In this document: positions 1 through 64,000 of the stretch, piece after piece
Position numbering within the stretch: the stretch's first letter is position 1
Layout of the letters: the number at the start of each line of letters is the position of its first letter
DNA from: Centroscyllium fabricii
Lineage: Eukaryota
Assembly: GCA_051313645.2 (NCBI GenBank)
Contig: JBNRSN020000010.1
Location: forward strand, 11,222,001 to 11,286,000
DNA: 64,000 nt
Reading direction: 5' to 3'
Notes under the pieces: model-generated
The model's database searches: none
Told to the model about the DNA's origin: nothing
Seen by the model: the letters and a program-made list of their open reading frames with translations, nothing else
Made by a program: the position numbers and the translations under genes

Positions 1-270
1 AGATTTACTGATGTTTTACGGATTGCAATATTCATAAGTTTGACAGGTCATCCTGTCCAACTTATGCATGGAACATTCTGTGCTCCGATTGGCTCGTGGT
101 GGCCCGCACGATCCCTGGCGCTAACTGCGCAGCTCGGTTGCAGGAGCGCGGTGCGCCGGCAGGTCAAGGAGGCCACACATTGAGGGCACTGCTCAACGTC
201 CGGCCATGTATATAAGTGCAGGTTGGAGGGCTGCAGGCGCGGGAAGCCTGCAAACGGAATTTCTGGGCCC
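1..270. mobile_element. Terminal portion of a PIF/Harbinger-like non-autonomous DNA transposon (runs off the window start)
   Basis: GC-rich end ...ggaatttctGGGCCC; its reverse complement aligns by eye to 49761-50050 (gcccagaaattc...cagg...cccgcg...gccaat.ggagca...gacagga). GGGC termini match the other MITEs in this window. Confidence 0.5.
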
Positions 271-857
271 CAAAAAATACTCGGGCACTCTGCAGCTATA
301 GAAATGGAATCATCCGTTATTAAACAGAAAATAGCGTTCTCTTCCAGAGGTCCATTTAAGTTGTTGTTTTACGAGTTTGTAAAAGGCCCTGAATCTACAA
401 CAGGCCATTCGTACACTTGTGAATCCTGACGGTGCAAGCTTGATTGCAACCAGGGTCTCACACGAATGACCTCTCTCGAGTGCAAATGGATTATTCCACT
501 ATTCCGATGCTTGATGCTGGAGATCTGAAATGTAAACAGAAAATGCTTGAAAAAAACAGCAGCTCAGGCAACCTCTGTAGTGTTTGATGCCGAGTGAACG
601 TTTCAGGTCGATAACAATTTCTCCGAACAGGAAAACGTTAGAAATATAACACATTTTTAAGCAAGTGGCAAATGTGACAACATTCTTCAAGAAATGGTGA
701 AAGTACAACCCTGGTTACAACATACCGGTCAGTTTAACATCAGTGGAGGGTAAACTTTTAGAAACTATAATCAAGGTAAAGCTTAACGGTCATTTGGAGA
801 GGTTTGTGGTAAATATAGCGCGCCAACACGGGTTTGTAAAAGGCAGATGGTGTTTAA

Positions 858-1387
858 GATCATAAGTCATAAGAGCAGGATTAGGGCATTTGGCACCGCG
901 AGCCTGCTCCGCCATTTAATGTGATACTATCTGATCTGATCTTGGGCTCAGTTTACACTGCAGGCTCCCTGCATCTCCCACATCCTTACTGTTCAAAATC
1001 TGTCTATATTCATCTTAAATGTATTCAATGGTCCAGGGAACACAACTCTCCATGGCAGATCGTTCTGCAGACTTACGACTCTCTGAGCGATTCAATTCCT
1101 CCTCCTCTCTGTTTTAAATTTACCACCCCTTATTCTGAAAGTATGCCCCCCTTGTATTTGATTCCCCCAGGAGGGGAAGCATCTTCTCTGCATTTACCTT
1201 GGCGAGCCTCCTCAGTACAATATATGTTTCAATATGATCTGCTCACATTCTTCGAAACTCCAATATGATAAACCTGCTCAACCTTTTTTCATAAGTTAAC
1301 CACATCATCTCCAGAATCTACTTTATGAAATTTATCTGAACTGCCTCCAATGCAAATATATCCCTCCTTAAATAAGGAGACCAACAT
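858..1387 (-). mobile_element. CR1 (HER1-type) 3' fragment nested in the previous CR1
   Basis: Reverse 3' tail (cataag repeats, gagcctgctccgccatt); 7-bp TSD TGTTTAA at 851-857 and 1388-1394. Confidence 0.85.
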
Positions 1388-1674
1388 TGTTTAACTAATC
1401 TAATTGATTTTTTAAGTGATTAACAAAGAGGATTGATGATGGTAAGCAATAGATGTTGTCCACATGGGTTGCTGTAAGGCGTTTGGAAATGTACCACATA
1501 GAAGGCTGGTTCAATAGATGTAGGCGAATGGAATAAATGGGTCAGTGGCAGCTTGGGTAAGGAATTGGCTTGTGCAGAGAAAACAGCATGTTACGGTGAG
1601 TGGCTGTTTCCAGACTGGTGGATAGCTGACAATGGCGTTCCCCAAATGTTAGTGCGGGACACACTGCTTTTGTG

Positions 1675-1698
1675 ATATATATATATATATATATATAT
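1675..1698. repeat. (AT)n microsatellite
   Basis: About 12 AT units. Confidence 0.95.
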
Positions 1699-3484
1699 AA
1701 ACGAGAAGGATATTTGAATAGAGAGTAGATTTTCGATATTTGTCAATGAGACCAGTGGTAAACAGTGATGATGATATCAATCGGTTGGAACAGAACATAG
1801 AAAGGATAGCAGAATGGGCAGATAAGTGCCAGATGGAATTTGATTCAGAAAACTGTGAGCTAATGCATTTTGGCAGAAGGAACAGGGAGAGGCAATGTAC
1901 AATTAATAGCACAGCTGAAGCTGGGCGCAGGGATATAGGGACTTGTGACTTAATGTGCATAGCTCCTTAAAGGTGCAGGAAATATTGAGAGATTGGTTAA
2001 CAGAGCATATGGGATCTTGGATTTCAAAAAAGAGGAATTGAGTACAAAGTAGAGAAAGTTATGCTGAACATTTTTGAAGTGCTGGTTCGGGCACACGTGG
2101 AGCATTGCTGGTCACCACCCATTAGAAAGAACGTGAAGGCCCTGGAGAGGATACAAAGGAGATTTTCAAGAATTATTCCGGAGATGGGGGTTGTTAGCTA
2201 CAAGGAGAGTTTGCGGAAGGTGGATTTGTTGACTTTATAGCGAAGGAAATTGAGAGTTGATTTGATAGAGTTGTACAAGATTATGTCGCGTTTAGATATG
2301 CTAGATGGAGAAAAGCTCTTCCCACTAGTTGATGGTACAAGGACTAGGGGACATAGATTTATGGTTTTGGCCAAGAGATGAAGGAAGAACGTGAAGACAA
2401 ACATTTTAACATAGTGAGTGCTGATGTCCTGGAATTATCTGCCAACAGAGTGCTGGAAGCGTAGACACTCAGTATTTCCAAGGGGTGACTGGATAAGCAC
2501 TTGTGGGAAATAAACTTGCAGGGCTACCGTGATCGAGTGGGGGAATATGACTAACTATATTGTGCTACAGAGAGCCGGTTCGCACTCAATGGGCCGAATG
2601 GACACGTTCTGTGCCGTTCTGATTCTGTGACTAAGTGTAGGGACAGGGAAAGTGGGTAGGGGAGGGAAGGACAAAAGTGAGGATCTGTGATAGGATGGAT
2701 GGCAGGAGAGATCATAAAACAATAGAGATGATGGTGCAAGTCAAGGAGATAGTAATGGGAGACGTTAGATAAAATAGCTGACACTGGATGAGATGTAAAT
2801 GTCAATTGAAGAATCAACAAGATCTGCAATGTGATTTGGAAAAAACGAAAGGATCGAAATAGAGGCACAGGTTATAGCCTGAACTTACTGGAGTTTAATT
2901 TGTTCTTCATTTGAACGGTGTAAAAGGCCGATGACGGTGAGGTCTAAGTGGGAGTGGAGTGTAGAATTAAATTGGCAGGCGTCCGGAAGCTCGGGTACCT
3001 GCTTACAGTCTGAAAACAGGTGTTCCACAAAAAGCAGTCACCCAATCTCCATTTGGTCTCGGCAGGGTAGAGGAGCCCGCATCCTGAGCAGCGAATACAG
3101 TATACTAAATTGCAAGAAGTACAACATCGAGGGGGAGAGGGTCAGGCTGCTGTGTGACATTTGTCTTGGCTGCTCTTTGACTGGCTCCTGGCTTACAAGT
3201 AATGTCTCCTCAAGACAGGTTTTCATTCCGGGTTAAACGGCAACATTGGCATATTCATGTCGGGGGAGCTGGAGCTGGCAACGTACATTTTCCGTGAGTT
3301 CAATCTCAAAAAGTTTAATTCAAGCCAATGTAATTAATTGTAAGTAGGTTCAAATTACAAAAAATCATACTCGCAAAATGAATCAAAATCCTCTTCAGTA
3401 ACAGATACTACAATTTAGATGAATCATTTATATATGAAATATTCTTGGAGTGTCCATTGCCTAAGGAAGGCGAAGAGAGCAGAA

Positions 3485-5537
3485 ACATAGAATCATAGAA
3501 AGTTACAATATGGAAGGAGGCCATTGTAGCGCCGGCAGGCCTAGGAACCACACGTGGGCCGGAGCTAGAGAAAAACACAGCTTTATTCACTAGTACAAAA
3601 CAAGAAAGAGACTGAACCACTCGAGACAGGCATATTTAAACAGTCCCGCGGTTGGTGACGCGATGACGTCATCGCGTCACCCGGATGAGCGGGGCTTTGC
3701 TCCGCGGAGACCCCGTGGCGGATTCGATGTCCCCGTGGGCGTACCGCCACACCATTTCGGCCCATTGTGTCCGCGCCGGCCAAATCCCAGCTCTTGATCC
3801 GTAGCCAAGCAGGTTACAGCACCTCAAGTGCACATCCAAGTACTTTTTCAATCTGGTTAGTGTTCCTGCCTCTACCACCCTTGCAGGCAGTGAGTTTCAG
3901 ACTCCCATAACTCGCTGGTAGAAGAAATATCCCTCTACATATTCCCGCAATTAAATTAAAATCTGTGCCCCCTGGTTTTTGAACCCTCTACTCAGGACAA
4001 AATGTATTTTCTATTCAATGTATTTCTACCCCTCAAAAATGTCTCCATATCAAAAATATCTCTCCTCAGATACCTCAGTTCCAAGGAGGACAGGCACAGC
4101 CTGTCCAATCTTTCCTTATAGCTAAGATGCTCTACGCCCGGCATCATCTTTGTAAACCTCCTATATACCCTCTCTTTTGCAACCTCATCTTCCCTGCAAT
4201 GTGGTGACCAGAACTGCACGCAGTACTCAAGTTGTGGGCTAAATAGAGTTCTGTAGAGTTGAAGCATAAACTTTGTATTCTTTTAATCTATGCCATGGAT
4301 AATAAAGGCAAACATTCTCTGTGCCTTGTTAACCACCGTATCTTCTTGGCCTGGTAACTTTAGGGATCGTGGACATGCACTCAAAGTTCGCTTCTTCCCA
4401 TACACTATTCAGTGTCCTACCATTTAATGTGTAATCCTACTCCATGTAGCCCTCCCCAAATGCATTACCTCTCACTTATCCAGATTGAATTTAATTTCCC
4501 ATGTATTGCCCAACTGACCAACTAACTGATATCTTCCTGCATTCTGCAGCTTCCTTGTTCAGAATCAACAAACAGCCGTTGTTAGTATCATCTGCGTACT
4601 TCTTAATCATTCCCCTATATTCAAGTCAGGATCGTTGATATATACCAAAAAAAGCAAGGAATCTATTACCGATACCAGCAGAACCCCACTGGAAACTCGT
4701 TCCAGTCAAGGAAATACCCATCAACCACTACGCTCTCCTTCTTATCGCAGACAGTTTTGAATCCAACTTCACTCGTTGCCTTAGATCGAATGGGCTTTTA
4801 AATTCGTGATCATTCTGTCATGTGGACACTTATCAAAAGCCGTGCTAAAGTCCATAAACTCTAAACCAGAGCCAATACCCTCTCTATTGCTTCTTCAAAT
4901 AATTTATTCAATAATGTCAGGCATCACATTCCCTTAACAATTCCGTGCTGACTATGTTATTTTTTAACTCGTGTGTTTCTAAATGAGGATGTATCCTATC
5001 TTTCAGAATTATTTGCAATAATTTTACAACCAAATAGGTTAGGCTGACAGGCCTGTATTTAGTCGGTCTATGCTTGTCTCCCTTTATAAACCTGGATACA
5101 AGATTTGCAGGCCTCCCATCCTTCGGCACCACACCTGAAGTCAGAGAGGATTGTGAAATGATGGCCGGGGTCTCTCCTATTGCCTCTTTTGATATGCTTA
5201 ACATCCTGGGATACAGTTCCTCCGGGCCTGGGGACTTATGCACTTTTGAAGCTGCTAAACCACTTAATACTTACTCTCTTACAATGATTATTTCATCTAA
5301 TATTTCACAATTCTCCCTAATGATAGCAATGCCTGCTTCGCCCCTCTCCTTTGTGAAAACAGACGCAAAGTATACATTAACAATACTTCTAACGACTGTC
5401 TCCTCCACACTCAGATTGCCCTCATGAGATCTAATAGGCAAAACCCTTTCCTAACTTTTCCTCTTACACTTAAGACACAGCTTTGTGTTTCCTTGATTTT
5501 ACTTTCCAAGAACTTTTAATGGTCTCTCTTTGCTTTC
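3485..5537 (-). mobile_element. 5'-truncated CR1 LINE (ORF2 RT region to 3' tail), decayed
   Basis: ORF-track pieces HKSPGPEELYPRML...YRPVSLT and LQLYRTLFSPQLEYCVQFWSPH; catagaatcatagaa tail at the left end. Confidence 0.92.
3525..3751 (-). mobile_element. Solo LTR (227 bp) inserted in a CR1 3'UTR
   Basis: TGTAGCG...CGCCACA termini; 4-bp TSD CCAT (3521-3524 and 3752-3755); TATA-like TTTAAATA and AATAAA on the minus strand; CpG-rich. Confidence 0.85.
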
Positions 5538-5809
5538 CTACTAACTGTGACTGGAAAAATGTCGCTGGTCTCACAGAACAGGTCTGGTGGGATCAACACT
5601 CTCATTGGATAAAACGGGATAACACAGTATGTTTCATCAATGACTGGAAAGGCGAGAAGCTTCACGGATAATCCCATCAGTACAGAATTATTTAAAGGTG
5701 AGAGTTTAACAAGCTATTTTGTGCCGGTGAATTTCAGGCAAAAGGCGGTAATTATCCTGGGGCTTAACTGAAATGTAAAGTTCGCTCATACATCACCTGG
5801 GAGTACATG

Positions 5810-6295
5810 ATGCTTACTTATACAGGGATTTCTGCCCTGTACTCATACCATGCTGCACGTGAAATGGTGAGCATCCTGAAGTAGAATTAGACAAGCTGTA
5901 CGCTGCATTGGCCACATGCAGTATCTGAATTCACTGTGCTTGCTGAACGACAATACAGTGAGATTTACACTGCATCGAACGCCTGTCTACCTGCCCTCTG
6001 AGGTGTTGACGGGCCAGTGTTGAGGCTGTATTACTCTGTTTCTAACCCGTGCTGTACATGCCCTGGCGGTGTATGATGGGAATTTGTAGAGGGACCTTTA
6101 TTCTGTACTTAAATATTTCAGTAGTTAGCATGGGTATGTTTTGTGGGATCGTGTATAGGGTGCTTCACATAATGTCTACTCCGTGCTGAATCTGATATGA
6201 GAGTGTTTGACAGGCAGATTAAATAAGTGTTAAATTCTATCTAACCCGTGTATTACCTGACCTGGGAGAATTTGATGGGACTACTTGAAGAGCTC
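5810..6295 (-). repeat. Degenerate ~65-bp shark-type minisatellite
   Basis: Recurrent gtgtttgatgggac...gtagagggagctttactctgtatctaacccgtgctgtacctg-like units; same family as 18350-19090 in the opposite orientation. Confidence 0.75.
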
Positions 6296-6400
6296 TATAT
6301 ATTATTGCTCATGATTTCCATTCCAATTATTTCTGCAATTGCCTCAACCATTAACGGCCAAAATCAGCACTTGAAGGTGGCTCTGCCATCCCTTCCTGGA

Positions 6401-7048
6401 CGCAACATCAGACAGTTCACACCAGCATTCGCGATCTGTTTACATGTGCTGAAGTTTTGTATTTCTCACGATTGTCAGCAGAATCAATACTATCCTTGCA
6501 TTCTTCCGAAGCGTCGAATATAAACAGCAATCTCTCTGCCTCCTTCCGGAGCTCTCCCAGATTAAGCCTAAAAAACGGTACAGATCCAGTATCAGATTCC
6601 TCAGGTTTATTGTACTGTTAATAGGGTTCAAATCCCGAAATTTAAAATTTAAAACAAATTCAAAGTGTGGGTATGTTTTCCCAGTAGACCAGTCATGGAA
6701 AATCTTTTGTACCATTATGGTTTTTCCAATCGCCGAGACTCCAATCTCTGCTCCTGAACTCGCAGATCTGGATGTTCCCCGGGAAATACTGCACTGAAAT
6801 AATTGATCATTTCAGATTTTTCCAGTTCTCTCCAGAGATATTTTTGTCACCACACTTTATGATCTCGGCCTCTTGCCAGCAGTTCATGTTCTAAATGTGT
6901 CTGATCTCAAAAACACTAGAAATGACCGTTATATCAGCGTATCGATCAACCAGCTGGAAAATATTAAACTTCTCCTTTGTAAGTTTAGTGTTCACCCTCA
7001 GTGTTTCAGTTTGTACCCGGAGTGTTTTGTTTAGCTTCATTTGAAGAT
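6401..7048 (-). pseudogene. NACHT-domain exon of an NLR (NLRP3/NLRC3-like, cartilaginous-fish type), frameshifted and 3'-truncated
   Basis: After acceptor ttttctaattgaag: DLQMKLNKTLRVQTETLRVNT...FQLVDRYADITVIS...EHELLARGRDH..., Walker A GVSAIGKTIMVQKIFHDW, FEFVLNFKFRDLN, Walker B LLFIFDASEE; several stops and frameshifts; homology ends near 6401. Confidence 0.9.
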
Positions 7049-7256
7049 CTTCAATTAGAAAAGACAGAAAGTGCTTTCAATGTTAGTATTGTCAAATAAA
7101 TCTCTGAGAAGCTGCTCTGCTTTTCAGTAAAATATAACACGAATGGTTTCGAATTTTAATCTTGGACAGTTAGAATACCAAATCAATTCACGTGAACCTT
7201 GGTTAACAGGATAATTCTGAGAGAAGATTCAAATGTATATGTGACAGTTTAAGTTA

Positions 7257-7420
7257 CCTTGGCGAGCTGCGTGAATGTCAAACGTTCCCTTTGATAGTGA
7301 CCACAATCTGACATACATTGTACTGCAGATATCTCATCACAAATCCATAGGTGATTCTGGTTATGTGGCTGCCGTGGTTGTAATGGATAAAGTATTGATC
7401 CTCCCACCCAGTAGAGCTGA
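7257..7420 (-). pseudogene. Possible upstream exon of the NLR pseudogene
   Basis: Flanked by ttttataaaag acceptor and aag|gtaact donor, about 200 bp upstream of the NACHT exon; the phase-compatible frame has stops and no recognisable domain. Confidence 0.35.
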
Positions 7421-7449
7421 TCTTTTATAAAATAAAACAAAATGTGAAT

Positions 7450-7865
7450 TGGGCTGCACTGCGAGCGAGAGAGGCTCACAGTATACTGATTGAGTAGCAC
7501 AGAGAGTGACAGGCTGTCAATTTAATGATTGTGCAGCACTTAGAGAGCGACAGACTCACAAGGACCTGGTTGAGCAGCACTGAGAGAGGGACAGGCTCAC
7601 AAGAAACTGATTGAGAAGCACGGAGAGAGGTACATATTCAACTGTACTGATTGGCCAGCACTGAGAGAGGGGCAGACTCACAATGTTCTGATTGGGCAGC
7701 ACTGAGAAGGGGACAGGCATACAAGGCACAGATTGGGCATCACTGAGAGAGGAGCAGTTTGACAATGCACTGACTGTGCAGCACTGAGAGTGGGACAGGT
7801 TGGCGATATACTGATTGGGCAGCAATGACAGAGGGACAGACTCGCAACGTACTGACTGGGCAGCA
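7450..7865. repeat. ~41-bp minisatellite, about 10 degenerate units
   Basis: Repeated gcagcactgagagagggacaggctcacaatatactgattgg-like unit. Confidence 0.9.
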
Positions 7866-7974
7866 AATATTTGATCAGGTCTTCAGAGACGTCTTGGAAA
7901 ATTCTACACATTTATGGTTAACATATCACAGGGAAAGGTTAATATCATTGTGAAGGTAAAATGGGGGTTAGCAA

Positions 7975-9035
7975 CAACAGCTTGAATTGACATAACCAAA
8001 AGTCTTAGCAGGAGCGTTATCAGATTAAATGAAACACTGAGCCAAATAAAGATACATTTGAATGGGTGACCAACAGCCTGATCAAAGAGGTAGACTTTTA
8101 AGAGTGAACAGGTGATAATTAGAGGCGGATAGCATTGGAGAGTGAATTCCAGAGTTCAATGTCTAGGATACTGAGAACACAGCTGCCAATAGCGGAGTGG
8201 TGAAAATCAGGATGCACAAAGTTCAAAATTCAGGAGTGCAGAGATCTCGGAGAGTTGTAGGCCTGGAGCAAATTGCAGAGATAGCGATGGGCATGGTCAT
8301 GCAGGAATTGAAAACAAGGATGCTAATTTCAAAAATCAATGCGTTGCCAGACCGGTAGATGGTGTAGGTCAGCGATCACATGGGCGATGAGTGAACGGGA
8401 CTTGGTGCGAGTTCCAATAGGTGCAGCAGAGTTTTTGTTAAGCTCACACTTGCAGAGTATGGAAGGTTGGTGGTAGGCAACCCTTAGAGTGTTGGAATAA
8501 CTGAGGCTGGTTATAACAATGGCATATTTGAGGATTTCAGTACTAGAAGGGCTAAGGCAGGCTCAGACAGCGAACGTTACGGAGTTGAATCTAGGTACCC
8601 TTTTTGATGGAGAGGGCATAGGAGTGAAATGTCAGCTCAGGATCTAATTGCATGCATTGCTTATAAACAGTCTGGTCCAAAATCACACAGTTGCCGAGGA
8701 GAAGGATGGAGACGAACGATAGGGAATGTAGATTTTGGTCACGACCAAAGATAATGTCTTTACTTTTTTCCAATAATTACCAGGCGGTAGTGTTGATTAG
8801 CCAATACTGCATGTCGGACAAGCTTTGTGACACATCAGATACAGTGCAGGGCCTGAGAGAGGCTGGTGCAGTAGAGCTGAGTCACTTCAGTGGTATTTGA
8901 CATAATCTTTTCAGATGATGTCGCAAAGGGGTAGTAGGTGGACAATACATAGGAGGGGCCAATGATATAGCCTTGGGGTTACCAAATGTAACATTGCGGG
9001 AGCGAGTAGAGGAGGCAGTACATGAGATTCCATTT
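7975..9035 (-). mobile_element. Old L2-type LINE 3' fragment
   Basis: Purine-rich reverse L2 3' region (gagtgaattccagag...aggcc); similar to 20640-21250 and 28160-28440. Confidence 0.6.
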
Positions 9036-9049
9036 TCTTGTTACGATAG

Positions 9050-9480
9050 GATGAGTCATATCATTGAGTCATAAGGGACATTAGGAGGTCATTCGTCACA
9101 TCGAGTCCATGGTGGATCTCTGCAGAGCACGTGAGTCAGTCCCATTCCCTCCAATCTATCCCCGTAGACCTGCAAATTAATCTCCTTCAAGTGCCTATTC
9201 AGTCACTCTTTGAAAACATTGAGTGTGTCCGTTACCACCACTTCCACCAGCAGCGAGTTCCCGGTCCTCAGCACGCGCTGCATAAAAAGGTTTTACGTCA
9301 CAGACCCCCTGCATTCCTCACCCCCATAATTAGATGCGTGTCCCCTGGTCCTTGTATCTTCAACTATTGCGAACAAGCTTTCCCTTTCTAGAATATGGAA
9401 ACCCGTCATAATCCTGTAAAATTCAATCTCATTACTCCTCATCCTCCTTTGCTCTACTGAAACAAATCCAGCTTCTTCGC
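9050..9480 (-). mobile_element. CR1 3' fragment
   Basis: gagtcata tail repeats; reverse EQRRMRSNEIEFYRIMTG...TRTRGH. Confidence 0.8.
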
Positions 9481-9489
9481 GAGGGAAGT

Positions 9490-12400
9490 AGATGTAATAT
9501 CTCCAAGTTTGTAGATGACACAAAGCTGTGTGTGTGTGTGTGCTCTGATGAGGATGCAGAGAAACTCCAATATGATTTGGATAGGTTGGGTGATTTGACA
9601 GATTCATTGCAAATGCAGTATAATGTGAATGAATGCAAGGTAATCCACTTCGGTGGCAAAACAGGAAGACAGGAGATTATCTGAACGGCAATATATTGAG
9701 TACATGGGAATGTAACGAGACCCGAATGTTTTTGTGCACCAGTCGCTGAAGGTAAGCATGCAGGTGCAGCATGGGGTTAAGAAGGCAAACGGTATGTTGT
9801 TATTCACAGCGAGAGTTTTCGAGTACAGGAGCATGGATGTCTTGTTGCAGTTGTACCGGGCCTTGGTAAGACCAGAAATTGAGTATCGTGTGCAGTTTTG
9901 GTCGCCATATTGGCAGAATTATATCCTTGCCATGGAGAGAGTATGTTAAACCACTTTTTATATATAGCTACTCTTGCCTGTGTGTGTACATGCCTGGGCA
10001 AGCCTGAAGCTGGCTCCGCCCCCATCCTACCTGATGTAGGCCCAGACTCCGGGAGCCTGGCTCACTACAAGGAGTTGCCAGTCAGCCTAAGGATGCTCTT
10101 GTGTTCTTAGTGATTAAAACCCTCAGTTGTATTCTGAAATTCGTCTCGAATATCATTGAACGTGCATCAATTTTAATTTTAAGATGTTTTGAGATGGAAG
10201 AACTCCTGATGCTATCCAGCCTGTTGACCCAGAAGGGGACCATGAGGAAGTGGTAGAGGTGGCCATTAGCCACAAATTTGGTATATTGGCGCTCTGCGGG
10301 GTGGATTTGGAGCTGGTGATAAGCTGATTTCAGGTCAATGGTGAAGAACAGCTTGTGCTGCACAATCTGATTGACCAGGTCAGATATGCATGGAAGGGGG
10401 CACATCTCCAACAGTGTAAAGCGGTTGATGGTCTGGTTGTAGTTGATGACCAATTGGTGCTTTTCACCGGTCTTAACAATGACTACTTATCTATCCCGAC
10501 ATGGTAAGCTGCCACTCGCTCACCACTCGGTACGTGCACCAGAGCATCTCCCTCATTTCCAAATCTCAGACCGCAGAAGTCAGCGGTTACTGCGTAGTCA
10601 CCCTGTTGGTGAAAGGCGCAGTGTACAAGGATTTCAAACTTCAAGTCCTGCCCAATCTCTGCGCTGCCATCCTCCTGGCGTTAGACTTCCAAACCCACCT
10701 TAACAGCGTTACGATGGCATATGGGTGGCCCATTCCCCCTCTCACTGTCTGCAGCCAGAAGCCCTTAATCGGCCAACCGTGCATGGTATGCAGCTTCTAA
10801 CTCTCAAAGTCGCCCCTCCCCCACTTTTCGCTAACCTCACCCCAGACTGTAAACCCATAGCCACTAAGAGCATGAGATACAGTGCTGGGGACAGGCCTTT
10901 CTTCAAGTCCGAGGTAAAGCAGCTCCTGAAGGAGGGGGTGATTGATGCTAGCATGAGCCCCAAGAGGGCCCAGGTAGTCGTCGTTAAGATGGAGAAGAGC
11001 ACCAATTTGTCATCAACCACAGCCAGAACATTAACCAATTTATGCAGTTGGACATGTTTCCCCTTCACCGCATATCTGTCATGGTCAATCAGAAAGCGCA
11101 GTACAAGGTGTTCTCCGCCATTGACATGAAATCAGCTTATCACCAATAACCCATCCGCCTGCAGAACGCCGATATACTGCCTTTGAAGCTAACGGTCGCC
11201 TCAACCACTTCCTCAGGATCCTCTTCGGGGTCACCAATGGCATCTCGGTTTTCCAACGGGAGATGGACGGTATGGTTGACCAGCACGGGCTGCTGGCCAC
11301 GTTTCCATCCCTAGACAAAGTCACCATCTGTGGCCATGACCTGCCACACATTAATCCAGCCTGGAAAAAATCCTTTTCATGGCCCAACTACATAACTTCA
11401 CCTATAACAAGCAGAAATGCATATTGCGCACAACCCACCTTGCTATTCTTGGCCGTGTCATGGAAAACGGTGTCAACATCCCCGACCCAGACCGCATGAG
11501 CCCCCTCATGGAACTCCCCATCCCCCATTGCCAAGAGTCCCCGAAAAGATGATTGGGATTCTTCTGCTACTACACCAAGTGGGTCACTAACTTTGCGGAC
11601 AAGGCCCGCTGGTCCTAAGTCCACCTCCTTCCCTTTAATGACAGAGGCCCATCTGGCCTTCAGCGACATCAAAGGGGACATCGCTAAGGCCACCATACAC
11701 GTAGTGGGCGAATCCTCCCCGTTTCAGGTGGAGAGTGATGTGTCCAACTTTGCCCTGGCCAACACACTTAAGAAGTTTGACAGACCCGTGGCCATATTTT
11801 CCCGAACCCTCCAAGGCCCCGAGACTAGAAAATGCTCTGTCGAGAATAAGGCCCAAACCACAGTGGACGCTGTGTGGTTCTGGAGGCGTTACCTGGCCGG
11901 TAAATGGTTTACACTGCTCATTGACCAGCATTCAGTTGCTTTCATGTTTCTGAACAAGCAGCGGGGTAAAATCAAAAACGACAAGATATTCTGGTGGAGC
12001 GTTGAACTCTCCACCTACAACTACGACATCTTGTACTGGCCCGAGACGTTCTACGAGCCCCCAGATGCCCTACCCCAGGGAACATGTGCCAGCGCACATC
12101 TGAATTGACGGCAGTCCCTCCACAACGACGTCTGCCACCCGGGGTTCACCCGGTTCTTCCATTTCATCAAGATCCGCAACTTGCCCTAATCCACTGAGGG
12201 GTTTCAGACAATGACCAGGAACTGACAGGTCTGCACCGTATGCAAACCGCACATTTACAGGCCAGACATAGCACAACTGATCAAGGCCAACTCTCCCTTC
12301 GAGCGTCTGAGCATCGATATTAAGGAACCCCTCCCCTCCCCCGAACGCAACATGTACTTTCTCACCATTATTCATGAGTATTCACGTTTCCCCTTCGCGT

Positions 12401-13935
12401 TCTCTGCCCTGAAATGAGCTCTGCCATGGTCATCAAGGCCCTGCAGAATCTCTTTGCCCTGTTTGGTTTCCCCAGCTATATCAACAGCAACCGAGTTTCC
12501 TCATTTATGAGCGACGAGCTGCGGCAGTACCTGCTCGGTAGTGGAGTTTCCACGAGATGGACTACCAGGTACAGCCCCCGGGGAAACGGACAGGTGGAGA
12601 GGGAGAAAGATACAGTCTGGAAGGCCAACCTGCTAGCTCTAAAGTCAATTGGACTTCCAGTCTCGCGCTGGCAAGACGTTCTCCCAGATGCACTCCATGC
12701 CATCCGATCCCTTCTCTGCATGGCCATAATTGCTAACATTCATGAAAACATGTTTGGCTTCCCCAGGAAGTCCACCTCGGGGGCATCGCTCCCTTATTGC
12801 CTGACCTCGCCTTAAGACAGAACCCCTCGGTGAAAGAGTCCAACTCCTCCACGCACACCCCTAATATGCCTATACTGAGTGTCCGGACGTGCGGGAGGAC
12901 ACAGTCTCCATTCGGCACCTCGCCCCCTCGGGAGCCCGGAATGCCACCGAGCTCCGCCACCCACACCTTTTGCCACCCACCGCCACCGCGGGAGGGGCCT
13001 GTGTCCGATCTTTCTCCCCAAGCCACTGAACACTGCGCGCCGAACCCAAGGGCCCCACTGCCGACCCCCGACTGCCCCCGTATTGATGAAGACATGGGAC
13101 CTGCACCGCAGCTGGAGTTACGACAATTGCAGAGGCGTACCAGACCACCTGAACGATTCATGTACACTTGACCTTGTCTCACTTCACCCTGCTGAAGTCA
13201 TTTTTAAAGAAGGTGTGAATATGGTAAATCAATGTTTGTATATAGTTGCCTCTTGCCTGTGTGTATACATGCCTGGGCATGCCTGTAACTGACTCCGCCA
13301 ACAGCTTACCTGATATAAAGGCCCAAACACTGGGAGCCTGGCTCACAACAAGGACGTGCCACTCAGCGTAAGGATGTTCCAGTGTTCTCAGTGAATAGCA
13401 GCCTCAGTTGCATTATCAACTTCATCTCGACTATAATGGATCGTGCATCAGACAGTGCAGCAAAGATTCGCCAGACTGGTACCTCAGATGGCAGGAATGC
13501 TGTATGAGTATAGATTTGGTCGATTACGTATATATTCATTTGAGTTTAGAAGAATGAGAGGGGATCTCATGAAACTTATAAAATTATAATAGAACTAGAC
13601 AGACTAAATGCAGGAGGGATGTTTCTGATGGCCGGGGTCTACAGAACCAGCGGATACATTCTAAAGATAAGGCTACACCACTGTGGATGAGCAATGTATT
13701 CACCCTGAGAGTTGTCAACCGGCGGAATGTGCTCACACAGTTGAGGCCAACTCATTGAATATACTGAATAAGGAGTTAAATATATTTCTTAAGGCTGAAG
13801 GGATCAGGAGATATGGGGTGAAAGCAGCGAAAGTGTACTGAATTTGAATGATCTGCCATGATCTCATTAACTGGCAGAACAGGGTCTAGGGGCCTAGGGG
13901 CGTAATGCTGCTCGTATCTTCTATGCTTCTTTGTT
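9490..13935 (+). mobile_element. CR1 3' portion (9490-9941 and 13451-13935) split by the Gypsy element
   Basis: SKFVDDTKL...VKKANGMLLFTARVFEYRS...QFWSPYW...AMER, resuming VQQRFARLVP after the LTR element; 3'UTR ends near 13935. Confidence 0.88.
9942..13450 (+). mobile_element. Gypsy/Ty3 LTR retrotransposon, decayed and internally rearranged
   Basis: LTRs at 9942-10169 and 13220-13450 (both end gtgcatCA); near-TSD gagag/gacag; protease C-term (ILLALDFQ), RT, RNase H (FQVESDVS...FTLLIDQ), integrase (YSPRGNGQVER) in Gypsy order; PPT-like aaagaaggtgtgaa before the 3' LTR. Confidence 0.93.
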
Positions 13936-14940
13936 TCTGCAACCTTTCCTTGAGCCAAGATACCTCATCTGCGGAACCATTCTGGTAATTCTCATCTGCA
14001 CCCTCTCAAGCGCCTTCACATCCTACATTGTCTACCAAACTCCTCACCCTCGGCCTGAACACCTCCCTCTGCAACTGGACCCTGGACTTCCTAACCAACA
14101 GACCACAGTCAGTGAAGTTAGGTAACCTCACCTCCCACCCCTTACCCGGAACACGGGGGCCCACAAGGCTGTGTGCTGACGCCCCTCCTCTACTCCCTCT
14201 TCAATCACGACTGTGCGGCTGTCCATGGCTCCAACACGATCATCAAGTTTGTGGACAACACCACGGTGGTTGGCAAGATCACCAACAACGATGAGTCAGC
14301 CTACAGGGATGAGATCCAGCGCCTTGTGGGATGGTGTGCCGACAACAACCTGTCACTGAACACCAAGAAAACTAAGGAGATCATAGTGGACTTCCAGAGG
14401 ACTGAAAGCAGAAGACACACCCACATCTTCATCCAAGGGGCTGAGGTGGAAATGGAGTTAGCTTCAAGTTCCCTGGGGTCTACATCACGGAAGACCTCCC
14501 CTGGTCAGTAAACACCTCCTCTCTGGTTAAGAAGGCCCAACAGCGCTTGTCCTTCTCAAGGAAGCTGAAGAAAGCCAGGCTGTCATCCGGCATCCTCTCC
14601 AACTTCTACCGCTGCACAATCGAAAGCATACTGACAAGCTGCATCACAGTCTGGTATAGAAATTGCACCATCTCGGACCGGAAGACCCTGCAGCGCGTAG
14701 CCAAAACTGCCCAACGAATCACTGGTACCCAGCTACCGTCAAATAAAAACATCTACCTCAAACGCTGCCGACGGAGGTCTCTGAACATTATTAAAGACCC
14801 CACACACCCCAGCCACAGTCTGTTCGCCCCCTGCCCTCCAGGAGACGCTACAGACCAATTCGCACCCGCCCGACTAGATTTAAGATCAGTTTCTTCCCCA
14901 GGGTTGTCAGCCTCCTGAACTCTAAAAAAAACACTGGTAC

Positions 14941-15952
14941 TGTCATAGATGGAATTCTCCTTTAAGGATTCCATCTTTAAATTCTGTGGTCTTTTCTCTG
15001 TTTAATTCATTAAACCTCGTTTTCCAGTGAATACAGCTAAATTGTACCTCGTTTATTATTGCATGCAATTAAGGGGACAGAGCTAATCAATCAATTTAGC
15101 TTGAGCTGTATATAAGCCTTGGGTTGACACCAGGAGATTGCCGGATCGATAAATCTACTACTAGGAAACAGATGTGCTGTCCTAGCTCGGAGGAGGCAGT
15201 TGAAGTGGGGTGAACCTGCTTGTAGAAGAAATGGATTCTCCTGCTGAAGGCTCTGTTGGAGTTAGTCTCCTCGGTGGAGCGGACCCTGGAGAATTCCTGT
15301 TTCTGCATTCTGGACATTGCTCTCTATCACCTGAACTCAGGTTTGGACATTAACTCTGTTATTATAAAGCTCTCTGATGAAGCAGTCGTTTTAAAGGGTT
15401 CTGCTCACAGAAGAAAACTTGTTCTGTTCCTAAAACTCTCTGATGAAGTAGTCGTTGTAAAGGGTTCTACTCACAGAAGAAAACTTGTTCCAGTTCCTAC
15501 TCTCTCATGAAGCAGTCGTTGTAAAGGGTTCTGCTCACAGAAGAAAACTTGTTCTGTTCCTAAAACTCTCTGATGAAGTAGTCGTTGTAAAGGGTTCTAC
15601 TCACAGAGGAAAATCTTGTTCTAGTTCCTAACTCTTTGATGCTCTTCGCTGAGTGTCCTGGGGGTCCGAAGCGTCAGAAGAAAACTTGTTCTGTTCCTAA
15701 AGCTCTCTGATGAAGCAGTCGTTGTAAAGGGTTCTACTCACAGAAGAAAATCTTGTTTTAGTTCCTAACTCTTTGATGCTCTTCGCTGAGTGTCCTGGGG
15801 GTCCGAAGCGTATTATGAATGTCGTTGATCTCTGTATTGTAATAATTGACTTTGTGTATATATTGTTTGGTTACTACTTAGAATTAAAGGAATCTTTATG
15901 CTAGATTGACTTCCGGTGTCTTGCATTTGGGCCCCACCACCAAACCGTTACA
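14941..15952 (+). mobile_element. Solo LTR (1012 bp) with internal tandem array
   Basis: TGTCA...TTACA termini; perfect 5-bp TSD GGTAC (14936-14940 and 15953-15957); TATATAA at 15109; ATTAAA at 15883. Confidence 0.88.
15368..15812 (+). repeat. ~66-bp tandem array with higher-order A/B structure inside the LTR
   Basis: Five ctctctgatgaag(c/t)agtcgttgtaaagggttct(g/a)ctcacagaagaaaacttgttc units plus two copies of ctctttgatgctcttcgctgagtgtcctgggggtccgaagcgt. Confidence 0.95.
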
Positions 15953-17472
15953 GGTACCTGCACAACTGAAAATATACTTTTCTGTATGCAATTTGCATAT
16001 CATTTATTTGCACTGCTCCAGGGAGCGGCGAGTCTTCTTCTCGTTGTATTGTACTAGTACTCTGCAATGACTATAAAACTTGAATTGAATTGAATTGAAT
16101 CGCTTCTAAATGTTGGTGACCAGAACTGGACCCAATATTCCAATTGCAGCCAACACAGCGCTTTATAACGGTTCAACATTACTTCTGTACTCTTGCACTC
16201 ATACCTCTATTTTGAAGCCCAAGGTCCCATGTGATTTATTAACTACTCTCTCAATATGTACCGTCATATTCAGGAACCTATGCACTTTAATTCACAGGGC
16301 CCTCTCCCCATGCACACTTTATAAAACTGTGATATTAAGAGTACATTGCCTCTCCCTCTTCATTCTGCCAAAATGCATTATCGCATACTTCTCTGTATTA
16401 AATTCTGGCTGCCGTTTGTCTGCCTATTCTGTTAGGCTTTTTCTGTCCTGTTACAGTCGATTTAATCATTTTCATTGGTTGTAAAAACCTCACGTGCGTT
16501 ATATATAAATATAGTTTTTTTCTGACGTTCAGCCAATTCCTTATCCAAGCTGCCACTGAACCATCTATTCCACGGGCGTCAATTTTGCAAACCAGCCTTC
16601 TATGTGGTACTTTGTCAAAAGCCTTCCCATAATCTATGTAGGTAACATCCAATGCATTCCTGTTATCGATCCTCTCTGTTAGTTCATCAAAAAATTCAAT
16701 TACATTTGTCTAACATGATCTGCCTTTTACAAATCTGTGTTGTCTCTCTTTACTTAGTTTAAACCTCGCCAAGTGCATGGTACCTTTTTCATTCATTATT
16801 CTGGTTAATCTTTCTAAAACTTCACCAACCACTGATGTTGAACTGGCTGGCCTGCCCTTATCAGGATTGCCTAACACCATTACTTGAACAATGGTAACAC
16901 ATTTGACACTTTCCAATCTTCAGGCAGCTCACCCGCATCTTGGGAAGGTTGGAAAATTATGGCAAGCCCTTACGCTGTCTCCTCCACCCAATTCGCTAAG
17001 CAACATAGAATGCAAACCATCTGGGCTAGGCAACCTGTCCACTCTAAGGAAACAAAGCCTTTCTACTACATCCCCTCTATCAATTTCCACCCCTTCCATT
17101 GCTTCTAACTTTTCCACTTCTTCCGATATTTTGTCAGCTTCCACATACTTACTACTCAATGAAACAACGTACTCATTGTGTATTATAGCCTTGCCCTGCG
17201 CCTCTCAGCAGATATCAACTTCGTTTTCTCTAATGAGCCAAACCCGCCTCTTACTATCCACTTACTGTTTACATGATGGTGGATGATTTTTGTTTTCCCT
17301 TTTATGTTAACCGCTATTCTACTCTCATATTCTCTCTTTTCCAATCTTATGTTTATCTTCACATCCCCTGTCAACGTACTGCATTTTGCCAGTTCTCTCT
17401 TCATTAATTCATCTGACATGCTTCATAAATCATATGTTTAGTTTTATCATCTCCTCTATCTCCCTCGTCATC

Positions 17473-17959
17473 CAAGTACAAGAACTCACACAACACCAGG
17501 TTATAGTCCTACAGTTTCTTTTGAAATCACAAGCGTTCGGAGCGCTGCTCCTTCCCCAGGCGAAAGGTAAGTTAATTTGAAGACAGCACATATACAAGGG
17601 AGAGAGCAGTCTAATCTCTTCCAACATCACACCTGTGTTTTCAAAGACAAAAGACTGCAACATTTGAGTCTTTGTGACTGTGCCCCATGGATCTCAGACT
17701 GGTGCATGAATAATATGTTAAAATATGTTGAAACACCTTTGTCTGCTCTGTTTGTCTCTGCTGAGGTGTGATGTTGGAAGTGATTAGACGGCTCTCTCCC
17801 TTGTATACATGCTGTCTTCAAATTAACTTCTCTTTCGCCTGAGGAAGGAGCAGCGCTCCGAAAGCTTGTGATTTCAAATAAAACTGTTGGACAAGAACCT
17901 AGTGTTGTGTGACTTCTTGCATTTGTCCACCCAGACCAACACCGGCACCTCCACATCAT
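17473..17959 (+). mobile_element. Non-autonomous Penelope-like 3' end with ~160-bp inverted arms
   Basis: Arms 17473-17633 and 17764-17925 are reverse complements; TSD GTCATC (17467-17472 and 17960-17965); inner part resembles the 3'UTR of the element at 29045-30195. Confidence 0.85.
17835..17871 (+). ncRNA. Minimal type I hammerhead ribozyme motif (Penelope-associated)
   Basis: tcgc-CTGAGGA-a-GGAGC agc GCTCC-GAAA-gc-TT-gtga: core boxes, stem II, stem I and palindromic AGCT in place of stem III. Confidence 0.75.
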
Positions 17960-18349
17960 GTCATCAAATTAGCCCTTGCATTGGTTACTTTACCCTTCCC
18001 TCTTGTTGGAATGTACCTAGCCTTTACGTGGCACATATTCTTCCTAAAAATCATCTGTTGTGCCATTACAGATTTTCCTGTCGGTATTTGATTCCAGTTT
18101 ACTCTGGCTAGATCCTTTCACATTCCTTTGACGATGGCCCTATTGCAGTTTATAAGTTCCACTCTAGATTGTTCCTTGCTCCTCTTCATTGCTAATTATA
18201 AACATACGATACGATGATCACTCGTAACTAATTGTTCTGCTCCAGATATAGAAATGCCTTTTCCGAGTGGGGTCAAGATCACACTGGTCAAGAAAATTCT
18301 CCTCAACACAAGTCTGAAAAAACTCCAGCTACAACTACAATCATGCACC

Positions 18350-19090
18350 ATCAGGTTAGGTACAGTAGGAGTTTGACACACTGTAAACCTCCCTCAACAT
18401 TGTCCCATCTAACACATATAGGTCAGTAACAGCACGCGTTAGATATAAAGTAAAGCTCCCTCTAGAATGTCCCTTTTAATATTTCCAGGGCAGGTACTGC
18501 ACTATTCGGATACAGAGCAGAACTCCCTGTGCAATATCTCATCAAACGCACACACCTACTACCGTCAGGTTATAATCAGTAACGGTTAGATAAAGGCAGC
18601 GTCAGATACAGAGAAAAGCTCGGTCTATACTGTCCCATTAATCAAACTTATGTTAGGTACAGCACAGGTTATATAGGGAATAAAGCATTTACTACACTAT
18701 CCCAGCAAACACTCCCAGGGAAGGTGCAGCATGCGTCAGATACAGAATAAAATATCCTGTTCAATGCTCAAACAAACTCTCACATCAACTGACATTAGCT
18801 AAAATGCAGAATGCTTTAGATCAATTTCGCGGTAGATACAGAGTAAAGCCCTATATATACTGTCCTATGATGCAGCTCCAGTGCAGCTACAGCGCAGGTT
18901 AGATACAGTTTGAAGCTTTTGCTACAATGTCCCATCAAAATCTCCCAGGAATGTTACAGCAGGCGTTAGATCCAGAGTAAAGCTCTTTATATACAGTTCC
19001 ATAAAACTCTCCTAGGGTAGGTACAATAAGGCTTTAAAATACAGTTATGCTCCCTCATTATTTTCTCCTCAAAGACTCACGCGACAGTTG
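18350..19090 (+). repeat. Degenerate ~65-bp shark-type minisatellite, about 11 units
   Basis: Repeated ggtacagcac...ttagatacagagtaaagctccctct..actgtcccatcaaac.ctcccagg. Confidence 0.88.
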
Positions 19091-20639
19091 CAGACCGGCA
19101 TATGCATTATCTGACTGGCAGCTATTCATTTATGCAGACTGGCAGGTATTCATTTGTTAGACTCAGGGAATTAAAAGATAAACATACCGCCCAGATCAGC
19201 GAAATGTGGGCCATTCCTCTCCCATTATATGGTCGAGGCTTGATCCAGGCTTTCCTGTTCTGAGATGCCAGGTCAGTGAAATGGAAAACATAATCATTTT
19301 CTTAAGTAACTGGTGTAAAACAGTTTCCACAAGCCACCAAATCACTGTAATAAGGGAAACTCACCATAGCAGAACACCAGAAATCAACCACAGTGATCCC
19401 ATGCTAGAACATTTCTAATATAGGCGATATCAACTTTCATTGCCATACATTCATCTGTATTAGAATCTATGTGGATTATGGTGACTTTGGGAGTGGGTGC
19501 AAAATGGACGTTATTGAATTGATCGCCATTTTATACCGCGTCTAATTTTCCTTTCGATTGACTTGATGGTGTATATTAGGCGGATAGTTGTCTCTCGACC
19601 ATTTTACACAATCACACAACGTTATAATTACCCACCACCCCGTACTATATTCCTGGGCGGTCCTACCCCATCTAACTAATTGTTTAAATTGGTATATTTA
19701 TTAAAGAACTTAACATTTGTTGTTATGCTACCTGTTGACAGCTTAATACACCATTTTAAACTGTCCACTCTCCCGTTTGAAAGCCCCATTAAACATTTTA
19801 CATTCCACGTGATTATATTTAAAACTATTAGCCCCAAACTTCATCAGATGCCTTTATTTGAAGTTTCTCATTTTGGACAATTTTAAATCTGTGCGATGGT
19901 GTTAATGGGCGATGTCCATTTAGCCGACCATAATAATCCCGTTCGATTTTCCTTGCCGTGGGAGTAATTCTGGTTGTGTGCCATGGTGTAAAACGACTGG
20001 TAGCGAATGGGCAGCCGGTTTTATATCCCTTCCGAATGACTCTAACTGAAAGTTAAGTTTCGTGATGTTTATCAGGAGTGGTCCAACCGATATCATCCTG
20101 TTTACATTATTGCCCATAGTTTAAATGACCAACATTCTGTTGCGTCCCTTTCTCACAATATTTGATGGACGCTATTTCCAAGTTACTCTCCGTGCAATTA
20201 ATTACCACACTCAAATTTCCAGAACTAAAGCAAGCAATGTTTATTTCCTTTTTGAATTGAAAGATGTTGATCTGACAAGCAGTCCAGGATCCATTCTAAA
20301 ATGTGTTCTCCACTTTAACCACGCATATTTAGTTTATTCCTGTTTATTTTGTGATAGATAAAATCTCCCAATATGATTAAGCAATTGTTCTTATATTATT
20401 ATTTGTAATGGCTTAAATTATCCCCTTCTATCACATAAGCTTAGCGTTCTGTTATGGCCATCGAGAATTGTAATTTGCGCCTTCCTAATTCATAACCCTC
20501 TCCATGTGAATTCTGTCTCATTTTAACGTCTGTGATGTCATAGTTTCCTGGCGCTGTAATATAAAATGATTCACGAACACTGTCATTCGGCACCTTTTGC
20601 TGATTCTTTCTCTCATGAAAGCTGCAACAACTTGCAATA

Positions 20640-21250
20640 ATATAACGCCTTTACCACAGTACAACGATCCAATCCGCTTCACAGCAGTGCAATCAGATAA
20701 AATTGACATCGAGAGGAAGAAGGATATATTCGGATGGTTGATAAAATGTTTGATGAAAGAGGTGGGCTTTAAGGATTGTAATATAGGAAGAGAGAATCGG
20801 AAAGCCGGAGTTTTTAAGGGAAATATTTCCAGAGCTTAGGGCCTCGGCAGCTGAAGGCACCACTCACATTGGCGCGATGAAGAAAGTGGGAGATGCCCAT
20901 GAGGACAGAGCTGGAGGAACGCATATTGCGAGGGGTTGTAGGCTTTAGAAGGTTACAGATTTGGATTAGCGAGGCCATGGAGAGATTTTAAGAGGAGGAT
21001 GAGAAATTTAAAAGCGAAGTGATGCTGAACAAGGGGACAATAAAATGAGCGCTCACAGGGGAGATGGGTACAAGAGACTTAGTGGAAGTTAACATGTGGC
21101 CGCAGGGTTCACTATGAGCTCAATATTTTGGAGAGTGAAAGTAGAGTGAGCGGCCAAGAGGGCGCTGGATTAGCCAAATCCAATCTGGAGGCTGCAGTAG
21201 CATGCATGATGGTTTCAGCAGCAAATAGGCAGAGGCAAAGATAAACCTGG
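20640..21250 (-). mobile_element. L2-type LINE 3' fragment
   Basis: ttccagagcttagggcctcggcagctgaaggcac block, the reverse complement of the L2 tail at 37740. Confidence 0.65.
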
Positions 21251-24200
21251 GAATTTAAGCTTCAAGGCCTGGCCAAACCTAAGTTATGTTCCCGTTAGAG
21301 AAACATCCGCGTTTCCATAGTTATTAAAACTTCCAACTCCAACTCTGTCTATACTCTTTGTGCATCGACACACGTATCGCTTAATCCTGACTCCAGGTGC
21401 CTTGTGCTGCTGGCTTCAGTTTTCTTCATTGGTGAATTATTCCAGGATGTCAGCTCATTGCATATAAAATGGGTGGTTTGATTTCTGTTCTTGTTCCTAA
21501 TTCCCCGATTTAATCTCGTGTGCATTGGTATATGAAACGTTCTTAACAATGTTTGTCAACTTTCCCATTAACTTGAAATCTTGGATAAGATCACCTTGAT
21601 GTATAATATCTGCTGAAGAAAATAAGTCATATTATCCTGTCTAATATTCGTGATATGATTAGAGCTAAAGTTAAACTCGGTGGTTTATAGTTTGTTTGTG
21701 AACCAGAGTAGTGTAATTAGTGTGATTAATTTAATTTACTTTATCAATTAATTGAAGGGTAAGCAGAGGGGACTGCTGACAGGCAATTGCCCTTGAGTGT
21801 ATCATTTAATTTAAGTTAACGAGACGGTATGTCATGTCTGGAGAGTCCGTCCCCGTGTTCTGCTCCACCTGCGCTATTTGGGAATTCGGGGAGGCTGCCC
21901 GTGTCGCTGTCAACCGTGTGTACTGGATCTGTATCCAGCTGCTGGTACTAGCCGACCGCATTGCGTTGCTGGAGCTGTGGATGTATTCCTTTTGGAGCGT
22001 ACACGATGATGATATGGTCGTGGATAAAACGTTTAGTGAGCTCGTCACACCGCAGGCAAGGGCTGCACAGGCAGAAGGGAAAGGGTTGACCATCAGCCGG
22101 AGTAGTGGAAGCAGGCAGGTAGTGCAGGGGACATCTGTGGCCCTCCTCCTCTTAAACAGGTATACCGAGTGGATACTGTTCAGGGGGCTGAATTACCAGG
22201 AGAAGCCAGCTGCAGGCAACTTCCTGGCACCAGGGGTGCTTCTGCAGAACAGGAGGTGAGGAAAAAGAGTGGGAGAGCAACAGCGGTAGGGGATTCTATC
22301 TTAAATGGAACTGATATGCGTTCTTGTGGCCATAGATGTGACTCCAGGATGGTTTCTTGCCTCCCTTGTGCCAGGGTCAAGTATGTCACTGAACGGCTGC
22401 AGGGTATCCTGAAGGTGGAGGGTATTCAGTCAAAGATCGTGGTTCACATTGGTACCAACGACAAGGGTAGCAAGAGGAATGAGGTCCTGCACCAAGATTT
22501 TACGGAGATAGGTAGCAGATTAAAGGGCATTCCCTCAATGGTTGTAATCACTGGATTACTCGCAGTGCCACGTGCAAGTGAGTATAGGAATAGGACGATA
22601 GAGCAGATGAATAAGTGGCTAAAGACTTGGTGTTATGAGGGAGGCGTTTAGTTTCCTGGATCACTGGGGCTGCTTCTGGGGAAGGTGAGACTTGTACAAA
22701 AGTCGGACAGTTTCCACCTGAACCAGAACGGGACCAATGTCATTGAGGTGAGGTGTGCTAGTACTGTTGCGGAGCGTTTAAACAAACTTGGCAAGGGGAT
22801 GAATGGCGGTGTGGTACTATAGTACAGGGTGACGCACAGCCAAATATAGAGAATAAAACAATTCAGCTTGGAAGGCAGAGCAAATATATAATGGCAAAAG
22901 CGAGTACGGCATGGCTGGATGGCATTTATTTCTTTGCAAGGAGTCTTGCAAATAAGGTAGATGAATTGAAGGTGTTGTTGATATTCTTGCTATCATGGAG
23001 ACATGGTTTAGGGAGGAGCAGGACTGGCAGCTCACTATTCCTGGGTATAGAATCTTCACACGTGACAGGGGGTGGTAAAAGATGAGGGGGTGTCGCAATA
23101 TTAATAAAGGAGTCAATTACTGCTTTAAGCAGGGATTAAATATTAGCAGGTTCCTCTAATGAGGCCTTATTGGTAGAGCATATAAACAAAAATGGGGCAA
23201 GCTCTTTGCTGGGAGTGTACTATAGGCCCCCAAACTGTCAGGGGGAGATAGAGGAACAGGTATGCGGCAAATCTCAGAGAAGTGTGTAAATAAGAAGATG
23301 TCAACTTCCCTAATATTGACAGGGATAGTCAGAGTGTGAAAGGCGTCGAGGGTGCAAAATCATTGAAGTGCATCCAGGAGAGCTTTTCGAGCCAGTATGT
23401 AGAGAGTCCTACAAGAGAGGGGGCGTTACTGGACCTAATTCTAGGGAACGTTGCCGGGCAAGTTGTAGAAGTGTTATTATCAGAGCACCTTGGTGATAGT
23501 GACCATAATTAGGTGAGATTTAAGATAGTCATGGAAAAGAAAAAGTTGGACCGGAAATAAGGGTTCTAAATAGGGGGCAGGCCGAATTTAAAATGATGAG
23601 GCTGGATCTCGCCAAAGTGGACTAGGATCAGCTACTTGTAGGAAATTCCACATCTTTCATTAAGGAAATGGAGAGAGTACAAGGAAAACATGTTCCCATA
23701 AAGGTCAAGGATGGGACGAAAAAGCCCAGGGAACATTGGATGTCAAGGAATATACGAAAATCGATTAGGGAATAAAGGGGGGCATGTTGCAGATACAAAT
23801 AACTAAAGAGAGTGGAAGCGCCAGAGAAATATAGAAAGTGCAGGATGGTACTTAAAAAGAAATTAGGAGACCGAGGAGGGGCTATTAAATAACACCGGCA
23901 GGCAAAATATAGGATAATATCAGGAAGTGTTATAAGTATATCAAGGGCAAGTGGATAACTAGGGAAAGAGTATGGCCAATTAGGTACCAAAGTGGCAATT
24001 TGGGTGTAGAGCCAGAAGATGTAGGTGGGGTTTTTAATTATTTTTTTAAATCTGTGTTCACTATGGAGTAGGACGACGTAGACATAGATATCAGGCAGGG
24101 GGTCTGTGACACACTTGAACATATTTCCATCGATTGGGAGGAGGTACTAGCGGTTTTAGCGTGATTAAAAGTGGATAAATCGCCATACCCGGACGTGATA

Positions 24201-25070
24201 CATCCCAAGCTGCTGTGTGAGGCAAAGGAGTAGATTGCAGGGACTCTAACACAAATTTGAAGAACCACTCTGGTCACAGGGGTGTGCCAGAGGACTGTAG
24301 AAAAGCTAACGTAGTACCATTATTGAAGAAGTGTAGTAGGGATAAACCAAGCAATTAAAGGCCAGTAAGTTTATCATCAGTGGTACGGTTAATTATTGGA
24401 AAAAGTACTGAGGGGCAGAATTAGTTTTCACTAGGAAAGGCAAGGATTCATGAAGGATAGTTTGCATGGCTTTGTGAAGGGAAGATCATGTCTGACCAAT
24501 TTGATTGAATTTTTCGAGGGGGTGACCAGGCTCGTGGATGAGGGTAGTGCAGTGGATGTGGTATACCTGGATTTCTGTAAGACTTTTGATAACGTCCCGC
24601 AAAGGAGACTGGTGAAAAAGGTAAGAGGCCTTGGGACCCAGGGCACCTTGGCACAGTGGATCCAACACTGGTTCAACGGCAGAAGGCAGAGGTTGATTGT
24701 CAAAGTTTGTATTTGTGACTGGAAGCCTGTGTCCAGGGTGTACCACAGGGATCAGTGCTGGGTCCCTTGCTGTTTGTAGTCTACATTAATGTTTTGGATA
24801 TTAATGTAAGGGGTATGATCAGTAATTTCGCTGATGACACGAACATTGGTGGGGTGGCAAATAGCGAGGAGGGAATCCTCTGTCTGAAGGACGATATAGA
24901 TGGGTTGGTCAGCTGGGTGGAGCAGTGGCAAATTGAATTTACCCTGAAAAGTGTGAGGTGATGCATTTTGGAAGCACTAACAAGGCAAGGGAATACGCAA
25001 TGAATGGTGAGACCCATAGAAAGGCAGAGGATCAGAGGGTCGTTGGTGTGCATGTACACAGATCCCTGAA

Positions 25071-25457
25071 ACACAGAAACACAGAAGAGGCAGGAGTAGG
25101 CAATTCGGCCCTTCAAGCCTGCTTCGCGATTTTGATGAGATCATGGCTGATCATCAAAACCCAGCAACGCCCTCCTACCCTCTCCCCATATCCCCCGACA
25201 CCCGCAAACCAATATCTCACACAAATACACATGGGGATTTGTTTTTGTTAGTATCTCCAAATAACCTAACTTGAATGTCTTTGACTGGTGGGAGGAAACG
25301 GAGTACCCAGAGAAATCCCACACGCACACGGGGAGAACATTCAAACTCCATGCAGAGAGGTCCCAGGCCAAGCCCGATTCGAACCCAGGAGTTACTTATT
25401 GTGAGGCAGCAATGCTAACCATTGCGCCACCGTGTTTTCCACTGCACCACTGTGTCG
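25071..25457 (-). mobile_element. HE1-like V-SINE (tRNA-derived head, CR1-derived tail)
   Basis: Reverse A box ggtggcgcaatggttagc and B box ggttcgaatc; V-domain ttctccccgtgtgcgtgtgggatttctc; 8-bp TSD TCCCTGAA (25063-25070 and 25458-25465). Confidence 0.9.
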
Positions 25458-25708
25458 TCCCTGAACGCAGCAGGACAGGTAGATAAGGTGTTTAAAAGCC
25501 ATATGGGATACTGGCGTTCATTATCCGAGGCACATAATCTAAGAGCAGGGAATTTATGATGGAGCTGTACAAAATGCTGGTAAGGCCACAGCTATAGTAT
25601 TGTGTGCAGTTCTGGTTACGACATTATAGGAAGGATGTGATTGCTTTGGAGAGGGTGCAGAGGAAATTCACCAGGAATTTACCTGGGCTGGAGCGCCTCA
25701 CTATGAAG

Positions 25709-25852
25709 AAACATAGGAACATAGAAACTAAGAGCAGGAGTAGGCCATTCGGCCCTTCCGGCCCGTTCCGCCATTTAATGAGATCATGGCTGACCGTCCA
25801 AACCCAGTACCCCGCCCCTGCCCTCTCCCCATATCGCTCGATCGCTATCCCC
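25709..25852 (-). mobile_element. 5'-truncated HE1/HER1 tail insertion
   Basis: acatagaaac tail repeats and aggccattcggccc hairpin, interrupting CR1 ORF2. Confidence 0.8.
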
Positions 25853-26492
25853 AGAAAGTCTGGGCAGGCTGCTGTTGTTTTCCTTGGAGCAGAGAAGGCT
25901 GAGGTGGGACCAGATTGAGGTGTACAAAATAAGGAGGGCACAGATAGGGAGAATAGAACAGAATGTTTTACCTTGGTAGAGGGTCAGTAACAAGGCGGCG
26001 TAGATTCAAGATAAGGGCCGGGAGATTTAGCGGGGATTGGAGGAAGAACTTTTTCACCCAGAGTGTGGTTGGAATCTGGAACTCACTGCCTGAAAGGATG
26101 GTAGAGACAGGAACACTCGCAACATTCAAGAAGCATGTAGATGAGCAACTAAATGAAATAGCACACAAGGTCATGGCCCATTAGCGCTGATTTGCGGCGC
26201 TAATGGGCCGGCGCTAAGGTGCAATTTTCACGCCCATAGAGTTTACAGCAAAGAAAGAGGCCCTTCGGCCCATCGCATCCATGTTGGCCATCAAGCCATG
26301 TCTATTCTCAACCAAGGAGAAGGGTTCCGTTCTATTCAGCTTATTTGTGCCCTTCATCATTTTTTACAGCTCAATCAGGTCCCCCCTCAGCCTTCTCTGC
26401 TCCAAGGAAAATGGGATTAGAATAGACAGGGCTTGATGGTTGGTACAGATGCGATGGGCCGAAAGGCCTCTTTCTGTGCTGCAACGCTCTAT

Positions 26493-28149
26493 GGGCGAGA
26501 AAATGGCACCTTATCGCCGGCCCATTAGCGCCAAAAATCAGCGCTAAAGGGCCAGCGCTGAATTAAAGCCAAAACTAGCGCCGGGCGCTTAATTGGCATA
26601 ATGATTACTGCCAGCACTAAACGTTAGCATGCGCAAATTAGCGATCAGCAATCCTCGTGGAACTGAGTGTACAACGCCCGCCCGCCGGGCTGCACCTAAA
26701 ATGTGTTTTTCCGCCAGTCCACCTCGACCTGCGCTGCCAGTGCCAGCTTCGGCAAGTGCTGCAGCGGGTTTGAGTGGCCGCTGCAGCGCTTCTAAAAGGG
26801 CCACGCTCACTCTTTGGTCCGAGTGGCCAGCTGATGGTGGTAGTCGACCTGAGCGGCCAATTGATGAGAGGGCGGGGAGGGGGGTTGCCCGAACACCCTC
26901 CCCGCTCTCCAATCAGTTCCCGATCGGGGCCGCCGGAACTCCTCCCAGCTCTCTGATCAGTTGCCGATCGACGTTCGTCTGACACCCCCCACCCCTCGGG
27001 GGCCACCAGACACACTGATCAGGGGTTCGGGCGACCCCCGATCCAGCAACTGATCAGAGAGTGGGGAGGCAGTTCGACCGGTCCCCGATCGGCAGCTGAT
27101 CAGAGAGCGGGGAACGGATCGGGCGTCCCCCTATCGGCTGCTGATCAGAGTGCGAGAAGGGGGGACGGTGATTGGCAGCTGTCAGAGTGCAACGAGGGGT
27201 GAGGGAGATCGGCAGCTGATCAGAGTGCGAAGAGGAGGGAGGGATGCCCGAGGTAGGTAAGTGATCACAGTGTGGGTAGGACTCGATGCTGCTCTGCTTC
27301 CCGTTTAAGACCTAATCAGCTGCAGATGTCATGGGGAAGCAATCAGTACGTGAGGGAGGGCTTCTCCCAGGAACGGCAATTAGCGGCAAGATTCGGCCGC
27401 CTGGAATCCGTGCAAGACGTCAATTAGTGCCGAAATCTGCATCGACGGCGCTAACACCAATATTGGCCGCCTCGGCGCTAATCTAGCGCCGGCGCTAATT
27501 TGATACCGGAGCGCACATTTCAGTGCCAGAAAACTTGCTTGCTTCCCCATGACGTTGGGAGCCGAAGAGGTCTTAAAGGGTTAGGGGAAGCAGAGCATCA
27601 TGGTTTTTTCCTCCCTCCCGCATCAACTGTCCTATCTCGGGCCGCTGGACCCCCCCACCCCCCCTCGGCCCTCCCGCATCAATCGGCCGCTCGGAGCCAC
27701 CCGAGCCCTTCCGCGCTCACTCATCAGTTGCTCGATCGGGGGCCGCCGAGCCCTTCCCTGCTCTCTCATGAATTGGCCGCTCGGCCCGCCTCCCCCATCA
27801 GATCGCCACTCGGGATGCCTCACCCCATAAACTGGCCGCTCGGAAAGAAGAGGGAGGGTGGCCCTTTTAGCAGCGCTGCAGCGGCACCTCAAACCCGCTG
27901 CAGAGCTTGCCAAAGCTGGTGCTCGCAGTGTGGGGCGGAGTGGAATGGCAATAGCTAATTTTGGGCGGAGCCTGGCCGGCGGGCGTTGCACACGCATTTC
28001 CACGGGGATTGCTGATCGCTAATAAGCGTGCACTAATGTTTAACGCCTGTTCAGCGCCCGGTGCTAATTTTGGCGCCACCTCGCTGCAGGCATATTAGCG
28101 CCGAATTTCGGCGCTAATTGTCCGGCGCTAACGCGCCAATTTCGTGCCC
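26493..28149. mobile_element. PIF/Harbinger-like MITE, 1657 bp, long imperfect TIRs
   Basis: GGGCGAGAAAATGGC...GCCAATTTCGTGCCC termini; 3-bp TSD TAT; about 400-bp inverted arms with reiterated TTAGCGCC/GGCGCTAA motifs; inserted in the CR1 ctctatga tail. Confidence 0.88.
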
Positions 28150-28159
28150 TATGACTCAT

Positions 28160-28440
28160 ATTTATAAAGCCGCTTTTAATGTAGTAAAACGTCTCAAGGA
28201 GCTTCGAAGGATCGTTATTAAACAGAAATTGACACCGAGGCACATAAAAAGATAAGAGGGCAGATGAAAAGTTGTTTTACCGAGCATCTTGAAGGGGGAA
28301 AGTGAAGTCGAGAGTTGGTGAGGGTGAGTAATGGAATTCCAAACATTAGAGCCTCGACTGCTGAATGCAGTTCTCTCAATCATGGAGCGATTAAAATCGG
28401 TGGTCTGCAAGAAGCCAGAACTAGTGGAACGCAGAAATAA
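28160..28440 (-). mobile_element. L2-type 3' tail fragment
   Basis: tttataaagccgcttttaatgtagtaaaacgtctcaaggagctt...ggaattccaaacattagagcctcg. Confidence 0.6.
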
Positions 28441-29044
28441 TTATGGGGCCTAGTCTCCTTGTCCTGATGCCCTCTTTATCTTATTATTATTGTTATCATT
28501 TTTGACAAATTTGTTAATTCCCAGCCTTGTTTACCTACTCTTACAGCACCTGTCCTGAACACAACTCACACTAAAGCGTCACTTTCTCTCCTCGAGCTGG
28601 CACCTGGTGGTGCGCATTTTTAGTTCGCAGTCCTAGAGATGTTTAACTGTGTTCTGAACGGTCCGCTTTACCGTATTTGGTATTGTCATTCACACCTCTT
28701 GGATCCTATTGACGCAATATTTTGGCTGCCAGACCGAAAGACACAAACAGACATACGATTTACCACTGATAGATTAGTGGCAGCCCATTCCGAAGGACAC
28801 ATAGTGCATTATCTTATCAATATCGCTGAATAACTGACCCTTCTGCGTCTTCTCTACCTCCAGACTCGAATTAAATGTGGAATTCCGGCGCTGTTACCGA
28901 CGCTAACTAAATGCGATTCATTTTAATTGTGCCCAATTGTGTTAAAGTCTCGATATCACATCGATATCGGAAAACTGCAACGGGAAAGTTAATCTGGCAA
29001 TTTCTATAGGACGGCCAATCCGCTATCGCCCGTTCTACTCTAAC

Positions 29045-30195
29045 AAGTGCAAGAAGTCACATACCAGATTATAGTCCAACAGTTTTATTTTAAATCACAA
29101 GCTTTCGGAGCTTCTGCCCCTTCGTCAGGTGAAAGAGAGACTGACTTAAAGAATGCACATATGGGAGCAAGGGAGAAATCCGGTCTCACCCACATCTCAC
29201 CTTAGCAGAGACAGACAGAGCACACAAAGGCGTATTACATATTTTAAGAGATTCATTTAAACATAGCATATATATAGAGAGAGAACAATGTGGTTTCTAC
29301 AGCTGATTTCCATCACACCTCAGCTGAGGGACATCAAAGAAATCAAAGGTGTTCTAACATATCAGTCAGCCTGAGATCAAAGGGTGCAGTCACAAAGGGT
29401 CAAACGTTAAAGTCTGCTGTCCTTGAAAATCTGACAGAATGATTTTTTTAAAACAAGGATTTTTCTGACTGAAAATCGCAGAACAAGCCAAAGGTGGATC
29501 GAGTCTGGATGACTCTATGTCAGGCGGGGTCACATGTAGCGCGACATAAATCAAATACCACGGTTGAGCCCATGCTCTTGGGTGCGGAATTTGGCTATCA
29601 GCCTCTACTCGACGATTTTGCATTGTCGTGTGTCTCGAAGGCCACCTTGGAGAATACTCACCCGAAGATCGGAAGCTGAATGTCCTTGACTGCTGAAATG
29701 TTCCCCGGCTGGGACGGAACACTCCTGCCTGGCGACTGTTGTGCGGTGCCTGTTCATCCGTTGTCATGGTGTCTGCATGGTCTCGCCGATGTACCATGCC
29801 CCGGGGCATCCTTTCCTGCAACGTATGAGGTAGACAACATTGGTTAAGTTACATGAGTATGTACCATGTACCTGGTGTGTTGTGTCCTCACGTTTGATGA
29901 TGCTATCTGTGCTGATGTTTTTGCACGTTTTGCAGAGGTTGCTGTGGCAGGGATGTGTGGTGTCGTGGTTGCTGTTCTCCTGAAGGCTGGGTAATTTGCT
30001 GCGAACGATAGTCTGTTTGAGGTTAGGTGGCTGTTTTAAGGCAAGAAGTGGAGGCGTGGGGATGGCCTTAGCGAGGTGTTCATCATCATTAATGACATGT
30101 TGAAGGCTGCGAAGAACATGGCGTAGTTTCTGCATTCTGGGGAAGTACTGGACGACAAATGGTACTCTGTTGGTTGTGTCTCGTGCCTTCCAGTG
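29045..30195 (-). mobile_element. Penelope-like retroelement 3' portion with GIY-YIG endonuclease
   Basis: RVPFVVQYFP...PPLLALKQPPNLKQTIVRSKL...PCHSNLCKTC...YSCNLTNVVYLIRCRKGCPGAWYIGET; pLTR-type tail at 29045-29140. Confidence 0.92.
29095..29132 (-). ncRNA. Minimal type I hammerhead ribozyme motif
   Basis: Minus strand tcac-CTGACGA-a-GGGGC agaa GCTCC-GAAA-gc-TT-gtga. Confidence 0.78.
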
Positions 30196-30739
30196 ATACA
30201 CAAAGCCAACACACCTGGATGCAACAACTGTCCGAAGTTTCATCGACAACATTTTGCTCCTAAGCGATCGCGATCGAACAAAAATAAGAGCAGCAGAGTA
30301 ATGGGAACAACAACATTCCGAATTTACACTTCAAGCTACACTTCACCTCAGAGGGCTATATACCGCCATTTATTCACAGGATTGGATCAATATCCTGAGA
30401 TTCCTCTCCTGACGCCACCCTGGGAGCATCAGGCTCAAAAGGCATTCAGTGATTCAAAGAGAATGCCCGCCGTCAGGACCAGGCATCTTGGAAGGGCGCA
30501 TAAATGTTTCTTACCTACAACCACCCATATTTTTGAGAACAACTAAAGGGGACATTTTTCCAGATCGAAACCTCAGCATACAAATATTCTGATAGGGAAG
30601 CTTGTTAACATTGCATCATCTCATTCCAATCACTTATGAAGTTAACGGCAGTCACGCAACATGAAGCACTGCATGATGAAATTCTTATCTCGCTTCAGGT
30701 GGATTTATCCCATTGATGAAGGGCGTCTGTCTGACTTTT

Positions 30740-31170
30740 ACTTACTCTTTCCTGGAGTGTGGGCACACCTGGTAAGGCCAAAATTTATTGCTGACTCCTA
30801 ATTGCCCTTGAGTAAATGGTGGGGAGCCGCCTTCTCGATCCGCTGCAGTATTATTGATTCCCGCTGCTGTTTGCTAGGGCAGTTAAGACTCAATCACATT
30901 GCTGTGTGTCTGGAGTCAAATATTGTCCTGACCAGGTAAGGACGGCATGTTTACTTCCCTAAAGGACAATATTGAACCAGATTTGTTTTATGACAATGCG
31001 ATATTTTCAATCGTCACCATTACTGATACTAGCTTTTTATTCCCGTTTTTTAAATTACGTTAATATAAATTTTCCAGCTGCTGTGGTGGACTTCTGAACT
31101 ATCGTATCTAGATCATTATTCAAAGCCTCTTGGAATGCTAGTCCAGTAAAAAAAACACGATACTACCAGT
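30740..31170 (-). mobile_element. Old SINE/LINE-tail composite
   Basis: tttattgc...taattgcccttgag LINE tail and ggtaaggacggca...ttccctaaaggaca SINE core; similar pieces at 32550-32870 and 37080-37430. Confidence 0.55.
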
Positions 31171-31439
31171 TCATTATCCAGCGCGCACATTGGAAACTGT
31201 GCGTTCTGCGTCTACAGAGAGTTGTTTCTGTGAGCTTTGTACATTCCTGATGAAAATGGAGGGAACACGGCCCTACCCTGCTGGGATCCGGGATGGTCGG
31301 CTTAACAAAGCCACTTTTGTTCAGCCCGGGTCTCTTGCACAGATATTATACTATATGCATCATCACTCTCTGAGGACAGACAATGTAAATCTCAGCACAT
31401 GTCGGGACTTCAGCAAACACCCCCTCAAAAATAAATAGC

Positions 31440-31850
31440 TCCTACAGTTATGGAGGTTTTCACGTCCTCGGAATGTCCCCAAGCATTTCCCAGTTAACCA
31501 ACTGCAGAATACAGTCACTGTTCTTGACAGGCAAACGATGCAACAAAGCGATATCGTGCAAATGGTATTGCGATAATTGGCCAGTTAAATAATTTTAGTG
31601 GCATAGACTAAGGTATCAATATTCGCTAACATCACTACCTTCTTCAAATAGTTCCAGAGTATGTTTGCGTTCACCTGAACAGGCAGACGAGGCTTCAGTT
31701 AAACTTTGGGTCCAACAGATGATCGCTCCACACAGTGCAGTTCTCACCCGGCACTGCACTGGGCGTCAGCCTGGATTATGAGCGTAAGGTCTACAATGAG
31801 GCATGAAGCCGCGTTCTTCTGATTCCGAGGCGAGTGTTCAGAAATAAGTG
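31440..31850 (-). mobile_element. DeuSINE (SacSINE1-like)
   Basis: Deu-domain-like cacctgaacaggcagacg...cagtgcag...gcactgcactgg.gtcagcctggattatg and tRNA-like head remnant. Confidence 0.6.
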
Positions 31851-33036
31851 ACAGCCGCCTCTGCAATAGGTGAGACATTGGTCAAAGCCACACATTGTCC
31901 TGCCCCGCTATCGCCTTCAAAATTCCAGTACGGGTCTACAAAATTGGTATTTTATGTAAAGTCAATGCTCTACCAAGACTATACTTAAAACTGGAAACAA
32001 AGATGGCAATTCTGGAGACGCAAGCAGCTTCAAAATTACTTTGACAAGGAAACAAAGTTTGGTGATTCAGAATCAATATTTCGATAGATGCATTGGACCC
32101 AAAAGAAATGTTTTGTTTCCTGTGTCACACCCTCTTCGGAATCATTGCTTATGCTGCTTTGCTTTGCTGAGAATGGGGGATTATTGGACGAGGTAACTGC
32201 TAATAAAGGAGTAGAGTGGCAAAATCGAAGTTAAAAGCTTACTTGCATTACATTCTGACTCCAGTTTTCATAACACTGAGTGTCTTTACAGGATAAATTT
32301 GTAAATTTTCTCTCGCAGTGCTGCTGCATTTGCTTCCCATCCTGGGTTTCGATGGGTTTCGATGGCGGCATTAAGAGTGGGCACCTCTGTGTATATTTGC
32401 ATTGAGTGTAACAGTACAAAACGGATGATTATTCACTTCCATTGATTCAATGAAGTTAAACAACGGGGTGGTGGACGACATTCAGATGACACATGTTACT
32501 GTATCACGCAAAGTTGAAATGTGCCCGGAACTGGAGTTAAGTGTCATGCAAAGAGGTAGATGCGGGAGGCTTCTTTCCCTGAAGGATATTATGTCACCAG
32601 TTGGATTTAAAGAAAAATCTTGAGGTTGAGATAAATAGCCAGTTAATCTGTCCTTTTGTGGCTTCAGTTAACGAATGACGGTCAGCCGAAAGTACAATAT
32701 TCAACATATGCTGAGAAGGGATTCCTTACTTCCTCCTGAACATCAGTTACAATCAGCATAATTTATTTGGACCCAGTCGAGAAATTACCTTATTTTATTG
32801 AATTCAATGTCACAGCTTGTGTGGTTGGTATTTAAATCGCGACATTTGGACTGCTAATCCCAGATTTCCAGACCACCAATCTGTCCCATAGAGTCCAACC
32901 TGGTATCCGTTGTATGCACCCTCCATTGCGCTCCAACTATTATTTTGAATGCTTTGCGAATCTTATTCCAGAACTCTGCTCCTATAGTTTTTGTTCACGT
33001 TACTCGGCAAATGCTGCCCATGCCATTAATGTTTTA

Positions 33037-34295
33037 AGAACATAAGACCATAAGAAATAGGAGCAGGAGTAGGCCAATCGGCCCTTCGAGCCTGCTCCGC
33101 CGTTCAAAAAGATCATGGCTGATCTGATCCTAAACTCAATTTTATTTCTACTCTCCACCCCGCCCAGACCCATGTGATCACCTGGGAGAGGCGAAAAACC
33201 AGATTTTAAAAAACAGTAGCCAATTTGGGAGAAAAAAATCAGGAAAATTCCTCTCCGACCCATCTAGGCGATCGAAAACTGGTCCAGGAGATCACATGGC
33301 CGATCTGAACCTAGCCTCACGTCCACCTACCTGCCCGCTCACCATAACCCCTAATTCCCTTTAATTCCAGGAAACTGTCTATCTCAGTTTTAAATTTATT
33401 CAAAGTAGTAGCTTCCACAGCTCTCTGGGGCAGCAGATTACACAGCCCCACCACCCTCTGAGTAAAGAAGTTCCCCCTCATCTCAGTTTTGAAATGGCAG
33501 CCCCTTATTTTATGATAATGCCCACTAGTCCTAGTCTCACCCACCATTGGGAACATCCTCACCGCATCCACCCAATCAAGCCCTCTCACAATCTTATATG
33601 TTTCAATAAGATCGCCTCTCATTCTTCTGAACTCCAATGAGAAGAGGCCCAATCTACTCAGCCTCTTGTCATATGTTAGCCCCCTCATCCCCGGAATTAA
33701 CCTAGTGAACATTCTCTGCCTCGAGAGCAAGTATGTCCTTTCTTAAATAGGGATACCAGAACAGCACGCAGTATTCCAGGTGTGGTCTCACAAATACCCC
33801 GTACAACTGCAGCAAGACCTCCCTGCTTTTATACTCAATCCCCTTTGAAATAAAAGTCAACATTCCGTTGGCCTTCCTTACCACCTGCTGCACCTGCATA
33901 TTAACTTTTTGTGTTTCCTGCACCAGGACCCCCAGATCCCTTTGCACTGAAGAACTTTCCAGTTCCTTTCCATTTAGATAATAACTCGCTCTATTATTTT
34001 TCCTGCCAAAGTGCATAACTTCACATTTTCCAGTATTATACTCCATCTGCCAAATCTCTGCCCACTCACTTAGCCTATCTTTGTCCTTTTGCAGGTTTGT
34101 AATGTCCTCCTCATTCATAACCCTCCCTCCCATCTTTGTGTCATCTGCAAACTTTGATAAGTTGCACTTGGTCCCTTCTTGCACATCGTTAATATAGATT
34201 GTAAAGAGTTGGGGTCCCAGCACCGACCCTTGCGGAACACCACTAGTGACTGACTGCCAGTCTGAGAACGAACCATTTATCCCAACTCTGTTTTC
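33037..34295 (-). mobile_element. Relatively young 5'-truncated CR1 (RT C-half and 3'UTR)
   Basis: VTSGVPQGSVLGPQLFTIYIND...SKFADDTK...RPHLEYCVLFWYP (216-aa ORF) and NFFTQRVVGLCNLLP; cataag tail. Confidence 0.95.
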
Positions 34296-37200
34296 CGGGA
34301 GCACAGTGAGGATGTTGGGCAGGTAGCGATATTGGGGTGAATCGCATCTCAAAAGCTCATACTTTCAATATTAGCATCTGGAAACTTGCTCTGTTATCAT
34401 GCAAACCATTCCAACGCTGGATTCAAATCACGTTGTCACATATTGCTGCAGACAGCTATTGGCAAGTATTACTCCTTTTATTATCTACTACCTATTCACA
34501 CTTTATGCCTACGTGCACTTCTTCTCTAACAAACCTAATTTATGTGGTCACATTTCGGTATTAAACTTTCTCCTAATAAAAATTCAGTTTTCCATCTTTT
34601 TACTGTAAACTCCATAAACACATGAAACTATGCCCCGCCAGTGGTGACGCTGTAGTGTCTCAGGTTTACTTATCCACGGTCCTGAGTTTCTCCGGCGGAA
34701 GAAGGTGCAAGAAGCCTCAAAAAAATCAAATTCTCAAATTGCATTAAGATTTAGAATTTAATTATAAGTAATAATATTAAATCAAGGAATTCCATCAGAA
34801 TATGGACAATATATATGACTTAAAAATGGGGAACCAATCGACTTTACACACCCTTATCCAACTAATGTGTGGGAACGGACATTTGTATAGTATAATTTAC
34901 CCATTCAAAAGGAACACTTTAATTCATGAGATGGACTGATTTGTGTCCCTGTTCATACAGTCTCCTTGTATGCATCGATTGCACATCACATCTACCTTTA
35001 TTCATTGGTGGCAAATTCTCACTGGGCACCGTGATCAAATCGCGGAATTTGGAATTCCATCCACAAAGGGGAATCTCCATTGCAATAAACTGAACTCTGA
35101 CTGCACCTGTTGGTCACTCTGATGACCAGCTTCATCGGTTTTGCTCAAGTAGAACTTCAGTTTACCGCCGTGTTTTTCGTTCAGATTTTTACCATCACGT
35201 TCAGTGTCTGTTTACACTGTGCCTGTCCCATCGGATCAAAGAAGACAATGATCATATCGGGCTGTGCACTTGCAGACAGAAAACGAGGGAAAAATCCTGA
35301 AACGTTCACGGTGTTAGAGGTGTATGTTAATAATGCCCAATAGATTTCCACAATGGATGAGTTCATGCTCTGAAAGGTGGGGGGCAAAAGCCTATGAAGG
35401 CAGAAATTTGTTCAGAAGCTCTGCTGCGTCAACTACGCTCAGCCGGGGTTCAGTGGATATTGCAAATTTGCTGAGTGGGCTCTGGGTCTGGGGGTGTTGG
35501 CAATCAGCGACTGCCTCCCATAGTTCCTCCCTGATTATTGACTGCTTGCACGTGCAGGTAGGGTGAGGGGACCGAATAGGCTCCATTGTATTAGATTGCA
35601 GTAAATAAACGCCAGCCCACGCACAGTGACTTGGCTCAAATAAACACACCAGGTACCAGAGGCCAACTACGTCCGTGGAAGGGAATCGGGCAAGAGTTAC
35701 TCTCCAGAATTGAGAAAGCAGCAAAAATATGAACCAAAGAAGATTCCGTTCATGAAGTGTGTGGTAGTGAAATCGTGGCGGTACTGGACTAGCAGCCCAG
35801 AGGTTGAGAATTGCAAACTCTGTGTTGTGAAACAGAATTAAATAATTTGCCGCCACAACATTACCATGGAGACTGCTGGATTATTATAACAAATATTCAC
35901 TAACCTCACTTCAGAGTAGGGAACTTGTCACGCCTACCCAGTCTGGAATACATGCGATCTCAGTGCCACACTATGTGGTAAGACAGGCTCCGCTATACGC
36001 CAGGACGCTCTGAGTGTCCAGTCTTCGCATTCTTTATTGGGAGAAAAGGTGTAGTCCGTCGCTGGTCGTCGATGCGCTTCAAAATTCGTTTCACAGGCCC
36101 TGCAGAACAAGGCAGACTCATAACTGGCTGAACAATCAGCTGTCCGTCTACCGGCGATCGATGTTGGCACCCGGTGTGTATTCCTGAGTGGATGTGGAAT
36201 ATGGGGAATGAGTCTGATTACAAACCAGGCAAACAGAAACACTACCGGAGTGGATTTTCAAATCCAGAAATTATGAAATGTATTATTGCCAACAGAAACT
36301 TAACACGCTCACTGAAATGTCGCCTCGCTTCCCACTTCCTGTTGCACTGAATTTTGTTCGCCCATCACTCCCATCTCCACTTATTCTGCAGAGTCAGTGG
36401 GCTAGGAATTCTCATCCGGCAGTGGAGCAAAGCAAGCGATATCGCATCTGCCGCCCGTTATATGCAGCGCCTGATATTCAGCTGACTGCAATAGAGCTGA
36501 ATATCAGGCACCGCTACAACGGGTGGCCGATGCGATACCGCTCGTTGTTCACCACCGCCCGACCTGAATTTCTAGTCCAAAGAATTTGCTATCCTAATCC
36601 TCGCCCACAGTTCACTCTGCAGCTTTTACCAAACTCGTATTATCAAATTGCTTATAGCTCATCAACTTCTCATTGGCGATCCACCTTGGTTTTTTTTGAT
36701 CTAATATTTAAATAAAAGTATGTATTCGGTTTATGAACCCTATAACTGTTATCTATTGTTGTCTTTGTCTTTATCACTTGAGTTATTTGTCTCTAAACTC
36801 GAAACCATTCGACATTTAGCCGCTGTACAAACGGAAGCTTATTTAATTCTATTTAATAGTGTTTCGGAACAAAGTTTCCCTTTAAATGTTAGCTCTTTAA
36901 GGGGAAGGCTGGACGTTGGTTCATTTCTGAAAGCCGATACAACGAAATAACTTCGAACTCGGACCTTGCTCAGTGGTGTCCAGGCTCTCCACGTCTCCTT
37001 TGTCGCCCGATTTCCTACATACACTGGGTTAAGTATGGCAGTGAAGTTGTTAAGTTTCTGGTCTAGAAATCGAGCAAAAAATTAAGTCCTACCACTGAAG
37101 ATAAGAAGCTCATTCCTTTTTTAACAATCTGGAAATAAATAGTTTGTATTAGTATACATGAGCATAAGGCTGGCGGATTGTCATAAAAACTAACTGGTTC

Positions 37201-37619
37201 ATTAAAACCGTTTAGGGAAGTCAAACTGTCATCCTTACCCGCTCTGACATATACGTAACTCCAGTCCCTCCGCAGTAGGTTTGCCAACTTGCCTCTGTAG
37301 TAAACTAGGAGCGGCTTAGTTATATCACAGAAAATATATCACCAATTTAAGAAGAAAGTTCCCCACCACATTTTCAGGACAACGAAGGATGGGCGATTAG
37401 TGCCAAAGCTGCCGGTCACGCTGACATCCCGGGAAAGAAGATTAAATCCAAATTATAGAAAACTGCCAGGTTTTAATATTGAAATGTGTTCCCAGAAATT
37501 TCCAAATGATCGAGCGCTGGCGTTTATCACACGGTGTGGGTTGATCAGGTCCCGTTCACCCATCAACTGACTTTGTCATTCTTTCCGCAAATGCCTCTAT
37601 TTTATAATTAACAACAATG

Positions 37620-37870
37620 TGTTCAATAAATCCCTCATGTACCTACTCCAGCCCAACAACCCTCCCAAGAACGTTGAGTTCCTTCAATTCCGTCCTCTTT
37701 TGCATCTTCGCTGTTCACTGATCCACTTTTGGCAGCCGTGCCTTCAGCTGTCTGGACCCGAAGCTCTGCAATTCACTTTTTAATCCGCTCCTCCATAAAG
37801 TCACGCCTTAAAAACTATATATTTGATAAAGCTTTTTGGTCATCTATCCGAATATCCCAAATGCTGTACC
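37620..37870 (+). mobile_element. L2-type 3' end
   Basis: ctccagcccaacaaccctcc...ggcagccgtgccttcagctg...ccttaaaaactatatatttga. Confidence 0.6.
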
Positions 37871-38899
37871 GATACCAAATTCCCTCTGAAAACGCTCGGC
37901 TTTAGTCCCATATTCTTCTCTACATTGCATTCCGCCTGTTATTTCCCAGATAATCTCCATTGCGCAGTTTATGATACGGGTAGTTTCTGTCCCTCTATAT
38001 TTGCCCCACTGAGTTTACATTCTCCGGGTATATTCGCCGTGTATTTTATAACCCCTGCTTATTTTAATTTAGTCTCTATTCTCCTGTTTATTTCAATGTA
38101 GATTATATTCCTTGGTTATTCCCATTTGTTTTCAATTTCCCTTATTATTCTCGATTTAGTTCCTATTATACAGTGTAGTTCCCTTTATTGTATACCCCAA
38201 TGTTCATTCAAAACTCTGAGTATTCCCCATACAGTGTCTGTACCCTGTGTTCATCTCGCGTTAAGCACTCCCTCATTACTGCACTGAAATATTAGGCCAG
38301 CAATGTGCTTGAGACGTCGAGTCCTTACACAAACTAACTTCTGTCTCAGAGGTGATGATGTTGACACGGAGCTCCGGCTGAGACGAGGCACCCTTTATTT
38401 CAAACCCAGCTCTTTGATTGGCGATCCCAACATTTTAAGCCTTTGTATTACTCGTCAGATAAAAGCTTTTGTAGCAAAATTTCAATCATCCGATATAGAT
38501 TGGAAATAGCTGCATCAGGACAATAACGAAACTGCATCGCAACATTTTTGCATTGAAGGTGGAGGCCATTCGTGTCATCGTGGCTGCGCTTGCTCCGTGA
38601 ATCTGCAAGCCCTTTAATGCCATTTCACCACCGTTTCCCCATTCCCATATTTTCCATTGTGGAAATATTTATTCCTTTCTTTTTTAAATATATACTGAGT
38701 CTGTGTAACCAACTATTTCTGATCGATCACTCCATATACTAAAAACCACCTGCCTGCTTAAAGCAATTCCAAACCTCTCCCCTCTTTGGTTATAATCGAA
38801 AGCTTCATCCACCAGTGAGAATAGTGTTTCTCCATTCTCCTCGTGACATTCCCACAGAATTCTTTACTGCAAACTGTATTTTGTCTAATGGAGAAAAAC

Positions 38900-39050
38900 A
38901 TCTCTCAATCCATCGATATATCTTTAAATATCTCCATCTGTCCCTCTTTGTGTCTATCTGTCTCTCTCTATTTTATCTGTCTCTCTCCCTCATCGTATCT
39001 CTTTCTCTCTATCTATCTATGTTCCTTCCTCTCTTGTCTCTTTCTCTTTT
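38900..39050. repeat. TC/TCTA-rich low-complexity tract
   Basis: Pyrimidine-rich degenerate microsatellite. Confidence 0.8.
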
Positions 39051-40039
39051 CCAAAAGAGCAACCGTAAAACTTTCTCCGGTAAGCAGATTTAAATCACCT
39101 GTCCATCAACCTACTACTTCAAGCACGTGCCATTCATCTTCCCAGCTTTCATTCGATGCTTCATCTCCAATAAAGCACGTCGTCACTGTTTAACGCTACA
39201 TTGCTTAAAACTGAGAGATCTAATTTCAATATTTAGGAACCATCGAATAGTCTGTAGGACATTCTGCCTGTGTAAGGCTCGTAGTTCAATAGTGAAAACT
39301 CCACTGGACTGAGGGGAGAGAGGATGTGAGTGTTTTCCTTTCTGTTGTCTGTAATACTGACAGACGCTGTGAATTTACCTTCGATCTGATCCAGATATTG
39401 GAACTGCTGGTATAGGTGGAGTGTAGCCTTGCCCTCTGAAAATAAAAACAAATATTAGAGGAAATAAATGATAATTCCTCGTAACTAATTTAAAAAGTTC
39501 CTCGTTGGAGCTGCGTTCAGTTGTATATTTACCTTTGTAGTTCAAAGACACGCAAGTAACAAGAGACAAGATTAACACGGTTGATATTTTTCAGGCGGTC
39601 TCGAACATGCTACAGAAAGTAGCGCCCCTGGATGTTTTCTATATGGGCTTCCAGAAGGCATTAGATCCGTTTTTGAACAAGTGGTTTTAGCAAAAATGAA
39701 AGGGTGTAGAATTGGAGGGAAACATCTGAAATGGCTGGAAATTTGTTTGGAACGAATGTGACCATTATTCCGTTTTGCAACTCTTTCCTGTTTAGTCATT
39801 TGTAGAAACTCCTACAATCTGCTTTCAAATTGCTCGCCAGTTTTCTCTCATTTTAGTATTCACCGTGTTATTAATTGTTGTCAACCTTTGCTGGTTTCTG
39901 AAACTCTCCCAAATCTCAGGCTTGGTATTAGTCTTCGCAACATTATAAACATCTTCTTTCAATCTAATGCTATCCTTAGTTAGCCATGGATAGATCCCTT
40001 TTCCCGTGGACATTTTCCTTCTCAATGGAATGTATTTTT

Positions 40040-40240
40040 GTGGTGCCGTCAGCAATCTTGATTATCCGGTTATTGCTGTGTGTGGCTGTACAGTCATTTG
40101 TAAACAGAGAGCACAGCCGCGGACTGAGTCAGCAGCTTTTTGGCGCTCCGTTGTTGAGGACCAGAGAGGATGAGGTATTGTTCCCTATTTTCACCACTTC
40201 AGGCCTGCCAGACAATAAATCCAGAATCCTGTGGTCGACA
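40040..40240 (-). mobile_element. Rex1/Babar-type RT fragment
   Basis: Reverse strand reads approximately ILDLLSGRPEVVKIGNNTSSSLVLNNGAP...LSPRLCSLFTNDC. Confidence 0.6.
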
Positions 40241-40869
40241 GTTGGTCACGGCCTCGCTCTGCAGAATTCCAGGAAGCGGGTTGATGAAGACAATTGATGA
40301 TGCGCACATTTAGTTTACCATTTGTGCTGTCCGTGTTCCACAGTATTGAGGTGCTATAAACACTGACAACCTCTGCACAGAGGAGAACGGCTGCATCCAG
40401 GCTCCCACATAACTCCCTCCATGTTATTATGGAGCAATCCAGAGCACGCAGGGTGGTTCTCTTCACTTCAATGGGCGATAGAGACCAATGCAGTTTGGTT
40501 GCTCATTGCACAGGATGGCTCAACCAGGGATATATTCAGGAAGACCAGGCTGCAGTGACGCAAACCTTTCCATAATTTCAACAGATCATGAATTGTTACT
40601 GTAAAGCCAACTTCAACCTGATCCCACTGTGTCATTCATCACATCCCCATTACTCTGCCTTCCCTACCCAACTCCTGCACATTCTTACTCACAACAACTT
40701 ACCTTGCACCTCCACCCATCCCCTTCTATCTATATTATCACATCCACATCTCAATAGCCACCCCTCACATTCAACATCACCCAAGTCCAATCATAACAAC
40801 TAACAACACGCACTGGTAGGCAATTGTGTCTTTTGGCCAGTTTTCATATGAAGTTTCTGTTAATGTGGT

Positions 40870-43865
40870 GTCAAACATTGAAATCGTTTTTACATCACTT
40901 TCCATTCTTCCATTTATACTCCAATGCCGTTGCAATGAAGGCCAGCATTCCATTTGACTTTTTGAATACTTGCAGTACCTGTATACTAAGTTTTCGGGTT
41001 TCATTCACAACGACCCCCAGTTCCCTCTTCACTGTGGCAATGTAATCACTGTCTAGTTAAATAATAATTTGTAGTTACATTTTTCCTGCGGACGTGCATA
41101 ACCTCGCACTTTCCCACATTATAATCTATCTGCCAATTGTTTGACCACTCACCTAGCCTGTCTGTATCACATTGCAGATCCCCTGAGCCCTCTGCGCAAC
41201 TTGCTTTCACACCTATCTTTGCATCATCCGCAAACTTGGCTTCATCCCTCTCAGTCCCTGAATCCAAGTCATTAATGTAGATTGTATATAGTTCAGACCC
41301 CAGCACAGATCATTGTATTACCCCACTAATTACAATTTCCCTACTGGAAAATGACCCATTTATCCCAACTCTCTGCTTTCTGTTCGTTAGCCAATTCTCT
41401 ATCCATTATATTACCACCAAATATGTAAGCTCTTATCTTGTGCAGTAAGCTTTTTACGTGGCATCTTAACGAATTTGTTCTGGAAATTTAAGTACACCAC
41501 ATCCACTTGCTCATCTTTGTCTGCCCTGCTCGTTACCTTCGCAAAGAACTACAGCAAGTGCGGTAAACATGATGTCCATTTCATAAAAACATGCTGACTC
41601 TGCATGACTTCATTTTGATTTTACAAATGCCCTGTTCCTGCTTCCTTAAAGAAAGAGTCCAGCAGTTTAACAACGCCAGATTTTAGGCTAACTGGTCCAT
41701 AGTTTTCTGCTTTCTGTCTCCCTCATTTTTTAGTAGGGGTGTTAAATTAGCGGTTTCCAATCCGCTGGGACATCGGCAGTGTCCAGGGATTGTTGGTACA
41801 TTGCAAGCAATGCATCCACTCTCTCTGCAACCAATTAATTTAAGACCTTGGGCTGCAACCCATCTGGTGCAGGGGACTTTTCTTCTTTTAGCCCCATTAT
41901 TTTATCAAGTACTACTTCCTCAGTGATAGTGATTATGTTTACTTCCCCCTCGCTGTGGCCCATTGATTGTCCATTACTGGGATGATATTAGTGTCTTCTC
42001 CCGTGCTGACAGATACAAAATATTTGTTCAGAGGCTCTACCATTTCCCCGTTCCCATTATTAACTCCCCAGTCTCATCCTCTAAGGGACCAAAGTGTTCT
42101 TCCGCTACCCTCCTCCTTTCAATATTCCTGTAGAGGCTCTTACTCTGTTTTTAAATGTTCCTTGCCAGTTTACTCTCATAATTCATCAGCCGTCTCTATA
42201 TTGGGCCCTGTTTTCCAGTGCTCCAGAAGAGCTGCACCCCCACGAAGGGGGGTCAGAAATGCCTCGTGGGGGTGCACCTCGGGTGATTACCAGAAACGTG
42301 AATTTCCTGTGCTGATGGGCAAGGGGCTTCTGCTTCCTACCCAGGAAGACTATGAGCTGCCGATTTCCTGTGGCAGCTGCTCAAAATGCGTGTGTATCAC
42401 GTGGGCAAGTCTCTCTTGAGCTGCACATTTAAAAAGCCGTCTTAGAGGTGCTGCAGGCAGCTTTGAGAAGTGGAGAAACACGTTTAAAGGTAAGTTTTTT
42501 TTGATTCCTTTGCAGATATTTGTCTGCGGTCTTTCAGCTTTTAAATGGGTAGGGTTTTTTTTTGGTGAAAGTGAAAAAAAACTGGGTTTTAACGCGATGT
42601 CAGCAGCTTTGGTGGCCATCACAGCTGCTTAATTCGCGTTAAAAACCCGGTTTTTTTTCACTTTCACCAAAAAAACAACCCTACCCATTTAAATGCTGAA
42701 AGACCACAGACAAATATCTGCAAAGGAATCAAAAAAAAAAATTACCTTTAAACGTGTTTTTTTCACTTCCACCAAAAAAAAACCCAAACAGCAGAAAAGG
42801 CAGAAACTTAAAAAAAACAAGGTGCTTCCTAGAAACTTTAAAAAAACAAGGTGCTCCCTAGAAACTTTTAAAAAACAAGGTGCTTCCTAACCAATATTCT
42901 TTGCCCTGAGGCCGATTCTGTGCTTTGTGCGGGGGAAAGCCGACCTCAGTGGGCGTGGCCTGCTCACAACCTACGCACAAAGCACCTCACACCAAAAAAA
43001 AACAGACCCCTACGCAGCAAAAAAAAACGGCATTTTCCACAGGAAATTGCCGTCAGAAAAAAAGTTAAAATTACGTGCGCGTGCGCCACGGGTGCACGTG
43101 AGCGCGCACCCGCAGCAATCGGGCCACAGGAAAACATGGCCCATTATTTTGTTTTACTCATCCATTGCTGGTTTTTAAATATATCCCAATCATCGGGTAT
43201 CCCACCAATATTGGCAACATTGCCTGCATTCATTTTCAATTTGATATCATCCCTTGCTTCATTAGTTAGCCACGGATGGTGCTCCATTCTTTTTAAATCT
43301 TTTTCTCTCACTGGAATATATTTATGTTGAGAGTTTCGAAATATCTCCTTAACACTCTGCTATTGCATTTCAACTGTCTTACACTTTCATTTATTTTTAC
43401 AATCCAACTTTAGTCTGTTCTGCCGTCATGCAACTGTAATTGCGTTTGTTTAAGATCAGGACACTGCTTTGAGATACAACTTTCTCACGCTACAACTAAA
43501 TTTGAAATTTAACAATGTTATCTTCCTTCTTTCCTAGATGATAGTTTTCTATGAGAAAATGTATTAATTATGTCTCATTACATAGTAGCAGATACAAGAT
43601 AACCTGCTCCCTGATTGGTTCCATTACATAACGTTGTAGGAAACCATCCCGGATCTACTCTATGAACTTGTCCTCATGGCTATCATGGCAAACTTGATTT
43701 GGCCAATCAATATGGAGATTAAAATCACCCATGATCATTACCGCACCTTTTTTACGGGCGTCTATTATTTGTGATTTCTACTCTGTCCAACAGTACTGCA
43801 AAAGTTCGGGAACTTGTAGACTAAAACCACCAGAGACTTTTTCCCGTTATTATTTTTTATCTCCA
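40870..43865 (-). mobile_element. Decayed CR1 ORF2 (continues at 47280-47755), interrupted by a MITE and by a younger CR1
   Basis: LGSELYTIYINDLD...AKFADDAKIG; APE remnant (MGDFNL) near 43720. Confidence 0.85.
42203..43142. mobile_element. PIF/Harbinger-like MITE, 940 bp, with a central palindrome
   Basis: TIRs GGGCCCTGTTTTCCAGTG / CACAGGAAAACATGGCCC; 3-bp TSD ATT (42200-42202 and 43143-43145). Confidence 0.88.
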
Positions 43866-43869
43866 ACCA

Positions 43870-46800
43870 GACCGCAGGGCATCCTGGAGGGGGAGGCCAA
43901 CGAGTCAGAGGTCGTGGTTCACATTGGAACCAACGACAGAGGTAAAAAGTGGATGAGGTCCTGCAGCAGGAATTCAGGGACCTAGGTAAAGGATTAAGAA
44001 GCAGGACCTCAAAGGTTGTAATCTCTGGATTACTCCCTGTGCCACGACCTAGTGAGTACAGGAATAAAAGGACAGAGCAGCTTAATGCGTAGCTGAAGAG
44101 TTGGTGTAGGAGGGAGGGCTTGAGTTTCCTGGATTAATGGGACCGCTTCTGGGGAAGGTGGGACTTGTACAAGTCGGACGGTCTCCACCTTAACCAAAAA
44201 GGGACCAATATCCTTGCGGGGATGTTTACTAGCACTGTTGGGGGGGGGGGTTAAACTAAGTTGGTAGGGCGATGGGATACAGAGGGGAGCACAAATACGG
44301 GGTGATGTGCAGACAAATATAGACGAAAAGATAAGTCAGCTTGGAAGACAGAGCAAATATTTCTCGGCAAAAGGGGTAGGGGAAGGTTAAATGGCATATA
44401 TTTTAATGCAAGGATTCTGGCGAATAAGGGGGATGAATTGAAGGTATTGTTAAACACATGGGAATATGATATTGTTGCCATTACATATACATGGTTGAGG
44501 GAGGGGCAGGAATGGCAGCTTAATATTCCGGGGTATAGAATCTTCAGGCAAAGAGGGAGGGTGGGGGGAACAGCAGGGGGTGTCGCGATATTAATTAAGG
44601 AGTCAATTACTGCTGTAAGAATAGGTGATATATTGGCAGGGTCCTCTAATGAAGCTATTTGGGTGGAAATTAAAAATTAAAGGGTGGAAGCACTTTACTG
44701 GGAGTAAACTACAGACTCCCAAACAGTCAGAGGGAAATAGAGGAACAACTTTGCAGGCAAATCTCGAAGAATTGTGAAAATAATAGGGAAGTAATAGTGG
44801 GGGATTTCAACTTTCCCAATATTGACTGGGATAGCCAAAGTGTGAAGGGCTTAGAGGGTGAAGAATTGTTAAAGTGCATCCAGGAGAGCTTTTTGAGCCA
44901 GTATGTAGGAAGTCCTACAAGGGAGGGGGCGATATTAGACTTAATTCTGGGAAATGAGGACGGGAAAGTGGAAGACGTGTCAGTAGCAGAGCACTTTGGG
45001 GACAGTGACCATAATTCGGTAAAATTTAAGGTAGTAATGGAAAAGGACAACGTTGGACCAGAAATAAAGTTTCTAAATTGGGGCAAGGCTGATTTTAATA
45101 TGATAAGGTTGGAGCTGGTCCAAATGGACTGGAACCAGCTACTCGAAGGAAACTCTGCATTAGAACAGTAGGAGGCGTTCAGAAAGGAAATTGAGAAAGT
45201 GCAAGGGAAACATGTTCCCCTTAAGGTCAAGGGTGGGACCAATAAGCCCAGGGACCATTGGATGTCAAGGGAATTACGTGAATTGATTCGGAAAAAGGGG
45301 GGCTTTCGGCAGACAGAAAGGACTAAAGCCAGAGGAGGCTCTAGAGGATTATAGAAGGTGCAGGGGGTTACTTAAAAAAGAAATTAGGAGAGCAAGGAGG
45401 GCCCATGAGATTACCCTGGCTGGAAAAATAGAGGAAAATCCTAAGATTTTTTATAAATATATTAAGGGCAAGAGGATAACGAGGGAAAGGGTGGGGCCCA
45501 TTAGGGACCAAACTGGGAATCTTTGTGTAGAGCCAGAGGATGTAGGTGGGTTTTTGAATGAATTGTTTGCATCTGTGTTCCCCGTGGAGAAGGGCGATGT
45601 AGACATTGAAATGAGACATAAGGAATGCGATACACGTGATCATATAAGTATTGACAGGGAGGAGGTACTAGCGGCTTTAGCAGGCTTAAAAGTGGATAAG
45701 TCTCCAGCACATGACGAGATGTATCCCAGGCTGCTGGGTGAGCCTAAGGAAGAGATTGCCGTGGCTCTGGCACACATTTTCAGAACCTCTCGGGCCACAG
45801 GGGATGTGCCGGAGGACTGGAGAATGGCCAATGTAGTGCCATTATTCAAGAAAGATAGTAAGGAGAAACCAGGGAATTACAAGCCGGTGATCCTGATATC
45901 AGTGGTGGAGAAATTACTATAAAGAATCCTGAGGGACAACATTAGTCTCCACTTGGAGAGGCAGGGATTAATTAAGGATACTTCACATGGCTTTGTCAAA
46001 GGAAGATTGTGTCTGACTAATTTGATTGTGTTTTTTGAAGGTGTGTCCAAGTGTGTGGATGAGGTAGGTGCAGTGGACGTGGTATACATGGATTTTAGTA
46101 AGGCCTTTGATAAGGTCCCACATAGGAGACTGGTCAAGAAGGTAAGTGCACATTGGCTCCAGGGCACTTTGGCACAGTGAATGAAAAAAATGGCTTAGTG
46201 ACAGGAGGCAGAGTGTGATGGTCGAAGGTTGTTTGTGTGACTGGAAGCCTTTGTCCAGTGGGGTACCGCAGGGATAGGTGTTGGGTCCCTTGCTGTTTGT
46301 AGTCTATATTAATGATTTAGATATTAATGTAAAAGGCATGATCAGTAAGTTTGCAGATGACACAAAACTTGGGGGGTTGGTAAATGCTGTGGAGGAAATC
46401 CGCAACATGCAGGACGACATAGATGAGTTGGTCAGGTTGCCGGAACAGTGGCAAATGGAATTTAATTCTGAAAAGTGTGAGGTGATGCATTTCGGTAGGT
46501 CTAACATGGCAAGGAATACATCATGAATGGTAGGACGCTAGGGAAGGCAGAGGATCAGAGGGACCTTGGTGTGCAGGTGCATAGGTCCCTGAATGCAGCA
46601 GGACAGGTGGATAAGGCGATAAAAAAGGCATATGAGATACTTGCCTTCATTAGCCGAGGCATAGAATATGAGAGCAGGGAGGTTGTGATGGAGCTGTACA
46701 GAACGCTAGTAAGATCACAGCTGGAGTAATGTGTGCAGTTCTGGTCGCCACACTATAGGAAGGATGTAATAGCTTTGGAGATGGTGCAGAGGAGATTCAC

Positions 46801-47278
46801 CAGGATGCTGCCTGGGCTAGGGAGCCTCAGCTATGAAGAGAGACTGAAGTGGCTGGGGTTGTTTTCCTTGGAGCAGAAGAGGCTGAGGGGGGACCCGATT
46901 GTGGTATACAATATTATGAGGGGAATAGATAAGGTGGATGGAATGGAACATCTTCCCTTGTTTGAGGGATCAATAACTAGAGGGCATAATTTTAGGGTAA
47001 GGGGCAGGAGGTATCGTTGTGATGTGAGGAAGTACGTTTTCACACAGAGGGTGGTTGGAGTCTGGAACTCACTGCCTGAGAGGGTGGTAGAGGCGGGAAC
47101 CCTCACAACATTCAAAAATCATTTGGATGAGCACTTCAAATGCCACAGCTTACAAGGCTACGGACCAAATGCGGGAAATGGGACTAGTATAGACTGGAAT
47201 TGATGGCCGGCACGGACGGGATGGGCCGAGGGGCCTCTTTCTGTGCTGTATTACTCTATGACTCTATGACACTATGAC
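43870..47278 (+). mobile_element. CR1 LINE from the ORF1 esterase to the 3' tail, same family as 21650-26492
   Basis: VVVHIGTND; GDFNFPNIDW...ILDLILGN...GDSDHN; HGFVKGRLCLTNL; FADDTKLGG; actctatg-repeat tail. Confidence 0.95.
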
Positions 47279-47798
47279 AAACCGATTCTACATCTTGATC
47301 TCCTGAGCCAATAAAAAATCTCACCACTTTACTGATCCCATCGTTTACCAGCAAAGCCTCCCCACCTCCCTTTCCCTTCGGTCTATCCTTCCAAATTGTG
47401 AGATGCCATGTAATATTCAGTTACCAGCCCTGGTCACCTTCAATCCACATCTCTGTAATGGCGATCAGGTGATACGCACTTGTGCCGTCAACTCATCTGC
47501 CTTGTTACGAATTCTGCACGCATTCATATATAGATCTTTTCAATTTGTATTTTTACCATTACTCCTGTGTGGCCCCATTTTCTGTTGCACTCTTATTTTT
47601 AAACATTCTGTCCGTTCTGTCGTACTCTTGTTGTTACTCCCCCCTTCTATATCCAGCTCTATTGCTCTCTCAGTATACATTGACTTTTTTAAATTTCCGC
47701 TCAACTGGATCCTCCCCACCCCCAACTAGTTAGTTTAAAGCCCTCTCTGCTGCAAGTTTTAGATGTGATATGTGATCTTTAAGTCAGTCTCTCTCTGT

Positions 47799-47837
47799 TC
47801 GCCTGACGAAGGGGCAGAACGCTCCGAAAGCTTGTGA
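47799..47837 (+). ncRNA. Minimal hammerhead motif in a short Penelope-like tail (about 47775-47888)
   Basis: tcgc-CTGACGA-a-GGGGC agaac GCTCC-GAAA-gc-TT-gtga followed by aataaaaccgttggactataatctggtgttgtg. Confidence 0.75.
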
Positions 47838-47919
47838 TTTAAAATAAAACCGTTGGACTATAATCTGGTGTTGTGTGACTTCTTGCAAGTTTTAGAAACA
47901 GCGTAATTCTCCCTCAAAA

Positions 47920-50050
47920 CAGTCCCGTCAAATCCTTCGAGGGCAGGTAGACAGGCGTAAAATACAGTGTAAATCTCACTGTATTGTCGTTCAGAAAGCA
48001 CAGTGAAATCAGGTAGTTGTGGTCAATGCATCTTATAGCTCCTCTTACACTATCCAATGAAAATCATAAGCTCGCAGACAGCATGGTATGAATACAGGAC
48101 AGAAATCTCTGTGCAAGTAAGCATCACGCACTCTCACACCAGCTTTAAATACTAGTAAATCCCTTGTCAAATTATCGCATCTAAGGCCGAGCATGTTGCC
48201 AGAAATTAAACGGCACCCAATAGCTTGTTTGACACTTACCTTGTAAAAATCATGTACTGATGGGATTCTCAGCCTTTCCTATCATCGATGAAAGTTATTG
48301 TTTTATCACGTCATGTCCAATGGGAGTGTTAGTCCTACCAGATTTGCTCAGTGAAATTAGAGACCTTTTTCTCGTTCCAGTTAGTGTAGTGCTGATTCGA
48401 TTCTGCACTCTAACCTTTCTGAGAAATACGCTCTCCAAGAATATTTTAATAAAAAATGATGCATATTAATTCCAGAATATGTTAGTCGAAAAGAATGTTA
48501 CTAACTTTTGCGAGTATGAATAATTTTAATTTGTCCCTATTTACAATTTATTACATTTTCTGGACGTACTATTTTTGTTGACTGAACTCACTCACAATGT
48601 ACGTTGCCAGCTCCAGCTCCTCCCACAATAATAACCCACTCATACTGTTTAAACAGGGTTGAAAACCTGTCTCCAGTTGACATCAGATATGTGACAGGAG
48701 ACAATCAGAGGGTAGCCAAGAAAAATGTCACACAGCAGCCGGACATCCTCCCACTCGAAGTTGTACTTTTGCAATTTGGTACACTGTATTCGCTGCTCAG
48801 GTTGTGGTCTCCTCTACATACGCGATACCAAATTCCGACTGGGTGACCTATTTGTGGTACACATCGGTTCAGTCCGTCAGTGTGACCCCGAGCTTCTGGT
48901 TGCCTATCACTCTAATTATCCGCTCCAATCCCACTCTGATCTCACCATCTTCGGCCTCTTACACTTTTCCAATTAAACACAACGTAAGCTCGAAGAACAG
49001 CACCTGACCTTTCGATTACGCACCGTATCGCACTCTGGACTCAACAGCGAGCTCAACAATTTCACACCATAACCTCGGCCCGTATTTTATTTCACTCACA
49101 AAGTAGCTGTTTGTTATTCTGCCATTGCCATTGACATCTAATGTAAACTCATTTTTTTATTCTTAAGTTTCCCATTACCATCGCCGCTTGCCTTGCACAT
49201 TCATTCCATTTGTTTTGTAATCTCTCCTGCCTTCCATCGTATCACAGACCTTCTGTTTTGTTCTTTCCTTCCCTCACCACTTTCCCTGCCCCTACACTTG
49301 GAATAATCTGTTATATCTCTAACCTTATCCTTTTCGTAAAAAGTGTCATTGACATGAAATGTTAACACCTCTTCTCTCTCTGCAGATGCTGCATGAGCTG
49401 CTGAGCGTTTCCAGCATTTTCTCTTTATATCTCAGATTTCCAGCATTCACAGCGTTTTGCTTTTGTTTCAGAATAGTGGATGAATCCGCTTCCAACCCGA
49501 GGGAGTTCATTCGTGTGAGACCCCGGCTGCAGCCAAACTTGCACCACCTGGAGTTTCAAGTGTACGGATGAGCGGTTTTAGATGCAATACCTTTTATAAA
49601 CTAATTGAGAAACAATTTCAATGCAATTCGACACGAGATCGCTATTGACTGTATAATGACGGATGATTCCAGTTTTATCGCTGCAGACAGCTTCATTGAT
49701 TGATTATTCAAGTGAAATTGCAGATTTCTGAGATTTGACCTGCTTTCACATCGTTTACTTTCGCCCAGAAATTCGGGTCGCAGGATTCCCGCGGGTGCAA
49801 GCCTCCGAAATGCACTGAACGAGCGCGCTGACCATTAAGCTGTGGGCACGCATGGGATTGCAGTCCTGGGCATCCGCGAACTGCGTTCGCGCAGTGCTTG
49901 CATATCCCAGGGGCGGAGTTAATTTGATGCGGCCCCTGGGATCACGTGGTCACTGGAGAGCCAATGGGAGCAGCGAATTGCCCAATCATAAAATTGACAG
50001 GAAGAGTTCTCAAAAGTATAAATACTATATGCCCATAACATCCCTAAAAC
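47920..50050 (-). repeat. Inverted paralogue of window positions 1-6015 (old segmental duplication)
   Basis: Colinear reverse-complement blocks, e.g. ctgaacgacaatacagtgagatttacactg, aatcccatcagtaca, ggagctggagctggcaacgtacatt, gggtctcacacgaatga, tggaatcatccgt. Confidence 0.88.
48740..49460 (+). mobile_element. Penelope-like element 3' part (GIY-YIG remnant and tail)
   Basis: CNLVHCIRCSGCGLLYIRDTKFRLGDLFVVH...LVAYH; tail cagatgctgc...tgctgagcgtttccagcattttct. Confidence 0.75.
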
Positions 50051-50299
50051 TTCAAATCAATTAAAAAACAGAACACGTTTTTAAATTTATTATAATTTAC
50101 TGAAAATAACTATTTTGAGCAAAAATTTATTACATTTACAAACGGAGCTAAACATAAACTTATAACTCATTAAATTATTTACAAATAATCAACCTGTGGT
50201 AAAAGTGTTTTACTTTAACCAATTCATCACACAACCTTAACAGCAGGCCTTATGACTTCTTTTTACAGAGCCCCAGTAAAACTAAATTCAATGGGATTC

Positions 50300-51335
50300 G
50301 TTGGAAAGATCACCATTAGCTAGAATCAGTCCCTTCACAAAGAAAGAAAGCTGTCGCTTTGAAGGTCAATCACCAACGCTGCAGGAGTTGCTCAGGGCAG
50401 TTTCCTACGCCGAACCGTCTTCAGGTGCTTCATCATAAGGTCAAAATTGGGGACGTTTGTTAATGATTACACAGTGTTCAATTCCAGTCACAGCTCCTCA
50501 GAAAATCAAGCAGGTTCCTGCATTAAGCATGACCTGGACAACATCCAAGCTTGTGTTGTTAAGTGGCAGATAACATTCTTGCCACACAAATGCAAGACAA
50601 TGACTATCTTTAACAAGAGAAAATCTAACCACCGCCCCATGACATTCAACGGCATTACAATCGCCGAATACGTCACCTTTAACAACCTGGGTGTCATCTT
50701 TGAACAAAAAACTTAATGGACACGCCACGTAAATACTGTGGCTACAAAGGCAGATCGGGGTCTAGGTATTCTGCATCGAGAGTATTAACTCTAGTCTCTC
50801 CATACGCTTTCCACTATCGACAATGAGTGTGATGGAATACTCTCCACTTGCCTGGAGAGTGCTTCTCCAAAACCACTCAAGAAGCTCGACACCATCCAAG
50901 ACATTGCAGAACGCTTAATTGGAACCACCTCTACCACCATTAACATGCCCTCCCTCCACTACTGGTGTACCATGACTGCAGTGTGTACGATCTACAAGTT
51001 GCACTGCAGCAAGATGTCAAGGCATTTTTGACTGCACCTCAAAAATCTGCGACTTATACCACCTAGAAAAATAAGGCAGTTGGCGAATGTGAAAACCACC
51101 ACCTCCAAGTAACACATTATCCTCATTTGGAATTATATCGCTGTTTTTTTATTGTTGCTGGTATGAAATTCTGGAGCTCCTCCATTAACAACACTGTGGG
51201 AGTACGTTCACCACTCGGACTGAAGCGATTTCAAGACGGTGGCTCACAGCTAACGTCTGAAGGCTAATTATGGATAGGCAATAAATGCAGAATGTGCCAA
51301 CGATGCCCACATACCGTGAACGAGAGTAAATATTG
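50300..51335 (+). mobile_element. Old LINE RT 3' fragment (CR1/L2 group)
   Basis: DLDNIQACVVKWQITFLPHKCKTMTI...LGVIFEQK; MEYSPLAW. Confidence 0.75.
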
Positions 51336-52410
51336 TGTACCACCAGGACCGGGGGAGGGTCGTCACAACTAGTGGAAGTGAAGGTTTTGCTCCTGTACCG
51401 GAGGAGCAGGGTCACGTCTAGTGTAAATGCAGTCGTGCGTTTAATAACGGAGTTCCAAGATTACTTCTAATGTGCATCTAGGTGCCACACATACATGAGG
51501 AGAACGCTCACACCTTGTGTAAGTGTCGTTGCCAATCGTACCGGCTGAACACTTTCACCTCTAATGTAAGCGTAGGGTACCACTGGTATCGGAGGACAAA
51601 AAAACAGTTTTCATAGGGAGAGGGTTGGAGTTGGGGCAAAATGAATGTAATTTGAGGCGGTGACGGAAGACATTTTTTTTGATCTTCCTACTATTTAGTT
51701 GGAAATTATTTCGGTGTATTTACTCGATGTTGGACAAGCATTTATTCGTTATAGACAGTGGCGCGTTCAGGATAGGTTGTGAGGAAGTAGACCTGGGTGT
51801 CTTCAGCGAAAATGTGCTTCATCAGCTTTCGCATGTTCACATCTATCGAGTGTTGTGTACCAACATTAATGGATGGGCGCGGTCAACTCTAGTGTAGCTT
51901 TATGGTTACCTATAGTGAAGGAGGGACAGGCTCACATATCATGTATATGTCGGATCCCACAAGTTCTGGATGAGCACGGTCCACGCTTTGATAATATTAT
52001 GGGTATGATTAATACGGGCGGTGCCCGGTCAAATCTAGTGTTGGTGTACTGGTAGCACTGTTATTGTAGGAGTAGAATCAACGCACGTGCAAGTAAAAAT
52101 ATCTCCTGTTACTGGAGAAGCACAGTCACCACTAGAGTAATTGTATTTATGCCATTCCTACCGGACTAGCACGGTCAACTCTATTGAATGTGTAGGGCAC
52201 TACTGGTACAGACGGAGCCTGGTTACCCCCCGTGTAGATGTATCAGAACCATTCCTGCAGAAGGGAACTTGAACATCTCGTTTCATTGGAGGAGTGCCAC
52301 TAGTATCAGAGGAGAACAATCACCTCTAGTATATGTGTAGGGGAGCCATTTTGTACAGGGAAGCATAGTCAACTCTAGTATAATTGTAGGTTACATATAG
52401 CATTGTAAGA
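51335..52410. repeat. Degenerate ~48-bp minisatellite
   Basis: Recurrent gtagggtaccactggtac.ggaggagcacggtcaactctagtgta-like unit. Confidence 0.75.
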
Positions 52411-52689
52411 ACATCGCCATGCCTTATGTTGCCGGATTTGTTTTAGAACTAGTATTCCAGGATTTGTTGCACCGCCTAATCTGGAGAATTTGGTGCATTA
52501 GGAGTGAATAATGGACAGGGTCATGGAGTTTAATATGAGGGGAGCATCCTTCAGCAGGCCAGTCGGAATCGAAACAGCACGAGTCTGACGATTGAATTAT
52601 TCATTTGCAAACAATCTTATAATGGTGTATGTGTTAAACACACCAATATGAATTAGACACAGTTCCCTATATCTGTCGTATCAGAAAAG

Positions 52690-52800
52690 CAAAACAACTT
52701 AATGAGTCTATTTGTTAAATGACTGCAAGTAATGCTAATTATGATTTACCCTGATTGACTCCCTAGTGGACTGATTTGCGTATAAGTATAGATACCTTTC
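52690..52800 (+). promoter_or_regulatory. Candidate proximal promoter of the GPR139-like gene
   Basis: TATAAG at 52781, about 87 bp upstream of the ATG; TAATGA (52700), TAATGCTAATTA (52730) and TCCCTAGTGGA (52760). Confidence 0.45.
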
Positions 52801-53324
52801 CATTGCCTCAGCAGTGCGGCAGCCAGAGTTTTTCATCTCCTACAGAATTTCTCGATTCTCACAGAAAATGGGGCGACCAACTATTCTACTGATAAAAGAG
52901 ACTTACTACCCGATTCTCGCAGCCGTCGGTGTACCCGGTGAGTTAGCGATTTTAACTCGTTTGTTGTTAAACGGTGTTCTTTGTCCCTCTCTGTTCTTTC
53001 AGCCTGGTGAATAAGGTAACGTGTTTCGCTGCTTTCAGCACAGTCGGTGGTGACTGGAAGCAACTCGCGAACCATGTGTCTGCACTTCCCGAGTTTTCTT
53101 AATCAGCTAACCTCACTGATTTTACAATGTTTTTTGAAGCTCCAACACAAGGATTCTAGCGGACTTCCTGCCCATTCTCTCAGCGCTTGCAGACTGAGCG
53201 CTGCAGTAGCTCATTAAAATGTGTGCGTGGGTTTCCGAGGTAATGGCTCCAATATTAAACCTGTTCAGACACTGCTCCATGCTGATAATCACAGAGAACA
53301 GAGTAACATGCTCCAAACAGGTAC

Positions 53325-53706
53325 ATAGAAACATAGAAACTAGGAGCAGGAGTAGGCCATTCGGCCCTTCTAGCCTGCTCCGCCATTCAATGAGATCATG
53401 GCTGATCATCCAAACCCAGCACACTGTCCCTGCCTTGTCCCCATATCCCTCGATCCCTATCGAGCCTGCACCAACACATATCCCACCCTATCCCCGCAAC
53501 CCCACATATTCAATCCCATAACACTTAGGGTCAATTTATGATGGCCAATCAACATAACCCGCACATCTTTCGACTATGGGAGGAAACCAACGGAGACACG
53601 GGGAGAATATGCAAACTCCACACAGATAGTATCCGAGGCTGGATTTGAACCCAGGTCTCTAGTGCTGTAAGGCAACAGTGCTAACCACTATGCCACTGTG
53701 CCGCCC
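53325..53706 (-). mobile_element. HE1-like V-SINE in the GPCR intron
   Basis: Reverse head gggcggcacagtggcatagtggttagcactgttgcc...ggttcaaatcc; catagaaa tail; approximate TSD aggtac/aagtac. Confidence 0.9.
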
Positions 53707-53773
53707 AAAGTACCTCCATATAAATGTCAGTCAGACACTGGCATATTATTTCTCTCCTCTCTCTTTCTCACAG

Positions 53774-54692
53774 CGAACTTGGTGACAATGGTGATTCTAT
53801 TCCGAGGAAACTGCGGCCTTTCCAAGTGTATCTCTGTCTACATGGTGGCCATGGCAATAGCAGATCTACTAGTCATGGTAATCAATGTAATGGTGTATCA
53901 TATTCTCAGTTATCACTTTCAACGTTCCTCACTGCACCTACACCCGTATGTAAGTTCATTCTATATTTGACGGCTGTCACCCTCGATTTGTCTGTTTGGT
54001 TCACCGTCTCCTTCACATTTGACCGGTTTGTGGTTATCTGTTGCCAGAAGTTTAAAACAAACTATTGCACCGAAAGAACTGCGATTGCGATTGTAACAAC
54101 GTTTTCTGTCCTGATCTTCATGAAGAACATCACCTTTTTCTTTGTATATGAACCTCAACAAATAATTAACAAGGTACAGTGGGGCTGCGGGTCAAGTGCG
54201 ACGTTCTTTTCCTCAACTCCAGGTGCAGCGTTCTTCTGGTTTCACATCGTCTGGGTAGTATGGCTTCCTTTTGCTGTAATCGTCTTGTGTAATTCTTTGA
54301 CTATCAGTCGTATTTTAGCGGCCAGCAGAGCCCGCAGGGGATTCCGGAGTCACACGAGTGATAATCCGTGTGACCCAGCGATCCAGAATCGAAGGAAATC
54401 CATTATTTTACTGTTTACTATATCGGGATGTTTTATCCTGTTGTGGATGACAGCTGTAGTGAGTTTTGCAGCTGCCGGACTGACAAATATCAATTATTAC
54501 CGAGGCGACCGCACAAACCCAAACTATATCGCCACTGAAACCGGAACTATGCTGAAGCTTTTGAGTTCCTGTATAAACCCGTGTATTTATGCAGCAACCC
54601 AGGGAAAATTCAGAGAAGAGCTGCAGAAGTTGCTGAAATCTCCCTGGGAACTGATTCTAAAATTGTTTAAAAATAAAATTAATTTGAACTAG
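53774..54692 (+). CDS. GPR139-like: Main coding exon of the GPR139-like receptor (TM1-TM7); intact if the 1-bp deletion near 53939 is a sequencing error
   Basis: DRF (DRY-like), NPCIY (NPxxY) and seven hydrophobic segments across two frames; no other lesions seen. Confidence 0.6.
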
Positions 54693-56084
54693 AGCTTTGT
54701 TTGCGACATTAGAATTCACTTTCAGCTGATAGTCCAGCTGAGACTGGGGTTGTCTCTCCTTACAGCTTCATCAAGATGCCTCTTGTAAAATCTCACATGA
54801 ACAAGACTACATTTCTGTTCTTTGTGCCATTTAACCCAACATTGACCGCGGGCTTCCACAGTTCGTTAGCTGATGATTCCTTACAAATAAAGACATTCAG
54901 CCATTATTGTAAAAATTGTCAATAATGAATTAAATTTAATAATGGAATAGAAAGTTTAATCAACGTGTTTAATGTGTGGCAGAGTGAGGACTGCAATTTA
55001 ATTTTACCGTGTTATTGACAGGAAAATCCGCCAGATTTAGAATAAGATTCGGAGGTTCAAGAATGCTGGTGGCCGTAATTTTCTATCAGGTTTGCTGGGA
55101 CTGATTGAGGCTGCACCGAGCGCCCGATCTGTTCTCCTGGGAATAAGGAGCGGAGCCGCTGTCCCCTTCACAGTATCGCGATGCTTCATCATTTCTTTGA
55201 ATTTTTACTGAAGTTGCGTCGATTTACCTGCTTTTTGCAGCTGTACCTACTACTGAAAAGGAGTTGAAGGCTTTACAGCCACATTAACGTAAAGCTGATA
55301 TTTGTTTTTAGAAAGTTTGTCACAGGGATCCTGACTGCATTCAATCTAAATCAGCAAACTGATGACACAGGTAAAGCTGTGTAAGAATTCATAATATCCT
55401 AAATCATAGGGAATGTTTATTCAACGATCGGCACAATTCAATAGCCAGGTACGGAAATGGAACAATGTTCTGCCTGGCTTTGCACACAGACAATAATATA
55501 TAATAGCCCCTGATTTATACCAACTGGTGTATACCTGGTATCCCCGTTACAAGGCGGTGTTTTGGGCGCTCCGCCCGGCACCACTGGGGATCTGGGTTTG
55601 ATCGCGTTGCTCAGTGCAAAGACATCTGATGAAAGCTTGAGCCAATTAACTAATATTGTTTCAGCCCTCCTGTTGTGCCTTAGCTGAAACGGTGTTCCTA
55701 TATAAGCAGTGGCGCTTGGTGTAGGGATTTGAAGATGTGGAGGAGAGGCTGCCCCTGGGATTAGTCAAATCCACCGTTCACACTGGAGATACGTAAGAGC
55801 AGATGTCGTGGACTGCTTCCACTGGTCTGATCTTCAATATACCTGCTTACCCTTATAATACAGCCAGCGCAGTGGCCAATCCATCTTTGCATGACTTATG
55901 TAATTGATTGGCATCGCATATGTTGGTTATTCTGTTCCTTCAAATTTCCTTCAAAATGTAGTCGTTAGAATGTTTTTTGATTTTCTTTGAAGGTTTCTGC
56001 TCTGTCTTCCACCTACCTACCGGTTCCTGCAAATTTCCGGACGACGTTGTTTTATGCCCAGTGCGGCATTTGCCAATGTTTGTA

Positions 56085-56790
56085 GGACAGGCCCGATATT
56101 CAGTTCTATGGAAGTTAATGTAACTGAATATTGGGCCCAGTCTATAACAGGCGTTTCATGCGATACCAATCGTTTTGTGTCCACGCCCATTACCAATATT
56201 CTCCTATTTGGTTATTTTTCCTATTGATGATTATGGGATCTTGTTGTGCGAAATTTGGCTTCTACATGTCCTGACCTTACTGCAGTGATTACACTTTAAA
56301 AGTACTTTGTTCGCTGTGAAGGGCTTAAGGACATCCTGAGGCCTTGAAAGGCGCTACATAAATGCAAGGGGCAGAAACTCGTCTTGGCAATAAGGCAAAA
56401 TCACATCGCTTTCTGTTTTAGGCACAGCCCAATATTTAATTGCAAATCAGCATATAACAGGGGAACGATACGACGCCGGCGGGTTAGGCACTCCTCCCTT
56501 CGTCAATTTCACGCCAAGTTCTTTATTTTCAGCCAAACCTCCAGGATTAGTTTAAGGGGTATTTCAGCGACCCCAATTGAAGCTGTTTTAAACTGAAGTT
56601 TTAAGGAGAGTTATCGATCCGTTTGGGTTTAGTGGAAACTGATTACCCTGAATGTAAATTTAATTTAAATTTCGGCGTGAGTGGAAATGTGGCTGAAGCC
56701 AGTCTTACACCCCGCCGAGCTTCCCTTCCATTGAATCTAAGGAAAAAACTATTCGGCGGGTGAAAAATATGCTATCGGCAGTTTACTCAC
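56085..56790. mobile_element. Cluster of short old palindromic MITE and SINE-tail remnants
   Basis: ggcccgatattcagtt...aactgaatattgggcc hairpin; ggggcagaaa...aatttcacgcc; similar relics at 19465-19635, 19915-20115, 28880-29035 and 36395-36575. Confidence 0.45.
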
Positions 56791-58149
56791 AATCGAAGTT
56801 GGAAAGTTCAAATTAACCTGTGGCTTTTCTGGCAGAATTAACTTAAGCGGAGCAACGTTCAGTTGATCTGGAAGTTTCATCTTGCTCCATATTTTCCAAA
56901 AACTAATTGATAAAGTGCCGATACTGGTGAAGTAGCCACAAATTGTTTCACGACAGTGCTATCCGAATCAGTTGGGCAGTGACAATATTTATATTGTAAG
57001 TCAGGTTTCAGTTCCTGTAGCTGATAATTACGCTCATCAATTCTTGGTTGCAGCAACAGATTGAAATATTTGTTATAATTCTATTGTATAATGTGGTAGA
57101 AAGAAAGACTGGAGTAGTTGTGGTGTAACTGGCGCGAATTTCTTCATTGTGTATCTGTAAGTCGCAACAGAATGATCGTGTTTGTTGTGTTTGTATAACA
57201 GTGCAGATAGTTCTGTGGTTGTAGATAGTTAGTGGAGGGTTGCAGTGTACCGTCCTGAGTCTGACGGCCGCAATTAGCGTTGGAATCTGCCATTTTTTCC
57301 ACTTAATGTTAGAAGAATCTACAGAGCTCATTCCCTTGGCCGGAATTAATTCATGTTGCGTTACATTAAAGGTACTAACCAATGCACACTGGCGATGACC
57401 AAAATCAAATGATCTCGAAAAAACAGTAAGCATAAATACTGGCAATGCATTTGATATACTTGAACTACAAAAATGAAAACAAAACTGCTGAACAAACAAC
57501 CTGCAGGGAGTGAAAGATTCAGTCTGCTACTGAATATAATGAGTGACACGTCATAGATTCGCCTTAGCACCCATAGGCTGTAAGTATCTGAAATGAGGCG
57601 AACCGGATCCATGTTTGAAACGCCCCATACGTCACCAGATGCCTCTACTCCAGACTGTGGTGCTCTTCACTGTGGGCCGCAGGAAGTGTGGTCACAGTCT
57701 AATTGTCTTACAACAGGAAATGCCGCCGCCGGTCAGTGTCTGTGTCAGAATGCTTCGGCTTTCTCAGTGACTAGATGTCGGTTTCCCCAGTCCCAGAATT
57801 CCGCTGGACCAACAAGTTCGAGGTGTAAAATCCAACAGCAAGCGCGTCAGCCCCAGGATAACAGTCCAATCTCTAACTCTAGAAGAACGAGCATAAGAAA
57901 CCTGAGCAAATATCACTGGGCAAGTCAAAGCGGACAGTAATTCCACAATGATTAAAGTGCCATATAAGAAAGTAGATTTAATTTAATGTAGTTAATTTAA
58001 TATCATTAAATTTATTTTATTTCCATTTAATTAAGTTTAATGTAGTCTCGTTAAATTTAGTTTAATGTTACTTTATTTTCAAGCTCTCTTTAAGCTTCCG
58101 TGGTGATTTCTGTCACTGAGAATTTAAATGCTGCAACGTACAAGAAAAC

Positions 58150-59000
58150 AAACAGTCGAGCTTCCTGAGCCATGTTGGAACTATCGGGCGCTTCACCTGT
58201 CCATGATAATCGCGTGTCCATGAAGTGCGACCATCTGCTCGAAATTTACCTCGATGTTTCTGAAATTGAGGAGCGGTTTGATTCTCTGCAGGGCTCAGAA
58301 TTTGCTCGACCACATGCTCAAGGAGCTGGTCACCCCGCAGCTGTAGTGAAATCAGGATGATAGTAAGTTGCTGACCATCGGCAGCGTGCGAAGAGGCAAA
58401 CATTTCAGGGGTCCTTCGGGAGTGCGGCAGTCTCAAGAATGGGGCCTATTAGGGGTCAAAAAGGAGATCTCCATGCGAAAGCAGGGGGCATGGCTTAGAC
58501 ACTAAATGACTACATTACATGTGTCTTCACTAACCTAAAGTAAGCGGCCAATTTCACAGTGAAAGAAGCGATACTTGAGAAACTGGATAGGAAAGAACAC
58601 AAATAAAGAGGAGGCACATAAAGAGTTGGCAGCGCTCAAAGTAGAAAAGTAAACTGGTCCAAATATGTTGTATCCTAGTTAACGGACGGAAGTAAGGTTT
58701 GAAATTGCAGATACTCTGAAAAAAATATTAAAATCCGGCATAGATATGGGAGTGCATTCAGAGTCGTAATGTTGTGAAATATTTGGAGATGATAATCCGA
58801 AAGAAACTAATTTTGAGCTTCGACAATATGGGTTAAACACTGAAAGCCAGCACGGATTGTTTTGGTAACTTGATCGAGTCGTTTCATGAAGTAACTGAGC
58901 GGGTTGATGAGGCTAGTGCAGTTGTAGATATGGACGTTAAAAAGGCATTTGATAAAGTACTACATGATAGACCTGTTAGCAAAACTGAAGCTTTTTTAAA
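58150..59000 (+). mobile_element. Heavily deleted CR1 (ORF1 zinc finger/coiled coil and ORF2 pieces)
   Basis: AMLELSGASPVHDNRVSMKCDHLLE...VSEIEERFDSL; LIESFHEVTERVDEASAVVDMDVKKAFDKV. Confidence 0.7.
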
Positions 59001-62000
59001 AATCAAAATGTTCTCAAAATTGAAAACAGAAAATAGGAAGCATAGGATAAATGTTAGCTACAAATTGAGCGGAGTGCCAGGTGAATACAAACGATGAAGC
59101 GTTTTGATGAAGTAAATTCGAAGAGACTATACCCAGGAGCCGACTTATCGGTAACCAAATGACATATAAAAACATACGATCCTGCCTCGCCATTCAATGC
59201 GATCATAGTTGATCCTCTGCCTCATTTCCATTCACCGGCCTTATCGCCATATGAGAGATTTAAGGCAAATGGCATAAAAGGCAGCGGGACAAAGAGGTAA
59301 AAATTATTGAAAAAATAAGTAGCAGATGACTGGGACTAATTGGTTATCTCTGTCAAAGAGCCGGTACAGGCACGTTGGGGCAAATGGCTTCCTTCTGCAC
59401 TGTACAATTCTGGGGCTGTATGATTGTCTGATCACCGTGGAAGTGTTCTTAGTGATTGGCAGAATAAGGAATAATTTTAACAAATGCTGCACAAAGAAAG
59501 CGGGTAGAATGATTGTGGGAAGCGGATATGGAATCTTGAACTATCTTTGGGAGATGTGGGTTCACAGTAAAAAGCTCAGACAGCACAGAAAGACACAATT
59601 TCACGTGAACCCTCCACGAGGCCGTTCTCATCCATTACCACTAACCGTTACGCAAGGGTGAAATGATATTTATTTGCTTCAATTAAAATTTGAATAAATC
59701 AGAACAGTATGGCATTTTTATTATTGCCAGTGATTCAATTAAAGCGCATCATGCACTGTATCCAATCATTAAAATACACAACTCCCAGAATGCAGCATCG
59801 TATTTGTGCACAGAATTCTGTGCATCTCTCAATTCTGCAATGCAGCATAACCCCGACGCTACACCTCTTTAGTCCAATACCTCAGTGAAGATTTCAAGGA
59901 GTGACTTAAAGTTCCGTCAGATTCCGCAGTATATATTTTAAAGATAATAGAACCCAGCTATGAAACAACGGGATCGGCACGTCTTGGGAAAATACTTTGA
60001 TTCACAACACAGGACCCTCCGTGCATTTTTTGATGCTATGTGGCCCTTCAAGAAAGCACAAAATAATTTCTTTTTTTAATTCAATGGTGTGCTTGTAACT
60101 GATTCTCCAACTATGGATTTGTTACAGTAGGGACAGGCACCGCAGATTATCCCATTAACAGCTGAGGATGATTATGATAAAAAAGCAATTTAACAAAATA
60201 AAGTTTAATAATCGAGATCCCAGTATTGCCACCTAAACTGCAGTAATTATAATGACAGGTGTATTAGATTTGCAGGTCTTTTTTTGATGCAATTCGCTTC
60301 GTTCCAGATACTTTCTTGCTTTCTTCGTTGTATATCTTGATTGTTTATCTACTTAGATTGAACTTCATCAGTTTACCTTTGACTGTATTATGCAGCAGAT
60401 AGATTTTGCAGTTTGTTTAGTGAAGATTATGTTTGTCATGTGATAAAATTTCGAGAACATAGTTGTCATCTTAAGAAGCAGATAATTTGGTTTGTGCCGA
60501 ATGCCCCTCCTGGTGTTTCTGTAAATAACTTAGAGGATACAATTTCCCAATGAGCTGAAACGTTCTGCCCGGCTTACCGTCTAAATCTTAATTTCACATT
60601 TTGTACTGGTAGATATGTATGATTGGACTCCTTGCCAGAACGAAGAATTTTGCAATCTCGACATTCTCCTTGCAGCAGTAAAACTGACATTAGTGGAAGT
60701 TTCCACTTTTCTAAACTTAGAAAGCAGGATTTTCTATAATTTCTTCAAAAGGGCAATTGTGAATAACTAAAATCTCTGGGAATGAGCAATTGACAAATAA
60801 AGTGCGGATATATGCTTTAAATGATTAGGTTACCAGAATTGTTCTCACAGTCCAAGGGCGGCAAGTCCAGCACTTCCTGGGACAACAATAACAAGTTTAT
60901 TTTGAACTCTATTCTTCTGACATCGAGGAGCCATCCTCGAACAAAGGAGAGACCGGGAACAGGCAGATTGCCAGAACCCGTGAAACTGGGCATTCGCAAA
61001 GCGTGGAAGCCGACAGAAACAAAGGAAACTGGGAGGCCGGGTTCATGATGAGAAGGAGAGCGGGAAGTATTGAACAAGTCAATAGGCAGAGAAAGTGCCA
61101 CTTTGAATTAATAAAATAACAATCTTATTTTGATTACACTTTTAAATACCGGTCCGTGAAATGATATTAAGAGCGAATCGACAACATCGTTAAGCACACG
61201 AACATAAGACATTGGAGAATGTATTTAACGACCAGAAGAGTAACCGATCCCAGAATTCAGATGGGAAAACCAAAAATATTGGGTGCAAGATTAAAACATT
61301 TCTAATATATTCTTTGCTTCTTCTTAAGTAAATCATAATTCAACTGGAAATGGTCTAACTTCATGTCTTCAAAAACATGGTTCAAGCCATAATGCATTGG
61401 GACATCTTTAATCAGAAGATGGAGATATATTCCCGTCTCTATTCCCAGTGAAATTAGTGATCTTTCTTGGTAGCTGGATAAGCATATGACGGAGAAAGGA
61501 TATGGTAATAGGCTTAGCTGAATAGGGGTGGGTGGAGGTTGCTGTGGAGAATAACGCGTGCTTAGACTAGTGCGGCAGCATAAGGCTGTATGTGTTCCAG
61601 ATGCTATGTAATTATATTTAATATTTGTTCTTTACACCTACAATAAGATCACCTGTATGATTTCGCAAGGAGTACAAACCGGGAAATGGGCTGAATTGAA
61701 AGTGCGTCGCGGTATATGGTTTCACGAGAGACGCCGGACTGTATTGTCCATCCCTAGTTGCACTTGTGAAGATGGTGGTGGACCATATTCTTCAAGCGCT
61801 GCATTCTGTGTGATGATTGTATTCCAACAATGCGGTAGGTAGGGAGATCCAGGATTTTGACGCAGCGGCAATGATGGAACAGCGATATATATATAAGTTT
61901 GGATGGCATCTGATGAGCAGAGAGACTCGGAGGTGATGCTGTTCCCGTGTACCTGATGTCTTGTCCTTCTAGTCGAGATCCCAGAGTGAGAGGTGCTGAC

Positions 62001-62479
62001 GAGGAAGCTTTGATGATAGACACTGCGGCCACGGTGCGCCTGTGACCTTTCATGTGGTTGATTTGATATAGTTTACCGTTATTTTGCTCAGTACGATATA
62101 TGTTGCCTTTTAGGTCACGTTCATTATGTCGTGTATCTGTTTTATAGTATTCTAGACTCCTTTAATTCTGAGTCCGATATCGATGGCTTGAGATCACAGA
62201 ACACATTGGTAGAGTGGTCACTCTGTGAGTTTCCATCCAATATACTTCGCAGAATATGTTTGAAGGGATTTTGCTCTCCGTAAAATTGAATAGCTGAGAC
62301 GCAATGTTTACAGCTGAATAGGTGATTTTTTTGGACGGAAGGCCTCCTATATTCGAGTGATTTCCTTTATTTTATCGGAGGGTTAGCATTCATGGTAAAA
62401 CGTTTAATATTCCCGTTAAAATGGCGAACAGATCGGATGCCAGAAAAAAACGGGAATTGCAACGGTTAATTCAGAAATC

Positions 62480-63215
62480 AGGGTCGAGAATTTCCGCTGT
62501 AGAGGCATCGCTCCTGTATATGGCTCCCACCCGATAAACATTTCCGAACCTCCCATAATGCGTCCAGGCTGCGGAGAGCTCCGGTCCCAGACTTCCAGGC
62601 GGCCGAAAGACCAAGGCTGAAAGAGGCAGGCTGTTCGGAAGCGTCAGTTGGATCACGTGAGCCTGGATCTGCAATCACAAGGAAGAATTCCCTTGCTTTC
62701 ATTTACGGAGGGAATCCCCATATGATATGAAATGAAATCGCCAAATAATTGCAGAATTTACTAATTTGCAATAAATATATGTAAACTGAATTTCAACGCT
62801 ATTCATATGTTCCTTCATTGCTCCAAATATACGAAAATATATTTTTTGATAAATGACTTTAAACGCCTTAATATTGCATAAAGATATTTAACGTGTATGT
62901 GCATACCTAGTTGATTTGTACTCGTCTAATTTAAGGCTTTTTTCTACCCTTATGCTTATTAAAGCAGACCCTGTTCCTGCCTTTACCAGTAGTAGGTGTC
63001 TGGTGGGCAATTGCTGGGGGGTTGTTGGGAAAATAGCCCAACACTGGCCAGCCATATTCATTTTACAGTCGGTCCGGCTTTTCGCTGAAGGTGTACATTG
63101 ACAGATCGCAAGTTCTGATTGCGGAAAACCAGATGTTGCGCGGCCTTCAACATGGATTAGGACGGCGCACGCTGAGCATATATCATTACGGAGACCACAA
63201 TATCAGGGGCAATAC
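62480..63215. mobile_element. Old Harbinger-like MITE remnant
   Basis: gggtcgagaatttccgc start, GC-rich arms around an AT-rich core, aatatcagggg end. Confidence 0.35.
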
Positions 63216-63299
63216 ATTCTACATGTAAATTTATTAAGTTCGTCCCTGATAGTCAAAGTTATTTGTGTATTGCTCCTTGTCCAAAGTTTGATAGTCTGG

Positions 63300-63860
63300 G
63301 AGCACATAAAAATGAAAGAGATTGAGCCACTCCAGCCTGCTTTGCTATTCCATTAGTTCATGGCTGATCTTTATCTCAACTCCCTTGTCCTCCCTTCATT
63401 CCATATATTCATTAATAACCTTACCATCAATGAAGTAGCTACCTCGCTCCTGAAAATTTAATTTGACCTAACCTCGACAGCTTCGTCGGTGGAAGTGTTG
63501 AGATAGTCCTCTGTGTGAACAAGTGCTTTCTTATGTCACTCCTGGAACTTTGCATATCTAATTTGAAGGAAATGCCCTATAATTCTGGACTCGCCCACAA
63601 GAGAACATTAGTTTATCTCCATTTAGCCAATCAAATTATGTAATTGTTCTACATACCACAATCAGATCACCTCTTCATCTTTTGCATTCAAGCAATTACA
63701 AAACTGTCCTGTATGCGAACTGCCCTCCTAAATTAATCCAGTTTAGCCCCGGTATAATTCTGGTGAATCTCAGTTGCAACAAATCTAAGATCAATATATC
63801 CTTCCTGAGGTGCGTTGCCCGGATTTGTGAGCAGTATTTCCAATGTTGTCCTGCCCAGAT
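63300..63860 (-). mobile_element. CR1 3' fragment
   Basis: HWKYCSQIRATHLRKDILILDLLQLRFTRIIPGL. Confidence 0.8.
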
Positions 63861-63879
63861 GTTTAAACTGCAATATATC

Positions 63880-64000
63880 TCGCATTGACTAATCTGCTGG
63901 AAAATTTTGAGGATGTAACTGGGAAAATTGATCAGGGAGAACAAGTAGATGTGGTATACTTGGACTTTCAGAAGGCGTGCAACAAGGTCCCGTACAAGAG
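63880..64000 (+). mobile_element. CR1 RT fragment (runs off the window)
   Basis: LTNLLENFEDVTGKIDQGEQVDVVYLDFQKACNKVP. Confidence 0.85.

Follow-up and report, generated by a model that had tools for sequence, protein, structure and literature searches.

A 64,000-nucleotide stretch of DNA from the shark Centroscyllium fabricii (hereafter the window, meaning the whole stretch that was analysed) carries a broken gene, and the question that it raises is whether this is the relic of an innate-immunity GTPase family in birth-and-death evolution beside NLR genes, as a preliminary description had proposed, or a discarded piece of something more stable. Our answer, to which we give a probability of roughly 0.88, is that the window holds an inverted, intron-bearing duplicate of part of an intact EHD-like gene, the parent. 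On this reading the duplicate, which retains exons 4, 6, 7 and 8 and a portion of exon 9, likely arose by segmental duplication of an NLR/GPCR array and was likely non-functional from about its birth.

The window copy and its parent

The parent lies ~330 kb from the window copy and, as read from the genome, would comprise 12 exons, all GT-AG, whose 1,350 nt encode 449 aa with no internal stop. The counterpart of the duplicated segment in the parent is G000:C2:10,904,461-10,926,864 (blastn), and the blastn blocks shared by the two lie in the same order at 74-81% identity, introns included. The copy contains the following features.

18315..39562, minus strand: whole duplicated segment, inverted and collinear with the parent from intron 3 through intron 9, broken up by later repeat insertions
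39379..39433, minus strand: exon 4 copy, 55 nt, AG/GT intact; 88% identity including flanks, E 7e-44
37540..37560, minus strand: deletion junction with 2-base microhomology; ~1.5 kb gone, including exon 5 (G3 DTPG) and its donor site
35107..35269, minus strand: exon 6 copy (G4 motif region), with a frameshifting 2-base insertion near 35190
31277..31369, minus strand: exon 7 copy, with a stop at 31348-31346 and a 6-base deletion
28583..28725, minus strand: exon 8 copy, with stops at 28692-28690 and 28635-28633 and a 3-base deletion
19188..19275, minus strand: exon 9 remnant, acceptor AC, 84 bases missing; E 6e-23 and 9e-21

For exons 4, 6, 7 and 8, copy and parent are 81-88% identical at the DNA level (E 7e-44 to 3e-65); the reversed window, used as a control, gave nothing better than E 0.016. 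The peptides quoted in the preliminary description were all recovered in place on the minus strand, and its four exons are real, with splice phases that fit if exon 5 (141 nt, phase 1-1) is left out. The exon 6 acceptor reads AA in the assembly instead of AG, and the description had overlooked the remnant of exon 9, which in the parent encodes the first predicted transmembrane segment. Alignment to the intact parent places the three stops that it had read in register at parent codons 234, 271 and 291, and bears out its frameshift as the insertion in exon 6. It had also sought in vain a phase 1-1 exon with the DTPG motif and a P-loop exon: the first was removed by the deletion, joined near window 37548, and the second is missing since the copy begins in intron 3, its homology to the parent reaching no further than ~130 bases upstream of exon 4. 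The window copy itself is without G1 and G3 motifs, and neither blastn nor tblastn found exons 1-3, 5 or 10-12 of the parent in the window above the reversed-window control. A Pfam scan of four single stop-free pieces of the window assigned no family, because the pieces are too short.

Contigs of all four public runs examined (two samples from one study, one run possibly being the assembly's own source) carry both the frameshift in exon 6 and the junction of the deletion, which they bridge without differences; these two lesions are for that reason unlikely to be assembly errors. This check covered exon 6 and the deletion junction. An AG allele of the exon 6 acceptor occurs in contigs of three of the four runs.

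The NLR/GPCR array and the immune-family reading

Two neighbours of the copy lie outside it in the window.

6443..6811, minus strand: broken NACHT (NLR) relic, Pfam NACHT E 7e-8, stops breaking its frames
53724..54692, plus strand: single-exon rhodopsin-family GPCR, Pfam 7tm_1 E 1.6e-14

This GPCR is apparently frameshifted near 53,930; alignment to any of its paralogues breaks at residue 69-73. The neighbourhood of NLR and GPCR genes that had been described proved to be a real array, which surrounds both the copy and the parent. The 3' flank of the parent, together with its GPCR, recurs behind fragments of the parent at 10.97, 11.00 and 12.10 Mb. Beyond the 3' end of the window copy, at a distance of 19 kb, there is likewise a collinear GPCR block (73%). 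The copy also sits in a 79-kb tandem unit with a twin that is without it; we infer loss from the twin by deletion, with later insertion as the alternative.

Duplicated (unprocessed) pseudogene fragments are known from gene arrays rich in segmental duplications. The window copy resembles them in its introns, its nearby collinear parent, its truncation, lesions and neutral divergence, and its co-duplicated neighbour, and with its parent-collinear introns it would be an ordinary member of this class; there is no difference in kind, the parent here being a conserved single gene in an NLR/GPCR array that has shed at least eight fragments. The surrounding array would have been duplicated segmentally, carrying the fragment of the parent along, probably by repeat-mediated unequal recombination inside the array, after which stops, the frameshift and the deletions of exon 5 and part of exon 9 would have broken the copy. 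Selection, if any, may have acted on the GPCR or NLR genes, with the fragment as a hitchhiker. The pseudogene itself is of little weight: it illustrates how, in a large shark genome, an NLR/GPCR array duplicates parts of a conserved gene next to it and then loses them.

The proposal that the family, or its shark paralogue, is an innate-immunity GTPase turning over beside NLR genes draws on this same setting, as the parent lies inside the array, with at least 25 NACHT loci on C2 (the 150 matches listed include 25 distinct loci from 4.6 to 15.5 Mb) and 14 GPCR loci in the ~660 kb examined. At least eight fragment copies, made at different times (~72-96% identity), add to it, as do the long branches and altered P-loops of some family lineages in the 56-row set. 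One young fragment shows 20 nonsynonymous differences against 1 synonymous, but the p value is only 0.04, for one of eight copies examined. All eight fragments analysed on C2 (the window copy and seven others) are without sign of exons 1-3; seven have in-register stops, and the eighth begins in intron 7 and has a broken exon 10 acceptor. The P-loop exon was seen in no extra copy: exon 2 has a single genome-wide match by DNA search, and exon 3 is matched by the parent and by the C822 paralogue alone. These searches give lower bounds, since the first pass was stricter and DNA searches skip common words, and diverged P-loop-bearing copies might therefore be missed. Within those bounds, no intact lineage-specific tandem paralogues were found of the kind seen in Mx, GBP and IRG, all eight extra copies being fragments.

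The genome instead holds three apparently intact paralogues (the parent, C822 and C905), one for each of three old jawed-vertebrate clades, and each clade has one gene per sampled species. No NACHT or GPCR match occurs in ~240 kb around either of the other two, so that the linkage to NLR genes anticipated in the preliminary description was seen for the parent and not for its paralogues. Within sharks and rays, G domains agree at 86-90% of residues, and identity is still 78-80% in comparison with proteins of molluscs, annelids, echinoderms and hemichordates; the parent lineage has accumulated only 3 to 11 amino-acid changes against ~51 expected under neutrality. By fold, MxB ranks 36th (Z 10.3, rmsd 7.9, 240 aligned, against Z 21.4 for EHD4). 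The matches listed are led by EHD; the lists being capped, that they show no GBP, IRG or atlastin carries no weight. The parent family thus shares with Mx, GBP and IRG a dynamin-superfamily G domain and, in one paralogue, proximity to NLR genes, but differs in its far slower evolution, its lack of intact tandem paralogues, its predicted transmembrane anchor and, for MxB, a weaker fold match. In view of this conservation, the single-gene clades and the fragmentary state of every extra copy, we consider an immune birth-and-death family quite improbable, and fragments like the window copy should not pass for immune-family turnover.

Divergence and decay of the copy

That the window holds a dead duplicate, as first described, is supported by the intact parent, by the lesions and by a divergence that looks neutral. 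Over 10,163 aligned non-exon columns the segment differs from the parent by 22.5%, with an intron distance of 0.268, while dN is 0.143, dS 0.202 and dN/dS 0.71. The nonsynonymous differences number 54.5, against 51.2 expected for a copy neutral from birth beside an unchanged parent. When the 47 amino-acid differences are polarised with nine elasmobranch orthologues, 36 fall on the copy and 3 on the parent (p 4e-8), with 8 unpolarised, and the former coding sites of the copy diverge as if neutral. In the tree, the copy is sister of the parent (93/87), with a branch of 0.36 against 0.053.

A once complete paralogue that worked for long, died recently and lost its ends by deletion would leave some of the same marks: exon 5 and a piece of exon 9 were lost by internal deletion once the copy existed, which makes terminal loss plausible, and both dS (0.20) and dN/dS (0.71) are noisy. 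The nonsynonymous count, however, is already as high as neutrality predicts for a single lineage and therefore leaves little time under constraint, which makes such a late death very improbable. With no more than 54.5 differences to count, a brief functional phase after duplication is possible, and the 5' part may have been lost later than the duplication. A young copy of exons 8-12 lies at C2:10.97-10.98 Mb, 42 kb downstream of the parent and on the same strand, with no in-register stop and four of five acceptors intact. That this copy provides the parent with an alternative 3' terminus, or that the fragments have a regulatory or coding role, for example as antisense or decoy RNA, is exceedingly improbable given that the exon 10 acceptor of the young copy is AT, that skipping this exon would shift the frame because it is 113 nt long, that the window copy evolves neutrally and that two alleles of the latter are 27 substitutions apart over ~2.1 kb.

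The EHD-like parent family

Sequence, Pfam and fold agree with the original assignment of the copy to a dynamin-superfamily family related to EHD and sarcalumenin; the resemblance to si:dkey-98f17.5 holds for the family and not for orthology. The parent shares with si:dkey-98f17.5 and si:ch211-11k18.4, both uncharacterised database names, a length of ~449 aa, Dynamin_N and MMR_HSR1, the motifs GNHSAGKS, DTPG and SKADE, and two C-terminal hydrophobic segments. In trees of 56 rows (by a quick method only) and of a 33-row subset (by a careful method), the C822 gene falls in the si:dkey-98f17.5 clade (100/97, 33-row tree) and the C905 gene groups with si:ch211-11k18.4, whereas the parent belongs to a separate third clade (98/97) with shark, ray and lungfish proteins, not to the fish and coelacanth 98f17.5 clade. 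Against 16 family members it is 55-83% identical over 449 aa; the family as a whole extends from animals to amoebae, algae and metamonads.

Pfam finds Dynamin_N and MMR_HSR1 in all seven family proteins scanned, and no EH domain or EHD_N in any of them at E 0.1; the parent model (mean pLDDT 76, pTM 0.66) ends in a helix at 446. NCBIfam returned sub-threshold matches only. The closest solved relatives by sequence are EHD4 and EHD2 (E 8e-9, 15-18% identity), and the predicted fold likewise best matches EHD4 (Foldseek E 2e-13; VIA Z 21.4, rmsd 3.6, 314 aligned; next Z 15.8). The family has the G1, G3 and G4 motifs of a dynamin-type G domain and an EHD-like helical domain, so that it resembles the EHD1-4 ATPases (EHD4 5mtv, EHD2 2qpt) over both, but it is without their EH domain, and in place of the polybasic helix of EHD2 (PMC5084822) a pair of transmembrane helices is predicted. 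The label of GTPase is unproven for the family, because its nearest solved relatives are ATPases. The device that gives EHD proteins ATP specificity (EH tail and Met after G4) is absent, as G4 reads SKADE; the residue after G4 is Glu in the family and Gln in EHD4, which alone is not decisive for ATP versus GTP.

At least two C-terminal hydrophobic segments occur, by hydropathy only, in 50 of the 56 rows; of the other six, three were cut before this region in the alignment build and two are short records. Secondary structure, hydropathy and aligned range together predict a hairpin at the tip of a helical stalk. In the model, the family would resemble atlastin, mitofusin and BDLP in having a G domain, a helical stalk and a transmembrane pair at the tip, and the fold comparison ranks mitofusin and bacterial DLPs directly after EHD (Z 15.8-12), but its G domain is EHD-type, unlike that of atlastin/GBP and mitofusin. 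Two C-terminal transmembrane helices are described for bacterial EHD/sarcalumenin relatives (PMC7016017), and section 12 of that paper gives this architecture for bacteria only, naming no such eukaryotic clade, although members of the family may hide under accession numbers in its tree. A scan of prokaryote genomes gave 64 pattern matches, one of them a weak match to the family (23% identity, E 1e-5), and bacterial clusters in the Atlas, which scored under 0.9, serve as leads only. A literature search found no characterising paper, and the si: gene names only in a table of one paper.

We tentatively suggest, at slightly less than even odds, that the parent family is an undescribed third eukaryotic EHD/sarcalumenin branch, which would date to the last common eukaryotic ancestor, would have kept the two-helix anchor of its bacterial forebears, and may act as an integral-membrane NTPase in tethering, shaping or fusion, predicted to reshape cell membranes. 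By sequence it appears ~80% identical across animals, sharks having three paralogues and zebrafish two, and it is present in amphibians and lizards; humans seem to have lost it, and that would account for its having been overlooked. The lead worth keeping is this dynamin-superfamily protein, strongly conserved and pan-eukaryotic, in which an EHD-type fold is combined with a predicted transmembrane hairpin; the family would bear on the origin of EHD proteins from membrane-anchored bacterial ancestors, and zebrafish offers a directly testable system. Among the best 120 of 1,191 matches there were no mammal or bird proteins, a weak sign of their absence; a loss in all amniotes was rejected, as the same 120 matches include five squamate proteins.

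The copy and its parent

The minus-strand locus, which the preliminary description had named an EHD-related pseudogene, was named rightly. The parent, an intact EHD-like gene of the dynamin superfamily found with shark orthologues as queries, lies on the plus strand of the same contig (C2:10,888,484-10,928,365) and has 12 exons and 449 codons, with every intron GT-AG and no internal stop. A protein search with exon 6 returned 1,008 matches with an E value of 0.001 or lower, and among the best 120 many were named si:dkey-98f17.5 or si:ch211-11k18.4, the zebrafish names for the parent's uncharacterised family, and these carry Dynamin_N and MMR_HSR1 domains. The corresponding DNA search of the shark's own genome gave three matches, all on C2 within 350 kb, with one frame open. 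Blastn aligns the copy to the parent in successive collinear blocks (74-81% identity) that run from window 39,562 (intron 3 of the parent, ~130 bases upstream of exon 4) to 18,315 (intron 9), inverted relative to the parent; given the window's position at C2:11,222,001-11,286,000, it lies ~330 kb from the parent's end. All the peptides quoted earlier are present on the window's minus strand, and the exons, numbered after the parent, are:

39433-39379, minus strand: exon 4 copy, from alignment to parent
35269-35107, minus strand: exon 6 copy, from alignment to parent
31369-31277, minus strand: exon 7 copy, from alignment to parent
28725-28583, minus strand: exon 8 copy, from alignment to parent
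19275-19188, minus strand: exon 9 remnant, acceptor AC, 84 bases missing

A deletion of ~1.5 kb removed exon 5 with its DTPG motif, a 2-base insertion shifted the frame of exon 6, stops stand in register at parent codons 234, 271 and 291, and two in-frame deletions took 6 and 3 bases. The two exons that had been sought in vain are thus truly missing, the DTPG exon because it was deleted and the P-loop exon because the segment that was duplicated, or that survives, does not include it. Both the exon 6 frameshift and the exon 5 deletion junction are present in contigs of four public runs (two samples, one study), and the exon 6 acceptor, AA in the assembly, occurs as an AG allele in three of the four. 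Window 34,900-37,015 has two alleles. Over ~2.1 kb they show 27 substitutions (1.3%) and two indels, and the one that is not in the assembly agrees with the parent at the exon 6 acceptor and at two sites within exon 6.

Copy and parent differ at 22.5% of 10,163 non-exon columns (JC 0.268), and the 528 coding sites give dN 0.143 and dS 0.202, with 54.5 nonsynonymous differences observed against 51.2 expected for a copy neutral from birth and an unchanged parent. With nine elasmobranch orthologues as reference, 36 of 47 amino-acid differences were assigned to the copy and 3 to the parent, 8 being unresolved; in the tree the two are sisters, with branches of 0.36 (copy) and 0.053 (parent). The copy is an ordinary duplicated pseudogene fragment, which may have had a brief functional period after duplication, since the difference counts are small. 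Against the parent's introns, transition bias is near absent in window 18,315-39,562 (909 transitions, 1,378 transversions).

Further fragments and the NLR/GPCR neighbourhood

A genome protein search for the family, for which a stricter first look makes the count a floor, gave at least 42 matches: the parent, two distant paralogues on contigs C905 and C822, and fragments on C2.

C2 10.69, 10.97, 11.00, 11.25 (window), 12.05, 12.10, 12.15 and 16.37 Mb: fragments
C2 10.968 Mb: additional exon 8 piece

Stops in register occur in seven of the eight analysed fragments, and the eighth starts in intron 7 and has a broken exon 10 acceptor. Genome-wide DNA searches, likewise lower bounds, found exon 2 in the parent alone, exon 3 additionally in C822, and exon 5 in the parent, in both paralogues (C905 and C822) and in the broken copy at 11.00 Mb. 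The parent's 3' flank and GPCR are repeated behind the fragments at 10.97 (95%), 11.00 (74-76%) and 12.10 Mb (73-87%). Directly left of the window there is a further collinear block (73%) that includes a GPCR. A young same-strand duplicate (C2:10,963,754-10,994,142; 93-96%) comprises parent exons 8-12 and the GPCR, with no stop in register and exon 10 acceptor AT; its changes number 122 transitions and 197 transversions.

The claimed NLR/GPCR neighbourhood is real: counting the 150 listed out of 313 candidates, C2 holds at least 25 distinct NACHT loci at 4.6-15.5 Mb, and the ~660 kb examined around the parent contains 14 GPCR loci. Passages of PMC8455134 already report lineage-specific NLR expansions in cartilaginous fishes. 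The copy belongs to a tandem unit of 79 kb, and window 8,895-49,615 is missing from the unit's twin. The unit contains GPCRs and an NLR relic; window 1-8,894 and 49,616-61,217 match C2:11,290,008-11,360,862 (85-92% identity), and the twin has its own ~40.6 kb insertion. A 322-codon GPCR ORF (53,724-54,692; 91% twin at C2:11,355,048) has an apparent frameshift around 53,930: against paralogues, the first 70 residues are off-frame. Tandem arrays occupy window 7,448-7,865 (period 41) and 15,365-15,811 (~66/130), and putative decayed retroelement ORFs, LTR- and LINE-like with a possible Penelope-like endonuclease piece, as labelled from reading translations, lie at 10,000-13,300, 21,800-26,200, 29,700-30,900, 33,300-34,400 and 43,700-47,300.

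The parent's family

Most of the interest of the feature lies in the parent's uncharacterised family. Across the G-domain region, identity of the parent to orthologues from sharks and rays is 86-90%; the figure is 79-84% for bony vertebrates and 78-80% for abalone, brittle star, acorn worm and an annelid. A careful tree of 33 rows, with which a quick 56-row tree is consistent, resolved three jawed-vertebrate clades: 11k18.4 with the C905 paralogue (support 99/97), 98f17.5 with the C822 paralogue (100/97), and shark, ray and lungfish with the parent (98/97); they probably arose through the genome duplications of early vertebrates. In a profile search, 337 family representatives scored E 1e-30 or better, and 30 of them were looked up for organism name. 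Among those named are a filasterean, a choanoflagellate, an amoebozoan, a green alga, a stramenopile, an apusomonad, a cryptophyte and two metamonads. The family is present in squamates; in a 2012 table within PMC3530609, zebrafish si:ch211-11k18.4 has sarcalumenin as its top human match (E 2e-5), which suggests that human is without an orthologue.

That this is an immune GTPase family evolving by birth and death beside NLR genes, as had been proposed, is not supported. Points that speak against this verdict are that the parent is truly embedded among NLRs, copies arose repeatedly, the searches give floors, and the young duplicate, one of 8 copies, differs from the parent by 20 nonsynonymous changes and 1 synonymous (p 0.04 alone, 0.015 against its own intron rate). 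In line with the verdict, no NACHT locus fell on C905 or C822 among the 150 listed of 313 candidates, and ~240 kb around each paralogue, in non-contiguous stretches for C822, gave no NACHT or GPCR match.

Fold and putative role

The nearest solved sequences to the parent are EHD4 and EHD2 (E 8e-9). An AlphaFold2 model of a catshark orthologue (pLDDT 76, pTM 0.66) best matched active EHD4 both in Foldseek (E 2e-13) and in VIA-align (Z 21.4 and rmsd 3.6 for 314 aligned positions within residues 20-441), in the latter followed by mitofusin 2 (Z 15.8), with MxB at Z 10.3. Family members lack both the EH and the EHD_N domain, and at least two hydrophobic segments occur in the C-terminal part of 50 of 56 rows. 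For the bacterial proteins most closely related to EHD and sarcalumenin, Schaffer and colleagues report a pair of transmembrane helices behind the G domain; section 12 and other passages of their paper (PMC7016017) name no eukaryotic clade so built. From the EHD4-like fold, the missing EH domain, the hydrophobic segments and the bacterial relatives, we infer that the parent would encode a housekeeping NTPase that is anchored in membranes and remodels or tethers them. Its lineage is not covered in the relevant passages of two dynamin phylogeny studies (PMC10280142; PMC11326297 and PMC11789081), the last of these records stating that sarcalumenins were left out.

The parent gene covers 40 kb, the C905 paralogue ~62 kb and the C822 paralogue, of the 98f17.5 clade, at least 520 kb (C822:468,732,543-469,252,812); the C822 paralogue has the P-loop variant GSHSSGKS. 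Catfish and elephant shark paralogues (P0349, P0203, P0351) have long branches and altered P-loops, and are candidates for altered function.
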